From the NCBI GenBank assembly GCA_963675595.2, contig CAXXLZ010000002.1, positions 1,696,001 to 1,760,000 of the forward strand: a stretch of DNA of 64,000 nucleotides, given 5' to 3'. This DNA comes from Thermodesulfobacteriota bacterium (lineage in GTDB: Bacteria > Desulfobacterota > Desulfarculia > JACQYL01). The notes below the pieces were generated by a model. The model was not told the origin of the DNA. It did not search any database and saw only the letters and a list, made by a program, of their open reading frames with translations. Of the stretch, positions 1 to 64,000 are shown piece by piece. The position numbers were made by a program, and so were the translations under genes. Position 1 is the stretch's first letter, and each line of letters opens with the position of its first letter.

Positions 1-2208
1 CGCCAGGTTGTTGTAAAGGTAATTCGCAGTATCGGCAAAGGCAGTGAAAACAAGGACTTTTCTGTTGCCGACATTGATGGGGTTTTCAATCTTGCTGAGA
101 ATCAGGGCCTTCAGGTGTTGCAGCTTGGCGTCGGCCTCGGGAGTGACTTTTGCCATGGACTCCAGCAAGACGTTAATGACTTCCAGATCAACCTTCAGGT
201 CATGTTCCCACGATGGAAGATCCATATCCGCAAGGTTGATTTTGACCTTACCGCCAATTTCGGCGTCACCCGTAACCGGGATATCGTCCTCCTCGGCTTC
301 GAGGTTTGCCAGGCTATCGGTCCAGTCGGAGACACTGCCAGCATCGCCTGCGACCCTGAATGAATTGATTTTGCTCAGGGTGCGGGTGTGGTTGTCGTGC
401 AGGCTTTTCAGGGTAAGCCGAAAAGCCTCGACCGAGCTTTCCAGTCGCTTGAGCAGATTGGTCGTCATCAATGCCTGCAGGCTTCGTTCGCGGTCTGCCT
501 GCTTCAGCTTCCCTTTGCCGCCTTCCACCTGCGTGTCGTACAAGTCTTCATATTTTTTGAGCCGACTGGGCAGGATGTAGCTGATCGGGGCATAGACGGC
601 GAGCTTGAGCAGCGAGAGCTGTTCAAAGATTTCGTTAAAGTTCATGACATCCGTGCGCCCGGTCAGTGGCGAATGGAATGACAGAGGTTTACGGCGCTCG
701 GGAAACTGGCCTATGTCACTGGTGTCGTAAAAGGTCTGGATGTGCTTACGCGAACGGGCAATGGTGACGCTGTCAAGCAGTTCAAAAAAGTCAAAATCAA
801 GGGAATCCAGAATAGCTCGCGCCGTGCGATCCTCCGGCGCCAATTTTGACCATTGGTTGAAAATCCTTTGGGCATTGCGGAAGATTTCTTCCACCGATCT
901 GCCCGTGCGCAGCTTCTTGCTGAGATTTTCGGAATCGCCTTCGTAAGCCAGTGCGAGTTGGTTGCGCAGATCATTGAAGCGGTTGTTGACCGGGGTGGCT
1001 GACAGCATCAGAACCTTGGTTTTAACGCCCTGGCGCACAACCTGATTCATCAGTTTCTGGTAACGGGTTTCCCGGTCTTTGACGGCATCGTTGTTGCGGA
1101 AATTATGCGATTCGTCGATAACGACGAGATCATAATTGCCCCAGTTAACGCGGTTCAGAGGAATGCCGAACGACTCGCCCGAGGTGCGGGAAAGGTCGGT
1201 GTGGCACAGAACGTCGTAATTGAAGCGATCCCTGGAGAAGATATTGGTCGTCAGGTTGCAGTTGTAGTTCAGCCAGTTGTCCGCGAGCTTCTTGGGGCAC
1301 AGAACAAGTACCGAACGGTTCCGCAGTTCGTAGTATTTTACAACGGCCAAAGCCGTGAATGTTTTACCAAGCCCAACGCTGTCGGCCAAGATGCAGCCGT
1401 TGTAGGTTTCCAGCTTGTTGATAATGCCTATGGCGGCATCACGCTGAAAGTTGAAAAGCTTGTTCCAGACCAGCGTATCCTGATAACCCGTGCGGTCGTT
1501 GGGCAGGACGTCTTCGTCGATATCATCGAGAAAATCACTAAAGATGTTGTAAAGCATCAGAAAGTAGATGCGTTCAGCTGAATTTTCCTGATAGACCGAT
1601 GCAATGTGGTCACAGATCGCCGCCGTAACATCTTCGAGTTTCTCGGGGTCGCTCCAGATCTGGTCAAAAAGCTGAAGGTATGTCGACGTAAAGGCCATCT
1701 CGTCTACCCGGTTGACGATGTTGGAAACGGCATCCCCCTGCTGATATCCCAAATCCACGGCGGTGAAACCATGTAAAGGCATATATGCCGCTTCCAGCGA
1801 AGGCCCCTGAATGCAGGCAAACTGCTGCATCGGAGATTTGGTTTTGTTGGAGCGGAATCTGGCTTTGCGGCGCATCCATTCGGCACACTCGCGGGCAATG
1901 GCGCGCTGGGTGAGTTTATTGCGAAGCTGGATTTCAAATTCGGAGCCGTAGAGGCTGCGTTCCCGGTTGGCCTTAGGGATGAAAAATTCTCGACGTTCTT
2001 TTCTGAGCTTGTCGGTGACTTCGTTGGGCACGAAGGTCGGTGCAGTGAAGATGAATTCCAACGACTCAATCTTTGCGAGCTCGGACTTTAGGGCCTCATA
2101 CGCATAAATCGAAAAGCACGATGCCGCGATCTTCAATTTGGCCTTGGGGTGGATGGAAGCCTTCAGATCGTCGCCCAGCAAAGAATTGATATTGTCGATG
2201 ATCTTCAT
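1..2208 (-). CDS. SNF2-family (DEAD/DEAH-box) helicase of the type found upstream of type III R-M loci; 3' part runs off the window
   Basis: Manual translation from ATG 2208: MKIIDNINSLLGDDLK...AASCFSIYAYEAL...; Walker A region ILADSVGLGKTF; motif II LVVIDESHNFRN. Missing from the ORF track, presumably because the stop lies outside the window. Confidence 0.9.
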   Translation of the reverse strand, partial: MKIIDNINSLLGDDLKASIHPKAKLKIAASCFSIYAYEALKSELAKIESLEFIFTAPTFVPNEVTDKLRKERREFFIPKANRERSLYGSEFEIQLRNKLTQRAIARECAEWMRRKARFRSNKTKSPMQQFACIQGPSLEAAYMPLHGFTAVDLGYQQGDAVSNIVNRVDEMAFTSTYLQLFDQIWSDPEKLEDVTAAICDHIASVYQENSAERIYFLMLYNIFSDFLDDIDEDVLPNDRTGYQDTLVWNKLFNFQRDAAIGIINKLETYNGCILADSVGLGKTFTALAVVKYYELRNRSVLVLCPKKLADNWLNYNCNLTTNIFSRDRFNYDVLCHTDLSRTSGESFGIPLNRVNWGNYDLVVIDESHNFRNNDAVKDRETRYQKLMNQVVRQGVKTKVLMLSATPVNNRFNDLRNQLALAYEGDSENLSKKLRTGRSVEEIFRNAQRIFNQWSKLAPEDRTARAILDSLDFDFFELLDSVTIARSRKHIQTFYDTSDIGQFPERRKPLSFHSPLTGRTDVMNFNEIFEQLSLLKLAVYAPISYILPSRLKKYEDLYDTQVEGGKGKLKQADRERSLQALMTTNLLKRLESSVEAFRLTLKSLHDNHTRTLSKINSFRVAGDAGSVSDWTDSLANLEAEEDDIPVTGDAEIGGKVKINLADMDLPSWEHDLKVDLEVINVLLESMAKVTPEADAKLQHLKALILSKIENPINVGNRKVLVFTAFADTANYLYNNLA

Positions 2209-2411
2209 CGACCACGGTCCTTTTTGCTGCTTTCAACCGTGCCGCCGGTCTTCACAGAATGGTTGATCTTGTTTTCTTCAACTTTCAAAGCAGGCCCATG
2301 CGATGGGCGGGCATCGCCTGCTTGTCCATCCACTTGTACACGCTGTCGTTGCAGAGCCGAGGTACTTCCGCGTTTCAGTTGTTGATGACCAACATACTGT
2401 TTTGTTTTCAT
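2205..2411 (-). pseudogene. Frameshifted excisionase-family (HTH_17-like) DNA-binding protein
   Basis: Pieces in three frames: WSSTTETRKYLG / NDSVYKWMDKQAMPAHRMGLL*KLKK / KINHSVKTGG, matching the W-LS..EI..YLGV..DTVYKWI....MPAHR.GRLWKFK...VD.WVK.GG pattern. Its stop overlaps the helicase ATG (ATGA). Confidence 0.7.
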
Positions 2412-2994
2412 TTTTTTGCTCCATAGATGCTGTGGTTGGCCACCACCGCCGAAGCCGAAACGGGAGAGATCGGGTGCACTTCTTCCCACGTCAAAGACGT
2501 CCTCAACGTACAAATGGATTACGTGGTACGTGCAAACGATTTGTATCGATTTCAGCCGATCATTGTCAATGACGCTCGATGCCGGACGCCGGTATCGAGC
2601 CGTGGGGCCCTTATCAATGCGCCGTATCCGGCAGGACCAGAATGGGATGACTGCACCCTCCACGGGAATGGCCCGGGGAGGCGTTTGATGGTCCTTGCCG
2701 AGTCGTCCTAAGAATTGTCATGTTGAGAAATCCTGGACCCGAGCCATGGATCTGGCCGTAATACAACGTCCAGACGACAGGCTCCGCAAAATATGCAAGA
2801 CGAACGTGCCAGAAAGCTCTGCCAAAACCGACAGAGGCTTGTTTCTTGGCCCCCTGTTCAGGACAGGATGTGAGAGGGAAGCAGGACAGAAAATACGTCA
2901 CAACGACGGCCCACCTTAGCTCACAGCGCTTGTTAGCGCATCATATTTCAGTCTGGATGGACGAATGCCTACCGAAAGAGATCGTATCTTCCGG

Positions 2995-4173
2995 TCAGTT
3001 GCTGTTCATCGCATCCTCTTTCATTTTTGAGAGCTTTCCAAGCTCTTTCTCAAGACCCTGAACGCTATTCAGCTCCAGCCGAACCTCCTCGTCGATCTGC
3101 ATTGCTCGCTGCAAGTATGGCCGGGCATCAAGAGGATAGGCGGACCTGCCGATAACTTCGGCTGCTGATCGGAGAGAAGCCTTGAACTCCTCCATCAAAG
3201 CGGCAATCCGTTGGCCGAGGGTTTCGACTGCTTGGTGAAGTCGGAGTGTTTCGCTTTCCAGTTCGATTTCCCTTTGCAGCCTTTCCTTTTCCTTGCCATG
3301 GGCTGTGCTCATCCGGTCTCTGAGTTGGGTGAGATGGTAGGCATCGGATCGTTTGAGGTCAGCGTTGGAGGACTCGAGCTGTTTCATGCGTTTTTCGATT
3401 TGGTGTTCCGAATCCGCGATGGAGACCAATCTGTCCGCGATCTTCTTCCTCGCGAAAGGCGTTACTCCTTCTGTTTCAAGAATCCTGAGGATCGATACGA
3501 TACGTTGGAGGATATCTTCTGAATCTCCCCGGCTTTTCTTGGAGAGCTTTCCCTGTTTCTTCGAGGACTTGATCTCCTGTTCCTCGAATTCGACATCCCG
3601 ATCAATCTGTTGGGTGAATTCAGGGTTTGCTTCAATCTTGGATGCGAGGGACGTGATCGAGGTTTTTGAGAAGATCGTGTGAAAGATCGAATAGAGGAGC
3701 TTTCCGGCAGCGAACACGAAGACGAAGAAAAGCGTGGTCCTGAGCCAGGGCGCCCTTTGGTGGACAAAGTCCATGATGGACGGCGACACTGCCTGGATGG
3801 AGAAATAGATCATAACGAACGCGAGGGACAAAGCCGTCGACGCATGGAAACCCAGGTGCCGGGCGAGTTGATACAGCACCAAGCCGACGATGAAGAGAAG
3901 GAAGAAGATTGCCATCGGGCCAAAGGAAGCGAGACTGAACCTGAGCCGTGATTCAGCGACAGATAATCCTACAGACAAGAGAAGCGATACGGCGACTGTG
4001 AGAAGGCTCCCGCCTTTGCCTGTGAAACGCTTGCCGAGAGTGACCTGGCTGACTCCAAGGAAGAAGAGAAAAGCGAGGACGAAATCGACTCCCACAGCGT
4101 AGCGGTCGTAGATGTACGGGATATCGAATATTGAAAGGAGTTCCCAGATTTCATCGAGTCCGCTGCCGGCCAT
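2995..4173 (-). CDS. Membrane protein, ~5 N-terminal TM helices plus long C-terminal coiled coil; function unknown
   Basis: 392-aa ORF; hydrophobic segments in aa ~25-165, E/K/R-rich helical C-terminal half. Confidence 0.8.
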   Translation of the reverse strand: MAGSGLDEIWELLSIFDIPYIYDRYAVGVDFVLAFLFFLGVSQVTLGKRFTGKGGSLLTVAVSLLLSVGLSVAESRLRFSLASFGPMAIFFLLFIVGLVLYQLARHLGFHASTALSLAFVMIYFSIQAVSPSIMDFVHQRAPWLRTTLFFVFVFAAGKLLYSIFHTIFSKTSITSLASKIEANPEFTQQIDRDVEFEEQEIKSSKKQGKLSKKSRGDSEDILQRIVSILRILETEGVTPFARKKIADRLVSIADSEHQIEKRMKQLESSNADLKRSDAYHLTQLRDRMSTAHGKEKERLQREIELESETLRLHQAVETLGQRIAALMEEFKASLRSAAEVIGRSAYPLDARPYLQRAMQIDEEVRLELNSVQGLEKELGKLSKMKEDAMNSN

Positions 4174-4229
4174 ACCGGATGATCGGGAAGCGCGGGTATA
4201 AATAGTTTTCGGATGTCGGTGGAGATGAC

Positions 4230-4256
4230 CACCGGGAAAGGGAGATAGGGTCTTCC
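4230..4256 (-). promoter_or_regulatory. Candidate regulatory motif, copy A (GGAAGACC-N10-TTCCCGGTG)
   Basis: Intergenic, in sense orientation, 57-83 bp upstream of ATG 4173; both boxes recur exactly at 9722-9750. Confidence 0.45.
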
Positions 4257-4271
4257 TATGATCAAGGCCTG

Positions 4272-4916
4272 CTATCGAGGAAACCGTGTCTCTCTTCTAG
4301 CGTTTTTCCAAGCAAGACAGGCGATGGTGAGGATGGCGGAAACGAGGGCCAAGCCTGTAAGCGTTCCTGCGATGGGGCCTATTTTGTCGGTCTTCATGAC
4401 GTTGTCATCGATCAGTTCGCGGTACCAGGCCGGGATTTGGACAGCGTAAGATTTCGATTTCAGTTCGCCGAAGCTGTCTGCGTAGCGGCTTTGGTAGGAG
4501 ATCGCATGCCGTCCGATTGAGAGGTTCGAAGCGCCGGTATCTCTCGGCCTTGATTGAACGGCGTTTACGAATTGTTCGGGGAAGACGAAGTGCGCATGCC
4601 AGAGTCCGTCCCGGTTCGTGAATCCCTGAAAGAATCGGTCGAGCTTGGAGCCTGTGAAATGGGACTTGGTTTTGATGCGGTCGTATTTGAGGACGAAGTC
4701 GTTGACTTCGGACTCGGAGAGGACTTCGACTCCGCCGAAGAGTTCGCTGATCTGGCGGATGCCGTCCCTTAGAGCGTTTGCTGGATTTGTCCCAATTCCT
4801 ACGATTTCAAAGCCGTCAGAAGCAATGCCCTGGCCACCAGCAAAGAAAACAATGATAAGTAGGACGGCGATTGATGAAGACAGGCGCATGGCACTCACCA
4901 GACAAAGACTTATCAT
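4272..4916 (-). CDS. Exported/membrane-anchored protein with LPP20/FlgT-N-like segment
   Basis: Signal-like N-terminus, motif GIGTNPANALRDGIRQ...GVEVLSESEVNDFVLKYDRIKTKS, C-terminal TM helix followed by a basic tail. Confidence 0.6.
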   Translation of the reverse strand: MISLCLVSAMRLSSSIAVLLIIVFFAGGQGIASDGFEIVGIGTNPANALRDGIRQISELFGGVEVLSESEVNDFVLKYDRIKTKSHFTGSKLDRFFQGFTNRDGLWHAHFVFPEQFVNAVQSRPRDTGASNLSIGRHAISYQSRYADSFGELKSKSYAVQIPAWYRELIDDNVMKTDKIGPIAGTLTGLALVSAILTIACLAWKNARRETRFPR

Positions 4917-4945
4917 ACAATAACTTATAGTTCACCTGACTAATT

Positions 4946-6381
4946 GGTAGTGTCCAGAATATTTCGCACTTTGTAGGAGTCGTCCCTCGCACGGTGGTTT
5001 GAGGAGGCAGCCCCGGGTTCCATACGCCGAGGCTGCCGGTCGATATCAGCAGGCGGCTTTGAGCCTTTCTTCCTGCTCGTTAAGACGATCCATATTCAAG
5101 TACGCCCGGGTGCCCCACCGGGTGCCGACTATGTGACGCAGTCGGGCTGAGACGAGCATGAGGGCGGATTGCCCGTCGGGAAAGCACCCTACCACCCGAG
5201 TCCTGCGACGGATTTCCCGCATGAGGCGTTCCATGGGATTATTGGTACGCAGGCTCCGCCAGTGTTCTCTGGGGAAGGCGTAGTACCTCAACGTTTCTTC
5301 CGCTCCATCCCGCACGAGACGGGCCGCCTTGGGAAGTTTCATGGTTTCGAGTTTTCGTGTCACGGACTCGACCTTTTCCAGGGCCGCTTGACGATCCTCT
5401 TGGGCGTGGATCGCCTTGAGCATCGCCGCCACTTCCTTCACCTTGCCTTTGGGAACCGCCGTGAATACGTTGCGATAGAAATGGACGGCGCACCGTTGCC
5501 AAAGAGCCTCGGGATAGAACTCCGCCAGGGACTCGATCAGGCCGAGGCATTTGTCGCTGATGATGAGTTCAACGCCCCACAGGCCCCGGCGCTTGAGATG
5601 CCGCAGGAAACGGCTCCAGCTTTCCTTGTCTTCCTTGGTCCCTTCCACAACGCCGAGAACTTCTCGAAACCCCTCGACGTTGACCCCGACGGCCACCAGT
5701 ACCGATACGTTGCGGACTTCCCCTCCCCAACTCCGTTTCAGCCACACCCCATCCAAGTACACGTAGGCGTACTTTCCCTCGATCGGCCGATCCAGCCAAT
5801 CCTGTATCCGCACATAGAGCTTCTTGTTGAGTTCACTCACCGTGGACGGACTGACCCGCGTTCCCCAAAGCGCTTCCGTGATGTCTTCCACGCGCCTCAC
5901 CGAAACTCCGGCCAAATACATTTCGATCAGCGCTTCCTCCACGGAAGACTCTCGTCTCCGGTATCGTTCGATAATCGCGGTTTCGAAAGTCAGGGTTCGC
6001 AACTTGGGTACCTTCAGCTCCACTTCTCCCGCCTTGGTATGCAAACTCCGCTTATAATGACCCGCCCTCGTGTCCTTACGGCCTTCCGTTCGTTCGTATC
6101 GATCCGCGCCGCACAACACCGCCGCTTCCGATTCCAGTAGGGCGTTCAGCGTTTCTTCCACCGTCCCCCGAACCACTTCGTCCAAATGCCGATGAAGAGC
6201 GGCTTCCTCAATCTTGATGATTTCTCCCTGTCCCCGGCCTTCACTTCCCGATCCACTCCTGTTATCTTCCATTCCGTAGCCCTCCTTCTCGGTCCTCGGT
6301 TCTAGTTCTTTCTCAAACCAAACCGTACCCGATCGAGGGCTACCCCTTCTACGAAATCTGCGAAATATTCCCTACCTTATC
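4946..6381 (-). mobile_element. IS256-family insertion sequence (1436 bp), 8-bp target duplication GACTAATT
   Basis: Imperfect terminal IRs share GAATATTTCGCA; GACTAATT at 4938-4945 and 6382-6389. Confidence 0.95.
5046..6272 (-). CDS. IS256-family (mutator) DDE transposase
   Basis: Motifs EMYLAGVSVRRV, YVYLDG, LIISD, WQRCAVHF, RTNNPMERL.REIRRRT. Confidence 0.97.
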   Translation of the reverse strand: MEDNRSGSGSEGRGQGEIIKIEEAALHRHLDEVVRGTVEETLNALLESEAAVLCGADRYERTEGRKDTRAGHYKRSLHTKAGEVELKVPKLRTLTFETAIIERYRRRESSVEEALIEMYLAGVSVRRVEDITEALWGTRVSPSTVSELNKKLYVRIQDWLDRPIEGKYAYVYLDGVWLKRSWGGEVRNVSVLVAVGVNVEGFREVLGVVEGTKEDKESWSRFLRHLKRRGLWGVELIISDKCLGLIESLAEFYPEALWQRCAVHFYRNVFTAVPKGKVKEVAAMLKAIHAQEDRQAALEKVESVTRKLETMKLPKAARLVRDGAEETLRYYAFPREHWRSLRTNNPMERLMREIRRRTRVVGCFPDGQSALMLVSARLRHIVGTRWGTRAYLNMDRLNEQEERLKAAC

Positions 6382-6579
6382 GACTAATTACAGCTTTTAT
6401 TATTTACAGTTTAAACAGATAGACCCTGGATATCAAGCAAAAGGCTTTGTACAACACCTGTATAGGCGGATATACATGGCGTTGTACTTTGAGTCCGTCG
6501 AGAAATATCGATAAAGCTTCAATGTGGTGTATGGAATTATGAAAATACATACTATTTGATATAGGGGAATCTTCCTAAA

Positions 6580-8205
6580 TCAGTGCTCATTCGATTTTAG
6601 CATATCGTAATTGTCAAAAAACAGCGCAAGTAAGCTCTTGTGGAGGTCGTTACATTTATTGTAATCTAAAGGTTTACTGAGGTCACATTGTAGGTAATTA
6701 TTGCAGAATTCCGTATTTCTGTCGAAATAACTAAAATGCTTCCGCATGACGCAATAAATGTATTTCGAGTACATAAATTGCTGTATGTAGCTCGCCCATC
6801 CCAAAAGCTTTTCCTGAGCTTCATTACGGTTCTTCCAGCCAACTATATCTCCACCTATGAATAGTGGGAGTGGAATCATATCAAGAGGAAAATACCCATT
6901 GATAAATTCGATCATATTCTTATCCTGATATCTCAGGAGCTGGATCGACATATCTATGAAAAAGCCGGTGTCAAAGAAAAAGTTAAATGATATATGAGTA
7001 TTTCTTTTGACTTGTTCCAAGAAGTCAATTGTGGCATCAATCGTTGTGGATACCTGTGGCCATCCGAGAATATCCGGTATATTATTTACAATATTAATTG
7101 TTTTGATTAATATATTATTGCATCTAAATCTATCCAATAATTTATCTATACTTAAAACCATTTGCAGGAAAAATAAGCATGGGCTTCCTATCAAGGCCAT
7201 TTCATGATCATACTGATCAAAACCATAAAATGGATTATCTTGAGTCGGAAATCTCAGTAGAAAAGAAGTTTCTTTTGTTGTGAGTCCACTCTGCATCATG
7301 GCTAAATAAAGAAAAGGCTTGAATAGTTTTTCTGTTATTTTTTCTAAGCTATCCTTGAAGTAATCGAGTCTATGGTTTTTGTCGAACTTACTTATATGCA
7401 AGTACAGCAATCGATTCAATAAATAATATGATGTATTCGAAACCCTAATTCTAAGCCTATCATTAAGCGAAGATATTATGTTGCTGGCTTCTTGTAATTC
7501 GCAATAATTAGCAAAAAGGTCGGCTTGGCTTCCTGCCATGGATGATAGTATCGTCTTTCCAAGAAAATGATTTAGGAATATGTTATTAGCCAGAGAGTGA
7601 GCATATGATTCAAAAACCTGTACAGACCCTATATTAAGTCTTTGTTCTTTCCCATCATAGTCTTGCAATATCACCGTTGGAGTATCATAGCCATACCGGC
7701 CGATTTGATGGTGCTCTATTTCCAAAGACCAGTCGGTGATCCGGTCCAGTTGAAGGTTAACAGGCCAAACATCGGTACCTGAGAGCTTTTCCAAGACTTG
7801 GCCCACTTTGTAAGCGTTCCATAGAATATGGTCGAAGTTGGTGCCGTATTTGTTGCGATAGCCGCGCACATCTTCGGCCGTAAGCGGACTGTGTTCATAA
7901 CCTCTGTATCGGTTCAGGTGGTGCGTAAAGGGCAAAATAATCGGCTGTCCCTCCTCAGCCATGGATCGGACCCTGAGATTCAGCGGTATCAAAGCGTGAA
8001 ATTTGAAAAGGGTAGTGAGTATTCCGTGCGTCGTGCCGAGAGAGTGGATGTAGTGGACGAATTCGTGGAAGAGATTGTGCGTCAGATCTACGTGGTTTTG
8101 TGAAAGCGGAGAATCAACATCCGGATCGTACGAAAGAGGTTTCCCGGTAAAGACGCAGAGGCTGAGTAAGTCGAAAACACTGCGGTTACTTCGAAGGCTC
8201 ATCAC
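6580..8205 (-). CDS. Putative zinc metallopeptidase (HEXXH, gluzincin-like), soluble, 541 aa
   Basis: LFHEFVHYIHSLGTTHG near the N-terminus; downstream IGSVQVFESYAH supplies a candidate third Glu ligand; GGAGG RBS; no TM or signal peptide apparent. Confidence 0.65.
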   Translation of the reverse strand: MMSLRSNRSVFDLLSLCVFTGKPLSYDPDVDSPLSQNHVDLTHNLFHEFVHYIHSLGTTHGILTTLFKFHALIPLNLRVRSMAEEGQPIILPFTHHLNRYRGYEHSPLTAEDVRGYRNKYGTNFDHILWNAYKVGQVLEKLSGTDVWPVNLQLDRITDWSLEIEHHQIGRYGYDTPTVILQDYDGKEQRLNIGSVQVFESYAHSLANNIFLNHFLGKTILSSMAGSQADLFANYCELQEASNIISSLNDRLRIRVSNTSYYLLNRLLYLHISKFDKNHRLDYFKDSLEKITEKLFKPFLYLAMMQSGLTTKETSFLLRFPTQDNPFYGFDQYDHEMALIGSPCLFFLQMVLSIDKLLDRFRCNNILIKTINIVNNIPDILGWPQVSTTIDATIDFLEQVKRNTHISFNFFFDTGFFIDMSIQLLRYQDKNMIEFINGYFPLDMIPLPLFIGGDIVGWKNRNEAQEKLLGWASYIQQFMYSKYIYCVMRKHFSYFDRNTEFCNNYLQCDLSKPLDYNKCNDLHKSLLALFFDNYDMLKSNEH

Positions 8206-8252
8206 GAACCTCCAAACCGACTTTGAGGTTACGCTTTTCTTGGACTGCGGTA

Positions 8253-8834
8253 TTAGGCGATGCCTTTGGATTTTTTCCTGAGGACGTAGATAACCTCCTC
8301 ATTCCCGAGCAGCAATTCGATCTGTAAATCTCCCACTTCCCAGTTGCCCAATTCCGTGAGATCATCTCCTTCCAAATCGGGACTATGAAGGACAGTACCT
8401 CCGTACGAACCTTGGCGGCCGGCTTGGTCAAGCAATTTCGGGATGTCCAGAAGTTTTTCGAAAAGAACCGCTCCGTCTGCGGATTCGATTACAAATCGTG
8501 AGGAGGTAGGGGTCGAAAGCGTTCCGACGAATTCCGTGACGTTGGACAGGTCAATTTCTTCCATTTGAGAAGCGAAGTTAACTACATATACGCTTTCCTT
8601 GTTTATCGAAGCGCTTTCTGGCGTGGCTCCCTGCAATTCTTCTCGCATGCTCGGAATGACCCGTCTAAGCAATTTGTCTATCCCTCTGAAGTTCTCTTCC
8701 TCCTGTTCGATAGTCATAGCAAGCTCAGAGCATTCGTTGCATTCAAGAAGATGGATAGCCATCTCGTCATCCATTTCCGTTCCATCGAGGATGGATTCCA
8801 ATATCTTTTCTCTCATCACATCGTGAGTCGTCAA
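8253..8834 (-). CDS. Soluble zinc-binding anti-sigma factor (zf-HC2/ZAS)
   Basis: HxxxCxxC motif HLLECNEC near the N-terminus; TTG start with GGGAGG RBS overlaps the sigma stop (TTGA); acidic C-terminal domain, no TM. Confidence 0.75.
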   Translation of the reverse strand: MTTHDVMREKILESILDGTEMDDEMAIHLLECNECSELAMTIEQEEENFRGIDKLLRRVIPSMREELQGATPESASINKESVYVVNFASQMEEIDLSNVTEFVGTLSTPTSSRFVIESADGAVLFEKLLDIPKLLDQAGRQGSYGGTVLHSPDLEGDDLTELGNWEVGDLQIELLLGNEEVIYVLRKKSKGIA

Positions 8835-9634
8835 AGCAGATCCTCCCTCTTTGGAAGTTGTTTTTTTAATTCCTCGCGAAACATGCTCACTGCGGTTCTC
8901 ACTCGATATATAGTACACTCAAACCGTTCAGCGGTCTCGCTATAAGTACATTCATCGAAATATATGCTTCTTACAATATCAGCATAATTTCTTGGCATAA
9001 TTTCTAGGACTTTTTCAATACATTTCCGTACGATAGAATCGCGGATATTTCTCTCTATATCATCGTAAATATTATGTTCTTCCGGCAAACCATATCTGTC
9101 ATAAGATGTAGTCTTAAGCTGACCAAGTAAATTATCAATATATGAGTCAATTTCAGATAGTTTATTAAAAAGCTTAGAAAGCGCCTTTTGAAGTTTGGTC
9201 GATATGATTTTATCTTTAGCAATATTTGAAGTCATGTATTTAGTTGTAAGCTTACTGAGTCTCGTTATCCTTTTTTTCAGCTTTGATCTCCTTTTGAATA
9301 TTCTATCTAGTTCAGGCAAATGAACTTCCTTTTTTAGCATATCCACTCTGGAGCTTCTCAAGTGCATGAATATGAATCTTGCGATCGGAGTATCACCTAT
9401 GTATGATATGTAAGTTATTACCCTTATAAATGTCTCCTGGATTATGTCTTTTCTTAAATTTTCGAAGTAAACGTGTCTTGTCCCATCAGGATTATGGGAC
9501 TTCCTGTCATACATTCCATACTTATTTCTGAGGATATAATCGCATTTCCTGTAATAAGTGCTGTAAAGCTCCCCGAAAGCTAACTCATTCCCGGAATTCA
9601 ACGTTTCTACGAAATCCCTTTTGTTGTCAATCAT
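8831..9634 (-). CDS. ECF-type sigma-70 factor with a long basic insertion between regions 2 and 4
   Basis: Region 2-like GNELAFGELYSTY...KDIIQETFIRV...RVDMLKK; region 4-like MPRNYADIVRSIYFDECTYSETAERFECTIYRVRT. Confidence 0.85.
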   Translation of the reverse strand: MIDNKRDFVETLNSGNELAFGELYSTYYRKCDYILRNKYGMYDRKSHNPDGTRHVYFENLRKDIIQETFIRVITYISYIGDTPIARFIFMHLRSSRVDMLKKEVHLPELDRIFKRRSKLKKRITRLSKLTTKYMTSNIAKDKIISTKLQKALSKLFNKLSEIDSYIDNLLGQLKTTSYDRYGLPEEHNIYDDIERNIRDSIVRKCIEKVLEIMPRNYADIVRSIYFDECTYSETAERFECTIYRVRTAVSMFREELKKQLPKREDLL

Positions 9635-9721
9635 GGCGTCGCCTTCGCTTTCATGATTCTGCTCCACGAAATGACACTCAGATTTTTGAGCACGGAGATT
9701 GTTTCTCTCAGATAGAGAAGG

Positions 9722-9750
9722 GGAAGACCACGTTGCGGGCATTCCCGGTG
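9722..9750 (+). promoter_or_regulatory. Candidate regulatory motif, copy B (GGAAGACC-N12-TTCCCGGTG)
   Basis: In the divergent sigma/core-operon intergenic region, 75-103 bp upstream of ATG 9825; boxes identical to copy A. Confidence 0.45.
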
Positions 9751-9824
9751 AAGACCTCGAATGGCCCTCTGCGGTTAGTTATAGCTCGCATCTTTGATTC
9801 GCTGCAATTGGCAAAGGAGACCAC

Positions 9825-10136
9825 ATGGCAAATTTCAGCATTTTCGGCAAAGGCGATCAGGCAGGTCATGTGCAGACCACTCTGAAATCACAGGAACTAC
9901 CTGATGGAACAATCATCTACTTTATCGAGGAATATGTCAAGTTTATTAGCCCTGATGGCGTTTTGCACGAGCAGACGACGATTCAGTTCATCTGCAGTTC
10001 CTGCGGCTCAGGACCTGTGATCGTCGGTCAGACCGGTGCTCTGGTGGACGGCAGACCCGTCTGCGCGAAGTGTTCAGGTTTAGTGAGCGGGACGCTCCGA
10101 CAGGTCAGGTCGTTCTTCCTGAAGCCGGCTGAATAG
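9825..10136 (+). CDS. Small Zn-finger protein (CxxC...CxxC)
   Basis: AAGGAG RBS; CSSC and CAKC pairs; first gene of the + strand element operon. Confidence 0.7.
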   Translation: MANFSIFGKGDQAGHVQTTLKSQELPDGTIIYFIEEYVKFISPDGVLHEQTTIQFICSSCGSGPVIVGQTGALVDGRPVCAKCSGLVSGTLRQVRSFFLKPAE

Positions 10137-10242
10137 GGTTGTTTCTTAGGGTCCGGCATAGCAAAAGTCTCCGATTGCCGGGCCCTGGAGTAAATGCAGC
10201 GGCTTGCGGTTACCTAAACCATCCCTGGTTGGAGGAAAGAAC

Positions 10243-10464
10243 ATGAGATTCAGAGTGCTGGATAACAAGCCTGAGGAAGACTTCGACCCTCTTGAGGAAT
10301 TGACCGAGGCTGAACTCGTGAAGCTTCTGAGCGATGCGGAGAAGCCTTTTGAAGAACACTGGCCCGACGGAACCATTGTCAGGGAAATCCAAGACGACAT
10401 CGAATACCCGGATTCCTTCGTCAATGAGATCAGAGAGGAGATCAAGAAGAAAGCGAGGAAATGA
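10243..10464 (+). CDS. Small acidic hypothetical protein
   Basis: GGAGG RBS before MRFRVLDNKPEED...; ends 15 bp before the ATPase start. Confidence 0.65.
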   Translation: MRFRVLDNKPEEDFDPLEELTEAELVKLLSDAEKPFEEHWPDGTIVREIQDDIEYPDSFVNEIREEIKKKARK

Positions 10465-10479
10465 TTTGATTGAAAGGCA

Positions 10480-12600
10480 ATGCTTCACTTGGAGGTGGGC
10501 GTGGGCTCTGATGAAATCAAACAGGTGCTAGAACTGCTGGACACCGATCTGAAGAATGACCCGTTCTTCGCGAGTCATGTCAGGACTGCAAGGGTCACCA
10601 ATAACTGGGATCATGTTCTGGAATATGTCCGAAAGAACGATCGTTTGATCGGTCAGGTAAGGAACGAGAAAGCGGTTCAGCACCGGTTCAAGGGCCTTTG
10701 CCCCTTCTATCCCTTCCCGGAATCCCAGGATCTTTTGGAGTTCGGCGGAGACCTCAAGTTCGGGGTGGTCAACAACAGCGGCGACTTTTTCTCGATCAAC
10801 CCGGATGACCTTGCCATGCATCTCATGCTGCTCGGAAGAACCGGCGCTGGAAAAAGCTGGTTCATTCTTCATGCCATCGAGCAGCTCTGCAGCATGACCG
10901 GTTTCAATATTGTGCTTCCGGACAGAAAGCAATACTACAGGCGAGCTGTTTCTAAAATCTCCAGACTCAAAGTCCTGCCTTTCGAAAGACTCCTCTTCAA
11001 TCCTCTTCAGGTCCCGGATTGGATGCATCCGAGAGATTTCTGTTTTGTTTGGGCCAAGGCGTTCGTCGCGGACAATCTCCTGGGGCCGCCGACTGAAGGT
11101 CTTCTAAGGCAGGTCATCATGCGGCTTTTTACCGAAAACGGCGTTCTATCTGGAAGCAAGTATTACCCCACGATGAGTGAGCTCTACAAACACCTGGAAA
11201 AGATTCGGAGTTCTCCGAGGAATCCGTTGACCTTCAGGTACCGGGAGTTCTTGGAGTCTGCCTGCAATCGGCTGGAGCCGTATACCTATTTCTTCCAGTT
11301 CAATGAACGGCTCGGAGTCGGCCATGAAATCTTCGAGAACGACCACGTGGTGCTCGAACTTCCTGCGCATAAGCTGTCGAGCCAAATGCACAATTTCATC
11401 ATCAGCCTGATCGTGAACACGCTGTTCGCAAAACGCCAGCAATTCCAGCTCAGGGGAAATCAGCTTCGAACTCTCTTCATCGTGGACGAGGCGTCAAGCT
11501 ATATGAGCGCCAACCGGGAGCATACGGACCTTCAATGGATCGAGCCGGGTGTGAACGACATCGCGCGCATGGGAAGGGAATTCGGAATCGGTCTATGGAT
11601 GTGCAGTCAGGAATCGAAGAGCTTCAATTACGTCTTCAGGGCGAACTGTTTCACCAAAGTCGCGTTTCCGCTCACTGAAGGCCAGGATGTGAAGGATATC
11701 CAGGACAGTTTCGGGCTTTCGAACGAACAAAGGGATTATTTGTACGAACTGCCGAGCAACAGAGTCGCTGTCGTGCGGTACGCAAGATACCCAAAACCCT
11801 TCATCCTGGAGGTGCCTCTTCTGTCAGGCTACGACGACATTCCGGGTGACCGTGATCTTGAAGATGCGATGTCGGATTGGCTTTCCGATGTTGTGCCGAA
11901 AATCAGTCTGGTGCCTGATGTGAGTACTAAGGAAGACACAACAGGTCAGACCGAGGCACCGGGACCAGAGGACCGTGAATGGTCGATCTTTTCATCGGGT
12001 CAGGCTTTGCCCAAGAAAGAGTTGAACGCTCTCCTGATCATCAAAGCGCTTCAGAAAAAGCCCTTCCTGAAGAAGAAGGAACTCTTCGATGAAATCGGCA
12101 TCGGAACAGAAGACGCTGAATCCGCGAGAAGCCGTTTAATCGAACTCGGATACATCGAATCGCACAAAATCGGTCTGAAACCCGGTGCACCGGGTGAGTA
12201 CTCGGAATTGAAATCTCCGGCGTTCGAGAAATTCGGCGGAAGTCCTCCTCCGGGAAGAGGCGGGTTCAGGCATAAGTGCCTCTGCAACTTTGCCCAGGAG
12301 TGTCTTGAAGCTGAAGGATTCAAGACCAGGCTTGAAGGCTCCTTGAAAGGCATGCATGGGGCATTCGATATTCTGGCGGTGAAGGGCAAGGAGAAGATGG
12401 GTTACGAGATCACACTATCGTTCGATAATTTACTCGACAATGTCAGGGACGGCCTTGCATCCGAAGCAACGAAATTGGTGGTGGTCTGCCAAAACAGAGA
12501 GGAATTGGAGCGGGCGAAGGAAATCGTTTCCAAGGAGTATGGTGAAGAAGGTCGATTGGAGTTCAGAACCATCTTCGATTTCTCGAGGAAATCCAAATAA
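10480..12600 (+). CDS. HerA/FtsK/VirB4-like P-loop ATPase with C-terminal wHTH-like and PD-(D/E)xK-like domains
   Basis: Walker A GRTGAGKS, Walker B LFIVDEA, GREFGIGLWMCSQ; C-terminal GGFRHK...EGF...E...FDILAVK....GYEIT. Confidence 0.85.
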   Translation: MLHLEVGVGSDEIKQVLELLDTDLKNDPFFASHVRTARVTNNWDHVLEYVRKNDRLIGQVRNEKAVQHRFKGLCPFYPFPESQDLLEFGGDLKFGVVNNSGDFFSINPDDLAMHLMLLGRTGAGKSWFILHAIEQLCSMTGFNIVLPDRKQYYRRAVSKISRLKVLPFERLLFNPLQVPDWMHPRDFCFVWAKAFVADNLLGPPTEGLLRQVIMRLFTENGVLSGSKYYPTMSELYKHLEKIRSSPRNPLTFRYREFLESACNRLEPYTYFFQFNERLGVGHEIFENDHVVLELPAHKLSSQMHNFIISLIVNTLFAKRQQFQLRGNQLRTLFIVDEASSYMSANREHTDLQWIEPGVNDIARMGREFGIGLWMCSQESKSFNYVFRANCFTKVAFPLTEGQDVKDIQDSFGLSNEQRDYLYELPSNRVAVVRYARYPKPFILEVPLLSGYDDIPGDRDLEDAMSDWLSDVVPKISLVPDVSTKEDTTGQTEAPGPEDREWSIFSSGQALPKKELNALLIIKALQKKPFLKKKELFDEIGIGTEDAESARSRLIELGYIESHKIGLKPGAPGEYSELKSPAFEKFGGSPPPGRGGFRHKCLCNFAQECLEAEGFKTRLEGSLKGMHGAFDILAVKGKEKMGYEITLSFDNLLDNVRDGLASEATKLVVVCQNREELERAKEIVSKEYGEEGRLEFRTIFDFSRKSK

Positions 12601-12711
12601 GGAGTGATCGATTCCGACACACTTCAATGTTCGAGCAGATATTTCTTTTCAGGAGGAGGCGAAGCTGACGAAGTCGCCTGACGCAAAAACTTCTGAATGA
12701 AGGAGCAAGGT

Positions 12712-12927
12712 ATGGGACGTGAGTTTGATCCATCGGACGTTATCGAGATTTCGAATGACTTCATCGAAGAGGAGCTTGACCTCACTCTCGATGACTTAAT
12801 CGACGAGCAAATCCATTTACTCGAAGAGAAAGAGAAGGCTTCAGAGAAGATGAGGGAGATCATTCGTGAGATTGAGGAGCTACCCCAGGATCATTACTGG
12901 GACGATGTCACGAATCGGAAATCATAA
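12712..12927 (+). CDS. Small acidic hypothetical protein
   Basis: AAGGAG RBS before MGREFDPS...; very D/E-rich. Confidence 0.6.
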   Translation: MGREFDPSDVIEISNDFIEEELDLTLDDLIDEQIHLLEEKEKASEKMREIIREIEELPQDHYWDDVTNRKS

Positions 12928-12942
12928 TGAAAGGAGGGGGAA

Positions 12943-13185
12943 ATGCAGGTTAATTGGAGACACGTGCTTTTCGTTTTCCTTCTTCTCCTTCTTGCGTTCT
13001 ATCTCCCAGACCTTCTTCGAACAGTGGCTGAAGTAGTTCGGGAGTTTTCGGATGCGCTGAGTGCTTCGTGGCATGCAGGGTACAGAGGCCGATCTCATAG
13101 TGGCAGTGAAATTGAATCCATAGCCAAACTTGCAGTTATCGGAATCATCATCATAGGTATCATACGATTACTGAAACAGAAATAG
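12943..13185 (+). CDS. Small 2-TM membrane protein (80 aa)
   Basis: AAGGAGG RBS; two hydrophobic helices with a basic C-terminus. Confidence 0.7.
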   Translation: MQVNWRHVLFVFLLLLLAFYLPDLLRTVAEVVREFSDALSASWHAGYRGRSHSGSEIESIAKLAVIGIIIIGIIRLLKQK

Positions 13186-13395
13186 CGATAATAGGAGTCG
13201 TCATGAAAAATAATAAGACATCCCGGCAGTTAAAATTGTTGGAAGTGTGTTCTGGCTTCTACATTTTCTCTTTAATTTGCGTTGTTGGAGAGTGTTGCAC
13301 AGGTATGATCAGTCAATATTCTGACCATTTTTGGAGATGCACCGTAACTTTGTGTCAAGCCCCCAGTTTTTGGTCCAGGAGTTATGAGAGTTTTA

Positions 13396-14307
13396 TCATG
13401 ACTCGCGGTTTTCCATCCCCGGCCCTTGGGGCCACGGCGAAGCCGAGCTGAGCGAGGCGGAGTCGAGGCCCCAAGGGCTCGCCGCGAACTGGGCCGGGGT
13501 CATGTAATTCAATGCACTGTGCGGTCTTTCCTCGTTATAGACTTTCCGCCATTTGGCGGCCAGAGTCTGCGCTTCCTTGATGTTGTTGAAAATTTCCATG
13601 TTCAAGAATTCATCCCGAAAACGGCTGTTGAAACTTTCCACGTACCCGTTCTGCCAAGGGGCTCCCGGCTCGACGAAAAAGGTTCCCACTCCCAGGTCTT
13701 TCAGCCAATTTCTCACCTTTTGGGCTATAAATTCGGGACCGTTATCCGATCGAATGCCCGTTGGAACTCCCCGCTCGCCCATCAATCGGCTCAGCTCGTT
13801 CAAAACGTCTTCACCCGTAATGGAGCGGTTGATCCTCAGGGCCAGGTTTTCCCGAGTAAACTCGTCGACAATGGCCAAGCACTTGAACTGACGGCCGTCG
13901 ACCAAGCGGTCATGAATGAAATCCAACGTCCAGACATCATTTGCAAAAGCCGCCTTACGCTTGTTGCACGCATTGGCATCAACTCCCAGGAAGCGTTTCT
14001 TCTTGGCTTTTCGAGGTACCTTGAATCCTTCCTCTTTCCAAAGTCTATGAATTCGCTTGTAGTTTACCGCCCACCCCGCATCACGCAGCAGCCGAGTGAT
14101 CCTACGGCATCCAAAACGGGGATGTTCTCCAACCAACCGGTGAAGAGCCTTGATCAGTTCCACCTCATCGTCCCGTTCCTTCGGCTCATAACGTTGGGTG
14201 GATCGGTGTTGACCGGCTACGCGGCAGGCCCGACGCTCTGAAGCGGCATGTTCACTTCGAACATAATCAACCGCTTTCCTACGACGCGCCGGGCTTAGAA
14301 GTTTCCC
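13396..14307 (-). CDS. IS3 OrfB (DDE integrase core), expressed by -1 frameshift from OrfA
   Basis: WTLDF, IRSDNGPEF, PWQNGYVESFN; the frame extends upstream as LLSPARRRKAV to the slippery GGGAAAC at 14301-14307. Confidence 0.9.
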   Translation of the reverse strand, partial: GKLLSPARRRKAVDYVRSEHAASERRACRVAGQHRSTQRYEPKERDDEVELIKALHRLVGEHPRFGCRRITRLLRDAGWAVNYKRIHRLWKEEGFKVPRKAKKKRFLGVDANACNKRKAAFANDVWTLDFIHDRLVDGRQFKCLAIVDEFTRENLALRINRSITGEDVLNELSRLMGERGVPTGIRSDNGPEFIAQKVRNWLKDLGVGTFFVEPGAPWQNGYVESFNSRFRDEFLNMEIFNNIKEAQTLAAKWRKVYNEERPHSALNYMTPAQFAASPWGLDSASLSSASPWPQGPGMENRES

Positions 14308-14576
14308 TCCGCAAGATCCTTCAGCATTGCCTTGTCCAACATCAGATCGGCGACCAGCTTTTTTAAGCGTGCATTTTCCTTTTCCAGTTCTTTTAGCCGT
14401 TTGGCCTCCTCAGCCTTCATCCCCCCATACTGGTTTCGCCACCGGTGGTACGTCGCCTCGCTCACCTCCAGCGATTGGCAAACCTGCGCTATCGTCTGCC
14501 CTGCCGTCAGACGACGGTCCGCGTCTTCAAGTTTCCGGATGATTTGCTCCGCGCTGTGTCTCTTTCTCTTGGCCAT
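14295..14576 (-). CDS. IS3 OrfA (HTH)
   Basis: MAKRKRHSAEQIIRKL...YHRWRNQYGGM...LKELEKENARLKKLVADL...GNF. Confidence 0.92.
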   Translation of the reverse strand: MAKRKRHSAEQIIRKLEDADRRLTAGQTIAQVCQSLEVSEATYHRWRNQYGGMKAEEAKRLKELEKENARLKKLVADLMLDKAMLKDLAEGNF

Positions 14577-14764
14577 GCAAAAAGTCTCCTTCCGTTCTTT
14601 GGGCATTCAGACTCTCATTATACATGGACCAATTATCGGGGGGCATTCCATTTGGTCATGTGCGTCTTCGTATTCGTCGGATCATTGTACATCTTATCGA
14701 AGTATATCCAGATTGTTCGAAGAGAAGAAGAGCAGTCGAAATCCTGAAGGGCATTGCTTGACTT

Positions 14765-15151
14765 ATGACCGAGAGTCCTCTAATCCAAACCCCTGAGGAA
14801 GTCGCCAGGTTTCTGAAAAAAAGCCGGAGTTGGGTCTACCGGCATTGGAAGGAACTTGGCGGTCGGAAGCTTGGGGGTTCTCTTCTTTTTCCGTCAAAGG
14901 AGGACCTCTATGAGCGTATTTTTCGTTCAAAACAAAGGCTGGAGGTACAATTTCTACCTCAACAAAAACCGCTACGCAAAAGGATTCTACGCGACGAAGA
15001 ACGAAGCGAGGATAGCGGAATCGAAAAGAAAGGAGGCGATACAAAAGGGACTGCCGGATCCCGAAGAAGAACGAAGGATCGAGATCCGGGAGGAACCGAC
15101 AGTGGCGGCGGAGACGACCCCAACAGGCATGGCCTTCTTGGACCTCGTTAA
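14765..15151 (+). CDS. Excisionase-like HTH protein overlapping the integrase 5' end
   Basis: TPEEVARFLKKSRSWVY...GRKLGGSLLFP; directly upstream of the integrase. Confidence 0.75.
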   Translation: MTESPLIQTPEEVARFLKKSRSWVYRHWKELGGRKLGGSLLFPSKEDLYERIFRSKQRLEVQFLPQQKPLRKRILRDEERSEDSGIEKKGGDTKGTAGSRRRTKDRDPGGTDSGGGDDPNRHGLLGPR

Positions 15152-16070
15152 CCTGAGGCTGGATCATGTGCGGGCTTATAACTCACAGAAGCATTACCTG
15201 GACACGTACTACATCTGCCGGAGGTGGATCAAAGTCTGGGGCAAGCTGATGTGCGAAGATATCAACCGTGACTTGGTACAATCCTATGTTTTTGTTCGTG
15301 CAAAGAAGTCGAACCAGACAGCGAACAAAGACCTCCGGTATCTCAGAGCTCTCTTCAACCACGGCATCAAGAAAGACTGGATCCCGGAAAACCCAACCAA
15401 GGGGATCGATTTCCTTCCAGTCGAAAGAAAGCTCCGGTACGTGCCGCCCAAAGAAGATGTTCTTAAGGTCATCCTGGCTGCGGGGCCTGAGGAACAGGAT
15501 TACCTGTACTGCATCAAAGAAACCATGGGAAGAGTGGGAGAGATCAACCGACTCACCTGGGAGGATGTGGATTTCACGAATCGCTGCGTAGCGCTTTACA
15601 CCAGGAAGAAGAGGGGCGGGAATCTCACTCCCCGGCGGGTTCCGATGACCAACAAGCTCTTCGAAGTGCTTTCCAGGAGATATGCGGCAAGGGACAAGTC
15701 ACAACCCTGGGTTTTCTGGCATACCTGTTGGAGCAGTAAGACCGGTGAGAAGATCGTAGGACCTTACGCAGACCGGAAACGAATGATGCGCACTCTTTGC
15801 AGAAAAGCCGGAGTGAAATACTTCAGGTTTCATGCTCTGAGACATTTCGGAGCATCGGTCCTGGACGGTGCGAATGTGAACATTGGAAGCATCCAGCGTA
15901 TCTTGGGGCATGAACGAAGGACTACAACCGAGATCTACCTGCACAGCATCGGGACCGCGGAAAGGGCCGCGATGGAGGTCTTCGAAGCTGAGACAAACGG
16001 TGAGATTCAAAAAGTGACACACCAAGTGACACACCTGGAGGAGAAGCCCAATAAAAAGAGGGCTAAGTAG
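14910..16070 (+). CDS. Tyrosine recombinase/integrase
   Basis: AAGGAGG RBS; catalytic R (GRVGEI), HALRH, LGH and Y (TTEIYLH); adjacent to tRNA. Confidence 0.95.
   Translation: MSVFFVQNKGWRYNFYLNKNRYAKGFYATKNEARIAESKRKEAIQKGLPDPEEERRIEIREEPTVAAETTPTGMAFLDLVNLRLDHVRAYNSQKHYLDTYYICRRWIKVWGKLMCEDINRDLVQSYVFVRAKKSNQTANKDLRYLRALFNHGIKKDWIPENPTKGIDFLPVERKLRYVPPKEDVLKVILAAGPEEQDYLYCIKETMGRVGEINRLTWEDVDFTNRCVALYTRKKRGGNLTPRRVPMTNKLFEVLSRRYAARDKSQPWVFWHTCWSSKTGEKIVGPYADRKRMMRTLCRKAGVKYFRFHALRHFGASVLDGANVNIGSIQRILGHERRTTTEIYLHSIGTAERAAMEVFEAETNGEIQKVTHQVTHLEEKPNKKRAK
16012..16035 (+). repeat. Tandem 12-bp repeat AAGTGACACACC x2; possible integrase arm-type sites
   Basis: Exact tandem copies ~60 bp from the tRNA 3' end. 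Confidence 0.6.
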
Positions 16071-16092
16071 CCCTCTAACTGTTTGATATCAT

Positions 16093-16168
16093 TGGCGCGC
16101 CCGGCATGATTCGAACATGCGACCTACGGATTCGTAGTCCGGCGCTCTATCCACTGAGCTACGGGCGC
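16093..16168 (-). tRNA. tRNA-Arg (anticodon ACG)
   Basis: GCGCCCGTAGCTCAGTGGATAGAGCGCCGGACTACGAATCCGTAGGTCGCATGTTCGAATCATGCCGGGCGCGCCA folds as a cloverleaf with encoded CCA. Confidence 0.97.
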
Positions 16169-16325
16169 TTGGGTGTCCTTATAATGAATCCGGGATTCCG
16201 AATCAAGCAGAACTTTGACGCCGGGGCAACTTTCGCCCGGCGGTTCAATCAAGGCGCGAAACGCCGACCGGGGGAGAGGCGGGGGCACGGGCCGTTCTCC
16301 CTGCCCCGCATGCCAACCTTTTGTG

Positions 16326-16550
16326 AGTAGTCAGGGGGGTATCCGAAGGAACCCTTTTTGAAAGAAGGGCTCTCCCGGGCTCCTTCCCATACTTTGGGTA
16401 TTTTAACAGGTTGGACGGCACATGCCGCTCGCTTTGCCAATCCCGTACGCGATTCGTAAAAGCGCAACGGGGGTCCGGGGGGCCATGGGTCCCCCGGCGG
16501 GGGTTGCGGGGGACGACTTTCCCGAAAGCCCTTCCCACAAACGCCGGCCC
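16326..16550. repeat. Dispersed intergenic repeat, family 2 (REP/MITE-like)
   Basis: Shares GGGGTATCCGA.GGAACCCTTTTT, TTGGACGG and AACGGGGGTCCG with 19097-19314, and GACTTTCCCGAAAG with 33170-33205; boundaries approximate. Confidence 0.7.
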
Positions 16551-16554
16551 TCTT

Positions 16555-17337
16555 TCACATCCACATGGCGATGGCCGCCATGATGCCAAGGCCCATGGCC
16601 AGCAGCCAGAATTTGGACCAACGCCGATCCGGGGAGGCGAACTCCTCCACGATGATGTCCAAGGAAGCAATGTAGACAAAGGTCCCTGCGGCCAACCCGT
16701 CGAAGACGCCTTCAAACATCCTTTCCCCGCTCCCCGTGAGCAACGCTTCGAACGCCACGCCCAAGAGCACGCCCAACGGAGTCATCATGCTGAAGAATAT
16801 GATGCCCCGAAAAGCGGCCTTGTGGCTCAGACCGTTTCGCACCAGGCTCACCGCGAGGGCGAAAGCCGCGGACCCTTTGTGGGCCACGATGGCCAGGAAG
16901 ATCACCAGGGACCCGGTAATGGTGTCGTCGGATCCCAAGGCCGCTCCGGCCAGCACGGAATGGATGGACAAAGCCGTGGTCAATGCCAGAACGGACACGG
17001 AACTCTTGTGAGCCGAGGCGGAGATCTCGTCTTCGAGACTCGCCGACGCCAGGAGCACCCTTTCCAGAAAAAGAATCATGATACACCCCGACGCGGCCAG
17101 CATGGCCGCCAGGGGATAGTCCAGGTGCGGCAGTGTTTCCGCAAAGGCCGCCGTGGAATCCGGAAGCAGGTGAATCAATCCGGCGCCCAGGAAGACGCCG
17201 CCCGCGAGAGCGCTTCCCAAAGAAAAGAACAGCCCCGCCTTGGCGGTCTTTTCCAGACGGAGTGCGGCCGAACCGCCGCAGAGCCCCACCAGGAAGATGC
17301 CCACCATGAAGGCCAGCTTGATTTCAACATTGCTCAC
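16555..17337 (-). CDS. ZIP-family zinc/metal transporter
   Basis: GGVFLGAGLIHLLPD, ALSIHSVLAG, AIVAHK, LAAGTFVYIA; GTG start inferred. Confidence 0.9.
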   Translation of the reverse strand: MSNVEIKLAFMVGIFLVGLCGGSAALRLEKTAKAGLFFSLGSALAGGVFLGAGLIHLLPDSTAAFAETLPHLDYPLAAMLAASGCIMILFLERVLLASASLEDEISASAHKSSVSVLALTTALSIHSVLAGAALGSDDTITGSLVIFLAIVAHKGSAAFALAVSLVRNGLSHKAAFRGIIFFSMMTPLGVLLGVAFEALLTGSGERMFEGVFDGLAAGTFVYIASLDIIVEEFASPDRRWSKFWLLAMGLGIMAAIAMWM

Positions 17338-17534
17338 AAACGCCCCCCTTTTGCTCCCAAGGTCCATTCCCGATGCATGGAACCATGGTATCATATTTCA
17401 GGGTTCGATCCGACGGAATCGGCTTCCCGGCGTCCGGATCCTTCCATCTTCAACGCCTTCGCCTCGGCCGGGCTTGACACGTCCGGAACAACCGCCTATT
17501 GAACAAGAGCTTTCCCTCAACCCACGGTGATTCT

Positions 17535-18980
17535 ATGACTGGGCCCTCCCCCACACCTTCTCCCCCATCGGCCGGCAAATGGTGGATCGCCACCGGCATA
17601 GGCCTCGGCGTGCTCATGGCCACGGTGGACGCGAGCATTGTGAACGTTTCCCTGCCCACGGTGGCGCAATCCCTACACGCCGACTTCGCCGCGGTGCAAT
17701 GGGTGATCCTGAGCTATATCCTGATGCTGACCTCGCTCCTGCTCAGCATGGGCAGGCTCGGAGACCTGTTCGGCAAGAGACGCATCTACCTGCTGGGTCT
17801 CGCAGTGTTCACCACCGGATCTTTTCTGTGCGGAGCGGCCCCGACCGTGGGGTGGCTCACCGGCTTCCGTGCTTTCCAGGGAGTGGGCGCCGCCATGATG
17901 CAGGGGCTGGGCGCCGCCATCCTCACGGAGAGCTTCCCTCCGTCGGAACGCGGCAAGGCGCTGGGAATCATGGGAGCGGTGGTTTCCGTGGGCCTGGCCA
18001 TGGGTCCTCCCCTGGGCGGCATGATTATCGGACTGGCCGGCTGGCGGTGGATCTTCTACGTCAACGTTCCTCTAGGGTTCCTGGCGTGGATGGTTACGAT
18101 GCGGAACGTGCCCGAATCCGCCCCCCATGAAGGTTCCAAACGTTTCGACGCCGCCGGCGCCCTGCTCCTGCTGATGTTCTTGTGCAGTTACGCCGTGGCC
18201 ATGACCATGGGTCAGCGATGGGGGTATGCGAACGGCAAGACGCTCCTGTTCCTGGCCGCCGGCGTGATCTTTCTGGCTTCTTTCGTCATGGTGGAAAAAC
18301 GAATCCAAGCGCCCATGGTGGACCTCAATCTTTTCCGGAACGCCCTGTTCAGTCTGAATCTGCTCATGGGCCTGTTCGTCTTCATCGTTTTGGGCGGAAC
18401 GGTGATCCTTCCCTTCTATTTGGAACTCGTCCGACATTATCCCACCGAAAAGGTCGGACTGTTCATGGTGGTGGTTCCACTGACCATGGGCGCAATCGCG
18501 CCCGTGTCCGGAACTCTTTCCGACCATTGGGGTTCCCGCGGCATCAGTATCGCCGGACTGCTCGTGGTGGTGGTGGGTTGCCTCGCCTTGAACGGGCTGA
18601 CCACGCAAACCACCGGATGGGAATACATCCTTCGCATCATCCCTTTGGGCGTGGGTTTGGGATTGTTCCTTTCCCCCAACAACAGCGCCATCATGGGGGC
18701 CGCCCCCACAAAGCACCTCGGGGTGGCCTCGGGCCTCCTTTCCCTGTCCCGCACTTTGGGTCACGCTTCGGGCGTTCCCCTCATGGGAGCCGTTTTTTCC
18801 GCTCAAACGCTGGCCGTTGCGGGGCTTCCAGCCGGCTCGGACACCATCAGAGCCCCGGTATCCGCCATGGCGCGGGGGGTCGCCCATACGTTCGGCTTCG
18901 GCGCCGCCCTGGTGCTGCTTCCCACTTTGCTGGCCGTGGCGGCGTGGATCATCGACCGAAGGAACGGTGTCCGCGACTGA
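17535..18980 (+). CDS. MFS transporter, DHA2 (EmrB/QacA) family
   Basis: MATVDASIVNVSLP, GRLGDLFGKRR, FRAFQGVG, WRWIFYVNVPLG; ~14 TM. Confidence 0.92.
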   Translation: MTGPSPTPSPPSAGKWWIATGIGLGVLMATVDASIVNVSLPTVAQSLHADFAAVQWVILSYILMLTSLLLSMGRLGDLFGKRRIYLLGLAVFTTGSFLCGAAPTVGWLTGFRAFQGVGAAMMQGLGAAILTESFPPSERGKALGIMGAVVSVGLAMGPPLGGMIIGLAGWRWIFYVNVPLGFLAWMVTMRNVPESAPHEGSKRFDAAGALLLLMFLCSYAVAMTMGQRWGYANGKTLLFLAAGVIFLASFVMVEKRIQAPMVDLNLFRNALFSLNLLMGLFVFIVLGGTVILPFYLELVRHYPTEKVGLFMVVVPLTMGAIAPVSGTLSDHWGSRGISIAGLLVVVVGCLALNGLTTQTTGWEYILRIIPLGVGLGLFLSPNNSAIMGAAPTKHLGVASGLLSLSRTLGHASGVPLMGAVFSAQTLAVAGLPAGSDTIRAPVSAMARGVAHTFGFGAALVLLPTLLAVAAWIIDRRNGVRD

Positions 18981-19096
18981 CGCCGCGCCTCTGTTCCATT
19001 GTCGGTCATGATTCGGGGGAGAAGCAACGCTCCCCCGAAAACCCTGCGAATAAGAACCGTTTCCGTGAAATCGACTCCCCGTCCCCCGCTCGTTTG

Positions 19097-19314
19097 AAAT
19101 GAGCATTCAGAGGGGTATCCGAGGGAACCCTTTTTAACAACTTTAGGCATCTTAGCATGTTGGACGGTACATACTGCTCGTTTTGCAAATTTCCTAAGCG
19201 ATTCGCACGATCGAAACGGGGGTCCGTTCCTTCCGGGACGAAGCCGAGCTTGGGAACCTCTTTGCCGATTCAGCAGATGTAACAAGCGTTGGGAATGAGT
19301 GAGGAAACGTGAAT
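19097..19314. repeat. Dispersed intergenic repeat, family 2
   Basis: Near-identical ~110-bp block with 32935-33040 (CGAAACGGGGGTCCGTTC.TTCCGGGACGAAGCCGA...GATTCAGCAGATGTAA). Confidence 0.8.
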
Positions 19315-19489
19315 GCATACCGTTTGAAATCCCCCCCGACGCAGCCCGTAATCCGGGCCCAAACCCGAGGCTTGACTTCTCCGAAGGGACCATGATAGGG
19401 GATCGTGGACTGAATGAGCACTCATTTTCTATCGTGGAGACTTACCGGCATCGAGAGCGTCATCTCGGCCGTCTTACAAGGAGTTGGAC

Positions 19490-20641
19490 ATGGCACAAAT
19501 TCCGTTTTACGAAGTCAACGAGGCCATCGTTGCCATGGGGGGAGAGGACCTCAACCTTTGTATGCAGTGCGGAACCTGCTCGGGAACCTGTCCCTGGCGT
19601 CTTGTGGACGGGGAATTCTTTACCCGGCAAATGATCCGCATGGGTCAACTCGGCCTGGAAGGGTACGAATCCGACGATATTCTGTACGGCTGCACCACCT
19701 GCGGCCTCTGTCCCGAAAGATGCCCTCGCGGAGTCAAGATCATCGACGTGATGCGCGCCATGCGAAGCCTGATCGCCGAGGCGGGCGCCATCCCCGCCGG
19801 TTTGAAGACGGTCCTGGGAAGCGTCCACGGTAAAGGCAACCCCTGGTCCGAAGACCGCGAAAAGCGCGTATCCTGGACCGAGGGTCTGGATGTCCCCACT
19901 TTCTCCGAAGGCATGGAATATTTCCTTTCCATATGCTGTACTTCGGCTTACGATGTTCGCTCCCGGAAGATCGCCAAAGCCCTGGCGGGTATCCTGAACA
20001 CGGCCGGCGTCGGATACGGCATCATCGGCAACGAGGAAAGCTGTTGCGCCGAATCGGTCCGCAAGATCGGGGACGAAGAGTTGTTCGGAAAGATGGTGGA
20101 AAAGAATTCCCAGCTGCTCTCCGACCGAGGCGTGAAGCGGATGATCGTCAATTCTCCTCACTGCTTGTACACCTATCGGGAAGAATATCCCGCTATGGGT
20201 GGAGAATTCGAGCCGCGCCACCACACGGAAATCATTGCCGAGCTCATTGAATCCGGGAAGATCAAATTGGAAAAACCGATGGAAGCCAAGATCACTTTCC
20301 ATGATCCTTGTTACCTGGGCAGACACAGCGGGCTTTATGACGTACCCCGCAAGATTATCCAGGCGATCCCCGGCGCCGAACTGGTGGAAATGGGAAGAAA
20401 TCGGCATAACAGCCTCTGCTGCGGGGCCGGAGGCGGCCGTCTGTGGATGGAAACCGCCCCGGAACAACGTTTTTCCGACCTGAGAGTTCGAGAGGCGGCC
20501 GCCACCGGCGCCCAAATCCTCGCCACGGCGTGTCCCTACTGCGTCAGTATGCTCGAGGACAGCCTCAAGTCCACCAACCTGGAAGACACGCTAAAGGTGA
20601 TGGATGTGGCCGAACTGACGGCCTCCTGCATGGGACTCTGA
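19490..20641 (+). CDS. HdrD-like (Fe-S)-binding CCG-domain oxidoreductase
   Basis: CMQCGTCSGTCP, CTTCGLCPERCP, ESCCA, FHDPCYLGR, LCCGAGGG, TACPYC. Confidence 0.92.
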   Translation: MAQIPFYEVNEAIVAMGGEDLNLCMQCGTCSGTCPWRLVDGEFFTRQMIRMGQLGLEGYESDDILYGCTTCGLCPERCPRGVKIIDVMRAMRSLIAEAGAIPAGLKTVLGSVHGKGNPWSEDREKRVSWTEGLDVPTFSEGMEYFLSICCTSAYDVRSRKIAKALAGILNTAGVGYGIIGNEESCCAESVRKIGDEELFGKMVEKNSQLLSDRGVKRMIVNSPHCLYTYREEYPAMGGEFEPRHHTEIIAELIESGKIKLEKPMEAKITFHDPCYLGRHSGLYDVPRKIIQAIPGAELVEMGRNRHNSLCCGAGGGRLWMETAPEQRFSDLRVREAAATGAQILATACPYCVSMLEDSLKSTNLEDTLKVMDVAELTASCMGL

Positions 20642-20807
20642 TCTCGGGGAAGAGGAAACCGCCCTGCACCGTCCCGGGGAAATTCGGTATCTTTTTCCCG
20701 GGACCTACAAATAATGGGGATTACTTTCCCGAAAGATGGATCCCCGAACCTGAAAAAAGAACGCTGCGCGAGACCGAATCCTGCGAGGCACAGCGATTTC
20801 GGGAAGA

Positions 20808-20824
20808 TAGGCACGCATCTTGCA
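20808..20824 (+). promoter_or_regulatory. Sigma-54 (-24/-12) promoter
   Basis: AGGCACGCATCTTGCA gives GG-N10-GC, in an intergenic position. Confidence 0.7.
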
Positions 20825-21034
20825 TAAGTGTAATACAAAGGGCCTGAAGGCTGAAGCATTTGCATGAGAGTACACGAACTCCCGGAAATGTCGGAGTGGT
20901 AAGTGGTGCAATCGGAGAGCGTGGTGGATCTGAATTGTAACCCCGGGGACGGCCAGGTGATCTACCCGGCGACTTCGGGGAACACGGCAAACCTTCCCAG
21001 CACGGGAAGCAGGGTCGGACCGGAGAAGGGTCAG

Positions 21035-21187
21035 ATGGCCAAAGAAGAAAACGCTCTTGTCAGGGAAACGCTGGTCTGTCCCCGTTGCGGCATGAAAATT
21101 CTTTTCTGCCGCATGGACATCAAGCAGTTTCGCTGTGCCTGTGGGCGGGTGTTCTCATCCCACCCTCAGGAGATGCAAGAGAAGTAG
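21035..21187 (+). CDS. Small Zn-ribbon protein (50 aa)
   Basis: GGAG upstream; CPRCG...RCACG; could start further upstream (20903). Confidence 0.55.
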   Translation: MAKEENALVRETLVCPRCGMKILFCRMDIKQFRCACGRVFSSHPQEMQEK

Positions 21188-21400
21188 ATTTCGGCCGGAT
21201 CCGGCCGGTGACGGCCGGGAACAGCCGTCGGATTCCTCCCGCACTTTCCTCGAGTCGGCGGCGCCCCTCACTCTACTCGAGCGAAACAAGGAAGAACAGG
21301 CTTTCGACTCAACCTTCGCACCTCGCAGCCGATCCGTTTGTTTTCGACATCTTTCTCAATCCTTTCCATAAAATAGCCTCTCTCATCAAAGCGGGTTTAC

Positions 21401-22633
21401 ATGCAAGTCTCGAAGTTCATCGGTTTTGACGAGGCGTTACGGTTCGTCGTCGAAAACGTTCGCCCATCGAAGCCGGAAACGATCCCCCTTTCAGAAGGGG
21501 TCGGTTTCGTGATCGCCGAGGCCCTCCAGGCCCGTGTGAGCTGCCCTTCCCTGGCGTCTTCGTTAAAGGACGGTTACGCGGTGGTTTCCAAAGACGTGGA
21601 GAACGCTTCGGATGGGATTCCTTCGCGGCTTCGGGTGATCGGACGAATGGAAGCCGGAACCGGGGATCGTCTCTCCATCACCTCCGGACATGCCGTGGAA
21701 GTGACCACCGGAGCTCCCCTACCGGAGGGAGCGGACGCCGTTTTGGCGGTGGAGTTCACCCACCGAGAGGGCGACGAAATCAGCTGTTACCGCGACGCCG
21801 GCCCGGGGAGAAACATCCTCGCCGCCGGAGCCGATGCGGCGTTGGGTGAAATCGTGGCGATCAAGGGCACCCGCCTGACCCCGCCTCTGGTGGGCCTGGC
21901 CGCGGCCTCCGGCGTGGACCGTGTCTCCGTGTTCCCACGCCCCAAGGTGTCGGTACTGGCCACCGGAACGGAAATCGTGGCTCCGGGCCTGCCGTTGCGC
22001 CCGGGTCAGCTTTACGCGAGCAACATGGTGACCCTCCGTTCCTGGCTCAAGCAGTTCAATATGGAGTGTTCCTGCCTGATCGCTCCCGACGAGGCGGAAG
22101 CCATCCGCGACGCCGCCCGGCGAGCCGTTGAAGTTTCCGACGTATTGATTACCAGCGGCGGCGCCTGGAAGAGCGATCGCGACCTTACCGTCAATGTGCT
22201 TCGCGACATGGGTCTCGAACTCCTTTTCCGGCGAGTCCGCATGGGACCGGGCAAGGCGGCGGCTTTCGGATTCATCAAGGACACACCCGTCTTCTGCCTG
22301 CCCGGCGGTCCTCCTTCCAACGAGATGGCCTTCCTGCAGCTGGCGCTACCCGGACTCTTGGCCATGGCCGGCCTTCCCTCCGCACCTTTTTCAACACTCG
22401 AGGCGATTCTGACGGAAGAGGTGTCGGGCGACGAAGATTGGACCCAGTTCATCCACGCGGACTGGGTCGACCAAGATCGCCGGCGGCACGTGACGCCCAT
22501 TGGTCTGACCAGTCGGCTGCAGTCCCAGGCTCGGGCAACGGCCTTGATTCGCATCCCGGAGGGAACCACGAATTTCCGAAAAGGGGAGGAAATCGAAATC
22601 CAAATTTTGCATCGACCTATGGGTTTGTGCTAA
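21401..22633 (+). CDS. moeA: Molybdopterin molybdotransferase
   Basis: SLKDGYAV, TGAPLPEGADAV, ATGTEI, ITSGGA, MGPGK, LPGGP. Confidence 0.93.
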   Translation: MQVSKFIGFDEALRFVVENVRPSKPETIPLSEGVGFVIAEALQARVSCPSLASSLKDGYAVVSKDVENASDGIPSRLRVIGRMEAGTGDRLSITSGHAVEVTTGAPLPEGADAVLAVEFTHREGDEISCYRDAGPGRNILAAGADAALGEIVAIKGTRLTPPLVGLAAASGVDRVSVFPRPKVSVLATGTEIVAPGLPLRPGQLYASNMVTLRSWLKQFNMECSCLIAPDEAEAIRDAARRAVEVSDVLITSGGAWKSDRDLTVNVLRDMGLELLFRRVRMGPGKAAAFGFIKDTPVFCLPGGPPSNEMAFLQLALPGLLAMAGLPSAPFSTLEAILTEEVSGDEDWTQFIHADWVDQDRRRHVTPIGLTSRLQSQARATALIRIPEGTTNFRKGEEIEIQILHRPMGLC

Positions 22634-22726
22634 TTTTCTAAGTCACCCTAAAATTATTCGGCCGGTGTGAGGCGTTGCCTCAAGCTCGACACTGTAGTCC
22701 GGCCGACCCGTTGGGAGGCTGTTTTC

Positions 22727-23251
22727 GTGGTGCGTCCGTCCATAGTAGGCATCGTGGGCAAATCGGACTCGGGGAAGACCACCCTGATCGAAAAGCTCGT
22801 TCCGGAGCTGAACCGCAGGGGGCTGCGCGTGGGTACCGTCAAGCACGACGTCCACGGGTTCGAAATGGACAGGGAGGGGAAGGACAGCTATCGCCACAAG
22901 CATAGCGGGGCCCGAATCAGCCTCATTTCCTCCCCATCCCGCATCGGCATGGTACGGGACGTGGAGCGAGATCATACCGTGAAGGAACTGGCGGAACGGT
23001 ATTTCGACGACGTGGACCTGATTTTGACCGAGGGGTACAAAAGGGAGCACATGCCCAAGGTGGAAGTGCACCGAAAAGAACTGATGAGAGGCCTGTTGAG
23101 TTCGCCCGAGGACGGACTCATCGCTTTGGCCACGAACGAACCTTTGCGGGTGGAGGTCCCCTCCTTTGATTTGGAGGACGCCCCCGGTCTCACCCAATTC
23201 CTCATCGACTATTTCCAGCTGAAGTCGGGAGACTCGGATCATGAAAAGTAA
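22727..23251 (+). CDS. mobB: Molybdopterin-guanine dinucleotide biosynthesis protein B
   Basis: VGKSDSGKTTLIEKL, VKHDVHGFEMDREGKDS, LTEGYK. Confidence 0.93.
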   Translation: MVRPSIVGIVGKSDSGKTTLIEKLVPELNRRGLRVGTVKHDVHGFEMDREGKDSYRHKHSGARISLISSPSRIGMVRDVERDHTVKELAERYFDDVDLILTEGYKREHMPKVEVHRKELMRGLLSSPEDGLIALATNEPLRVEVPSFDLEDAPGLTQFLIDYFQLKSGDSDHEK

Positions 23252-23675
23252 GGAAGAAGGTACGCACTCTACAAAGGCCGATCCCGGTGGTTCTCCCGAC
23301 CCGGAACTCGCCGACGCGTTGCGCGCGAAAAGTCCGGATGGGAGAATCGGTTGCGCTCAGGCGTTCGACACGGCCCGGTCCACGGGTCGCTCCCCCGCCG
23401 TGGTGGGGAAGGCGCTGGACGACCTGGAAATCCGCATTACCCGCTGCCAACTGGGACTCTTCGGATACACGCCGAACAAGAAAGTGGTGGAACCGGCCGG
23501 GGAAGCTCTCCCGGATATTGAGAAGGACGTGCTGGCGGCGTTGGTAAACAATGCGCTTCCCTGCGGTCGAGCATGGGAGATCGCTTCGCTTCACCGCACA
23601 CCCAAAATGACGGTTTCCGCCGTGTGCGAGCGTCTGGGGATCAAAATCTCCCCTTGCCAACTTGGAGCTTTTTGA
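23241..23675 (+). CDS. Conserved hypothetical protein with two internal C...A..IA...I..CQLG repeats
   Basis: Duplicated motif RITRCQLGLF / KISPCQLGAF. Confidence 0.75.
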   Translation: MKSKEEGTHSTKADPGGSPDPELADALRAKSPDGRIGCAQAFDTARSTGRSPAVVGKALDDLEIRITRCQLGLFGYTPNKKVVEPAGEALPDIEKDVLAALVNNALPCGRAWEIASLHRTPKMTVSAVCERLGIKISPCQLGAF

Positions 23676-23788
23676 GCTACCAAGAGACGCTCCTTGGAAT
23701 GCGGACAGAGTGACGATCAGGAGATTCTCGGCCGGACTTTTCACTACACAACAACTGCGGATGAACTTCGACGCCGAGCGGTGAACGC

Positions 23789-25003
23789 ATGGAAATCAAC
23801 CCTGAACAAATAAAAAAAGCGGATATCGTTTTCTGTATCCCTTCCAGGAACCTTGCGGGTTCAATATTCAGAACCGCGGAAATCGCTTCCATCGGACTTG
23901 TAAATTATTTCGGGCACTTGAATTCCGTAATCGTCAACTGCGATTGGGGCTCCACGGATCGGACGCCGGACCTCTTTTTGGAGGCGCCCACCGAAGTTCC
24001 CAAGATATCCCTTCGGCCCGAAGGGGGGATTACCAATCGCGGCGATTGCTTCAGGGAACTGTTCCGCAAGGCTCTGGATCTGGGAGCTACGGCCGTGTTG
24101 GTGGCGGGCGCCGCCTCTCGGAACCTCACTCCCGACTGGATTCACCAAATGGGCGCTCCCCTGCTGGATTCTTTCGAGTACGTGTCGCCCCTGTATGTCC
24201 GGCACAAGTATGACGGCTTGGTCAACAATAATCTGGTTTATCCCATGACCCGCGCCCTGTACGGAAGGAGGATCCGGCAGCCCATTGCCGGAGAATCCGC
24301 GTTCAGCGGGCGACTTGCGGAGTTGTTCCAGAAATGCAATGGTTGTGATCGGGACGGAATGGGTCCCGGGGTCGACCTGTGGATGGCCACCCTCGCCCTC
24401 AGCAGAAACGCCGCCTGTTGTCAGGCGTTCCTGGGTTGCCCCAAACCGGGCTCCTCTTCCGTGAACGGCGTCTATTCGGAATCGCTCTTCAGAGAGCTGG
24501 TGGAGACCATGTTCAACCTGATGATCGACAACGAGTCATTCTGGGAAAGAGTCAAATGGAGCAGGCCTACCGCTGTTTGGCGTAACGGGGGAAGCCGTCC
24601 GGAGCTCACTCCCCCCGAGCCTAAGGTGGAAGATCCCGATGAACTTTTCGACCGGTTCCGGGAAGCGTTCCCTCTTTATGCCGAATTATGGCGAAAAGTG
24701 TTCAAAGAAGATGTGCGCCGGGAACTGGATCACATCAGGGATTCACCCAAATCCCATGTGGAGTTCCCAGCCAACCTCTGGGCAAGAGTTCTTTTCGACT
24801 CCGCCGTGGCGTATCGGCAGAGCACGGAGATAAGGGATGAACTTGTGGCGTCCCTCCGCTTCCTTTATTTCGGGAAAGCATCCTCCTACATGAAACAAAC
24901 CGACCGCATGACTTCCGCACAGGCCGAATTGTTTGTGGAACAGGAGTGCGACGTCTTCGAGGAAGTCAAATCCTATCTCATCCGAAGGTGGAAAGGAGAC
25001 TAA
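23789..25003 (+). CDS. Glycosyltransferase family 2-like (glucosylglycerate-synthase-like) protein
   Basis: ADIVFCIPS, YVSPLYVRHKYDG, YPMTRALYG.RIRQPIAGE. Confidence 0.8.
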   Translation: MEINPEQIKKADIVFCIPSRNLAGSIFRTAEIASIGLVNYFGHLNSVIVNCDWGSTDRTPDLFLEAPTEVPKISLRPEGGITNRGDCFRELFRKALDLGATAVLVAGAASRNLTPDWIHQMGAPLLDSFEYVSPLYVRHKYDGLVNNNLVYPMTRALYGRRIRQPIAGESAFSGRLAELFQKCNGCDRDGMGPGVDLWMATLALSRNAACCQAFLGCPKPGSSSVNGVYSESLFRELVETMFNLMIDNESFWERVKWSRPTAVWRNGGSRPELTPPEPKVEDPDELFDRFREAFPLYAELWRKVFKEDVRRELDHIRDSPKSHVEFPANLWARVLFDSAVAYRQSTEIRDELVASLRFLYFGKASSYMKQTDRMTSAQAELFVEQECDVFEEVKSYLIRRWKGD

Positions 25004-25393
25004 ATGGCCAAGATACTCATCGTGGATGACGAAGAGCACATAAGGCTCCTCTATTCCGAAGAATTGAAAGAGGAAGGGTACGAGGTCATCACCGCCGACA
25101 GCGGGTACAAGCTCATCGAAACCATCCAGGAGCAAGAGCCGGATCTCGTGGTTCTCGACATCAAAATGGTCGATTACAACGGCCTGGACCTGCTTCAGGA
25201 TATTCGCAACAAGTACTATGATCTCCCGGTGGTCCTTTGTACCGCCTATGATGCCTTCAAAGAGGACATCAAGAGCGTGGCGGCCGACTTCTATGTCGTC
25301 AAGTCCTTCGACTTGACCGAACTGAAACAGAAGATCGCCAAGGCTTTGGAGGCGAGAATCCCGGCGCCCACGCCTGAAGAGAAGGAAAAGTAA
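25004..25393 (+). CDS. Single-domain response regulator
   Basis: KILIVDDE, DLVVLDIKM, CTAY, YVVKS. Confidence 0.93.
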   Translation: MAKILIVDDEEHIRLLYSEELKEEGYEVITADSGYKLIETIQEQEPDLVVLDIKMVDYNGLDLLQDIRNKYYDLPVVLCTAYDAFKEDIKSVAADFYVVKSFDLTELKQKIAKALEARIPAPTPEEKEK

Positions 25394-25396
25394 TCC

Positions 25397-26476
25397 TTAT
25401 TGCGGCAGGTAGGAAAACATGGTCAGTCCACCGAAAAAGAAGATCAAGTTGGCCAGCCAAGCCGCGAACATGGGAGGAAGCAACCCCGAATGGCCTAAGG
25501 ACAACGCCAGGCTGAGCAGGACCCAATAGGTGAAGGCGAGTCCGATGCTCATGCCGACTCCGGCAGCCACCGCTGCTCCTCCCCGTTGACGAAGGGCAAG
25601 GGCAAACCCGGTCAAGGTCATGATGACGCAAACAAACGGAAGGGCGACCTTGGCGTCCAAATCCACAACGTATTTTGATGCGTCATAGCCGTCGCTCTCG
25701 ATTTTTTGTATGTAGCTTTTCAGCTCGGTGAAGCTCAACTCTTCCGGGTTTCGGATGATGTGGCGAAAATCGTCGGGTTTTTCGTGGAGGTTGAGCCTCA
25801 GCTGCGCGAATTTCTCGGAATGCATCGCACCATCCCGTTCCAGATTCTGTTTGAGCCCCTCATAGAAAACCCAATCGTTGCCGTCCCATCGAGCTTCCCG
25901 CGCATCGATTCGTTGCGTCAGTCCGAAAGGTTGCCCAAATCGGTATAGCGTCACGCCTTTGAGCGCTTGGGTCGCTTGGTCGTACAGCGTCACATGGTAG
26001 ATGACGTCCCGGCCCCTGTACCAGAAACGCTCGTTCCGAAAGAACGTGTTCAAGGGGCGTTTCTGCACTTCGATGTTCCAGATGTGGTTCATCCGCCGGC
26101 TTGCCGCGGGCAACACATTTTCGTTCAGAAAAAACATGCCGAAAGAAAGGCAAAGGCTCACGAGCAGATAGGGCACGAAGAGACGATATAGACTGATGCC
26201 GTTGCCCCTGAAAACGACGATCTCACGATTCCGCGCCATTGCACTCAAAGAGAGAATGGCACCCATGAGGATCGCCGCGGGCGTGAGTTGCTGAATCATC
26301 AAAGGAAGCTTGAGTATCAGGAATTCGCCCAACCGCCAGAGAGATACCTTCGCTTCAATGAAATTGTCCACAATCTCAAAGAAATCCACCAGGACATAGA
26401 TGCAGATAAACGCGGCCATGCAGAGACCGAACAGCTTCAGCAGCTCATGCACCAGATATCTGGAAATCACATTCAC
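25397..26476 (-). CDS. lptG: LPS export ABC transporter permease
   Basis: YjgP/YjgQ pattern: ISRYL, MARNREIVVFRGNGISL, PEELSFTEL, LPPMFAAWLAN. Confidence 0.88.
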   Translation of the reverse strand: MNVISRYLVHELLKLFGLCMAAFICIYVLVDFFEIVDNFIEAKVSLWRLGEFLILKLPLMIQQLTPAAILMGAILSLSAMARNREIVVFRGNGISLYRLFVPYLLVSLCLSFGMFFLNENVLPAASRRMNHIWNIEVQKRPLNTFFRNERFWYRGRDVIYHVTLYDQATQALKGVTLYRFGQPFGLTQRIDAREARWDGNDWVFYEGLKQNLERDGAMHSEKFAQLRLNLHEKPDDFRHIIRNPEELSFTELKSYIQKIESDGYDASKYVVDLDAKVALPFVCVIMTLTGFALALRQRGGAAVAAGVGMSIGLAFTYWVLLSLALSLGHSGLLPPMFAAWLANLIFFFGGLTMFSYLPQ

Positions 26477-26762
26477 TTGCTTCCTCCAGCCGGCAGGTTA
26501 TATCACGATTGTTCCGCCATACCAATCCTCCTTGGGCGTGTGTGGCGGAAGCTCGGGAAAGGCAACGCGGATCAAACGCCTCCGTAAGAGGCGCAGGAGT
26601 TTGTAGCCGAAGATATCCGCGGGAGGCGATCTCCGGCATTGTTCGAGACAGGCCTGATGGGTGCGGCGAATCCCGAAAGATCGTCGGCCGACGGGGCCTC
26701 GAATGCCAATGAATTCCCCCGATCCGGGGGCTTGCGATTACCAAAGCGGAACGGACAAGAAT

Positions 26763-27830
26763 ATGCGGAACACCTTGCCGGTACAAGAGAAAACCATTCG
26801 CGAAGAAATCGAGGAATTGGAGGGAAGAGAGCTTTCACCTTTCGCCGCGTTGAGTGCCCGCACGCAGGGACGACTGCACCCGGAACCGGAATGCGATCTC
26901 CGCCCTGCGTATCAACATGATAGGGACCGAATCGTTCATTCCAAAGCCTTTCGACGGTTGAAGCACAAGACCCAGGTTTTCCTCGCGCCCACCGGAGATC
27001 ACTACCGAACACGACTGACCCACACACTCGAGGTGTCACAGATCGCCCGGACGGTGGCCCGCTGTTTGCGCCTTAACGAGTCCCTGACCGAGGCCGTCGC
27101 ATTGGGACACGATCTGGGACATACCCCCTTCGGCCACGCCGGTGAAGACGTTTTGAACCGCATCGTGCCCGGAGGTTTCACACATCACCGCCAGAGTCTT
27201 CGGGTCGTGGACGAGTTGGAGCGCGGCGGCCGCGGCCTGAATCTCACCATGGAGGTCAGGGACGGAATTCTGAAACACTCCAAAGGCAAAGGGCCCATTC
27301 TTTCCCCCTCCAAAGAAAACAGCCCCATGACCCTTGAGGGCCAAGTGGTGCGCGTCGCCGACATCATCGCCTACATCTGCCACGATATCGAGGACGCCGA
27401 GCGTGGGGGCGTGGTGGAACGCGGCCACATCCCGAAAGCCTGCATAAAGCTCCTGGGCGACACCAGCTCTCGGCGGATCGATGCCATGGTTCGTGATGTG
27501 GTGGGATGCACCCGAAAGGCCGACGACGGATGCCTTCACATGAGCGACGCGGTCATGGAGGCCATGTCGGAATTGCGGGAATTCCTATACGTTCATGTGT
27601 ACCAGGTTTCCTGGATTCGCAGCAATTTTCAGCGTGCCACTAAGATTCTTTCCGAATTGTACGATTCTTTTCTTAACGACGACCACTGGTTTGCCGAAGA
27701 AATCGGTCCGCAGAATGGAGAGATTCAAAGACACCGGATGGTCTGTGATTTCATTGCGGGCATGACGGACCGTTACGCTTTGGACCTGTATGAAAGAATC
27801 TTCCTGCCCAAGCCTTGGAAGGTTCTTTGA
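26763..27830 (+). CDS. dgt: Deoxyguanosinetriphosphate triphosphohydrolase-like protein
   Basis: [52 protein letters not shown]. Confidence 0.95.
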
Positions 27831-28036
27831 AAACGCCGCTGCTTGACGCATTTGAAGCTCCTGTGATAGACGGCGTGAAGATCATTCGGGAAGCCCTCTT
27901 CGATGGTCGGCTGCAGATTTCAAGCAGGTCCTTGAGGCGGATGAACCGTAGCGGTAAACCCTTGCCGGACCCAAGGGAGAACATGCGCGATCCTATCCGG
28001 CCGACCGAATCTCCTCCCTGATTGGGGGAAGCAATC

Positions 28037-28696
28037 ATGGGCGAAAACGACGACATCCTGGAATTGACGGAGATCGTGGAGGACGCCGAAGAGGAAGGCG
28101 TCGAAGAGGAAGCCATCCGGGAAGCTTTTGAGGCGGATGATTTTTTCTCCAATCTCGAGGAAACGGACGGAGCGTCCGTGTCCCTGGAATCCCTCGATTC
28201 AACAGCCGACCCCTCGACGGAAGACGGAGAGGAAATCGAGGCGCTGACCGAACTTGTGGAGATTCTCGAAGAAGGCAGTCTACAGCCGGCCGTCTCCGGC
28301 AAGGCTTCCTCCTCTGCGGAGGGCCGCTCGGGCAAAGTCGATATCGACCCCTTCGACGGCTTGGACAAGGTTTTAGGCGAACAACGGGAGTCCGGCGAGA
28401 AACAGGGAGCCGGGGGCCTTTCGGAGTCGGAAGACGACGAATTCGAGGGACTCGGCGACTTCAAACTAGACGTTCCTTTCCTGAAGGAAGAGAGCACAGC
28501 CCCCCCGGAGGTTTCCGGGCCCTCGAAGCGGCCGGCGGATTCCATTGAACCCGCCGTGATCGAAGCTGCCGTGGAGCGGGCCGTCAGGGAGGTACTGCCC
28601 TCCATTGCGGAAAAAGTGCTTGCCGGCACCCTCGAGAAAGTGCTTAAAGAGGAGATTTCCAGACTCGAGAAAAGAATCCGGGAACTTCAGAAGTGA
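28037..28696 (+). CDS. Acidic, largely disordered protein with PopZ/RomR-C-like helical C-terminus
   Basis: DDILELTEIV N-terminal motif, D/E/S/P-rich middle, C-terminal VERAVREVLPSIAEKVL...KEEISRL; directly upstream of valS. Confidence 0.65.
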   Translation: MGENDDILELTEIVEDAEEEGVEEEAIREAFEADDFFSNLEETDGASVSLESLDSTADPSTEDGEEIEALTELVEILEEGSLQPAVSGKASSSAEGRSGKVDIDPFDGLDKVLGEQRESGEKQGAGGLSESEDDEFEGLGDFKLDVPFLKEESTAPPEVSGPSKRPADSIEPAVIEAAVERAVREVLPSIAEKVLAGTLEKVLKEEISRLEKRIRELQK

Positions 28697-28884
28697 GATT
28701 ATCCTGGTGATCCGAGGGTGGTCCAGGGGGGGGTCGGCAGCCGAGATCCCCTTTTGTGTTAATGGAGTTCCCCCCAACGTCGCGATCAGTTCCTTTCAGG
28801 AGGACACCCGTTACTTAACGGGATGCTTTTGTTTACGCCTCCCCGATCGATCCGGCTCGATATGCGCGAAACGCGGAGTTCAGA

Positions 28885-31536
28885 ATGTCAAATCAAGACA
28901 TGCCGAAGGCATACGATTTTAGTACGGTGGAACCCAAGTGGTACAAGTATTGGGAGGAAAACAACCTTTTCCGCGCGGAGACCGTGCGCGACAAACCCGC
29001 CTTTTCCATTGTCATCCCGCCTCCCAACGTCACCGGCTCGTTGCACATGGGCCATGCCCTGAACAACACGCTTCAGGATATTCTTTGCCGTTACAAACGT
29101 CTGAAGGGATACAACGTACTTTGGATGCCGGGAATGGACCACGCGGGAATCGCCACGCAAAACGTGGTCGAACGCAATCTCGCCGCCGAAGGTCTGGACC
29201 GTCACCAGCTCGGCAGGGAAGGTTTCATCGAACGCGTTTGGGAGTGGCGGCACGAATACGGCGGCAAGATTCTGAACCAGCTCAAACGATTGGGTTCTTC
29301 ATGCGATTGGAGCCGTGAACGCTTCACCATGGATGAAGGCCTCTCGAAAGCCGTACGCAAAGTGTTCGTGGAGCTCTACGAAGAAGGTTTGATTTACCGC
29401 GGGGACTACATCATCAACTGGTGTCCCAGATGCCGTACCGCTCTGGCGGACCTCGAAGTGGACCACCATACCCAAGAGGGCAACCTCTACCATTTGCGCT
29501 ATCCGTTCAAGAACGGCCAAGGACACGTTGTGATCGCCACAACGAGACCGGAAACCATGCTCGGCGACACCGCCGTGGCCGTGAACCCGGAAGACCCCCG
29601 ATTCCAGACGCTGGGTGATGAGGAATTGGTGCTTCCCTTGGTGGGCCGCTCTCTCAAAATTATCCGAGATTCCTATGTGGACACGGAATTCGGTACGGGG
29701 GTCCTGAAGGTAACCCCGGCCCATGACGCCAACGACTTCGTGATCGGTGAACGCCACGGCCTCGACTCCATCGTAATTATGGACGAAGATGGCCGCATGA
29801 ACGCCGAAGCGGGCTCCTATCAAGGCCTCGATCGATTCGAAGCACGAAAGAAAATTGTAGCGGACCTGGAGGCTCAGGGATTTCTGGAGAAGATCGAGCC
29901 TTACCAGCATAGTGTGGGACATTGCTACCGCTGCAAAACCATGATCGAGCCCATATTATCCAAACAGTGGTTCGTCAAGGTCGAGCCCTTGGCCAAAGCC
30001 GCCGCCGACGCGGTGCGATCCGGAGAGACCCGAATCGTTCCCAAAATGTGGGAAAAGACCTATTTCGACTGGATGGACAACATCCGCGACTGGTGCGTTT
30101 CCCGACAGATCTGGTGGGGACATCGGATTCCGGCGTGGTATTGCCGCGAGTGTGGAGAAATCGTCGTCTCCATGGAAGACCCGGATCAATGCCCACGATG
30201 CCAAGGTGAGTTGGTCCGGGAAACGGACGTGTTGGACACCTGGTTCAGTTCGGCCTTGTGGCCCTTTTCCACCATGGGTTGGCCCGATCAGGCCCCCGAG
30301 TTGGACATCTTCTACCCCACCAGCGTTTTGGTGACGGGATTCGACATCCTGTTCTTCTGGGTGGCCCGCATGATGATGATGGGGATTCATTTCATGCACG
30401 ACGTCCCCTTTAAGGACGTTTACATCCACGCTTTGGTCCGCGATGCCGAAGGCCAGAAGATGAGTAAGTCCAAGGGGAACGTCATCGACCCTCTGACCAT
30501 CATGGACCAATACGGCACCGATGCCTTCCGGTTCACCCTGGCCGCTTTCGCCGCCCAGGGACGAGACGTGCTGATGAGCGAGGAACGCGTCGAGGGCTAT
30601 CGGCACTTCGTGAACAAAGTCTGGAACGCCGCTCGGTTCGCTCTGATGAACCTCCAGGACATGGACTCGGGAGTCGCCGTCGCCCCGGAAGATCGTACGT
30701 CCGCCGACAAGTGGATTCTCAGTCGAGCCTCCAAAGTGTCCGACCAGGTTTCCGTCGCTTTGGACGAGTATCGCTTTAACGATGCGGCGGCCACGCTCTA
30801 CCACTTCGTTTGGCACGAATTTTGCGACTGGTATTTGGAGGAAGCGAAGCTGACTTTGTACGGCAAGTATCGGCCCGAAAGCCGGCCGGCCACACAGAAG
30901 ACGCTTCGGGACGTTCTTTCAGCCGTTCTAAAGATGCTCCATCCGTTCATGCCCTATGTGACGGAGGAAATATGGAGTCTGTTGCCCGGGACGGAAGGAA
31001 GCGTCATGCAGGGCGGCTACCCTCGCATGGAAGACTGGAACGACGACCAAGTGGAGGCGGAAATGGGCCTCCTGATGGAAACCGTATCCGCAGTGCGCAA
31101 CATTCGCGGCGAAATGCAGATTCCGCCTTCAAGGGAGATACAATTACGTTTCTTTTCCAACGATTCGGACTCGTTGAACAAACTTGAAACCCAAGGCGCA
31201 TACATCTCCGAGTTGTGCCGAGCCTCCGACATCCTGTGGGAGGGGTCCGGCGATCGGCCCAGAAAAGCGGCCTCGGCGGTTTGCCAGAACGTGGAAGTCT
31301 TCATTCCCCTGGAGGGTTTGATCGACTTCGACTTCGAAAAGAAACGACTGAAAAAGGAAATCGATAAAACCGGCAAGGAGTTGGGATACGCCAATAAGAA
31401 GTTGTCCAATGAGGACTTTCTTACCCGAGCACCGGAACACGTAGTCGATAAGGAACGTGAAAAGGCCAAGGAACTGGAAATCAGGTTGAAGAAGCTGGAA
31501 ACGAACTACGAGCGAATTGTCGCCATGTCTTCGTGA
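28885..31536 (+). CDS. valS: Valine--tRNA ligase
   Basis: PPPNVTGSLHMGH, KMSKS, DWCVSRQIWWGH, C-terminal coiled coil. Confidence 0.98.
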   Translation: MSNQDMPKAYDFSTVEPKWYKYWEENNLFRAETVRDKPAFSIVIPPPNVTGSLHMGHALNNTLQDILCRYKRLKGYNVLWMPGMDHAGIATQNVVERNLAAEGLDRHQLGREGFIERVWEWRHEYGGKILNQLKRLGSSCDWSRERFTMDEGLSKAVRKVFVELYEEGLIYRGDYIINWCPRCRTALADLEVDHHTQEGNLYHLRYPFKNGQGHVVIATTRPETMLGDTAVAVNPEDPRFQTLGDEELVLPLVGRSLKIIRDSYVDTEFGTGVLKVTPAHDANDFVIGERHGLDSIVIMDEDGRMNAEAGSYQGLDRFEARKKIVADLEAQGFLEKIEPYQHSVGHCYRCKTMIEPILSKQWFVKVEPLAKAAADAVRSGETRIVPKMWEKTYFDWMDNIRDWCVSRQIWWGHRIPAWYCRECGEIVVSMEDPDQCPRCQGELVRETDVLDTWFSSALWPFSTMGWPDQAPELDIFYPTSVLVTGFDILFFWVARMMMMGIHFMHDVPFKDVYIHALVRDAEGQKMSKSKGNVIDPLTIMDQYGTDAFRFTLAAFAAQGRDVLMSEERVEGYRHFVNKVWNAARFALMNLQDMDSGVAVAPEDRTSADKWILSRASKVSDQVSVALDEYRFNDAAATLYHFVWHEFCDWYLEEAKLTLYGKYRPESRPATQKTLRDVLSAVLKMLHPFMPYVTEEIWSLLPGTEGSVMQGGYPRMEDWNDDQVEAEMGLLMETVSAVRNIRGEMQIPPSREIQLRFFSNDSDSLNKLETQGAYISELCRASDILWEGSGDRPRKAASAVCQNVEVFIPLEGLIDFDFEKKRLKKEIDKTGKELGYANKKLSNEDFLTRAPEHVVDKEREKAKELEIRLKKLETNYERIVAMSS

Positions 31537-31799
31537 CGGGTAAGACAATCGAGCCCTCCTCGCGGAGTATCCACTGAAACCGGTCTTCGGAGTTCCGAAA
31601 AACGGCAAAGAAAGACCGATAGGTAGGACTCTTCGCGAGGATTCACCGCTGGAAGCTCCAACCAGGTCACCCGCTTAGTCCACCGGAATTCCTCGATTCA
31701 ACGCTTCCTACCCCGGTAGTGGGAAAATGATCGTGAAACCGAGAAGTGCCGACTTTCCTTCGGCCGTCGGCGCACGGCAACCGTGAGGACCCACGGCAT

Positions 31800-31952
31800 A
31801 ACGGCCCGTTGGAAAAGGCCGCTTGCCACGGGCCGGTGAAGAACGATGATATGCGCGGCGGGCGGATCCCGAGCAATGAGGCGCACGTAGATTTACGTCG
31901 CAGTGACGAGGGATGAAGCGCAATCCTGTAGACCGCGTTTTCCAACGGCCTG
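31800..31952. mobile_element. MITE-like element, family 1 (~150 bp, terminal IRs)
   Basis: Reverse complement aligns along its length with 37597-37748; ends GGCCCGTTGGAAAA...TTTTCCAACGGCC. Confidence 0.8.
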
Positions 31953-32312
31953 ATTTGGGACGGTTTTCGGTGTTCCACCGCAAACCGGTCGGTGATTCGG
32001 TTGCCCTGTAAAGAATGGGGCGGTTTCGAATTCCCGATGGACGAGATGTGAAATGATAACGAGGGCCTTTGTATCGGCTGAGAGGAAACAACAAGGTCGG
32101 CGGGACAATCGGTCGCACCGGAGATTCCGCCTTTCGGTGCATTGACAGGGTCCAAAACGGAACCCACATTATGAGTAAGGTTTCGGATTCCCCGGCTTCT
32201 CATATGTGTGAAACCGAAACGTCCCTTCTATCGCCGGCTTGGCTCTAACCATCAAAAAGAAACACTTCGTTGGGCAAGTGCATGTGTTTGTGGGAAGGTA
32301 TTAGGGAAGGTA

Positions 32313-32636
32313 ATGATTGAGTACATTTTCAACGAATGGGGATTTATCGCTTATCCCGTGGTTATGCTCTTCGCTCTGGTTGGAATGATTTACCTTGATC
32401 GAAGGACGGCAAAACAACGAGTTCTGACGGACGAAGACTATATAGCCATCATGGCGAGACAGTCCGAATCCAGTGAATACAATATATTCCACATGGCCGC
32501 CAAGGATTGGAACGTTTCAAAGGAAAAGGTGGAACAGGACTTCAGGGACTATTTGCTGCGTAGCCAACTGCCCTACTACATGCGAGACTTCGTTAGAAGG
32601 AAAAAAGAGGACGTCAGGAACCGCAGGTTCGCTTGA
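32313..32636 (+). CDS. Small hypothetical protein with N-terminal TM
   Basis: MIEYIFNEWGFIAYPVVMLF...SEYNIFHMAA..W...LPYYMRDFVR. Confidence 0.65.
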   Translation: MIEYIFNEWGFIAYPVVMLFALVGMIYLDRRTAKQRVLTDEDYIAIMARQSESSEYNIFHMAAKDWNVSKEKVEQDFRDYLLRSQLPYYMRDFVRRKKEDVRNRRFA

Positions 32637-32906
32637 TCTCCATCAAGTCTCCAAAGTAACCCTCTCCGTCTTGTGGGAAGGCTTCGGTAGGGTACGGAGG
32701 GAGGAATTCGGTTCGTTCTCTTCGACCACGGCATGAGGTCGGGTATATCGCCTACCCGCTCACCTCGACGGATTGTTTTTCCCTGCATGCGGGCCCGGGA
32801 GATCGTAAGAATTGCGGTTCACCGTACCGGACGCGTGCCGGGGTTGTGCCCGCTCGCGTATTTCCGCGCACGATTCGGCAGACTCGAAGACACGCGCAAA
32901 GAAATT

Positions 32907-33205
32907 GTGAGCATTCAGAGGGGTATTCGCAAGAGCGAAACGGGGGTCCGTTCTTTCCGGGACGAAGCCGAACTTGGGAACATCTGTGCCGATTCAGCAG
33001 ATGTAAGAAGCGCCAGGAATGAGAGAGGAAACCGGATTTCTTCCTCAGATTCTCCGCCGGAGGCGGTGAGGCCCGTCCAACGTGCTTTGGGAGCAACTGT
33101 GGTCTTTGTCAACTGAGTTGTTTGTCAATGATTCCTATCAAGCTGTGACACGACGCTTGCTAAGCGCGGAGCCCGGGGGAGGACTTTCCCGAAAGTCCTC
33201 CCCAG
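32907..33205. repeat. Dispersed intergenic repeat, family 2 (two pieces)
   Basis: 32907-33040 matches 19097-19314 with an internal deletion; the 33170-33205 hairpin GGGGAGGACTTTCCCGAAAGTCCTCCCC resembles 16506-16545. Confidence 0.75.
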
Positions 33206-33281
33206 TGAGTGAATACAAGAAATTTCCCCTAAATGGACGGCGAAGGCGCTTCGGTGATCCCCACGCTCGTATCCCGTAAGA

Positions 33282-33752
33282 TCAGGCTTCGGTCCTGAAG
33301 CTCACTTCCACGGTGAAATCACCAAATTCCGTGCTGAAGGGGATCGCCACACAAGGCGCGGAACGATCCAGATGCTGAACCACGTGATTTTTCCCGGAAA
33401 TCACCGTCGGCAGGGGCGAAGTCACCTTGTATCCCATGCTTTCGAGCTTTCGTCTCGCGTCCCCGCTGGCCATGTTCGTGATTTCCCCCACGGCGTCACG
33501 AGCGTTGTCGTCGATGGTGTCGACCTCTTCCCCAAGCATCCTCGAAATGACCTGAGAGATACAGCTCTCGGAAAAGGTTACGGAAAGCGTGCCCGTCATC
33601 GCTCCACTCAACCCGATAATACCCGTGACGTCGCCCCGCGCCGTCCTTTCTTTCTTGATATAGGGTTTTCCGGCTTTGGCCTCCACAAAAGCCATGGTCT
33701 TCAGTACGTTGAGCATTGCCTCCAGAAACGGGTTGATAAGCTTGACTTCCAT
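33282..33752 (-). CDS. cheX: Chemotaxis phosphatase CheX-family protein
   Basis: INPFLEA, DVTGIIGLSG, DAVGEITNMASG, PTVISG. Confidence 0.92.
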   Translation of the reverse strand: MEVKLINPFLEAMLNVLKTMAFVEAKAGKPYIKKERTARGDVTGIIGLSGAMTGTLSVTFSESCISQVISRMLGEEVDTIDDNARDAVGEITNMASGDARRKLESMGYKVTSPLPTVISGKNHVVQHLDRSAPCVAIPFSTEFGDFTVEVSFRTEA

Positions 33753-34123
33753 GTTCGAGAGTCTCCTTAGGACCTCTGAGTTTTCAGGAAAAACCGCCGG
33801 TCCGGCTCCGGAATCCTATGAAGACCGTCCGAACGTGCAAATATCGTAACTTCTTTATAACCTTTTTTGCATCGCGGATGACACAAAAAATATAGAGATA
33901 CGCAAGATCGTTTCCGGTTCCACAAACGACCGGCAGTTTCGTCGGTACGGTCGTGATGTGAATGTCACGGGGCTGCGACCACGGAGGCGGCGGTTAAACG
34001 ATCCGCTTGGATAAGCGTTCTTAATGTTGGAGTGATGCGCTCGGGTGGAAAGCTGTGATTGCAGGGAAGCGGACACTCTTCCGTTCCCTTCCGCCCGTAA
34101 ACCAAAAGGAGGAAAAGGCCGTT

Positions 34124-35047
34124 ATGGGAAACACGTTCAGAACCGCTCTGCTGCTTGGCGCGCTGACCATTTTCCTCGTCTGGATCGGTGGACTGCTCGG
34201 AGGACGACAAGGAATGGTGTTCGCCTTTGTCCTGGCCATGGGAATGAACTTTTTCAGTTACTGGTTTTCGGACAAGATCGTATTGAAGATGTATCGAGCC
34301 CAAGAGGTTACCCCCTCCCAGGCGCCGGACTTGTACGGCATCGTAGGGGAGCTCGCCTCCAGGGCCGGCATGCCCATGCCCAAAGTGTATATCATCCCCG
34401 GAGATTCACCCAATGCTTTCGCCACGGGTAGAAATCCGGAACACGCCGTGGTGGCGGTCACTCAAGGACTGATGAAACTCATGGACCGGGAGGAGTTGAA
34501 AGGAGTCCTGGCTCATGAAATGGCCCATGTGAAGAACCGGGATATCCTCATCGGCACCATTGCAGCCACGCTGGCGGGAACCGTCATGCTGCTGGCCAGC
34601 ATGGCCCGTTGGGCCGCCATCTTCGGCGGCGGAAGGGACAATGAGGAAGGAGGAATGGGCGGGGTGGGACTGATCGTCATGTCCATCCTGGCACCCATCG
34701 GAGCCATGTTGATTCAAATGGGCATTTCCCGAACACGGGAATACGAAGCCGACGCCAGGGGCGCCCAACTGGCCGGACGTCCGGACGGTCTGGCCGCCGC
34801 CTTGCGAAAACTGGGACAATATTCCAAAAAGATCCCCATGCAGGCAAGTCCGTCCACCGCTCATATGTTCATCGTCAATCCCTTGAGCGGTCGCGGCATG
34901 ATGTCCCTGTTCTCGACCCATCCGCCCCTGGAAAGCCGAATTGCGCGCCTGATGGGCCGCAAGGACCCATCCGAAGATCAAGAGCCGCGGGGCCGATCTC
35001 CGAGGGGCAACTCCGGAGAAGACTTCTGGAAGAATCTTTCTTCTTGA
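34124..35047 (+). CDS. htpX: Zinc metalloprotease HtpX
   Basis: [34 protein letters not shown]. Confidence 0.96.
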
Positions 35048-35143
35048 TCCCGAGCCTCGGAGCCGGCCGGGAGCGGATGCGCGTAAACCGCTTCGGATGA
35101 CGACACAAGGGAGTCGATGCAACAACATCGGCTCCCTCGCGTT

Positions 35144-36154
35144 TTAGGCCCCTTCGCTCGTTCGCTCCTTCATAAATTCGAGAATCGCAGACCGAGCCAC
35201 GAGTGGGGCATTGCCCCCGGCCCGGTTGTTGGCGATAAGATGCGCGTTCACGCCTTCCGCAACCGCACGTCTCAGGATCATCGCCGAGTCCCGAAGCATG
35301 GCGGGTTGGAGCATGCCCTCCACGAGTCCATCGAAAGGATGGGCCTTTGCGTAGGCCGCCTCATATCGCATCCCTCGCGGGGTCATCAGTCTGATAATCG
35401 CATCGCCGGCCGCATTGAAGAACCGGCCTTCGGATGCCCGAAACTGGTCTCTCAAGGAAGGAAGCCAAGTCCAGTGTGACAACACCTGCCCGATCCCGCG
35501 CTTTCGAAACAACTGGAAGACGGGTTCCGACAAATAAGCGTCGGTCCGCAATTCCACATGGTAAAAGGGTTCCTCTGGTACACTCGCGAAAAAGGAGTCC
35601 AACTCTTCGGCAACCTTTTCCGGGGAATCACGGTCTTTTTTTCTCCGATATTCCTGTTCAAAGATGATGCCCCGCAAATGATCCCCCAGCAAGGCTTTCA
35701 AGGGGTTCAGAAACCGACCGACAAAGGCTTCTCCGTTCAGGTATAATTCATTTTCAAGGAAGACCCCTTTGCGAAACAGTCTTCGGGCGAACAGGACCTG
35801 CGGGGCCTTGACAATGATCAGGTCCCCCGGGCCCAGATATTTCCGATATTCGGAAAGCACCCGAAAGGCGCGGGTGGGGGAGCCTTTGTCGTCGAGCAGG
35901 AATTGGTAGAACGTATAATCCACTTCCAGCACCCTGAAATGCTTGAAGTATTCTTCCACGCATTCCACGGGCAGCGTCCGCTCCTCGAAAGACTTGCCAC
36001 CGATCTTCCGAGTTCTAGATTTGATCCGGCCTGCGTACCGGTCCCGCGAGTAGATTTGTCCAATCCACCCCGCGTACCGATCACTGGCTGTTCCCACAAA
36101 AACATGGGGATCCAGGCCGTGGAAAAGAAACCGTTCCAAGTCGCTCTTGTTCAA
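35144..36154 (-). CDS. DUF72-domain protein
   Basis: VGTASDRYAGW, EVDYTFY, HVELR, IRL, NNRAGGNAP; start inferred. Confidence 0.85.
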   Translation of the reverse strand: MNKSDLERFLFHGLDPHVFVGTASDRYAGWIGQIYSRDRYAGRIKSRTRKIGGKSFEERTLPVECVEEYFKHFRVLEVDYTFYQFLLDDKGSPTRAFRVLSEYRKYLGPGDLIIVKAPQVLFARRLFRKGVFLENELYLNGEAFVGRFLNPLKALLGDHLRGIIFEQEYRRKKDRDSPEKVAEELDSFFASVPEEPFYHVELRTDAYLSEPVFQLFRKRGIGQVLSHWTWLPSLRDQFRASEGRFFNAAGDAIIRLMTPRGMRYEAAYAKAHPFDGLVEGMLQPAMLRDSAMILRRAVAEGVNAHLIANNRAGGNAPLVARSAILEFMKERTSEGA

Positions 36155-36228
36155 AGGGCATCTCCCGTGCACGGCGGTCGAAACGTGCGAGTGCCGAACG
36201 AAATCCTTTTCCTCGGACACACCGTACC

Positions 36229-37077
36229 GTGCACCCGCATGGTTTCCCGGGGAACGAGGATACGAAGCCGGTTCATTCCGCCCGGACCACAGGCAGTCGA
36301 CGACAGATTGGAGGTTCAATCCTGAAAATTCCCGGACAACAAACCAAAAGCGTTACGCCGCCCGTAGAGGTTCCCCTGCTGCCCACGCCCCCCGGCTGGG
36401 TGGAAGCAGAGCTGGTGAGTCGGAAAAATCGATTTCACGTGACGGCGCGACGCGGAGCCGAAATCCTCGATGCCCATTCCAACAATTCAGGCAGTATGCT
36501 GGGGCTGATCCGCAAAGGATCTCCGGTGATCCTGTCGCCGGCCGCGAATCCGGCCCGCAAGTTGCCCTACACCCTGGAGATGATCCGAATCCACGGGTTC
36601 TGGGTCGGGGTGAATACGAGTACCCCCAATCGCCTGCTTCGGAAGGCCTGGGAAACGGGACGGCTCAAGGAGGCGATGGGATATGATCGATTCACTCCGG
36701 AAGCCGTCGTGGGAAAGAGCCGACTCGACGCTCTTCTCGAAGGGCCGCGAGGCCGTCTTTGGATTGAGGCGAAAAACGTGACACTGGTCGAGGAAGAAAT
36801 CGCCTATTTCCCCGATGCGGTGACGGCAAGGGGCCTGAAGCACTTGAGAGAACTTATGGACTTGGCCGGAAAAGGCGATCGGGTGGCCTGTTTCTATCTG
36901 ATCCAAAGACCGGACTGCGCCTGCTTCGGACCCGCGGATTTCATCGATCCCGACTTCGCGAACCAGTTTCGGGAAGCCCTTAAGGCAGGCGTGGAAGCAT
37001 GGCCCTACCAGGCTCCTGTGTCGCCCGAAGGCGTCGACCTCGGCCCCCGTCTTCCATTGGCGCCTCAGCCGGCTTGA
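36229..37077 (+). CDS. sfsA: DNA/RNA nuclease SfsA (start uncertain)
   Basis: RKNRF, AHSNNSGSM, SRLD, IEAKNVTL, FPDAVTARGLKHLREL. Confidence 0.92.
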   Translation: MHPHGFPGNEDTKPVHSARTTGSRRQIGGSILKIPGQQTKSVTPPVEVPLLPTPPGWVEAELVSRKNRFHVTARRGAEILDAHSNNSGSMLGLIRKGSPVILSPAANPARKLPYTLEMIRIHGFWVGVNTSTPNRLLRKAWETGRLKEAMGYDRFTPEAVVGKSRLDALLEGPRGRLWIEAKNVTLVEEEIAYFPDAVTARGLKHLRELMDLAGKGDRVACFYLIQRPDCACFGPADFIDPDFANQFREALKAGVEAWPYQAPVSPEGVDLGPRLPLAPQPA

Positions 37078-37166
37078 GGTAGATGGGCACATCGGTTAGC
37101 CGCAACTCCTTCAGCGGTCGAATCGTCTCTCCGAATCATGAATCCAATCGGCGTTCGGACAGCCGC

Positions 37167-37340
37167 TCAGTCTTCCCGCGCTTCCTCCGTTTCCGCGGAG
37201 CAAGGGGCGTTCTTGGGCACCAGCCTTCCGAGCCTGCTGCAATACAGGGCCAAAAAAGTTCTGCAGGAACCGGAACCGTCCACGCCCTCTTCTTTGGGGA
37301 AGTCGGCCTCGGGACAACTGAGATCGCAGAATTTCAACAT
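37167..37340 (-). CDS. Small Cys-rich protein (57 aa), not in the ORF track
   Basis: GGAGG RBS; MLKFCDLSCPEADFPKEEGVDGSGSCRTFLALYCSRLGRLVPKNAPCSAETEEARED*. Confidence 0.75.
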   Translation of the reverse strand: MLKFCDLSCPEADFPKEEGVDGSGSCRTFLALYCSRLGRLVPKNAPCSAETEEARED

Positions 37341-37596
37341 GACGCCTCCGACGGGAAGTCGTAGAAAAAAATCAACAATGCCGATCCTATCAGGGGCGTG
37401 GGGTCAAAGCCAATGTTTTCCCCATTCCTTGAAGTCGGGTGGCGCCGTTCCCGAAGGATGAGACGTCGCGCCGGGAGTGCTTCAAAGCGCCATGAGGAGG
37501 CGCAACACAGCGGATCGCATTTCAAACGAAGTGATAAGGGTTGCCAAAGCATTCGCTTCGGATTATGGGTGGCACCGGGGACGGGTGGTCCCTTGA

Positions 37597-37748
37597 CAGG
37601 CCGTTGAAAAACGCGATCTGCGGCGTTGCGCTTCATCCCTCGTCACTGCGACGTACTCTATGTGCCTCTCATTCCTCGGGATTTGCGCGCCTTGCATGTC
37701 ATCGTTTTTCATCAACCTGTGGCAACCGGCTCTTTTCAACGGGCTGTT
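37597..37748. mobile_element. MITE-like element, family 1
   Basis: AGGCCGTTGAAAA...TTTTCAACGGGCT termini; homologous to 31800-31952 in inverted orientation. Confidence 0.8.
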
Positions 37749-37778
37749 GAGAATACAAAGACCTTCAGGAGCAGGCTC

Positions 37779-38708
37779 ATGCATATTTTCGTTTCAGGTT
37801 CTCTGGCGTTCGATCGCATCATGGATTTTCCCGGAAAATTCGCCGACCATATTCTCCCGGAGAAGATTCATGTCCTCAATGTATCCTTCCAGGTGAACGG
37901 CTTGAGAGAACTGCTGGGAGGAACCGCGGGCAACATCGCCTATAATCTTGCGCTCCTCGGGGAAAAACCCGTAATTCTGTCGTCCGCCGGCATGGACTTC
38001 CAGAGGTATGAAGATTGGCTCGTCCGCCATGGGCTCCCTCTCCAGGGAATTCACCGCGTGGAGGAAGAATGGACCGCCGCCGCCTACATCACCACGGATT
38101 TGGCCGACAACCAGATTACGGGCTTCAATCCCGGCGCAATGAAATACCCTTCAAAATTCCGTTTCGACGGAATCAACCCCGAACGGAGCCTCGCCATTGT
38201 GGCGCCCGGGAACGTGGAGGACATGATTTCCTATGCGCGGACCTACCGGGAACTCAAGATTTCCTACTTGTTCGATCCGGGACAGCAGATACCCGTATTG
38301 CCCCGGGCCGACCTTGAAGAAGCGATCACGGGAGCCGAGTTGCTGATTTCCAACGACTACGAACTCGAAATGATCATGAGCGCCTTGGAGATGGATATGG
38401 ACGGCCTCCTGGAGAAGACCGGAACCGTCATCACCACCTTCGGCGACAAGGGCTCCCGGGTGGTCACGAAGCAAGGGCAAGTGCATATCGGAATCTCCAA
38501 ACCGACCGGAGTGGTTGATCCCACGGGAGCCGGCGACGCTTTCCGGGCCGGACTGATCAAAGGCTTGGTGGAAGGCAAAACCCCTTCGGAGGCCTGCGAA
38601 ATGGGTGCCGTCTGCGCCGGCTTCGCAGTGGAACACTACGGTACCCAGGAACACGCGTTCACCCGGGAGGAATTCCGGCGTCGGTACGAGGAGAGCTTTG
38701 CAGGGTAG
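37779..38708 (+). CDS. PfkB-family carbohydrate/nucleoside kinase (adenosine-kinase-like)
   Basis: VSGSLAFD, GGTAGNIAY, FDPGQ, NDYE, DPTGAGDAFRAG. Confidence 0.93.
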   Translation: MHIFVSGSLAFDRIMDFPGKFADHILPEKIHVLNVSFQVNGLRELLGGTAGNIAYNLALLGEKPVILSSAGMDFQRYEDWLVRHGLPLQGIHRVEEEWTAAAYITTDLADNQITGFNPGAMKYPSKFRFDGINPERSLAIVAPGNVEDMISYARTYRELKISYLFDPGQQIPVLPRADLEEAITGAELLISNDYELEMIMSALEMDMDGLLEKTGTVITTFGDKGSRVVTKQGQVHIGISKPTGVVDPTGAGDAFRAGLIKGLVEGKTPSEACEMGAVCAGFAVEHYGTQEHAFTREEFRRRYEESFAG

Positions 38709-38888
38709 ACCCGCGAAAAGCGCCTCGCCGGTCGCCGAACGTTTTGAAAAAGAGGCGTGGAACTGAAGAAACTTGTGCGCGAAGGGCCTCACCTTCACGG
38801 GCTTCCCCGCCGGTGTCACGGCTCATGGATCCGTTCTTGACTCTCAAACGCTAAGTGGGTAATGAAAGGCGTCTCGTATCCCCAGGAT

Positions 38889-38945
38889 CAGTCTGAAGGC
38901 GAACCTCAGCCGGACTCTCGCCCCGGTGCAGTCTGAAGGCGAACC
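38889..38945 (+). repeat. 17-bp direct repeat CAGTCTGAAGGCGAACC x2, 40-bp period
   Basis: Exact copies at 38889-38905 and 38929-38945, upstream of tkt. Confidence 0.85.
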
Positions 38946-39005
38946 GACAACAGATCCTATGATCCCGACCCTAGCGGGCACGAACCGACCAAATCACTCG
39001 GGAGA

Positions 39006-41033
<2,028 letters not shown>

Positions 41034-41108
41034 TTGACCCGAACAAAGGCCCAAGATGAGGACGGCGTCACGGCCTTGAATCGCCGTGCACGCCGTTTCA
41101 AACGAAGC

Positions 41109-41522
41109 CTAAACCAACGCCTTGACCAGGACAAGAGTCCCGTCTTCCTCCCGGTCCCGGGCAACGTAACCTCGTTTCAGCCAGAATCGCAGGGCGGCGG
41201 AATCCTCCGGTCCCACTCTTACCCTGCATCGGCTTGCTTTCAGACGTTTCCCAACGAATTTCTCCAGTAGGCTCGCTCCTTCCGTTCCGAACCCTCGTCC
41301 TCGTAACTCTTTCCCCAGTACGATACCGATTTCCATTTCATCCCACCGGCCCGGCTCCGCCCCAATTTCCGCCGTCCCCAGCAAAGCGCCTGAAACGCTC
41401 TGCAAGCTGAAAACAAGGTGCAGCTTGCCGTGCAGACAGGGGGCCGACGCCAAACGCCAGGCATTCCTCCACTCCGGTTTCAGTTTGACCCGGCAGGGTT
41501 CCATGGGTCTCGTCGTCCACAT
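41109..41522 (-). CDS. GNAT-family acetyltransferase-like protein (possibly degenerate)
   Basis: EIGIVLGKELRGRGFGT, AALRFWLKRGY. Confidence 0.6.
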   Translation of the reverse strand: MWTTRPMEPCRVKLKPEWRNAWRLASAPCLHGKLHLVFSLQSVSGALLGTAEIGAEPGRWDEMEIGIVLGKELRGRGFGTEGASLLEKFVGKRLKASRCRVRVGPEDSAALRFWLKRGYVARDREEDGTLVLVKALV

Positions 41523-41912
41523 CGAGAGTCTCCGTCCTCCTCTCCCTGAAAAATTCCTACGATCATTTCCTCTCTACACGGTCGTCCATCGCATCCTCCC
41601 CGGACGGGTGCGACCGTCCATACCCGTTCGGAATTTTATCTAAATGTTCCGACCCCTTATCCACCTTCGGTCAACTTGACAAGCACGAAGAAAACGAAGT
41701 ACTTGTGAGTTGATTGCTCGACGAAAATCGGCCGTGCGGAGGTTTGCGTCCCCTCATTCGGATGGATGCCGTGCCTTCGACGTGTAGGGGTTCCGTCACC
41801 GAATTCCGATCGGGCGTTCGACAACGGCCCCCAGGCTCGCTGAAATCCGTCGACAGGGGCCGGAGCACCCCGGAAACGCCAGTTGATCATAACATAAGAG
41901 TGGAATCGCCCG

Positions 41913-42884
41913 GTGACACAAACGCGCATCCTCATCGTGGAAGACGAGCGGATCGTTGCGAGGGATCTCCAATATCGCCTCGAGAAGATGGGGTACCTGG
42001 TTTCCGGCATCGCCTCCTCCGGTGAAGATGCGATTCAGGCCGCGTCCGACTGCGTTCCCGACCTTATTCTCATGGACATCGTGCTCGACGGACAGATGGA
42101 CGGCGTCGAGGCCGCTCGACAAATCCGTCTGACTCGAAATATCCCGATCCTCTTCGTAACCTCCTTTTCCGACGACCAATTCGTGGAACGAGCCAAGACC
42201 ACCGAGGCTTCGGGCTACATTTTGAAACCCGTGGATGAACGTGAACTTTCCATTGCCATAGATATGGCTCTATACAAAGCCCACGCCGAGTCTCGGCTGC
42301 GGGAAGAAGAGCTGCGTTTCCGCATCGTGGCCGACTTTGCTTATGAGTGGGAAATGTGGGTTGGTCCGGAAGGTGAGTGGCTCTACAATTCTCCCTCCTG
42401 TGAACGCATCACCGGGTATACCCGTGAGGAGTTCCTCCGTGACCCGTCGTTGATGACCAGGATAGTACATCCGGAAGATCTGAAGGACTTCACCCAATTC
42501 CTGGAATTCTCCATGCATTCCCGGGACGTGGAACAGATCGATTTTCGGATCATCAACCGCTGGGGCGAAGAACGCTGGATCGGCCGCCACTGTCGCCCCG
42601 TGGTGACTTCCGACGGTGAATGGCTCGGTCGAAGGGTCAGCCACGTGGACGTAACAGAGCGAAAGCGGCTTGTCGAGGAACTCCAACAGGCCTTGGCCAA
42701 CGTCAAAGTGCTCAAGGGCCTTCTTCCCATTTGCTCCATTTGCAAGAAGATACGTGACGACTCGGGCTACTGGAACCAACTCGAGAGCTACCTGAAAGAA
42801 CACGCCGACGCCCGTTTCAGCCACAGCATCTGCCCGGACTGTATGAAGGCACACTATCGCGAATTCATGGACCCTGAAGAATGA
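41913..42884 (+). CDS. Response regulator with PAS domain and C-terminal Cys-rich tail
   Basis: ILIVEDE, DLILMDI, GYILKP; PAS SPSCERITGY...VHPED; LLPICSICKKIR...SHSICPDC. Confidence 0.92.
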   Translation: MTQTRILIVEDERIVARDLQYRLEKMGYLVSGIASSGEDAIQAASDCVPDLILMDIVLDGQMDGVEAARQIRLTRNIPILFVTSFSDDQFVERAKTTEASGYILKPVDERELSIAIDMALYKAHAESRLREEELRFRIVADFAYEWEMWVGPEGEWLYNSPSCERITGYTREEFLRDPSLMTRIVHPEDLKDFTQFLEFSMHSRDVEQIDFRIINRWGEERWIGRHCRPVVTSDGEWLGRRVSHVDVTERKRLVEELQQALANVKVLKGLLPICSICKKIRDDSGYWNQLESYLKEHADARFSHSICPDCMKAHYREFMDPEE

Positions 42885-43924
42885 ACAAAACACCGGCCTC
42901 GACGGCTTCATCGGATGGAACGCAACCCGAATTCCAGGCATCTCCGCCCAAAGACGGCCCCTCCTTTCCTTCCCAGGAATCGCTGCGCCGACTGGTTCGG
43001 GAATTTCTTCCTCACCATCGTCTTCCACAACAGTTCCGAATGGTTACGGATACTTCCGAGTTTATCCGAATCGAATATGACGATGTGGTGCTCCTGAACG
43101 GCCGGCCCTACCTGATTCTGCACAACGCCAAGGAGTTGCGATTCGGCCTCGAGGATGAGGTGAAATACTGGGTCAAACGGGCCATCGACCTGCAAGACGG
43201 TTCGCCGAGAATTTTGAAGCTCGTTTTCTACGAAACCTATACGGCTCATGTGGGCGCCATCGCGTTTGAATGCTTTCGGAGCCCTCGAAAAGAGGCGCGC
43301 ATACTGGAACTCGTGGCGACGCATCCCAACTTCATGCACGGCACTACGGTTGAGGACCCGAAAGGAAACCTCATCCGGATTTTGGAAGTCGTCCAAGGCC
43401 CCCCGCTATCCAACTATGTCACTGCACTGCAAGGAAACCACGAATCCTATTTTCACGATGTCTTCCCGGACATATTGGACAACTTCATCGAATGTGTCGA
43501 AGCGATTCGTTTTCTCCACGAAAACGGAGAGAAACACGGCGACATCCGGAGGGATCATATCCTCGTGGATAAGACCGATCACACGTATCGATGGATCGAC
43601 TTCGACTTTAACTACCGACACCGGGAGAACATCTATGGATATGATCTTTTCGGCTTGGGCAACGTCCTGGCCTTTCTCGTAGGCAAGGGTGACGTTCTTG
43701 TGAGAGACCTTCGACGCCGGGAAGATCCCGCCTCGGAATCCATCACGGAAGATGACCTCAACATCGTTTTTGAGAGTCGCGTAGTGAACTTGAAAAAGAT
43801 TTTTCCTTACATACCGGAAGAGCTCAACCGGATCCTGCTGCATTTCACCAGGGGGGCTCGGTGGTATTACGAGCATACGAACCAACTCCTGGAGGACCTC
43901 CGCTCCGCAAGGCTCCTCATCTGA
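42881..43924 (+). CDS. Atypical Ser/Thr protein kinase-like protein
   Basis: ILKLVF, EARIL, HGDIRRDHI, WIDFDF, DLFGLG. Confidence 0.8.
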   Translation: MNKTPASTASSDGTQPEFQASPPKDGPSFPSQESLRRLVREFLPHHRLPQQFRMVTDTSEFIRIEYDDVVLLNGRPYLILHNAKELRFGLEDEVKYWVKRAIDLQDGSPRILKLVFYETYTAHVGAIAFECFRSPRKEARILELVATHPNFMHGTTVEDPKGNLIRILEVVQGPPLSNYVTALQGNHESYFHDVFPDILDNFIECVEAIRFLHENGEKHGDIRRDHILVDKTDHTYRWIDFDFNYRHRENIYGYDLFGLGNVLAFLVGKGDVLVRDLRRREDPASESITEDDLNIVFESRVVNLKKIFPYIPEELNRILLHFTRGARWYYEHTNQLLEDLRSARLLI

Positions 43925-43966
43925 CGGACGGGATGGGTGGTGCAACGCGCGATTCGGCCGTAACCG

Positions 43967-44192
43967 CAACGGCCCGCTGAGCAAAGGTCGGCTGCCGGAA
44001 GCGGGAGAAAGACGACGACACGGAGTGCGTCGCAGCGACCCGAAACGAAACGCGACGTCCAGAAATCGCGCCTTTCAACAACGGCCCGCTGAGCAAAGGT
44101 CGGCTGCCGGAAGCGGGAGAAAGACGACGACACGGAGTGCGTCGCAGCGACCCGAAACGAAACGCGACGTCCGGAAATCGCGCTTTTCAACA
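43967..44192 (+). repeat. 112-bp tandem duplication (two near-identical copies) related to MITE family 1
   Basis: Copies start at 43967 and 44079; share GGCCCG.TG and CGTCGCAG.GAC...CGCG..TTTCAAC with family 1. Confidence 0.9.
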
Positions 44193-44213
44193 GCCCGGAA
44201 AAGGAGATTTCAG

Positions 44214-44684
44214 ATGACCAAAGAAGGTCGACAATTCAATAAAGATATCCTCATTGCGGTGGATGAATCCGAAAACTCGCACAGAGCCGTTGCCTACGTT
44301 GGATTCATGCTGGGCGGTTATGGGGATTTCAACGTAACGATTCTGCACATCATTGCGGATCCGGACGAAGATTTCTTTCCCTCGAAGGAGGAAAAGGACA
44401 AGTGGCTGGCCGGCCGGAAGGTCCGGATCGACACTTTGCTGGAAGAATACCGCGGCATCCTTGTGGCCTCCGGTTTCGATTCCGACAAAGTGCGGGTCCA
44501 TTCCACCCTGAAAGACTGCCCTTCCATGGCGGAATGCATCCTCGCCGAGTGGCAAAGCACGGAATACGGCACCATTGTGGTGGGCCGGCAAGGACTTTCC
44601 CGCAGCGAGCAATTCCTTTTCGGAAGCATCTCCAGTCGTATCGTCAACCATGCTCGAGATTGCACCGTCTGGGTCGTGGAGTGA
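44214..44684 (+). CDS. Universal stress protein
   Basis: ILIAVDESENS, TIVVGRQG, FLFGSISSRIV, TVWVVE; AAGGAG RBS. Confidence 0.93.
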   Translation: MTKEGRQFNKDILIAVDESENSHRAVAYVGFMLGGYGDFNVTILHIIADPDEDFFPSKEEKDKWLAGRKVRIDTLLEEYRGILVASGFDSDKVRVHSTLKDCPSMAECILAEWQSTEYGTIVVGRQGLSRSEQFLFGSISSRIVNHARDCTVWVVE

Positions 44685-44851
44685 TCCGCATCGATTGATT
44701 CCGAAACCCATGATGCCGTGGCGCTGCGATGAGTGCCCTCATATCTTTGATGGGAGCTTGTGAAGAGCTCCCATCATTGTTCCGGGCTAGGGATTCGTCC
44801 CTTCTCACGTGAACGATCGAAGGCGATCTTTGTTCTTGGTGAAGAGAATCC

Positions 44852-46243
44852 ATGACGTCTGTAATCCTGGTGGTCCTGTTCGTTTTGTGGATCAATTTCG
44901 CCCCTCCCCTCGCCCATCTTCTTCTGGGCGACCGTTTCCAAAGGCCGGTGGACGGGGGAAGGCGATGGCGGGACGGTCTACCTCTTCTGGGTCCTCATAA
45001 GACTCTCCGAGGCGTGTCGGCGGGACTTGCGGCCGGGTGCGTCGTCGCACCTTTCTTGGGAATGACTCTGTGGGAGGGGATCGGAGGTGCGGCCGCCGCC
45101 ATGACGGGAGACCTGATCTCCAGCTTCATCAAACGCAGGCTCAACCTGGCCAGCGGTCGCGCCTTCTTTCTGTTGGACCAGCTCTTCGAAGTGGCTTTGC
45201 CCGCCTCATATTTCTTCTTCCTGGGGCGTATTACTCCCGGGGAAGCCTATGCCGTCGTGATCATCTTCATACCCATCACCCATCTGGGCGCCTGGTTCTG
45301 GAAGGACGTGCTTCAACGCGCTCCCAAAGGGTATCCCCGCCGTCCCACTCCCATTTTGCGCCTCAAGGAATGGGTCTCCTGCAGCCCTCCCCTGGTCCCT
45401 TGGCATTTCTGGCTGAACTTGGGAAGCGTCCTTTATTACCGTGTCTTCATGAACGCGATCTTCAAAATTCTGGGAATCTACAAGACCGGAGAACGAAACG
45501 TTCTCCGGATTTCCGTCCAGGAGAGGACCTTACACTTCGAAGACCTTCCGGATGCCTTTGACGGTTATCGGATTCTGCTCTTGGTGGACCTTCACCTGGA
45601 CGGCCATCCGGGTTTGACCCGCCGACTCAGCGATATGCTGGAAAAATGGGAGGCGGACCTGTGCCTCATCGGAGGCGACATCCGGATGGAGACCTACGGT
45701 TCCGCAGGACCGGCTCTGTCCGCCCTCCGGGAAATCCTCGTGCACGTTCGTTCTCGAGACGGGCTTCTGGGAGTACTGGGCAACCACGACTGCGTCGAGA
45801 TGATCCCGGATCTGACCGCCGCGGGCGTCAACCTGCTCATCAACGATTCGGTGGACATCAGGCGCGGGGGAGAAACCATCTGGATCGTGGGCCTTGACGA
45901 TCCTCATTATTACAAGGCCCATGACCTGAGACAGGCCTTCAAACAGGTGCCGGAAAAGGCGTTTACCATTCTCGTCGCCCATACCCCGGAGGCGTACCGG
46001 GAGGCCGCGGCGTTCCACCCGAACCTCTACCTGTGCGGCCACACGCACGGCGGTCAGATATGTCTCGGCCACGGCGGACGTCCCGTGTTCACCCACTGCA
46101 GAGCCCCCCGAACCATGGCTGCGGGGGAATGGTCCTACGCCGGGATGAAAGGTTACACCAGCCGAGGGGTGGGCGCGTCGGGGCTGCCGCTGCGATTCAA
46201 TTGTCCGGGTGAAATCACCCTGCTCACCTTGAGACGTGGTTGA
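44852..46243 (+). CDS. CarS-like (CDP-archaeol synthase family) domain fused to a calcineurin-like metallophosphoesterase
   Basis: N-terminal PVDGG...LLGPHKTLRG...GDLISSFIKRRL...LLDQ; C-terminal DLH, GGD, LGNHD, LCGHTHGGQ. Confidence 0.85.
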   Translation: MTSVILVVLFVLWINFAPPLAHLLLGDRFQRPVDGGRRWRDGLPLLGPHKTLRGVSAGLAAGCVVAPFLGMTLWEGIGGAAAAMTGDLISSFIKRRLNLASGRAFFLLDQLFEVALPASYFFFLGRITPGEAYAVVIIFIPITHLGAWFWKDVLQRAPKGYPRRPTPILRLKEWVSCSPPLVPWHFWLNLGSVLYYRVFMNAIFKILGIYKTGERNVLRISVQERTLHFEDLPDAFDGYRILLLVDLHLDGHPGLTRRLSDMLEKWEADLCLIGGDIRMETYGSAGPALSALREILVHVRSRDGLLGVLGNHDCVEMIPDLTAAGVNLLINDSVDIRRGGETIWIVGLDDPHYYKAHDLRQAFKQVPEKAFTILVAHTPEAYREAAAFHPNLYLCGHTHGGQICLGHGGRPVFTHCRAPRTMAAGEWSYAGMKGYTSRGVGASGLPLRFNCPGEITLLTLRRG

Positions 46244-46280
46244 GAGGCACGCGGGCGGTGTTCGAGTGCGGGTCGGGAGG

Positions 46281-46298
46281 TTGTGACAAATATCACAA
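46281..46298. promoter_or_regulatory. Palindromic operator TTGTGACAAATATCACAA (Rex- or CRP/FNR-like)
   Basis: TTGTGA-N6-TCACAA in the intergenic region upstream of the hdrA-like operon. Confidence 0.55.
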
Positions 46299-46722
46299 GA
46301 TACGCCGGTTTTCATCATGCGACGGGATACCCCTTACTTGGGGCATTTTTACTCAATTCGATGAGGGCGGCTTTCCCCGCTCATCGTAACCTGCGGTTCC
46401 AAAACAAGGAATCGGGCGAACCTCCGTCCCGGCTCTTGTCCGGCGGTAAGGGGCCGAATTGGGGAGAAATTATACTTGACTTCTTTTCGACGTTGTGTGA
46501 GTACTGATTTTCACAAGCCCTGTACACGGGGTGTATAGGAATGTCTAGAAGTGTGCCCGTTTAAACCCATGGTGCGCGCTTCCGTCGCAGGATCCTTCGC
46601 CGCGCCCCCGAACCTCGTTTGCGGTCCGTGTGTCGCTTCGCGAAAGCTTCCCGCTCGATAGATTCTTCTTCCCCAAAACCCCGTTAGCCTTCTTCAACAT
46701 CTAACCGGTTCGAGAACGAAAG

Positions 46723-49700
46723 ATGCCAGAAGAAAAGACATTTCAAGCCCAAGACAGCGTACTCGTGATCGGCGGCGGCGTCGGCGGCATCCAGGCCGCC
46801 ATCGACTTATCGGAATCGGGCAAGAATGTTCTGCTCGTGGATAAGGCGCCCGCCATCGGCGGTCTGATGACCCAACTGGACCGCACCTTTCCAACCAATA
46901 ACTGCGACATCTGTACCGTGTCCCCTCACCTATCCGAAACCGGCCGCAGCACGAGCTTCCAAATGCTCACCATGACCCGGGTTTCCGGACTCGAGGGTTC
47001 CGCCGGCGACTTCAGCGTGACGCTGAAGACCGCCCCCAGGTACATCGACCTGGAGAAATGCACGGCGTGCGGCGACTGTCTCAAGAACTTTCCCGACTGC
47101 GTCCGGTACGATCCGGGCCTGGATCATCGCGCACCCACCTGTATGCGCTATCCCAAGGCCACGCCCCAGGCGTACTCCATCGACATGGGAAAATGCTCCG
47201 ATGTCCAGGCTTTGGTCAACGTATGCAAGGCGGGAGCCATCATACCCGAGGACCAGGAAAAGTCCCGGCAGGTTGCGATGGGCTCCATCGTGCTCGCCCC
47301 CGGCGCCGCAATGTTCGATGCCGACAAGCTGGACACCTACGGACATGCCTTCTTTTCCAACGTGGTCACGGGTCTCGAATATGAGCGGATTCTTTCCGCC
47401 TCCGGCCCCACTTCCGGGCAACTGGTTCGGCCTTCCGACGGCGAACAACCCAAGAAAATCGCCTGGATCCAGTGTGTCGGTTCCAGAAACATCAACCAAG
47501 CGGACGTTCCCTACTGCAACAGCGTCTGCTGCATGTACGCCCTGAAGGAAGCCATCGTCACCAAGCAACGTTTCGGCGCCGACATCGAAACCGTCGTCTT
47601 CTACATGGACATGCGGACTTTCGGTAAGGACTACGAACGTTACTATCAGCGAGCCAAGAACGAAACCGGCATCCGTTTCGTCAATTGCCGACCTCACTCA
47701 GTGGACCGATGTGCCGGCACCGACAATCTGATGCTGTCCTATTTGCTCGAAGGCGAGAGCGTGCCCCAAACGGAAGAATTCGATATGGTCGTGCTCTCCA
47801 CGGGGTTCGTCATCCCCGAAGATGTGGCGGAACTCGGCCGAACCCTGGGTATTGAACTCAACGATCACCGATTCGCGTCCACTTCGAGCTTCTCCCCGGT
47901 GGCCTCTTCCAAAGCGGGGATCTACGTCTGCGGGCTTTTCGAAAGCCCCAAGGACATTCCCGAAACGCTGATCCAGGCGAGCGCCGCCGCTTGTCTCGCG
48001 GGTCAGGGCCTGCAGAATCGGGAGGAAATCAAGGTCCCGGTCCAACTAGACCGGCCGGAACGAGACGTGCTGGGTGAAGACCCCAACATCGGGGTGTTCG
48101 TCTTTGAATGCGGTTTCGGCAACGGTTCGGTAATGGATGCGGACGCGCTGGCCAAGTACGCCGCCGCCCTGCCCGGAGTTACCTTCTCGGCCAAGATGGG
48201 CCCCGCAATCAACCAAGAATCTCTGGCCTTCGTCGAGAAGACCATCCAGGAACGAAACCTGAACCGGGTCGTTATAGGGGCGGGCTCTCCGAGAACACAG
48301 GAGCCGCTGTTTCAGGAAACCCTGAAGCGAGCCGGCTTGAACAAGTATTTGCTGGAAATAGCCAACATCCAGGATCAGGGCGCGTGGGTCCATGAATCCG
48401 CCGCGGCGCAGGCCACTGAAAAAGGTAAGGATCTCATCCGTATGGCCGTGGCCTCCGTGGCTTTGGCCAGACCCCTTGAGGACCGGTCCTTTCCCGCCAA
48501 CAAAGACGTCCTGGTGGTGGGCGGCGGTGTCGCCGGTATGAACTCCGCTCTGGCTCTCGCTTCACAGGGCCGCAAAGTCACCTTGTTGGAACGTTCCGAC
48601 GAGCTCGGCGGAATCGCCGCCAATGTGTGCAAGACCCTGGAAGGCGAAGATGTCCGCGAATACATGAAGAGCCTGATTGATCAGGTTTCCGCTCATCAGG
48701 ATATCGAGGTGTTGACCGGCGCGCAGGTGGTGGATCATTCGGGTGTACCCGGCATGTTCCAGACCGGTGTGCGTCTGTCCCCCGACGGTTCCTACCGCAA
48801 AATCGAATACGGAGCCGGCATTCTGGCCACGGGAGCCTTGGCCAACCGACCCAAGGAATATCTCCTCGGCGACCATGATGCCGCCATGACCCAACTGAAA
48901 CTGGACCGATTCATCGAATCCGATCCCGACAAGATCAAGGGCTGGAAGAACGTGGTCATGATCCAGTGCGTCGGGTCCAGAGTTCCGGAGAATCCCAACT
49001 GCTCCAGAGTCTGTTGTCAGGCGGCGGTCAAGAATGCTCTGCGCATCAAGGAACTCAATCCCGATGCTCAGATCTTCGTTCTGAATCGGGACGTGCGCAC
49101 CTACGGGTTCCAGGAGGATTATTATCGCAAGGCCCGGGAACGGGGTGTCGTGTTCGTACGTTACTCGGTGGACGCAAAACCGGTGGTCAGCGCCCAAGGA
49201 GAAACGATCCAGGTGGAATTCACGGACCCGATCCTTTCCAAACCCGTCAAAGTCGCAGCCGACTGCTTGGCGTTAAGCACCGGGTTCCTCGCCGACACGG
49301 AAGGCAACAGCGAGCTCGCCAGGATTTTCCGGCTTCCCATGACGGAAGACGGATATCTCTTGGAAGAGCACATCAAACTTCGTCCGACGGACTTGCCTAC
49401 CCCCGGCTTCTTCATCGCCGGCGCGGCTCATGCACCCAAGCTGATCCGTGAGAGCATCGCCCAGGCACAAGCCGCCGCCGGACGCGCCCTCACCGTTCTT
49501 GCCAAAGACACCATCACGGTGGGAGCGTCCTACGCCGAAGTGGAAAGCGAAAAATGCGCCGCCTGTCTCATCTGTGTGAGGGCTTGTCCCTTTGACGTTC
49601 CGGTAATCTCGGGCGGCTATTCCTTCATCGATCCGGCCAAGTGTCACGGGTGCGGAGTCTGCGTGGCCGAATGTCCCGCAAAAGCGATCCAGCTCATGCA

Positions 49701-49758
49701 GTTCGAAGATGACCGGATCATGGCCAAATTGGATGGACTCCTGGAAGGAAGGGTATGA
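46723..49758 (+). CDS. hdrA: Large HdrA-like flavoprotein (two FAD modules, Fe-S)
   Basis: Two GGGV.G FAD motifs, LDRTFPTNNC, two IQCVGSR...C..VCC motifs, C-terminal 2x[4Fe-4S]. Confidence 0.92.
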   Translation: MPEEKTFQAQDSVLVIGGGVGGIQAAIDLSESGKNVLLVDKAPAIGGLMTQLDRTFPTNNCDICTVSPHLSETGRSTSFQMLTMTRVSGLEGSAGDFSVTLKTAPRYIDLEKCTACGDCLKNFPDCVRYDPGLDHRAPTCMRYPKATPQAYSIDMGKCSDVQALVNVCKAGAIIPEDQEKSRQVAMGSIVLAPGAAMFDADKLDTYGHAFFSNVVTGLEYERILSASGPTSGQLVRPSDGEQPKKIAWIQCVGSRNINQADVPYCNSVCCMYALKEAIVTKQRFGADIETVVFYMDMRTFGKDYERYYQRAKNETGIRFVNCRPHSVDRCAGTDNLMLSYLLEGESVPQTEEFDMVVLSTGFVIPEDVAELGRTLGIELNDHRFASTSSFSPVASSKAGIYVCGLFESPKDIPETLIQASAAACLAGQGLQNREEIKVPVQLDRPERDVLGEDPNIGVFVFECGFGNGSVMDADALAKYAAALPGVTFSAKMGPAINQESLAFVEKTIQERNLNRVVIGAGSPRTQEPLFQETLKRAGLNKYLLEIANIQDQGAWVHESAAAQATEKGKDLIRMAVASVALARPLEDRSFPANKDVLVVGGGVAGMNSALALASQGRKVTLLERSDELGGIAANVCKTLEGEDVREYMKSLIDQVSAHQDIEVLTGAQVVDHSGVPGMFQTGVRLSPDGSYRKIEYGAGILATGALANRPKEYLLGDHDAAMTQLKLDRFIESDPDKIKGWKNVVMIQCVGSRVPENPNCSRVCCQAAVKNALRIKELNPDAQIFVLNRDVRTYGFQEDYYRKARERGVVFVRYSVDAKPVVSAQGETIQVEFTDPILSKPVKVAADCLALSTGFLADTEGNSELARIFRLPMTEDGYLLEEHIKLRPTDLPTPGFFIAGAAHAPKLIRESIAQAQAAAGRALTVLAKDTITVGASYAEVESEKCAACLICVRACPFDVPVISGGYSFIDPAKCHGCGVCVAECPAKAIQLMQFEDDRIMAKLDGLLEGRV

Positions 49759-50186
49759 TGGAACAATTCGAACCTATGATCGTGGCATTTTGCTGCCAGT
49801 ATTGTGCGTATACCGCGGCTGATACCGCCGGCTCGGAGAAGCTCTCGTATCCGCCCAACCTGCGCATCGTCCGCGTGCCCTGCACGGGAAAGGTGGACAC
49901 CATGCACCTGATGCGGGCCTTTCAGAAGGGAGCCGACGGTGTCTGGGTCGTGAGTTGTCTCGAAGGAGATTGCCACTTCAAGGACGGTAACGTCAAAGCG
50001 GATCACCGCGTGGCCCACGTGAGAAAACTTCTGAAAGAGATCGGCGTCGGCGAAGATCGCCTCGAAATCGTCTCCTTTTCCGCTGGGATGGGAGACCGTT
50101 TTGCTCAGTCCGCTACGGACTTTACTGAGCGGATTCGCCAACTGGGTCCCAACCCGGTTCAGGGCGGCTCCCAAGCGGCTGCCTGA
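49755..50186 (+). CDS. mvhD: MvhD/FlpD-like [2Fe-2S] subunit
   Basis: AFCCQYCAYTAAD, RVPCTGKVD, GADGV, CLEGDCHF. Confidence 0.93.
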   Translation: MMEQFEPMIVAFCCQYCAYTAADTAGSEKLSYPPNLRIVRVPCTGKVDTMHLMRAFQKGADGVWVVSCLEGDCHFKDGNVKADHRVAHVRKLLKEIGVGEDRLEIVSFSAGMGDRFAQSATDFTERIRQLGPNPVQGGSQAAA

Positions 50187-50212
50187 CGGCGTACCAAAGG
50201 AGATCGACTAAT

Positions 50213-50881
50213 ATGATCACCGCTGAACGTAAACCAATGGATGAACTCATCGCTTGCGTGGAGCCCTACAAGAAGATTCTCCTCGTGGGCTGCAATGAAT
50301 GCGTGACCGTTTGCGCCGCCGGCGGACGCAAAGAAGTGGCGATACTCGCATCCGCCCTGCAGATGGCCATGAAAATGAAAGGCAAAGACCTTCAGGTAAA
50401 GGAACTCACACTGGAACGCCAGTGTGATCCGGAATACGTTGAAGAGCTCGCCCAGGAAATCAAGGATGCCGACGCCGTGCTCTCCATGGCCTGTGGTTGC
50501 GGGGTGCAGGAAGTGGCCATGAGATACAGAAACACGCCCGTTTTTCCGGCCGTGAACACCGGATTCATGGGAGCTTCCGAGCGGCAGGGCGTTTGGGCCG
50601 AACGTTGCCAGGGTTGCGGCGATTGCGTTCTGGGCATCACCGGCGGCATCTGTCCGGTGGCCCGCTGCTCCAAGCGGCTCCTCAACGGACCCTGCGGTGG
50701 TTCCACCAAAGGAAAATGCGAAATTAGTCCGGATGTGGATTGCGCCTGGCAGTTGATCTGGGATAGACTGGTGGCGCTCGGTATGCAGGATCGCTACGAG
50801 GAGATCATGGAGGCCAAGGACTGGAGAACAAGTCGAGACGGCGGGCCCCGCAAGATCGTTAGAGAGGACATGAGCGCATGA
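50213..50881 (+). CDS. metV: Methylene-THF reductase small subunit (MTHFR_C)
   Basis: GCNECVTVC, ERQCD, CQGCGDC, CPVARCSKRLLNGPCGG, CAW. Confidence 0.9.
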   Translation: MITAERKPMDELIACVEPYKKILLVGCNECVTVCAAGGRKEVAILASALQMAMKMKGKDLQVKELTLERQCDPEYVEELAQEIKDADAVLSMACGCGVQEVAMRYRNTPVFPAVNTGFMGASERQGVWAERCQGCGDCVLGITGGICPVARCSKRLLNGPCGGSTKGKCEISPDVDCAWQLIWDRLVALGMQDRYEEIMEAKDWRTSRDGGPRKIVREDMSA

Positions 50882-51804
50882 AAACCGACAGTGTCATTGA
50901 AAAAATCCTGGAATCGGGACAGATGGTCGTCACTTCGGAGTGCGGCCCCCCGAGGGGTTCCGACCCCAAGAAGGTCGAGGAAAAGGCCGAACTTTTGCGC
51001 GGCTCCGTCGACGCCATCAACGTGACGGATAATCAGACCGCCGTGGTCCGCATGTCCAGTTGGGCTGCCTGTATCATGCTTAAGCAGATGGGGCTCAACC
51101 CCATTCTTCAGATGGTTACCCGAGACCGCAACCGGCTCGCCATGCAGTCGGACATCCTCGGCGCCTACGCCCACGGGGTCAACTCCATGCTGTGCCTGTC
51201 CGGGGATCATCCCCGGTTCGGCGACCACCCCATGGCCTGCAACGTCTACGACCTGGACTCCATGCAGCTCATTCAAACCGTTTATAAAATGCGCGAAGAA
51301 GGCAAGTTCCAGGGCGGCGAAGACATACAAGTGCCTCCCAAGATGTTCATCGGAGCTGCGGCCAACCCCTTCGCCGATCCCTTCGAGCTACGCGTGGCGC
51401 GTTTGGCCAAAAAGGTCAAAGCCGGTGTGGACTTCATCCAAACCCAGTGCATCTACAACATCGACAAGTTCGAGCGCTGGATGGAAGGGGTACGGGAAAG
51501 AGGATTGCACGAGAAAGTCGCCATCCTTGCCGGTGTCACTCCCATGAAATCCGCCGGTATGGCCAAGTACATGAAGAACAAAGTTCCCGGCATGGACGTT
51601 CCGGACGACGTGGTCAAGCGTTTGACCGGAGTGGCCAAAGGCGATCAGGCCAAAGAAGGCATTAAGATGTGCATCGAAACCATCCAGCGCCTCAAGGAAA
51701 TCAAGGGCGTGCGCGGTTTCCACATCATGGCCATCGAATGGGAACAAAAAGTTCCGGAGATCGTTGAAGCCGCCGGGCTTCTTCCGCGTCCCAAAATCGA
51801 CTGA
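50878..51804 (+). CDS. metF: Methylenetetrahydrofolate reductase
   Basis: TSECGPP, NVTDNQ, RDRNRLAMQ, LSGDH, KKVKAGVDFIQTQ, GFHIM. Confidence 0.95.
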   Translation: MKTDSVIEKILESGQMVVTSECGPPRGSDPKKVEEKAELLRGSVDAINVTDNQTAVVRMSSWAACIMLKQMGLNPILQMVTRDRNRLAMQSDILGAYAHGVNSMLCLSGDHPRFGDHPMACNVYDLDSMQLIQTVYKMREEGKFQGGEDIQVPPKMFIGAAANPFADPFELRVARLAKKVKAGVDFIQTQCIYNIDKFERWMEGVRERGLHEKVAILAGVTPMKSAGMAKYMKNKVPGMDVPDDVVKRLTGVAKGDQAKEGIKMCIETIQRLKEIKGVRGFHIMAIEWEQKVPEIVEAAGLLPRPKID

Positions 51805-51827
51805 TCAAATACTCGGATAAAACGAAC

Positions 51828-51871
51828 ACGCCGCGCAAGCGCCCTTTCATGGGTGCCTGTGCGGCGTTTTT
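51828..51871 (+). terminator. Intrinsic terminator after metF
   Basis: ACGCCGCGCAAGCGCCC / GGGTGCCTGTGCGGCGT hairpin followed by a T run. Confidence 0.7.
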
Positions 51872-52016
51872 ATCGTTGGTTCCTTGTTGTCGCGTCGTCG
51901 AACGCGAGAGAATCCACTGTTTTCTAAGGCCGTTCGGTTCCGCGTAGGGCTTGCCGTGGATCCGGAGGTGCACTCTCAAGCGTTCCGAGGCCTCTCGGAT
52001 TCATGCCGGATAATTG

Positions 52017-54614
52017 TCAGTTCAAAGCATGCTCAATGGCCCGGACGATTTCAGCCCGCTGTTCGGCATCGTCGATCTTGTCTCCCATCAGGTTCCTGAC
52101 ATAGAAAACGTCCGCGGCCAAATCTCCCTTGTCCGAGATGAACGCTCGGCAGATGTCCAGGTCCAGTTCACTGATCGCCCTCGCAACTTCCGAGAGGATT
52201 CCCATCCGGTCCGGCGTGAAGACTTCGATGACCGTAAAAAAGTCGGACGCATCGGGCAAAACGACCACCTGGGTCTTCATTCTGGGGGTGAGCTTCTGCT
52301 GAATCTGCCTGGGAGGCTTCACACTGGACATCTTAGCGGTCAAAGCCAATTTACCCGAAACCGCCTTTTCGAAATCCTTTCGGATTCTCTCCCATTCCTG
52401 ATAGTCATCCCAGGGCGCTTTCACCTCGAACACGTCCAAGGCGATCCCGTTGAACCAGGTGAATACTTTCGCTCTGCGGATGTCGAAATGGTTCAGCGCG
52501 AAGACACCTGCAAGCCTGGCGAACAGACCGGGCCGGTCCATGGCGGAAATCGTGACTTCGAACAGTCCTTCGCACGGTTCCACATCCACGGCGACATCAG
52601 ACGGCGATTTCACCTTTTCGGACAGATCGAAATGCTTGAAAATCGTCTCGGGAGGGAAACTCAGGACATATTCCTGGGGAAGCTGGTCCAGACGTTTCTC
52701 AGATTCTTTGCCCCATATATCTGCAGCTTTCCCACGCAACGCGACCCAACGCTCCTCCAATCCGGCAACAGCGTAAGGGTCCTTCAGCGACCCCCGTTCC
52801 AAAATCTTCAGGCTCTTCATGAAGAGCTCACTGACAAGGGACGCCTTCCAGGAACTCCATGCCGTGGGTCCCGTGGCGCGAGCATCCGCAATCGTGATCA
52901 GATAAAGCATACACAGCGTTTCGACTCGGCCGATCTCCTTGGCGAAACGGAAAGCGACCCGTTCTTCCGAAAGGTCTCTCCTCATGGCCGTTTCGGCGAG
53001 TCGAAGATGTTTCTGAACCAGGAACTTGACGATCTCCGCATCGTCTTCGCCGAACCCGAGCCAAAGGGTCAGGTCCCGGGCCACATCGGCGCCGGTTTCC
53101 GAATGAGGGGAGCCGAAGCCCTTGCCGATATCATGGAGAAGCGCGGCCACGGCTACAAGTTCAATGTCTCTGATCCTGCCGAAAACATCGTCCTCGTCGT
53201 TCTGCAGATTGATCAGTTCCTGAACCGCCAGGATGCTGTGATGATCCGCCGTCCATGTGTGGTAGACATCAAACTGGGTTTGAGCCTTGATCTTCTGGAA
53301 GGCGGGCATGAAACGCTCAAGCACTCCCGTTTCCAGCATGGCAAGCAAGGATCTCCCGACTCCGACTCCGAGAAGCGTTCTTCGAAAAGAGCTTTTAGCC
53401 TCCATCGACTCACGGGCCGCATTGGTCAGATCCAGGCGGGTGCGGACGATCTGTCTCGCCGATGGGTGCATGGCCCTGTCCAAATGGGACATGTGTTCGA
53501 AAAGACGCAGCAAAAGCGTGGGGTTCTTTTCCAACGATTCCGGTGAAGAGAAATTGATGCGGCCGGAAACCACTTCAAAGTCCTCGTCGATACCGAATCG
53601 CGTTTCATCGCGAAAACCGTCCAGCACATCTCGGGCTCGTTCAAGAAATGCTTCGCTTTGGGCCTTCACATGGAAAACTTCGTGGTGGAACACCTTCATG
53701 AACGATTCAACCGTCTTTTCCGGGGTGGGCTCACGAATCCCCATCTCTCTCGCGAGAGCCTCCTGATGCTGGAAGAAGAGCCGATCGTTCTTACGCTTGG
53801 ACAAGTGATGGAGCTTGCAACGAACCTGCAAAATGAAATCAACGCCGATTTCGATTTCTTCCCGGTCCCGCTCGGTGATGAGCCCTTTCTCCAAGAGCTG
53901 GGAAAAATTGGACAGCCCGAAAAGCGCCTTGGCGGCCCAAAGGATACTGTGATAATCACGCAATCCTCCGTGCCCTTCCTTCAGGTCCGGCTCAAGACTA
54001 TACGTGTCGTCGCCGAATTGTTCGTGGCGCCTTTCGTTGTGCAGCATCAGGTCTTCGATAAAGGAACCCCGCCTCCCCGCCAGGATTTCTTCCCGAAATT
54101 CATGGACCAGTTTGCGAAAATTCTTTTCACTTCCGTAAAGCAGTCTGGCGTCGAGGAGCGACGTCAGCAACAGAAAGTCCTTGGAAGCGTCCTCGATGGC
54201 CTCTTCCACGGTCCTGACGCTGTGGCTCGCGTCGAGCTTCATGTCCCACAAGGGGTAGACGATCTCGCTGATCATTCCCGCAATACGATCACGGCTCACC
54301 CCCTTTTCCGTGAGGATGAGCAGGTCCACATCGGAACAAGGGCAGAGCTCCCTTCGCCCGTATCCTCCCAAAGCGACCAATGAAATGCCTTGACCAATTT
54401 CAGCCGCTTTCTCTTCACAAATTCTAATGATCTGCTCGTCGACCCTCTTGCTGAGGTCGTGCACTTCCCGCCAACCGGGTAGATCTTGTACGCACTCTAC
54501 CGGATGGGTTTCCACCATGGGGTCGTAGTCGTCGAAACAACCCTCGGGGATCGTGCAGCCACGTTCCTTCTTCTTCCAAAAAACCAGACGGCTCAAACCT
54601 TTTTCCATTTTCAT
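52017..54614 (-). CDS. glnD: [Protein-PII] uridylyltransferase
   Basis: ALGGYGRRELCPCSDVDL, EPDLKEG.GGLRD, LLHDIGKG, two ACT domains (DRPGLF, DRMGIL). Confidence 0.95.
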   Translation of the reverse strand: MKMEKGLSRLVFWKKKERGCTIPEGCFDDYDPMVETHPVECVQDLPGWREVHDLSKRVDEQIIRICEEKAAEIGQGISLVALGGYGRRELCPCSDVDLLILTEKGVSRDRIAGMISEIVYPLWDMKLDASHSVRTVEEAIEDASKDFLLLTSLLDARLLYGSEKNFRKLVHEFREEILAGRRGSFIEDLMLHNERRHEQFGDDTYSLEPDLKEGHGGLRDYHSILWAAKALFGLSNFSQLLEKGLITERDREEIEIGVDFILQVRCKLHHLSKRKNDRLFFQHQEALAREMGIREPTPEKTVESFMKVFHHEVFHVKAQSEAFLERARDVLDGFRDETRFGIDEDFEVVSGRINFSSPESLEKNPTLLLRLFEHMSHLDRAMHPSARQIVRTRLDLTNAARESMEAKSSFRRTLLGVGVGRSLLAMLETGVLERFMPAFQKIKAQTQFDVYHTWTADHHSILAVQELINLQNDEDDVFGRIRDIELVAVAALLHDIGKGFGSPHSETGADVARDLTLWLGFGEDDAEIVKFLVQKHLRLAETAMRRDLSEERVAFRFAKEIGRVETLCMLYLITIADARATGPTAWSSWKASLVSELFMKSLKILERGSLKDPYAVAGLEERWVALRGKAADIWGKESEKRLDQLPQEYVLSFPPETIFKHFDLSEKVKSPSDVAVDVEPCEGLFEVTISAMDRPGLFARLAGVFALNHFDIRRAKVFTWFNGIALDVFEVKAPWDDYQEWERIRKDFEKAVSGKLALTAKMSSVKPPRQIQQKLTPRMKTQVVVLPDASDFFTVIEVFTPDRMGILSEVARAISELDLDICRAFISDKGDLAADVFYVRNLMGDKIDDAEQRAEIVRAIEHALN

Positions 54615-54828
54615 TCATCGGGCGCCAGCCCGACCTCATCGACGGAATATGTTTGTGAAAACCGGGAATTGATATCCGTGAGGCGATGAATCGCAGAATA
54701 GGTTCCCCTCCGGACCCTGCAAGCGGAAAAATGATCCCGGAAGGAGGGGCTCCTATTGAGCCCGCCTTCCGGTTGGACCTTGCGTAACAGCTTTAGGAGG
54801 GCTTAGCGTCCCAAAACCGCTCGATATT

Positions 54829-55221
<393 letters not shown>

Positions 55222-56442
55222 CTAGATAATCAGCGTGTAACCTGTCTCGCTGTGTTCCGCCAAATCGAGGCCCTGCTGTTCGCTTTCCTCCGAAACACGG
55301 AGTCCGAAAATCGCATCGGTGATCTTGAGTAGAATCGCGGAGACGATGAACGAGTAGAGAATTACGACCACTGCTGCAATCAATTGAATTACGAACTGGC
55401 CCGGATTCCCGTAAAACAGCCCGTTCACCGCGTCGGGATTGGCGGCCGTCGAAGCAAACAAGCCCGTAGCCAGCGCGCCCCAGAGTCCCCCCGCGCCGTG
55501 AACGGCCACCACATCAAGGGCGTCGTCATATCCTATCTTCTCTTTGGCCAGTACGAACAGGTAGCATATTACACCCGCCACAAGCCCGATGACAACCGCA
55601 GAAACCGGACTCACAAAGCCGGCCGCGGGCGTCACGGCCACAAGACCCGCCAGAGCGCCGGAGGCGGCACCCAACGTCGTGGGTTTACCCCGCAGGACAC
55701 GTTCGGCAAAGATCCAGGACACGGCCGCCGCTCCCGTAGCCACCTGAGTGTTGAAAAACGCCAGCGCCGCCAGGCTGCCCGAGGCGAGAGCACTTCCCGC
55801 ATTGAACCCGAACCAGCCGAACCACAGAATACCGGCCCCAAGAATCGTGGTGGGGAGGTTATGCGGATGGATGGGCTCCTTCCTCCAGCCTTTTCGTCGT
55901 CCGATGAGAAGCGCGGCAGCCAAGGCCGCAGCCCCCGAGTTGATGTGAATCACCGTTCCCCCGGCGAAATCCAGAGCTCCCATGGCTCCGATCCAGCCGC
56001 CGCCCCAAACCCAGTGACAAACCGGGGCATAGACCACCGTCAGCCAAAGAATCGTAAACAGAACGAAAGACTTGAACTTCATCCGCTCCGCGAATGCGCC
56101 GGTAATCAGGGCCGGCGTAATGATCGCGAACATGAGTTGGAATGCGCAGAACAGCAGGTCGGGGATGGTGTCCGAATAGGGCCCCGGTGTCAAGCCGACC
56201 CCGTTCAGCAACGCGTATTTGAGGTTCCCCACGACGCCGCCCACATCCGGTCCGAACGCCAAGCTGTATCCATAAAACACCCAGATCAGCGAGACGATTC
56301 CCAGACAGATGAAGCTCTGCATCATCGTAGCCAATACGTTCTTTGTCCGAACCAATCCGCCGTAAAACAGCGCGAGTCCGGGGGTCATAAACATCACGAG
56401 TGCCGTCGCCACGAGCATGAAAGCGGTATCACCAGTATCCAT
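55222..56442 (-). CDS. amtB: Ammonium transporter
   Basis: MTPGLALFYGG, FQLMFAIIT, DFAGGTVIH, WFGWFGFN, DDALDV..VHG. Confidence 0.97.
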   Translation of the reverse strand: MDTGDTAFMLVATALVMFMTPGLALFYGGLVRTKNVLATMMQSFICLGIVSLIWVFYGYSLAFGPDVGGVVGNLKYALLNGVGLTPGPYSDTIPDLLFCAFQLMFAIITPALITGAFAERMKFKSFVLFTILWLTVVYAPVCHWVWGGGWIGAMGALDFAGGTVIHINSGAAALAAALLIGRRKGWRKEPIHPHNLPTTILGAGILWFGWFGFNAGSALASGSLAALAFFNTQVATGAAAVSWIFAERVLRGKPTTLGAASGALAGLVAVTPAAGFVSPVSAVVIGLVAGVICYLFVLAKEKIGYDDALDVVAVHGAGGLWGALATGLFASTAANPDAVNGLFYGNPGQFVIQLIAAVVVILYSFIVSAILLKITDAIFGLRVSEESEQQGLDLAEHSETGYTLII

Positions 56443-56663
56443 GAGTCTCCCTATCCTCCTACCGTTTAGTAGTGTTATGTGTGCCTGTTGGGTAAGAGGC
56501 AAACAAGACTCGTGCCGGCTCGCATATAAGCCCCTAACGCTCTGAACTTATTTACCTTTTCAGTCCCGCAATTCCGATCCTCTCTCCCGGGAGCACCTTG
56601 TCGCGACACAAGTTTGTATCACACGATTCAAAAAGTTCGGCTCGGTAGGATTCCTGCCGGTAC

Positions 56664-56699
56664 GGAACACTGTGGGCATGGAACACTGTGGGCATGGAA
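56664..56699 (+). repeat. 16-bp tandem repeat GGAACACTGTGGGCAT x2 (+GGAA)
   Basis: Exact tandem copies upstream of amtB. Confidence 0.85.
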
Positions 56700-57020
56700 T
56701 TCGGTTGAAGCGAGCCGGTCTCGTTCAAACGAGGAGACCTTCTCTGCAAAAGGCGCGGATATAATATGGAAAGACGACGTGGCGCAGTAACGCTATAGAG
56801 CCGAGCGGGTTTGCTCCCGTACGCTCTCCTGAATGCGCAGGCCCGCGCAGGTGGAGCGGAATGCCTCCCCCGACGGGCCTCCTCACGCTTTCCGGCCTGC
56901 GGTAGCCAAAGATTAAAAAAAAGGAAGAAGATTGGTGAAAAGAGGAGCACGCCGCATTCAGAGGAACTCCCGTCGCAACTTGCCCGCATCACGAGACCAA
57001 GTCCCCGGAATGGACGAGCG

Positions 57021-57566
57021 CTAATCGGACAAGCGGATCACCAGCGGATTGTAATTGAGTCGATCCTGGAGCTCCTGCCTGAAACGTTTGGCGTCGTCCG
57101 AGCTTTTGAAATCTCCGCTCCGGATGACATACCAAATCTTGTTTTCGGACGTCATGGCCTGCACCCAACCCGCGATTCCCTGCTTCTTGAGCTTCTCCAT
57201 GAATTGTTGGGCACGCTCCCTGCTTCGCAAGGCCGCGATCTGGACGGTGTAATGATATTCCGACCCTCCCTCGGGGATTCGGGTCTCTTCCTGCACCCTG
57301 CTAAGGTCGTCGAAGAACTCGAGTTGGGGATTGAACAGCTCGTCCTCTTCGGGCTGATCCGCCCCCTCCCCTTCGACTACTCCGACCAAGGAGCCGGAAG
57401 CCTTGGAAAACAAGTATTTGGGCCGCAGAGAATCCGGTATCATATCCCGGTCGGCCATGACGCCGAGAACAAACATCCACCCGGACCATCCCAGGAAAAG
57501 GATGATCCACAAAAGGAACTTGGCGACGACCCCGCCCGTTCCCGCTTCTTTTCTCTTTACGGCCAT
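57021..57566 (-). CDS. SPOR-domain membrane protein (FtsN-like position downstream of argS)
   Basis: N-terminal TM; YTVQIAALR...WYVIRSGDF. Confidence 0.85.
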   Translation of the reverse strand: MAVKRKEAGTGGVVAKFLLWIILFLGWSGWMFVLGVMADRDMIPDSLRPKYLFSKASGSLVGVVEGEGADQPEEDELFNPQLEFFDDLSRVQEETRIPEGGSEYHYTVQIAALRSRERAQQFMEKLKKQGIAGWVQAMTSENKIWYVIRSGDFKSSDDAKRFRQELQDRLNYNPLVIRLSD

Positions 57567-57576
57567 ACGGTTGGAC

Positions 57577-59241
57577 TCACATCCTGTCCGGGGCGGTGAC
57601 TCCGAGCAACCCCAATCCGTTGCGAATCACGGTACGGACCGCGGTCACGAAATGAAGACGCGCCTGCGTCAGATCCGCGTCCTCGCTCATAATCCGGTGC
57701 TCTTTATAAAACCGGTGGAAGTCGGTGACGAGGTCGGTCAGATAGTACGTGAGACGATGCGGTTCCAGATTCTCGGCACAGGTTTGAACGATTTCCGTGA
57801 AATCGTTCATGCGCTTCAAAATGGCCAGGGATTCCTTGTCGTCCAGCAGGTCCGGATTCACGGATTCCAGCGGCCTCATCTCGATGCCGCGTTCCGCGGC
57901 AATGGCCAGTACGCTGCAGATCCGGGCATGGGCGTACTGGACATAGAAGACCGGGTTGTCGTTGGTTTGGGCTTTGGCCACGTCCAAATCGAAGTCCAAA
58001 GCGCTGTCGCCTCGCCGAGTGAGAAAAATGAATCGCGCCGCATCCCTTCCCACCTCCTCGATGACCTCCCGCAGCGTGACGAAGGTGCCGGCCCGCGTGC
58101 TCATGGAAACCGGGTGCCCGCCGCGCAACAGATTCACCAACTGGACCAGGATGACTTGGAGCCGGTTGGACCCGTCCGTTTCAAGAGCCTCCATGACCGC
58201 CTTGATACGGGGGACATACCCGTGATGGTCCGCGCCCCAGATGTCGATCAAGAGATTGAAACCCCGCTGCAGCTTGTCCCAATGGTAGGACACGTCGGAC
58301 GCGAAATACGTCGCTTCTCCGGTGTTTCGCACCAAGACACGGTCTTTTTCGTCGCCGAACTCCGTGGCCTTAAACCAAAGAGCGCCCTCCGCCTCATACG
58401 TGAGCCCTTTGGCCTTCAGGTAATCGAAGGCCTTTTCCACCGCTCCGGCCGAAGTCAGGGACTTTTCGCTGAACCAATGGTCGAACCTCACACCGAAGTT
58501 TGCCAAGTCCTCCCGAATCCCGTCCAGAATCCTTGAAGCCGCGAATCGGGAGCAGTGGGCAATTGCCTCCCCGTCGGAAGCGAACCCGGAAATAGGATGC
58601 GTACGAGCCACTTCATCGGCGATCTCCCGGATGTAGTCACCCTGATAGCACGTGGTCGGATACTCGATGGTCTCCCCGCCGGCCTCCTTCATACGAAGCC
58701 ACACGGACCTTCCCAGAGTTTCCATCTGGGTTCCCGCATCATTGATGTAATACTCCCGTTCCACGTCGAAACCGGCCGCCTGGAGCAAATTGGCGATGAC
58801 GTCCCCCAGGGCGGCTCCCCGACCGTGGCCTACGTGGAGAGGCCCTGTAGGGTTGGCGCTCACGAACTCAACCTGCACCTTGCGTCCGCCCCCCACGTTG
58901 GACGTTCCGAAACGCTCCCCCTCGCGAGCCACGGTGCGGATCACCTCCCGCCACTTCGACTCCGCGATGAAGAAATTGATGAAACCCGGACCGGCGATTT
59001 CGGTTTTCGCGATCCAATGCTCGGGGTCCTCCAAATGATCCAAGATGGTCCGGGCGATTTTCACGGGCGCGGTCTTCTGAGACGCAGCCAGCACCATGGC
59101 GGCGTTACAGGCCAGATCGCCGTGCTGCTCCGACTTCGGAGTTTCCAGTTTGTATTCGACTGATTCAAAAGGTTGGAAAACGCCCGATTCCACCAAACGA
59201 TGGAGGGTGTCGTCCAACATCCGCTTGAGTTCGTTTTTCAC
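57577..59241 (-). CDS. argS: Arginine--tRNA ligase
   Basis: VEFVSANPTGPLHVGH, WGADHHGY, MSTRAG, YVQYAHAR. Confidence 0.98.
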   Translation of the reverse strand: MKNELKRMLDDTLHRLVESGVFQPFESVEYKLETPKSEQHGDLACNAAMVLAASQKTAPVKIARTILDHLEDPEHWIAKTEIAGPGFINFFIAESKWREVIRTVAREGERFGTSNVGGGRKVQVEFVSANPTGPLHVGHGRGAALGDVIANLLQAAGFDVEREYYINDAGTQMETLGRSVWLRMKEAGGETIEYPTTCYQGDYIREIADEVARTHPISGFASDGEAIAHCSRFAASRILDGIREDLANFGVRFDHWFSEKSLTSAGAVEKAFDYLKAKGLTYEAEGALWFKATEFGDEKDRVLVRNTGEATYFASDVSYHWDKLQRGFNLLIDIWGADHHGYVPRIKAVMEALETDGSNRLQVILVQLVNLLRGGHPVSMSTRAGTFVTLREVIEEVGRDAARFIFLTRRGDSALDFDLDVAKAQTNDNPVFYVQYAHARICSVLAIAAERGIEMRPLESVNPDLLDDKESLAILKRMNDFTEIVQTCAENLEPHRLTYYLTDLVTDFHRFYKEHRIMSEDADLTQARLHFVTAVRTVIRNGLGLLGVTAPDRM

Positions 59242-60470
59242 TACTTCTTTCCTTCCTGTCGCTTCTTCCCTATGCCGTCCCCTTCTGCAGCCGGCCCGTC
59301 CATGGAATTTAGAAAGGCTTTTGGATTGGCATTTCCCAGGGAAGTAAAAATCTCATAGCTGATCGTACCCGCCCGACGGGCAAGCTCGTCGGCCGTGATT
59401 TCCTCCGCCCCCTGACGTCCCAGAAACACCGCCGGATCGCCGGGCTGAACGCCTTCGATATGAGTGACATCCGCCATGGTGAGGTTCATGCATACTCGCC
59501 CGCGTACCGGGGCTCTGCGACCGTGAATCAGCAGTTCGGCGTTGTTGGAAAATCCACGAAAATAACCGTCGCTGTATCCTACGGGCAGAACGGCGATAAC
59601 CGAAGGTCGATCGGTCACGTAGGTGCGGCCGTAGGAAATGCTCGTGCCCGTCGGAACCCGTTTCACCTGGATCACGGCGGAACGCAGGGACATGACGGGT
59701 TTGAGCTCCGCCTTGCCGATGAGTGGACGCGAGGGAGCGGCTCCGTACAAGGTCAATCCCACTCGAACCATCTCGGCGCCGGTGTCCAAGTCGTTCAAGC
59801 ACGCTCCGCTGTTGGATATATGATTGTGAGCGGGGTCAAGGCCGTATCTGCGGGCCATCTCCAGCACCCGGCGGAACGCGGCCGTCTGCTCGCGCGTATA
59901 CTGGGCCTCCGTCGGGTCTTCCGAGGCGGCGAAGTGTGAAACAATGCCGTCGAGGCGCAAATGAGTCAATCGAGCGAACCCCGACAGGATTTCCTCCGCC
60001 TCCCCCACAAACGCCCCGATGCGGCACATACCCGTGTCCACTTTTAAGTGAACGTCCAAAGTCCTTCCCAACCCCTCGGCCACGGCGTTAAGTCCCAAAG
60101 CGTCCTCCCAGCGGTAGACCACCGGGGTCAGTCCGTGGGCCACACAGGTCTCCCACTCTCTCTCGAGCGCACCCATGAGTATCACAATGGGAAGCGAAAT
60201 GCCTTCCCGACGCAGAAGGAGCGCCTCTTCCACTGAAAACACGGCCAGAGCGTCGCACCCTTCCGCCTCGAGTCTCTTGGATACGGGAAGCATTCCGTGA
60301 CCATAGGCGTCGGCTTTGACCACTGCGATGACCTTCCGACGCCGGGGCGCCGCCCCGCGGATTTCCTTGAGGTTGTGAGCCAAGGCTCCCAAATCGATTT
60401 CCAGGACGTTACGAAACAGGTCCGGAAAGTGTCCGTTTTGCAGATTTCCCGTCACCACCGATTCCTTCAT
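59241..60470 (-). CDS. alr: Alanine racemase (start approximate)
   Basis: AVVKADAYGHG, HLKVDTGM.RIG, GYSDG, GRVCMN, TISYE. Confidence 0.96.
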   Translation of the reverse strand: MKESVVTGNLQNGHFPDLFRNVLEIDLGALAHNLKEIRGAAPRRRKVIAVVKADAYGHGMLPVSKRLEAEGCDALAVFSVEEALLLRREGISLPIVILMGALEREWETCVAHGLTPVVYRWEDALGLNAVAEGLGRTLDVHLKVDTGMCRIGAFVGEAEEILSGFARLTHLRLDGIVSHFAASEDPTEAQYTREQTAAFRRVLEMARRYGLDPAHNHISNSGACLNDLDTGAEMVRVGLTLYGAAPSRPLIGKAELKPVMSLRSAVIQVKRVPTGTSISYGRTYVTDRPSVIAVLPVGYSDGYFRGFSNNAELLIHGRRAPVRGRVCMNLTMADVTHIEGVQPGDPAVFLGRQGAEEITADELARRAGTISYEIFTSLGNANPKAFLNSMDGPAAEGDGIGKKRQEGKK

Positions 60471-60490
60471 TCCCGGAGTATCCGGGATGG

Positions 60491-60595
60491 CCGGCCCGTT
60501 GAAGAAGCCGGAGTATTCCAGATTGTTGAAAGACCATGACATGCAAGGCCCGCAAAGCCGGCGCACCGATTCCCGCGTCTTTCCAAGACGCCCGT
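60491..60595. repeat. Degenerate, internally deleted copy of MITE family 1
   Basis: GGCCCGTTGAAGAAGCCGG...GACATGCAAGG.CGCAAA...CGCGTCTTTCCAA matches the reverse complement of 37597-37748. Confidence 0.65.
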
Positions 60596-61044
60596 TCCGG
60601 GGCACACGCGAAAGATTCCCGCCAAAGGAGCCGTTGCCCTGGAAGGGAGCAAGGCTCGCCCACGCGTCAGCCTCTTTGCCCCGAAAACGAAGAGCGCTCC
60701 GGGTGCATGAAAAACAAACTGAAATCATATTTAGAAGGAAAGGTAAAGCAAAACAAGAAAGGCACGCAATAGGTGTCGATTCATCAGACTTTCGCCCCCG
60801 GCTTAAATCGTCCGGAGCAAGAAACCGCGTTCCCGATCAACTGCTGAAGCGTGTGCCCGGGACGGCATCCTACGGCAAGGCGGCGGACGGTGTCATGACA
60901 ACCGGGAGATCCGGCCACGCGACCCAAAGATATTGCCGTCTCATCATAAAAGAGGGTAATGGATGAAACATGAGAATGCCCGACCGTCCGTCGATGGAGC
61001 GATTGCCGAGCGAATCCGGTGGCAGGGAAAAAACGACGAGGGCC

Positions 61045-62082
61045 TCAGCCGCCGTTGGCCACGAGCTCAACCAATTTAGTATAGATGCGTGCGTCGAACT
61101 TGGCTTCCATGGTGTCATGCCGTAAGATTTTCAAGGCTTCCAAAGGGGGCAGTGCTTCGCGGTAGGGCCGTTTGTCCGTGGTCAGAGCTTCGTAGCAGTC
61201 CAATATGCCGATCACCTGTCCAGGCACACTGATATCTTTGATGCGGAGTGGGTACCCGCTTCCATCTTTCCGTTCATGGTGATGAAGCAGTCCCCCCTGA
61301 ATCACCGGCTGGCCGGTGTAATGGGGCGCGATTCGGCTCAGGATGTTCCAGCCGTACTCCACATGGAGCTTCATGATTTTGTACTCTTCAAGCGTAAGTC
61401 TTCTGCGTGCCTTAAGAATACCCTCGGGAATCAGGACCTTTCCGATGTCGTGCAGAAGTGCCGCGAGAGCCCATTGCTTCATGGCAAATCGTTCCAGGTC
61501 CTCCATTTCGACCTGTTTTTCCCTGGGCAGAGCAAAGGCCGCCCATGAAACTTCGCCGTTCCTCCGTTCCTTTTCGAGGTATCGTAACGTCAGGATCATA
61601 ACGTTCACGGAATGGCTGGCGGTGTTCAAATCCTTGGCCATTACCTTATGCATAAGCCGAAGAAGTGCTTCGCTGTCCTCAAGATCAATCAGGGCCACGT
61701 ATGCGTCCACCAGCCTTTCCAGTTCCCTGAGTTTCGCCAGGTTTTCGTCTTCGGCATCGACTCCGACAGCCTGGGCTGCGAAGTATTCATGCATCATCTG
61801 GATGGTCAGCCCTTTGACCAAAGCGGCCTTGCCTTCATCGAAGCGCCCCTGCAACGCCTCGATAAGCGCCTTTTCCACTTTGCCGCTCAAAAGGCGATGG
61901 TCCTCAAGTTTGACGTAGACTTGAATCCCCTTGCGCGTCAAATGATGCACGGCACCTGAGGAGAAGCTTTCGTTTCTGGGAAGGAATCGAACGAGCGCGC
62001 CTTGCTGGGGATGCACAATGTACACGGGTAGGTCTTTGTACGCGTTCAGGAGACTGGGCTGTAGGGGCATGAAACCGTTCAA
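61045..62082 (-). CDS. HD-GYP domain protein (putative cyclic dinucleotide phosphodiesterase)
   Basis: HSVNV, LLHDIGK, HHHERKDGSGYP, DCYEAL...RPYR. Confidence 0.9.
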   Translation of the reverse strand: MNGFMPLQPSLLNAYKDLPVYIVHPQQGALVRFLPRNESFSSGAVHHLTRKGIQVYVKLEDHRLLSGKVEKALIEALQGRFDEGKAALVKGLTIQMMHEYFAAQAVGVDAEDENLAKLRELERLVDAYVALIDLEDSEALLRLMHKVMAKDLNTASHSVNVMILTLRYLEKERRNGEVSWAAFALPREKQVEMEDLERFAMKQWALAALLHDIGKVLIPEGILKARRRLTLEEYKIMKLHVEYGWNILSRIAPHYTGQPVIQGGLLHHHERKDGSGYPLRIKDISVPGQVIGILDCYEALTTDKRPYREALPPLEALKILRHDTMEAKFDARIYTKLVELVANGG

Positions 62083-62574
62083 CAGTTACCTCGCAACAGG
62101 AAGAAACACCGCTTCGACGTTGAGTGAGGCCGCACAACAATCCCGGGATCCGATCAGCCGCAGGTCACTTCCCGTGGAAATGAAGGCGTCTCCGACCACT
62201 CGTCGTCTGGTACTCCTCCAACGGCAAAAGGAGCGCGCCCGATCTTTGAACGAACAGAACGAAGCTGGAGCCAACCAGAGTATCGACAAGGAGTCCAATT
62301 TCTTTAGTTGCTTTTCCTGAGAGCTCATTGGGCCGCATGTTTTTTCTTTGACCCAAGCAGGACTTGGGCTATAATTTTGCCCGGAAGAGGCAAAAAGTGA
62401 GTAATCGTACAATGATGAATGAAAACGCGAAAAAAACTTACTATTATGCCTTATCCCTTATTGATTTTGTTTACGCAGATACATTTGCTCGCCAAAAACA
62501 ACGCTATGCCCAACATACATAGTACAAATTATATCCAACTGCTTTCCAAATTCCTATAAATAGGAAATAACACA

Positions 62575-63408
62575 ATGACAAGCAAGCAAAAAATGGACGA
62601 TGACAAAGACCAGCCGGTCATCAGCCAAGAAGACCATGATGCCATAAAAAAACTCGCTTCATTCAAACCGGGTGTCTACAGGCATACGTCAATGGCTACA
62701 ATAGGCACGGGTTCCACATCGAAACGAAAGGTCCAGATTATAGATTACTATATAAAGGATTTAACTCCCGGAGAAGATATGCTCATCGAAGCACAGGTGG
62801 TCGACTATATGGGCAAACCCATTCAGATGTTTGATCGCCTCAAACCGAGCCAAGTCTACCAATGCAGACTGCTTTGCGAGGATATCAACAAGCTTCCCGA
62901 AATGCTGAAGAAGCTCCACATGCTGAAGTCCCATATTGCGGTGGCGGAACAGCATTATCAACGCTCCGAGTTCCACAGCGCCGAATACGAATTCGACAAC
63001 GCGCTAAAAATCGAAGGAAAGAATGTCGAAGCCAATTTAGGTAAAGGCAAGACGCTCTTCAAACTCGAGCGCTACGAGGAGGCTAGAGAGATATTTGACG
63101 AACTTGCCGACAACACCGAATTGTACACGGAAGAACACAAGCATCTGTTCAACGAATACGGGATCAACCTCAGGCAGCTTGAGATGTACGACAAGGCCAT
63201 CGAGTCCTACAAACGAGCTATCGTGGTGAATCCCTATGATCCCAACCTGTTCTACAATCTTGCCGTCGCCTACGTAAAGAAAAGGGATCGGGACTCCGCA
63301 ATCAAAGTCTTACAGCGAGCCGTCATGATCATGCAAAAATTGGAGAAGCGCGATTTCCCGGAAGCTCGAAGACTTCTCGAAAAACTGAATGCACCCAAAG
63401 GCGCTTGA
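62575..63408 (+). CDS. Tetratricopeptide repeat protein
   Basis: AEYEFDNALKI...ANLGKG, FNEYGINLR, DPNLFYNLA. Confidence 0.88.
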   Translation: MTSKQKMDDDKDQPVISQEDHDAIKKLASFKPGVYRHTSMATIGTGSTSKRKVQIIDYYIKDLTPGEDMLIEAQVVDYMGKPIQMFDRLKPSQVYQCRLLCEDINKLPEMLKKLHMLKSHIAVAEQHYQRSEFHSAEYEFDNALKIEGKNVEANLGKGKTLFKLERYEEAREIFDELADNTELYTEEHKHLFNEYGINLRQLEMYDKAIESYKRAIVVNPYDPNLFYNLAVAYVKKRDRDSAIKVLQRAVMIMQKLEKRDFPEARRLLEKLNAPKGA

Positions 63409-63465
63409 GACTGCATTCTCAAGGGGCCCTTCATCACGGTTTCGAGCGAAGCAAACAAGACGACC

Positions 63466-63503
63466 AACAAGGAGCGCAGGCATAAGCCTGCGCTCCTTGT
63501 TTT
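63466..63503. terminator. Likely bidirectional intrinsic terminator between the TPR gene and efp
   Basis: 16-bp perfect stem AACAAGGAGCGCAGGC / GCCTGCGCTCCTTGTT. Confidence 0.8.
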
Positions 63504-63546
63504 CATCCAATATCGAGTTGTAGCCTTTGAAACGGAAAGTCCGTCT

Positions 63547-64000
63547 TCAGCCTTTTACCCGTTCAATGTACTCCCCTGTCCGGGTGTCCACTTTGACCAC
63601 TTCTCCCTCGTTGAGAAAAAGCGGCACCTGAACCACGGCGCCTGTTTCCAGAATCGCCGGCTTTCCTCCTCCGCTGGCCGTATCGCCGCGAACTCCGGGC
63701 TCTGTTTCCTTCACGGCAAGTTCCACAAAGTTGGGCAGGTCGACGGCAATGGGCTTTCCCCGATGGAATCCGACGGTCACATCGATGTTCTCCTTCATAT
63801 AGAGCGCGCTGTCTCCCACCTGGTCGGGTGAGAGAAGGACCTGCTCATATGATTCATTGTCCATCATGCAGAACTGCTCACCCTCCTTGTAGAGGAACTG
63901 CATGCTTCGTTCCTCCAGGTCCGGCCGTTCCACCTTTTCGCCAGCCCGGAAGGTTTTCTCCAAAACCTGACCCGTTTCCATGTTCTTGATCTTTGTCCGG
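63547..64000 (-). CDS. efp: Elongation factor P (5' end outside window)
   Basis: RTKIKNMETG, MQFLY, PGVRGDT, VQVPLF, VDTRTGEY. Confidence 0.96.
   Translation of the reverse strand, partial: RTKIKNMETGQVLEKTFRAGEKVERPDLEERSMQFLYKEGEQFCMMDNESYEQVLLSPDQVGDSALYMKENIDVTVGFHRGKPIAVDLPNFVELAVKETEPGVRGDTASGGGKPAILETGAVVQVPLFLNEGEVVKVDTRTGEYIERVKG

Follow-up and report, generated by a model that had tools for sequence, protein, structure and literature searches.

A candidate protease-gated sigma/anti-sigma cassette on a tRNA-integrating element of a Thermodesulfobacteriota bacterium

On an integrative element in a Thermodesulfobacteriota genome, genes for an ECF-type sigma factor and a zinc anti-sigma factor are followed by a gene for an orphan protein with a HEXXH motif, and the question raised by this locus is whether the third product releases the sigma from its inhibitor. 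The initial annotation of the 64,000-nucleotide stretch of DNA analyzed here (the window) had proposed that it does, by cleaving the anti-sigma in response to a cytoplasmic cue. Our analysis partly supports that interpretation. We favor, with a probability of roughly 0.4, the reading that the trio is a sensor-regulator cassette of tRNA-integrating elements in which a gene 3 protease would cut the anti-sigma and thereby free the sigma; the cleavage, the cue and the regulon are purely inferred.

The three genes lie at 6580-9634 of the window, in the same orientation and all on the minus strand, and the open reading frames agree with the tight linkage first described. Gene 1 (9634..8831, 267 aa) encodes the sigma factor, P0001, from an ATG at 9634 that matches the start of the homologue P0007. 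Gene 2 (8834..8253, 193 aa) encodes the anti-sigma, P0002, from a TTG that has GGGAGGA upstream at 6 nt, and its first residue is also that of the homologue P0005. Gene 3 (8202..6580, 540 aa) encodes the HEXXH protein, P0003, from an ATG at 8202 with GGAGG 6 nt before it. The start/stop overlap of the sigma and anti-sigma genes, TTGA, is real, and the 4-nt overlap with its GGGAGGA Shine-Dalgarno sequence is kept in the related locus L025, where it reads ATGA. The longest gene 3 reading frame opens at GTG 8205, and the 47-bp spacer given originally holds when counted to that codon, with 50 bp to the ATG; no terminator-like site was found between genes 2 and 3. The trio is AT-rich as claimed, the GC fractions of the three longest reading frames being 0.37, 0.47 and 0.40 against 0.56 for the genome, and GC also shifts inside gene 3 (~0.34 over 6501-7500, ~0.47 over 7501-8500). 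The 19-residue Kyte-Doolittle maxima of genes 1, 2 and 3 are 1.12, 0.92 and 1.66, with a confident transmembrane segment in none, as had been suggested; the gene 3 stretch at 1.66 is borderline and has no counterpart in the homologue, whose maximum is 1.36. Upstream, 190 bp (9635..9824) separate the sigma gene from the divergent plus-strand Zn-ribbon, ATPase and integrase genes. This region presumably holds promoters for both directions; a promoter consensus scan of it gave nothing above chance, and a shared bipartite motif was not found.

By its sequence, P0001 is a divergent ECF-type (group IV) sigma factor, as the initial annotation held. The TIGR02937 sigma70-ECF model aligns residues 20-260 with model positions 3-165 at 52.2 bits, above its cut-off of 42.9, and PHROG 1740, "RNA polymerase sigma factor", matches with an E value of 1.6e-11. 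The Sigma70_r4_2 match is borderline in P0001 (26.1 bits versus 25.7); in P0007, which is 66% identical, Sigma70_r4_2 scores 28.9 bits and Sigma70_r4 passes at 25.1 versus 24.1. Pfam Sigma70_r2 is unreported for P0001 and reaches 17.6 bits, with a cut-off of 24, in the L025 sigma, a full-length homologue (BLASTP E 5e-12 over 257 aa); the sigma2 region of P0001 is spanned by the TIGR02937 alignment, and a DIIQETF motif is visible. The usual ECF sigma has two domains and a short linker in about 160-200 aa. P0001 is not such a compact protein: its 267 aa include ~100 extra residues between the matched parts. These form a helical, Lys-rich insert that separates sigma2 from sigma4 and is also found in P0007 and the L025 sigma.

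P0002 is predicted to be a soluble, zinc-type (ZAS-like) anti-sigma. It combines an N-terminal helical anti-sigma domain, carrying H4 and H28xxxC32xxC35, with a beta-rich C-terminal domain at about residues 82-187. P0005, which is 73% identical, has the same four ligand residues, and the H4 plus HxxxCxxC-type pattern recurs in the ZAS of L025 and in P0013, a protein of another sister locus. Searches of Pfam, NCBIfam, PHROGs and PADLOC gave no family match to P0002, and zf-HC2 (PF13490) matched neither P0002 (E up to 1) nor P0005 (E up to 10); the positional counterpart P0013 passes zf-HC2 at 26.7 bits versus 22.2. The monomer model of P0002 has a pLDDT of 53.6 and a C-terminal beta domain. Modeling of the sigma/anti-sigma complex, a check that the initial annotation had asked for, placed P0002 between sigma2 and sigma4 of P0001, with an ipSAE of 0.77 (median of 3 runs) as compared to 0.01 for the best control; 58 of 80 solved complexes reach the mark used for ipSAE, as do 2 of 110 mismatched pairs. 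At least 69% of contacts were common to the runs, with partner pLDDT of at least 66, and the modeled contacts on the sigma fall at residues 27-38 and 83-93 (sigma2) and 199-260 (sigma4). Because similar ECF/anti-sigma complexes have already been solved, this pass may stem from memorized structures. Together with the conserved motif, the model is consistent with the zinc anti-sigma assignment. RsrA/SigR and ChrR/RpoE are the classical ZAS pairs, and P0002 would resemble them in clamping sigma2 and sigma4 with an HxxxCxxC domain and in being co-transcribed with its sigma. Proteolysis is a common release route for anti-sigmas; RseA, with DegS and RseP, is a case of such regulated proteolysis (PMC10028731).

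At the sequence level gene 3 is a real, conserved gene, encoding an orphan cytoplasmic protein. Its motifs are HEFVH at residues 46-50 followed by H53, FESYA including E198, and, toward the C terminus, a Cys4 cluster (484, 500, 506 and 517). Among 1.84 billion representatives its sole homologue is P0008 (phmmer E 6.2e-4), with collinear BLASTP matches in the N- and C-terminal parts and shuffle z scores of 13-17. This one homologue keeps the HEXXH (HEFCH for HEFVH), the next His, the xE[SN]xA motif and the Cys spacing of 16/6/11-12. Both candidate third zinc ligands, H53 and E198, are thus kept (FESYA/MENYA), the latter about 150 residues downstream. By rough estimate, a few percent of proteins this large would contain a HEXXH by chance. 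We regard P0003 as a putative zinc metallopeptidase. The protease claim of the initial annotation is indirectly supported by the conserved HEXXH, Glu motif and Cys4 cluster, and not by any family match: Pfam, NCBIfam, PHROGs and PADLOC gave no peptidase or other family for P0003, and the PDB gave no match by sequence or profile. An AF2 model from a two-row alignment was unusable (pLDDT 31.7, pTM 0.21; the protein is predicted to be mostly helical), and since the fold could not be modeled, the protease call is unproven. Gene 3 might instead be linked to the pair as a non-peptidase, its metal sites serving in sensing or other hydrolysis, and control the anti-sigma by binding, as in partner switching. 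Neither a peptidase family nor a fold can be assigned to it; at 540 residues it is large, it is predicted to be mostly helical, and it carries a conserved C-terminal Cys4/His cluster that is atypical of small zincins. However, gluzincins are classically recognized by just this combination, a HEXXH and a conserved Glu motif downstream of it, and we consider a non-peptidase role improbable.

The integrative element that had been noticed is a ~93-kb island bounded by a 49-bp direct repeat. Five kilobases from the cassette lie a plus-strand tyrosine integrase gene (14856-16070; Phage_integrase, E 2.8e-22) and the target tRNA-Arg(acg) on the minus strand (16093-16168). The 3' end of this tRNA lies in the att-like 49-bp repeat (16089-16137), which recurs as a direct repeat 93.4 kb away, with a 46-bp repeat 47.5 kb further on. 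Divergent from the trio, as described at the outset, the plus-strand genes at 9825..12600 encode a 103-aa CxxC...CxxC protein, an 86-aa protein and a 706-aa HerA/FtsK-like ATPase (DUF87 E 4.7e-6; PADLOC HerA and mad8 models E 1e-15 to 3e-17), and sister loci have homologues of this set at 32% and 44% identity. As to the putative xis of the initial annotation, the small reading frames at 12697-13451 match no Pfam family. On the other side, directly downstream of gene 3, lies a minus-strand IS256-family insertion (4944..6383; Transposase_mut E 6.7e-114). A second copy, 97.6% identical, occurs elsewhere in the genome, and in a relative's contig, where the insertion is absent, 4922 is joined to 6386; the IS is a recent addition, outside the cassette. 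Without it, the next gene after gene 3 would be one for a 214-aa protein (4272..4916, minus strand) with hydrophobic segments at its N- and C-terminal ends, which is syntenic with gene 3 in contig X5 of a relative and has a copy in the sister element S1. Beyond it, a minus-strand gene (2995..4173) encodes a 392-aa protein with multiple N-terminal transmembrane segments and a coiled coil. As the distal gene of the element frame it is conserved, occurring in each of the four frame loci; its product has three paralogues in the same genome (88-89% identity), and of 400 other genomes from the phylum, 3 encode relatives at 24-28% identity. The island is a mosaic, with IS256 and IS3 insertions and paralogous pieces at 88-89%.

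Comparison with sister elements reveals a shared frame: a HerA/FtsK-like ATPase and a tyrosine integrase flank the cassette on one side, a conserved membrane protein pair on the other. A gene with a protease signature fills the third slot in 4/4 intact frame loci. In the window this is P0003. In locus G265, P0013, a sigma4/zf-HC2 fusion whose sigma4 match is weak, is followed 15 nt downstream by P0012, a 503-aa HEXXH protein with a three-motif order identical to that of P0003. P0012 shows no significant similarity to P0003 or P0008 (z 0.3-1.25, hhalign E 0.24), and it is through motifs and position that the proteins are perhaps linked. In L025, the sigma homologue and ZAS adjoin a Peptidase_M48 gene (37.4 bits versus 20.3), which is convergent and has a membrane-bound product. 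S1, in the same genome as the window, carries a TPR-CHAT protein (CHAT E 1.1e-67), whose translation, read by eye, keeps the catalytic motifs HVATHG and LSACDTG; the two genes before it are not recognizable as sigma and anti-sigma, and P0011, compared with PDB sequences, gave TPR matches only, with no Csx29 match found. In two reduced copies the membrane gene stays with no protease present, and a weak screen (BLASTP and motifs only) of 17 more distant ATPase loci found no intact cassette. The bona fide proteases in the slot of two sister loci also argue against a non-peptidase gene 3. Because sister elements carry recognizable proteases in the same place, a CRISPR-independent, protease-released sigma switch is possible.

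Contigs of relatives bear on whether the trio travels as a unit. In a related organism, a 4662-bp contig joins gene 3 (94.6% identical) to the 214-aa and 392-aa genes, and its last 299 bases on the anti-sigma side give no match of at least 80%; other relatives' contigs match only from 8490 upward. With breakpoints at 8187 and 8490, these contigs part the anti-sigma from gene 3. The sigma/ASD block therefore recombines separately from the gene 3/membrane block, which speaks against an obligate trio. In the collection with the P0005/P0007 contig, no gene 3 relative of 297-945 aa was found. The relative's gene 3 travels with the membrane genes rather than with this anti-sigma allele. Such breakpoints, the mosaic and IS-ridden island with its paralogous pieces, and the shifts in GC along the trio and inside gene 3 would also fit a chance neighborhood, with gene 3 as unrelated AT-rich cargo beside the pair. 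We judge this decidedly improbable, given the common strand, the 50-bp spacer, the lack of a terminator-like site and the filled slot in every frame locus; in addition, G265 has the same arrangement, a regulator that bears a ZAS and then a ~500-aa HEXXH protein, although the shared proteins are only ~28-32% identical.

The same contigs are compatible with a self-contained sigma/ZAS pair, in which the zinc-thiol anti-sigma or its beta domain would sense the cue and gene 3 would be output, co-transcribed or sigma-dependent, acting with the two membrane proteins as an effector or as their processing enzyme. The block at 93-95% in the related organism comprises gene 3 and the membrane genes without this anti-sigma allele, the membrane pair is constant in all frame loci whereas the cassette varies, and soluble ZAS proteins that sense directly are known (RsrA, ChrR). 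However, unrelated protease types recur beside regulator genes and not merely beside the membrane pair, and in the two reduced copies the membrane gene persists with no protease beside it. The spacing and absent terminator-like site fit one operon, and operon membership suits both readings. We hold a self-contained pair to be unlikely.

Our preferred reading, proteolytic release, has parallels among described systems. In ICEBs1 and phage ImmA-ImmR modules, a HEXXH protease is encoded beside the master regulator, near int and divergent from excision and transfer genes, and inactivates the brake. Here too a HEXXH gene lies beside an element regulator and next to int, but the ImmA substrate is a repressor, whereas the brake here would be an anti-sigma on a sigma, and P0003, in contrast to ImmA/IrrE, gives no Peptidase_M78 match and is several times larger. 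Desulfonema ishimotonii, the organism of the Craspase work, belongs to what we take to be the phylum of our host, Thermodesulfobacteriota. In that work, Csx30 cleavage lifts the inhibition of the ECF-like CASP-sigma, and Csx29, Csx30 and CASP-sigma are, like the trio as proposed here, a cytoplasmic protease, a soluble inhibitor and an ECF-like sigma encoded together (PMC10028731). The S1 slot likewise holds a TPR-CHAT protease, the type of Csx29. In contrast, the window candidate is an orphan HEXXH protein, the anti-sigma is ZAS-type, and there is no Cas7-11, crRNA or CRISPR array near the trio. The CRISPR-like arrays of the genome lie only at C1:0.95 Mb, on another contig, and at C2:4.38 Mb, 2.6 Mb from the trio at C2:1.70 Mb, the lone Cas10-family match in the genome is weak and on C1, and cas families are absent from the scanned neighbors. 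CalpL/CalpT/CalpS is likewise tripartite, with a protease, an anti-sigma and an ECF-like sigma leading to a transcriptional response, but CalpL is cA4-activated through a SAVED domain (10.1101/2024.05.08.593097). Scanning the neighbors revealed no SAVED, Lon or cyclase, and P0003 carries neither a CHAT nor a SAVED-Lon domain. DdvS/DdvA offers another ECF sigma/anti-sigma pair, which controls adjoining defense genes in a CBASS/CRISPR island; DdvA is transmembrane, however, and the available text describes no dedicated protease gene (PMC11506125), whereas all components here are predicted to be cytoplasmic. The combination had been called unfamiliar, and indeed neither PADLOC nor the literature searched yielded a named system.

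Collectively, we infer protease/anti-sigma/sigma signaling of known logic in a new form. In such a switch, translationally coupled P0002 would clamp sigma2 and sigma4, as modeled, and keep P0001 off. P0003, filling the slot that sister elements give to unrelated proteases, may act as a cytoplasmic zinc metallopeptidase through which an intracellular cue would lead to the anti-sigma being cut or destabilized. The freed sigma would then drive transcription within the element, of the divergent ATPase-integrase operon, of the genes for the downstream membrane proteins, or of both. The logic would be that of Csx29/Csx30/CASP-sigma and CalpL/CalpT/CalpS, minus the CRISPR input.

Release of an ECF-like sigma by inhibitor cleavage is an established type III CRISPR output, and in the literature searched it was not found as a free-standing module of mobile elements. 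If the slot holds input proteases, transcriptional "alarm" switches could be built from interchangeable proteases and would be a plausible evolutionary source of the versions linked to CRISPR. P0003 and P0008, perhaps together with P0012, would then form a new metallopeptidase family, the cassettes would offer synthetic biology compact and orthogonal sigma switches gated by proteases, and the signal that is heeded before excision or defense would become testable. A broader proposal, possible though doubtful, is that this Thermodesulfobacteriota element family carries a fast-evolving, CRISPR-independent, immune-type cassette in which unrelated proteases (a new orphan HEXXH/Cys4 family, M48, TPR-CHAT) are swapped in one slot, each sensing a different intracellular cue and releasing its cognate long-linker ECF-like sigma for mobilization or membrane-acting defense, which would make these cassettes free-standing relatives of the Craspase and CalpLTS signaling arms.

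An ORF reading of positions 9634..6580 bears out the three co-oriented minus-strand genes of the initial annotation. Gene 1 (9634..8831, minus strand) encodes P0001, an ECF-type σ factor of 267 aa whose ATG start is shared with its homologue P0007 (66% identical), while gene 2 (8834..8253, minus strand) encodes P0002, a 193-aa ZAS-like anti-σ that starts at a TTG, the same residue at which its homologue P0005 (73% identical) begins. Gene 3 (6580-8202, minus strand) encodes P0003, an orphan HEXXH protein of 540 aa; its most likely start is the ATG at 8202, with GGAGG and 6 nt before it. The TTGA overlap of σ and anti-σ is present as annotated, the gene 2 TTG overlapping the σ stop with GGGAGGA and 6 nt ahead of it, and the annotated 47-bp spacer between genes 2 and 3 holds when counted to a GTG and becomes 50 bp when counted to the likelier ATG. 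The genes are AT-rich, as had been claimed (GC 0.37, 0.47, and 0.40 for the longest ORFs of genes 1 to 3, compared with 0.56 for the genome), and a confident TM segment is indeed absent from all three proteins. Within gene 3, GC shifts from ∼0.34 over 6501-7500 to ∼0.47 over 7501-8500, and the gene 3 5′ end is a recombination breakpoint in a relative's contig. No paralogue of any trio gene was found in this genome.

P0001 matches the σ-factor model TIGR02937 (52.2 bits against a cut-off of 42.9) and narrowly passes Sigma70_r4_2. Between its two TIGR02937-matched parts lie ∼100 Lys-rich residues, an insert that is kept in P0007 and in the σ of L025, a contig of another phylum member, which is a full-length P0001 homologue (22% identical, E 5e-12). 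P0002 has no family match in Pfam, NCBIfam, PADLOC, or PHROGs and harbors H4 together with H28xxxC32xxC35, the ZAS ligand pattern, with four of four residues identical in P0005. Structures of ECF/anti-σ complexes have already been solved, so that when three modeling runs of P0001 with P0002 residues 1-100 gave a median ipSAE of 0.77 (best control, 0.01) and reached the tool's mark, which 58 of 80 solved complexes reach compared with 2 of 110 mismatched pairs, this pass indicates likeness to the class rather than proof of binding. The runs have at least 69% of contacts in common, with a partner pLDDT of at least 66, and place the anti-σ against σ2 (residues 27-38 and 83-93) and σ4 (199-260). 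Gene 1 as σ and gene 2 as its translationally coupled ZAS partner are thus modeled as a clamp-type complex. The C-terminal half of P0002 is predicted, with moderate confidence, to be a β-rich domain; a Foldseek search of the P0002 fold against the PDB returned nothing at E ≤1e-3, leaving this domain without a significant structural neighbor, and scans of genome and metagenome contigs gave no relatives of the anti-σ.

P0003 has no match in Pfam, NCBIfam, PADLOC, PHROGs, or PDB sequences, so it is not assignable to any peptidase family. Among 6,119 candidates from a word-indexed search of 5.8 billion proteins, which covered sequences from 297 aa upward, only P0003 itself was recovered. A phmmer search of 1.84 billion representatives, a set that would hide relatives of >50% identity within P0003's own cluster, returned only P0003 and P0008 (512 aa, E 6.2e-4; encoded on a 5,197-bp contig). 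In own-phylum genomes gene 3 was seen in 1 of 41 and 1 of 401, in both cases this genome. Genome contigs searched with the gene 3 query (A3) and with P0008 held no relative, tblastn against plasmids and phages found none, and a back-translated HEFxHxxHxxGTTxG DNA pattern had 0 matches in genome, viral, and metagenome contigs. In a protein-cluster atlas the nearest neighbors were unnamed "hypothetical protein" clusters, 489-525 aa long, at a score of 0.96 and with low recognition, and nothing surfaced when the atlas was limited to named clusters. The kinship of P0003 and P0008 is real, their N- and C-terminal matches being collinear with a shuffle z of 13-17. Both contain LFHEFxHxxHxLGTTxGI, xE[SN]YAxHL ∼140-150 residues past the HEXXH motif, and four C-terminal cysteines spaced 16/6/11-12. 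Such a set of motifs would be expected of an active site of the gluzincin type together with a metal cluster; a protease role is hypothesized. AF2 on the two-row alignment gave a pLDDT of 31.7 and no usable fold.

The reading that we favor, to which we assign a probability of roughly 40%, is that gene 3 encodes a zinc peptidase that would remove the anti-σ upon an intracellular cue, whereupon the freed σ would drive the divergent ATPase-integrase genes and/or the membrane-protein pair described below. A promoter consensus scan gave counts near those of shuffles, and a search for a bipartite motif common to the candidate promoter regions yielded nothing convincing. The same motifs could also belong to a metal-binding regulator that is not proteolytic, a reading that we regard as quite improbable.

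The putative peptidase switch resides, as the initial annotation had it, on an integrative element: a tyrosine integrase gene (14856-16070) abuts tRNA-Arg(acg) (16093-16168), and the trio is divergent from the element's ATPase and integrase genes, which are on the plus strand. The divergent plus-strand genes encode a 103-aa CxxC...CxxC protein, an 86-aa protein, and a 706-aa HerA/FtsK-like ATPase. The small ORFs after the ATPase have no family match, and an "xis" among them is putative. The 49-bp 3′ end of the tRNA (16089-16137) is repeated 93.4 kb leftward (window-relative −77328..−77280) and, over 46 bp, again 47.5 kb further on (−124886..−124841); the three copies therefore delimit two tandem islands of ∼93.4 kb and ∼47.5 kb, with the trio in the one adjoining the tRNA. 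Just outside the tRNA, at 16320-16523, lies a ∼100-200-bp repeat with dozens of genome copies (69-91% identity), resembling a MITE or an element of the REP type. An IS3-family insertion of ∼1,298 bp (13352-14650) separates the ATPase and small ORFs from the integrase; this element has >25 copies of 98.8-100% identity across all three contigs, and the genome is thus in IS expansion. On the other side, an IS256 copy (4944-6383) sits directly behind gene 3. Beyond it, on the same strand as the trio, are genes for a 214-aa protein with hydrophobic ends and a 392-aa protein (2995-4173), of no known family, that has a coiled coil besides multiple TM segments. Further left, minus-strand genes for an SNF2 helicase (∼1,090 aa), DUF4391, an N6_N4 DNA methylase, and a ResIII helicase with RE_endonuc (window 1-2208 and L005, the neighboring stretch, 13259-19185; window-relative −6741..2208) look like a restriction or defense module on the trio's island. 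Past this cluster, in the same direction, follow an AAA_13 ATPase gene and one more IS.

The 392-aa protein has three paralogues in this genome (C1:1404536, C2:879671, and C2:4233651; 88-89% identical), which mark sister elements with the same integrase family by blastn, an integrase being nearby each time. Two of these loci (L017 and L018) are reduced copies with integrase and membrane gene only. The third, S1 (C2:866001-884000), adjoins tRNA-Val and retains the full frame, one side of which comprises an integrase, a HerA-like ATPase in split form (44% identical), and a small gene. In divergent orientation to these, at 7097-12765 of that locus and hence in the same position as the trio, are genes for P0009 (333 aa), P0010 (250 aa), and P0011 (1,268 aa), followed by 205-aa and 390-aa genes; CRISPR was not found nearby. 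P0011 combines TPRs with a caspase-like CHAT domain (E 1.1e-67) and, in a translation read by eye, retains HVATHG and LSACDTG. P0009 and P0010 have no family match, and kinship to P0001 and P0002 was not demonstrable (P0009 against the σ alignment, E 0.044 over 23 columns; P0010 against the anti-σ alignment, E 0.28; no homology in either case); a σ4-like stretch in P0009 was recognized by eye only. In this genome, CHAT domains pass the Pfam cut-off in at least six proteins (sites include C1:878119-878919 and C2:2607000-2607794), and several of these proteins have open frames of >1,000 aa.

The same frame is found in other members of the phylum. In the distant genome G265, the gene for a HerA-like ATPase of 727 aa runs divergently from that for P0013 (324 aa), which contains zf-HC2 (26.7 bits against 22.2, residues 268-298) and σ4 matches below threshold and shows no homology to the σ alignment (E 0.18). 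P0012 (503 aa, no family) begins 15 nt after P0013; it harbors FHEYRHFH at 84 and MESSA at 206, and its C terminus contains four cysteines. Statistical similarity of P0012 to P0003 or P0008 was not seen, so that motif order, size, and position are what connect them. Next come 209-aa and 422-aa genes, and at some distance beyond these a relative of the 392-aa protein, 397 aa long, is encoded. The 13.8-kb contig L025 carries an element again at tRNA-Arg(acg), with a Zn-ribbon gene and ATPase (40% identical) divergent from the σ homologue, ZAS, M48, and 422-aa genes. Its ZAS protein contains HLLECEYC and aligns with P0002 over 26 aa at E 1e-5, and its σ and ZAS genes overlap by ATGA, preceded by the GGGAGGA also seen in the window. 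Beside the ZAS gene, in convergent orientation, is that for a 694-aa membrane protein with Peptidase_M48 (37.4 bits against 20.3), which shows no homology to the gene 3 alignment (E 0.39); then comes the gene for a 422-aa protein related to the 392-aa one. The third slot thus holds a protease-signature gene in four of four intact frame loci, two passing Pfam (CHAT and M48) and two by HEXXH motif only; the ZAS motif is present in three of the four, and a recognizable σ in two, plus one weak case. In the main rival explanation, gene 3 would be an output acting together with the membrane proteins, and the ZAS would sense on its own; we consider this output role rather unlikely. Relatives of the 392-aa protein in two further genomes, G027 and G105, occur in other contexts, with ribonucleotide reductase, Cdc6-like, and ThiF genes.

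Other observations speak against a tight trio. Contigs of public sequencing runs were aligned to window positions 2000-13000. A 4,662-bp contig of a related organism, from a run with another organism label and study, matches 6386-8187 (98 differences in 1,802 bases) and 2514-4922 (160 differences and 4 gaps in 2,409 bases) and lacks IS256; its remaining 299 bases on the anti-σ side and 152 bases on the other have no match at ≥80%. Other contigs of the source study match from 8490 upward only. From these breaks, the block of gene 3 and the membrane genes recombines apart from the block of σ and anti-σ N terminus, and the junction is in or near the anti-σ C-terminal domain. The collection with the 5,408-bp contig that encodes P0005 and P0007 yielded no gene 3 relative, and by an estimate from lengths a relative of at least 297 aa would fit on that contig in ∼3/4 of cases. 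Among 401 genomes of the phylum, 15 (this one counted) contain relatives of the ATPase, and 17 further ATPase loci (from 12 of these genomes; five short or cut) had an intact cassette in 0 of 17, in a weak screen by BLASTP and motifs only. At one of them (L067, G007:C1:451000-464000), a 106-aa ORF at 2578-2898 with a ZAS-type HVDECTYC is enclosed by IS3-like transposase ORFs next to a fragmentary ATPase gene, probably as a remnant of a related cassette. Viral contigs scanned with the ATPase alignment gave none, and tblastn against plasmids gave five weak matches of <31% identity. The contig breaks speak for, and the filled third slot of all four intact loci against, a reading in which gene 3 neighbors the σ/anti-σ pair by chance; we judge this reading the least probable.

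The peptidase switch that we favor has parallels in known systems. In ICEBs1 the ImmA/ImmR module adjoins int, and the logic proposed for the trio is alike. Csx29/Csx30/CASP-σ, as outlined in PMC10028731, and CalpL/T/S, in its outline, employ the same logic. However, the trio is not a member of these CRISPR-linked systems, since it is not associated with cas genes and its putative protease is of another type. No CRISPR link was found, the genome's only two arrays lying on another contig and 2.6 Mb off, and its only Cas10-family signal is weak and on another contig. The literature, represented mostly by abstracts, yielded no description of a free-standing, element-borne σ/soluble-ZAS/protease cassette. 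The locus is real and unusual, with signs of modular reshuffling and a comparative pattern stronger than could be known from the initial annotation. In these elements, the 392-aa protein may be a constant output or entry-exclusion gene.
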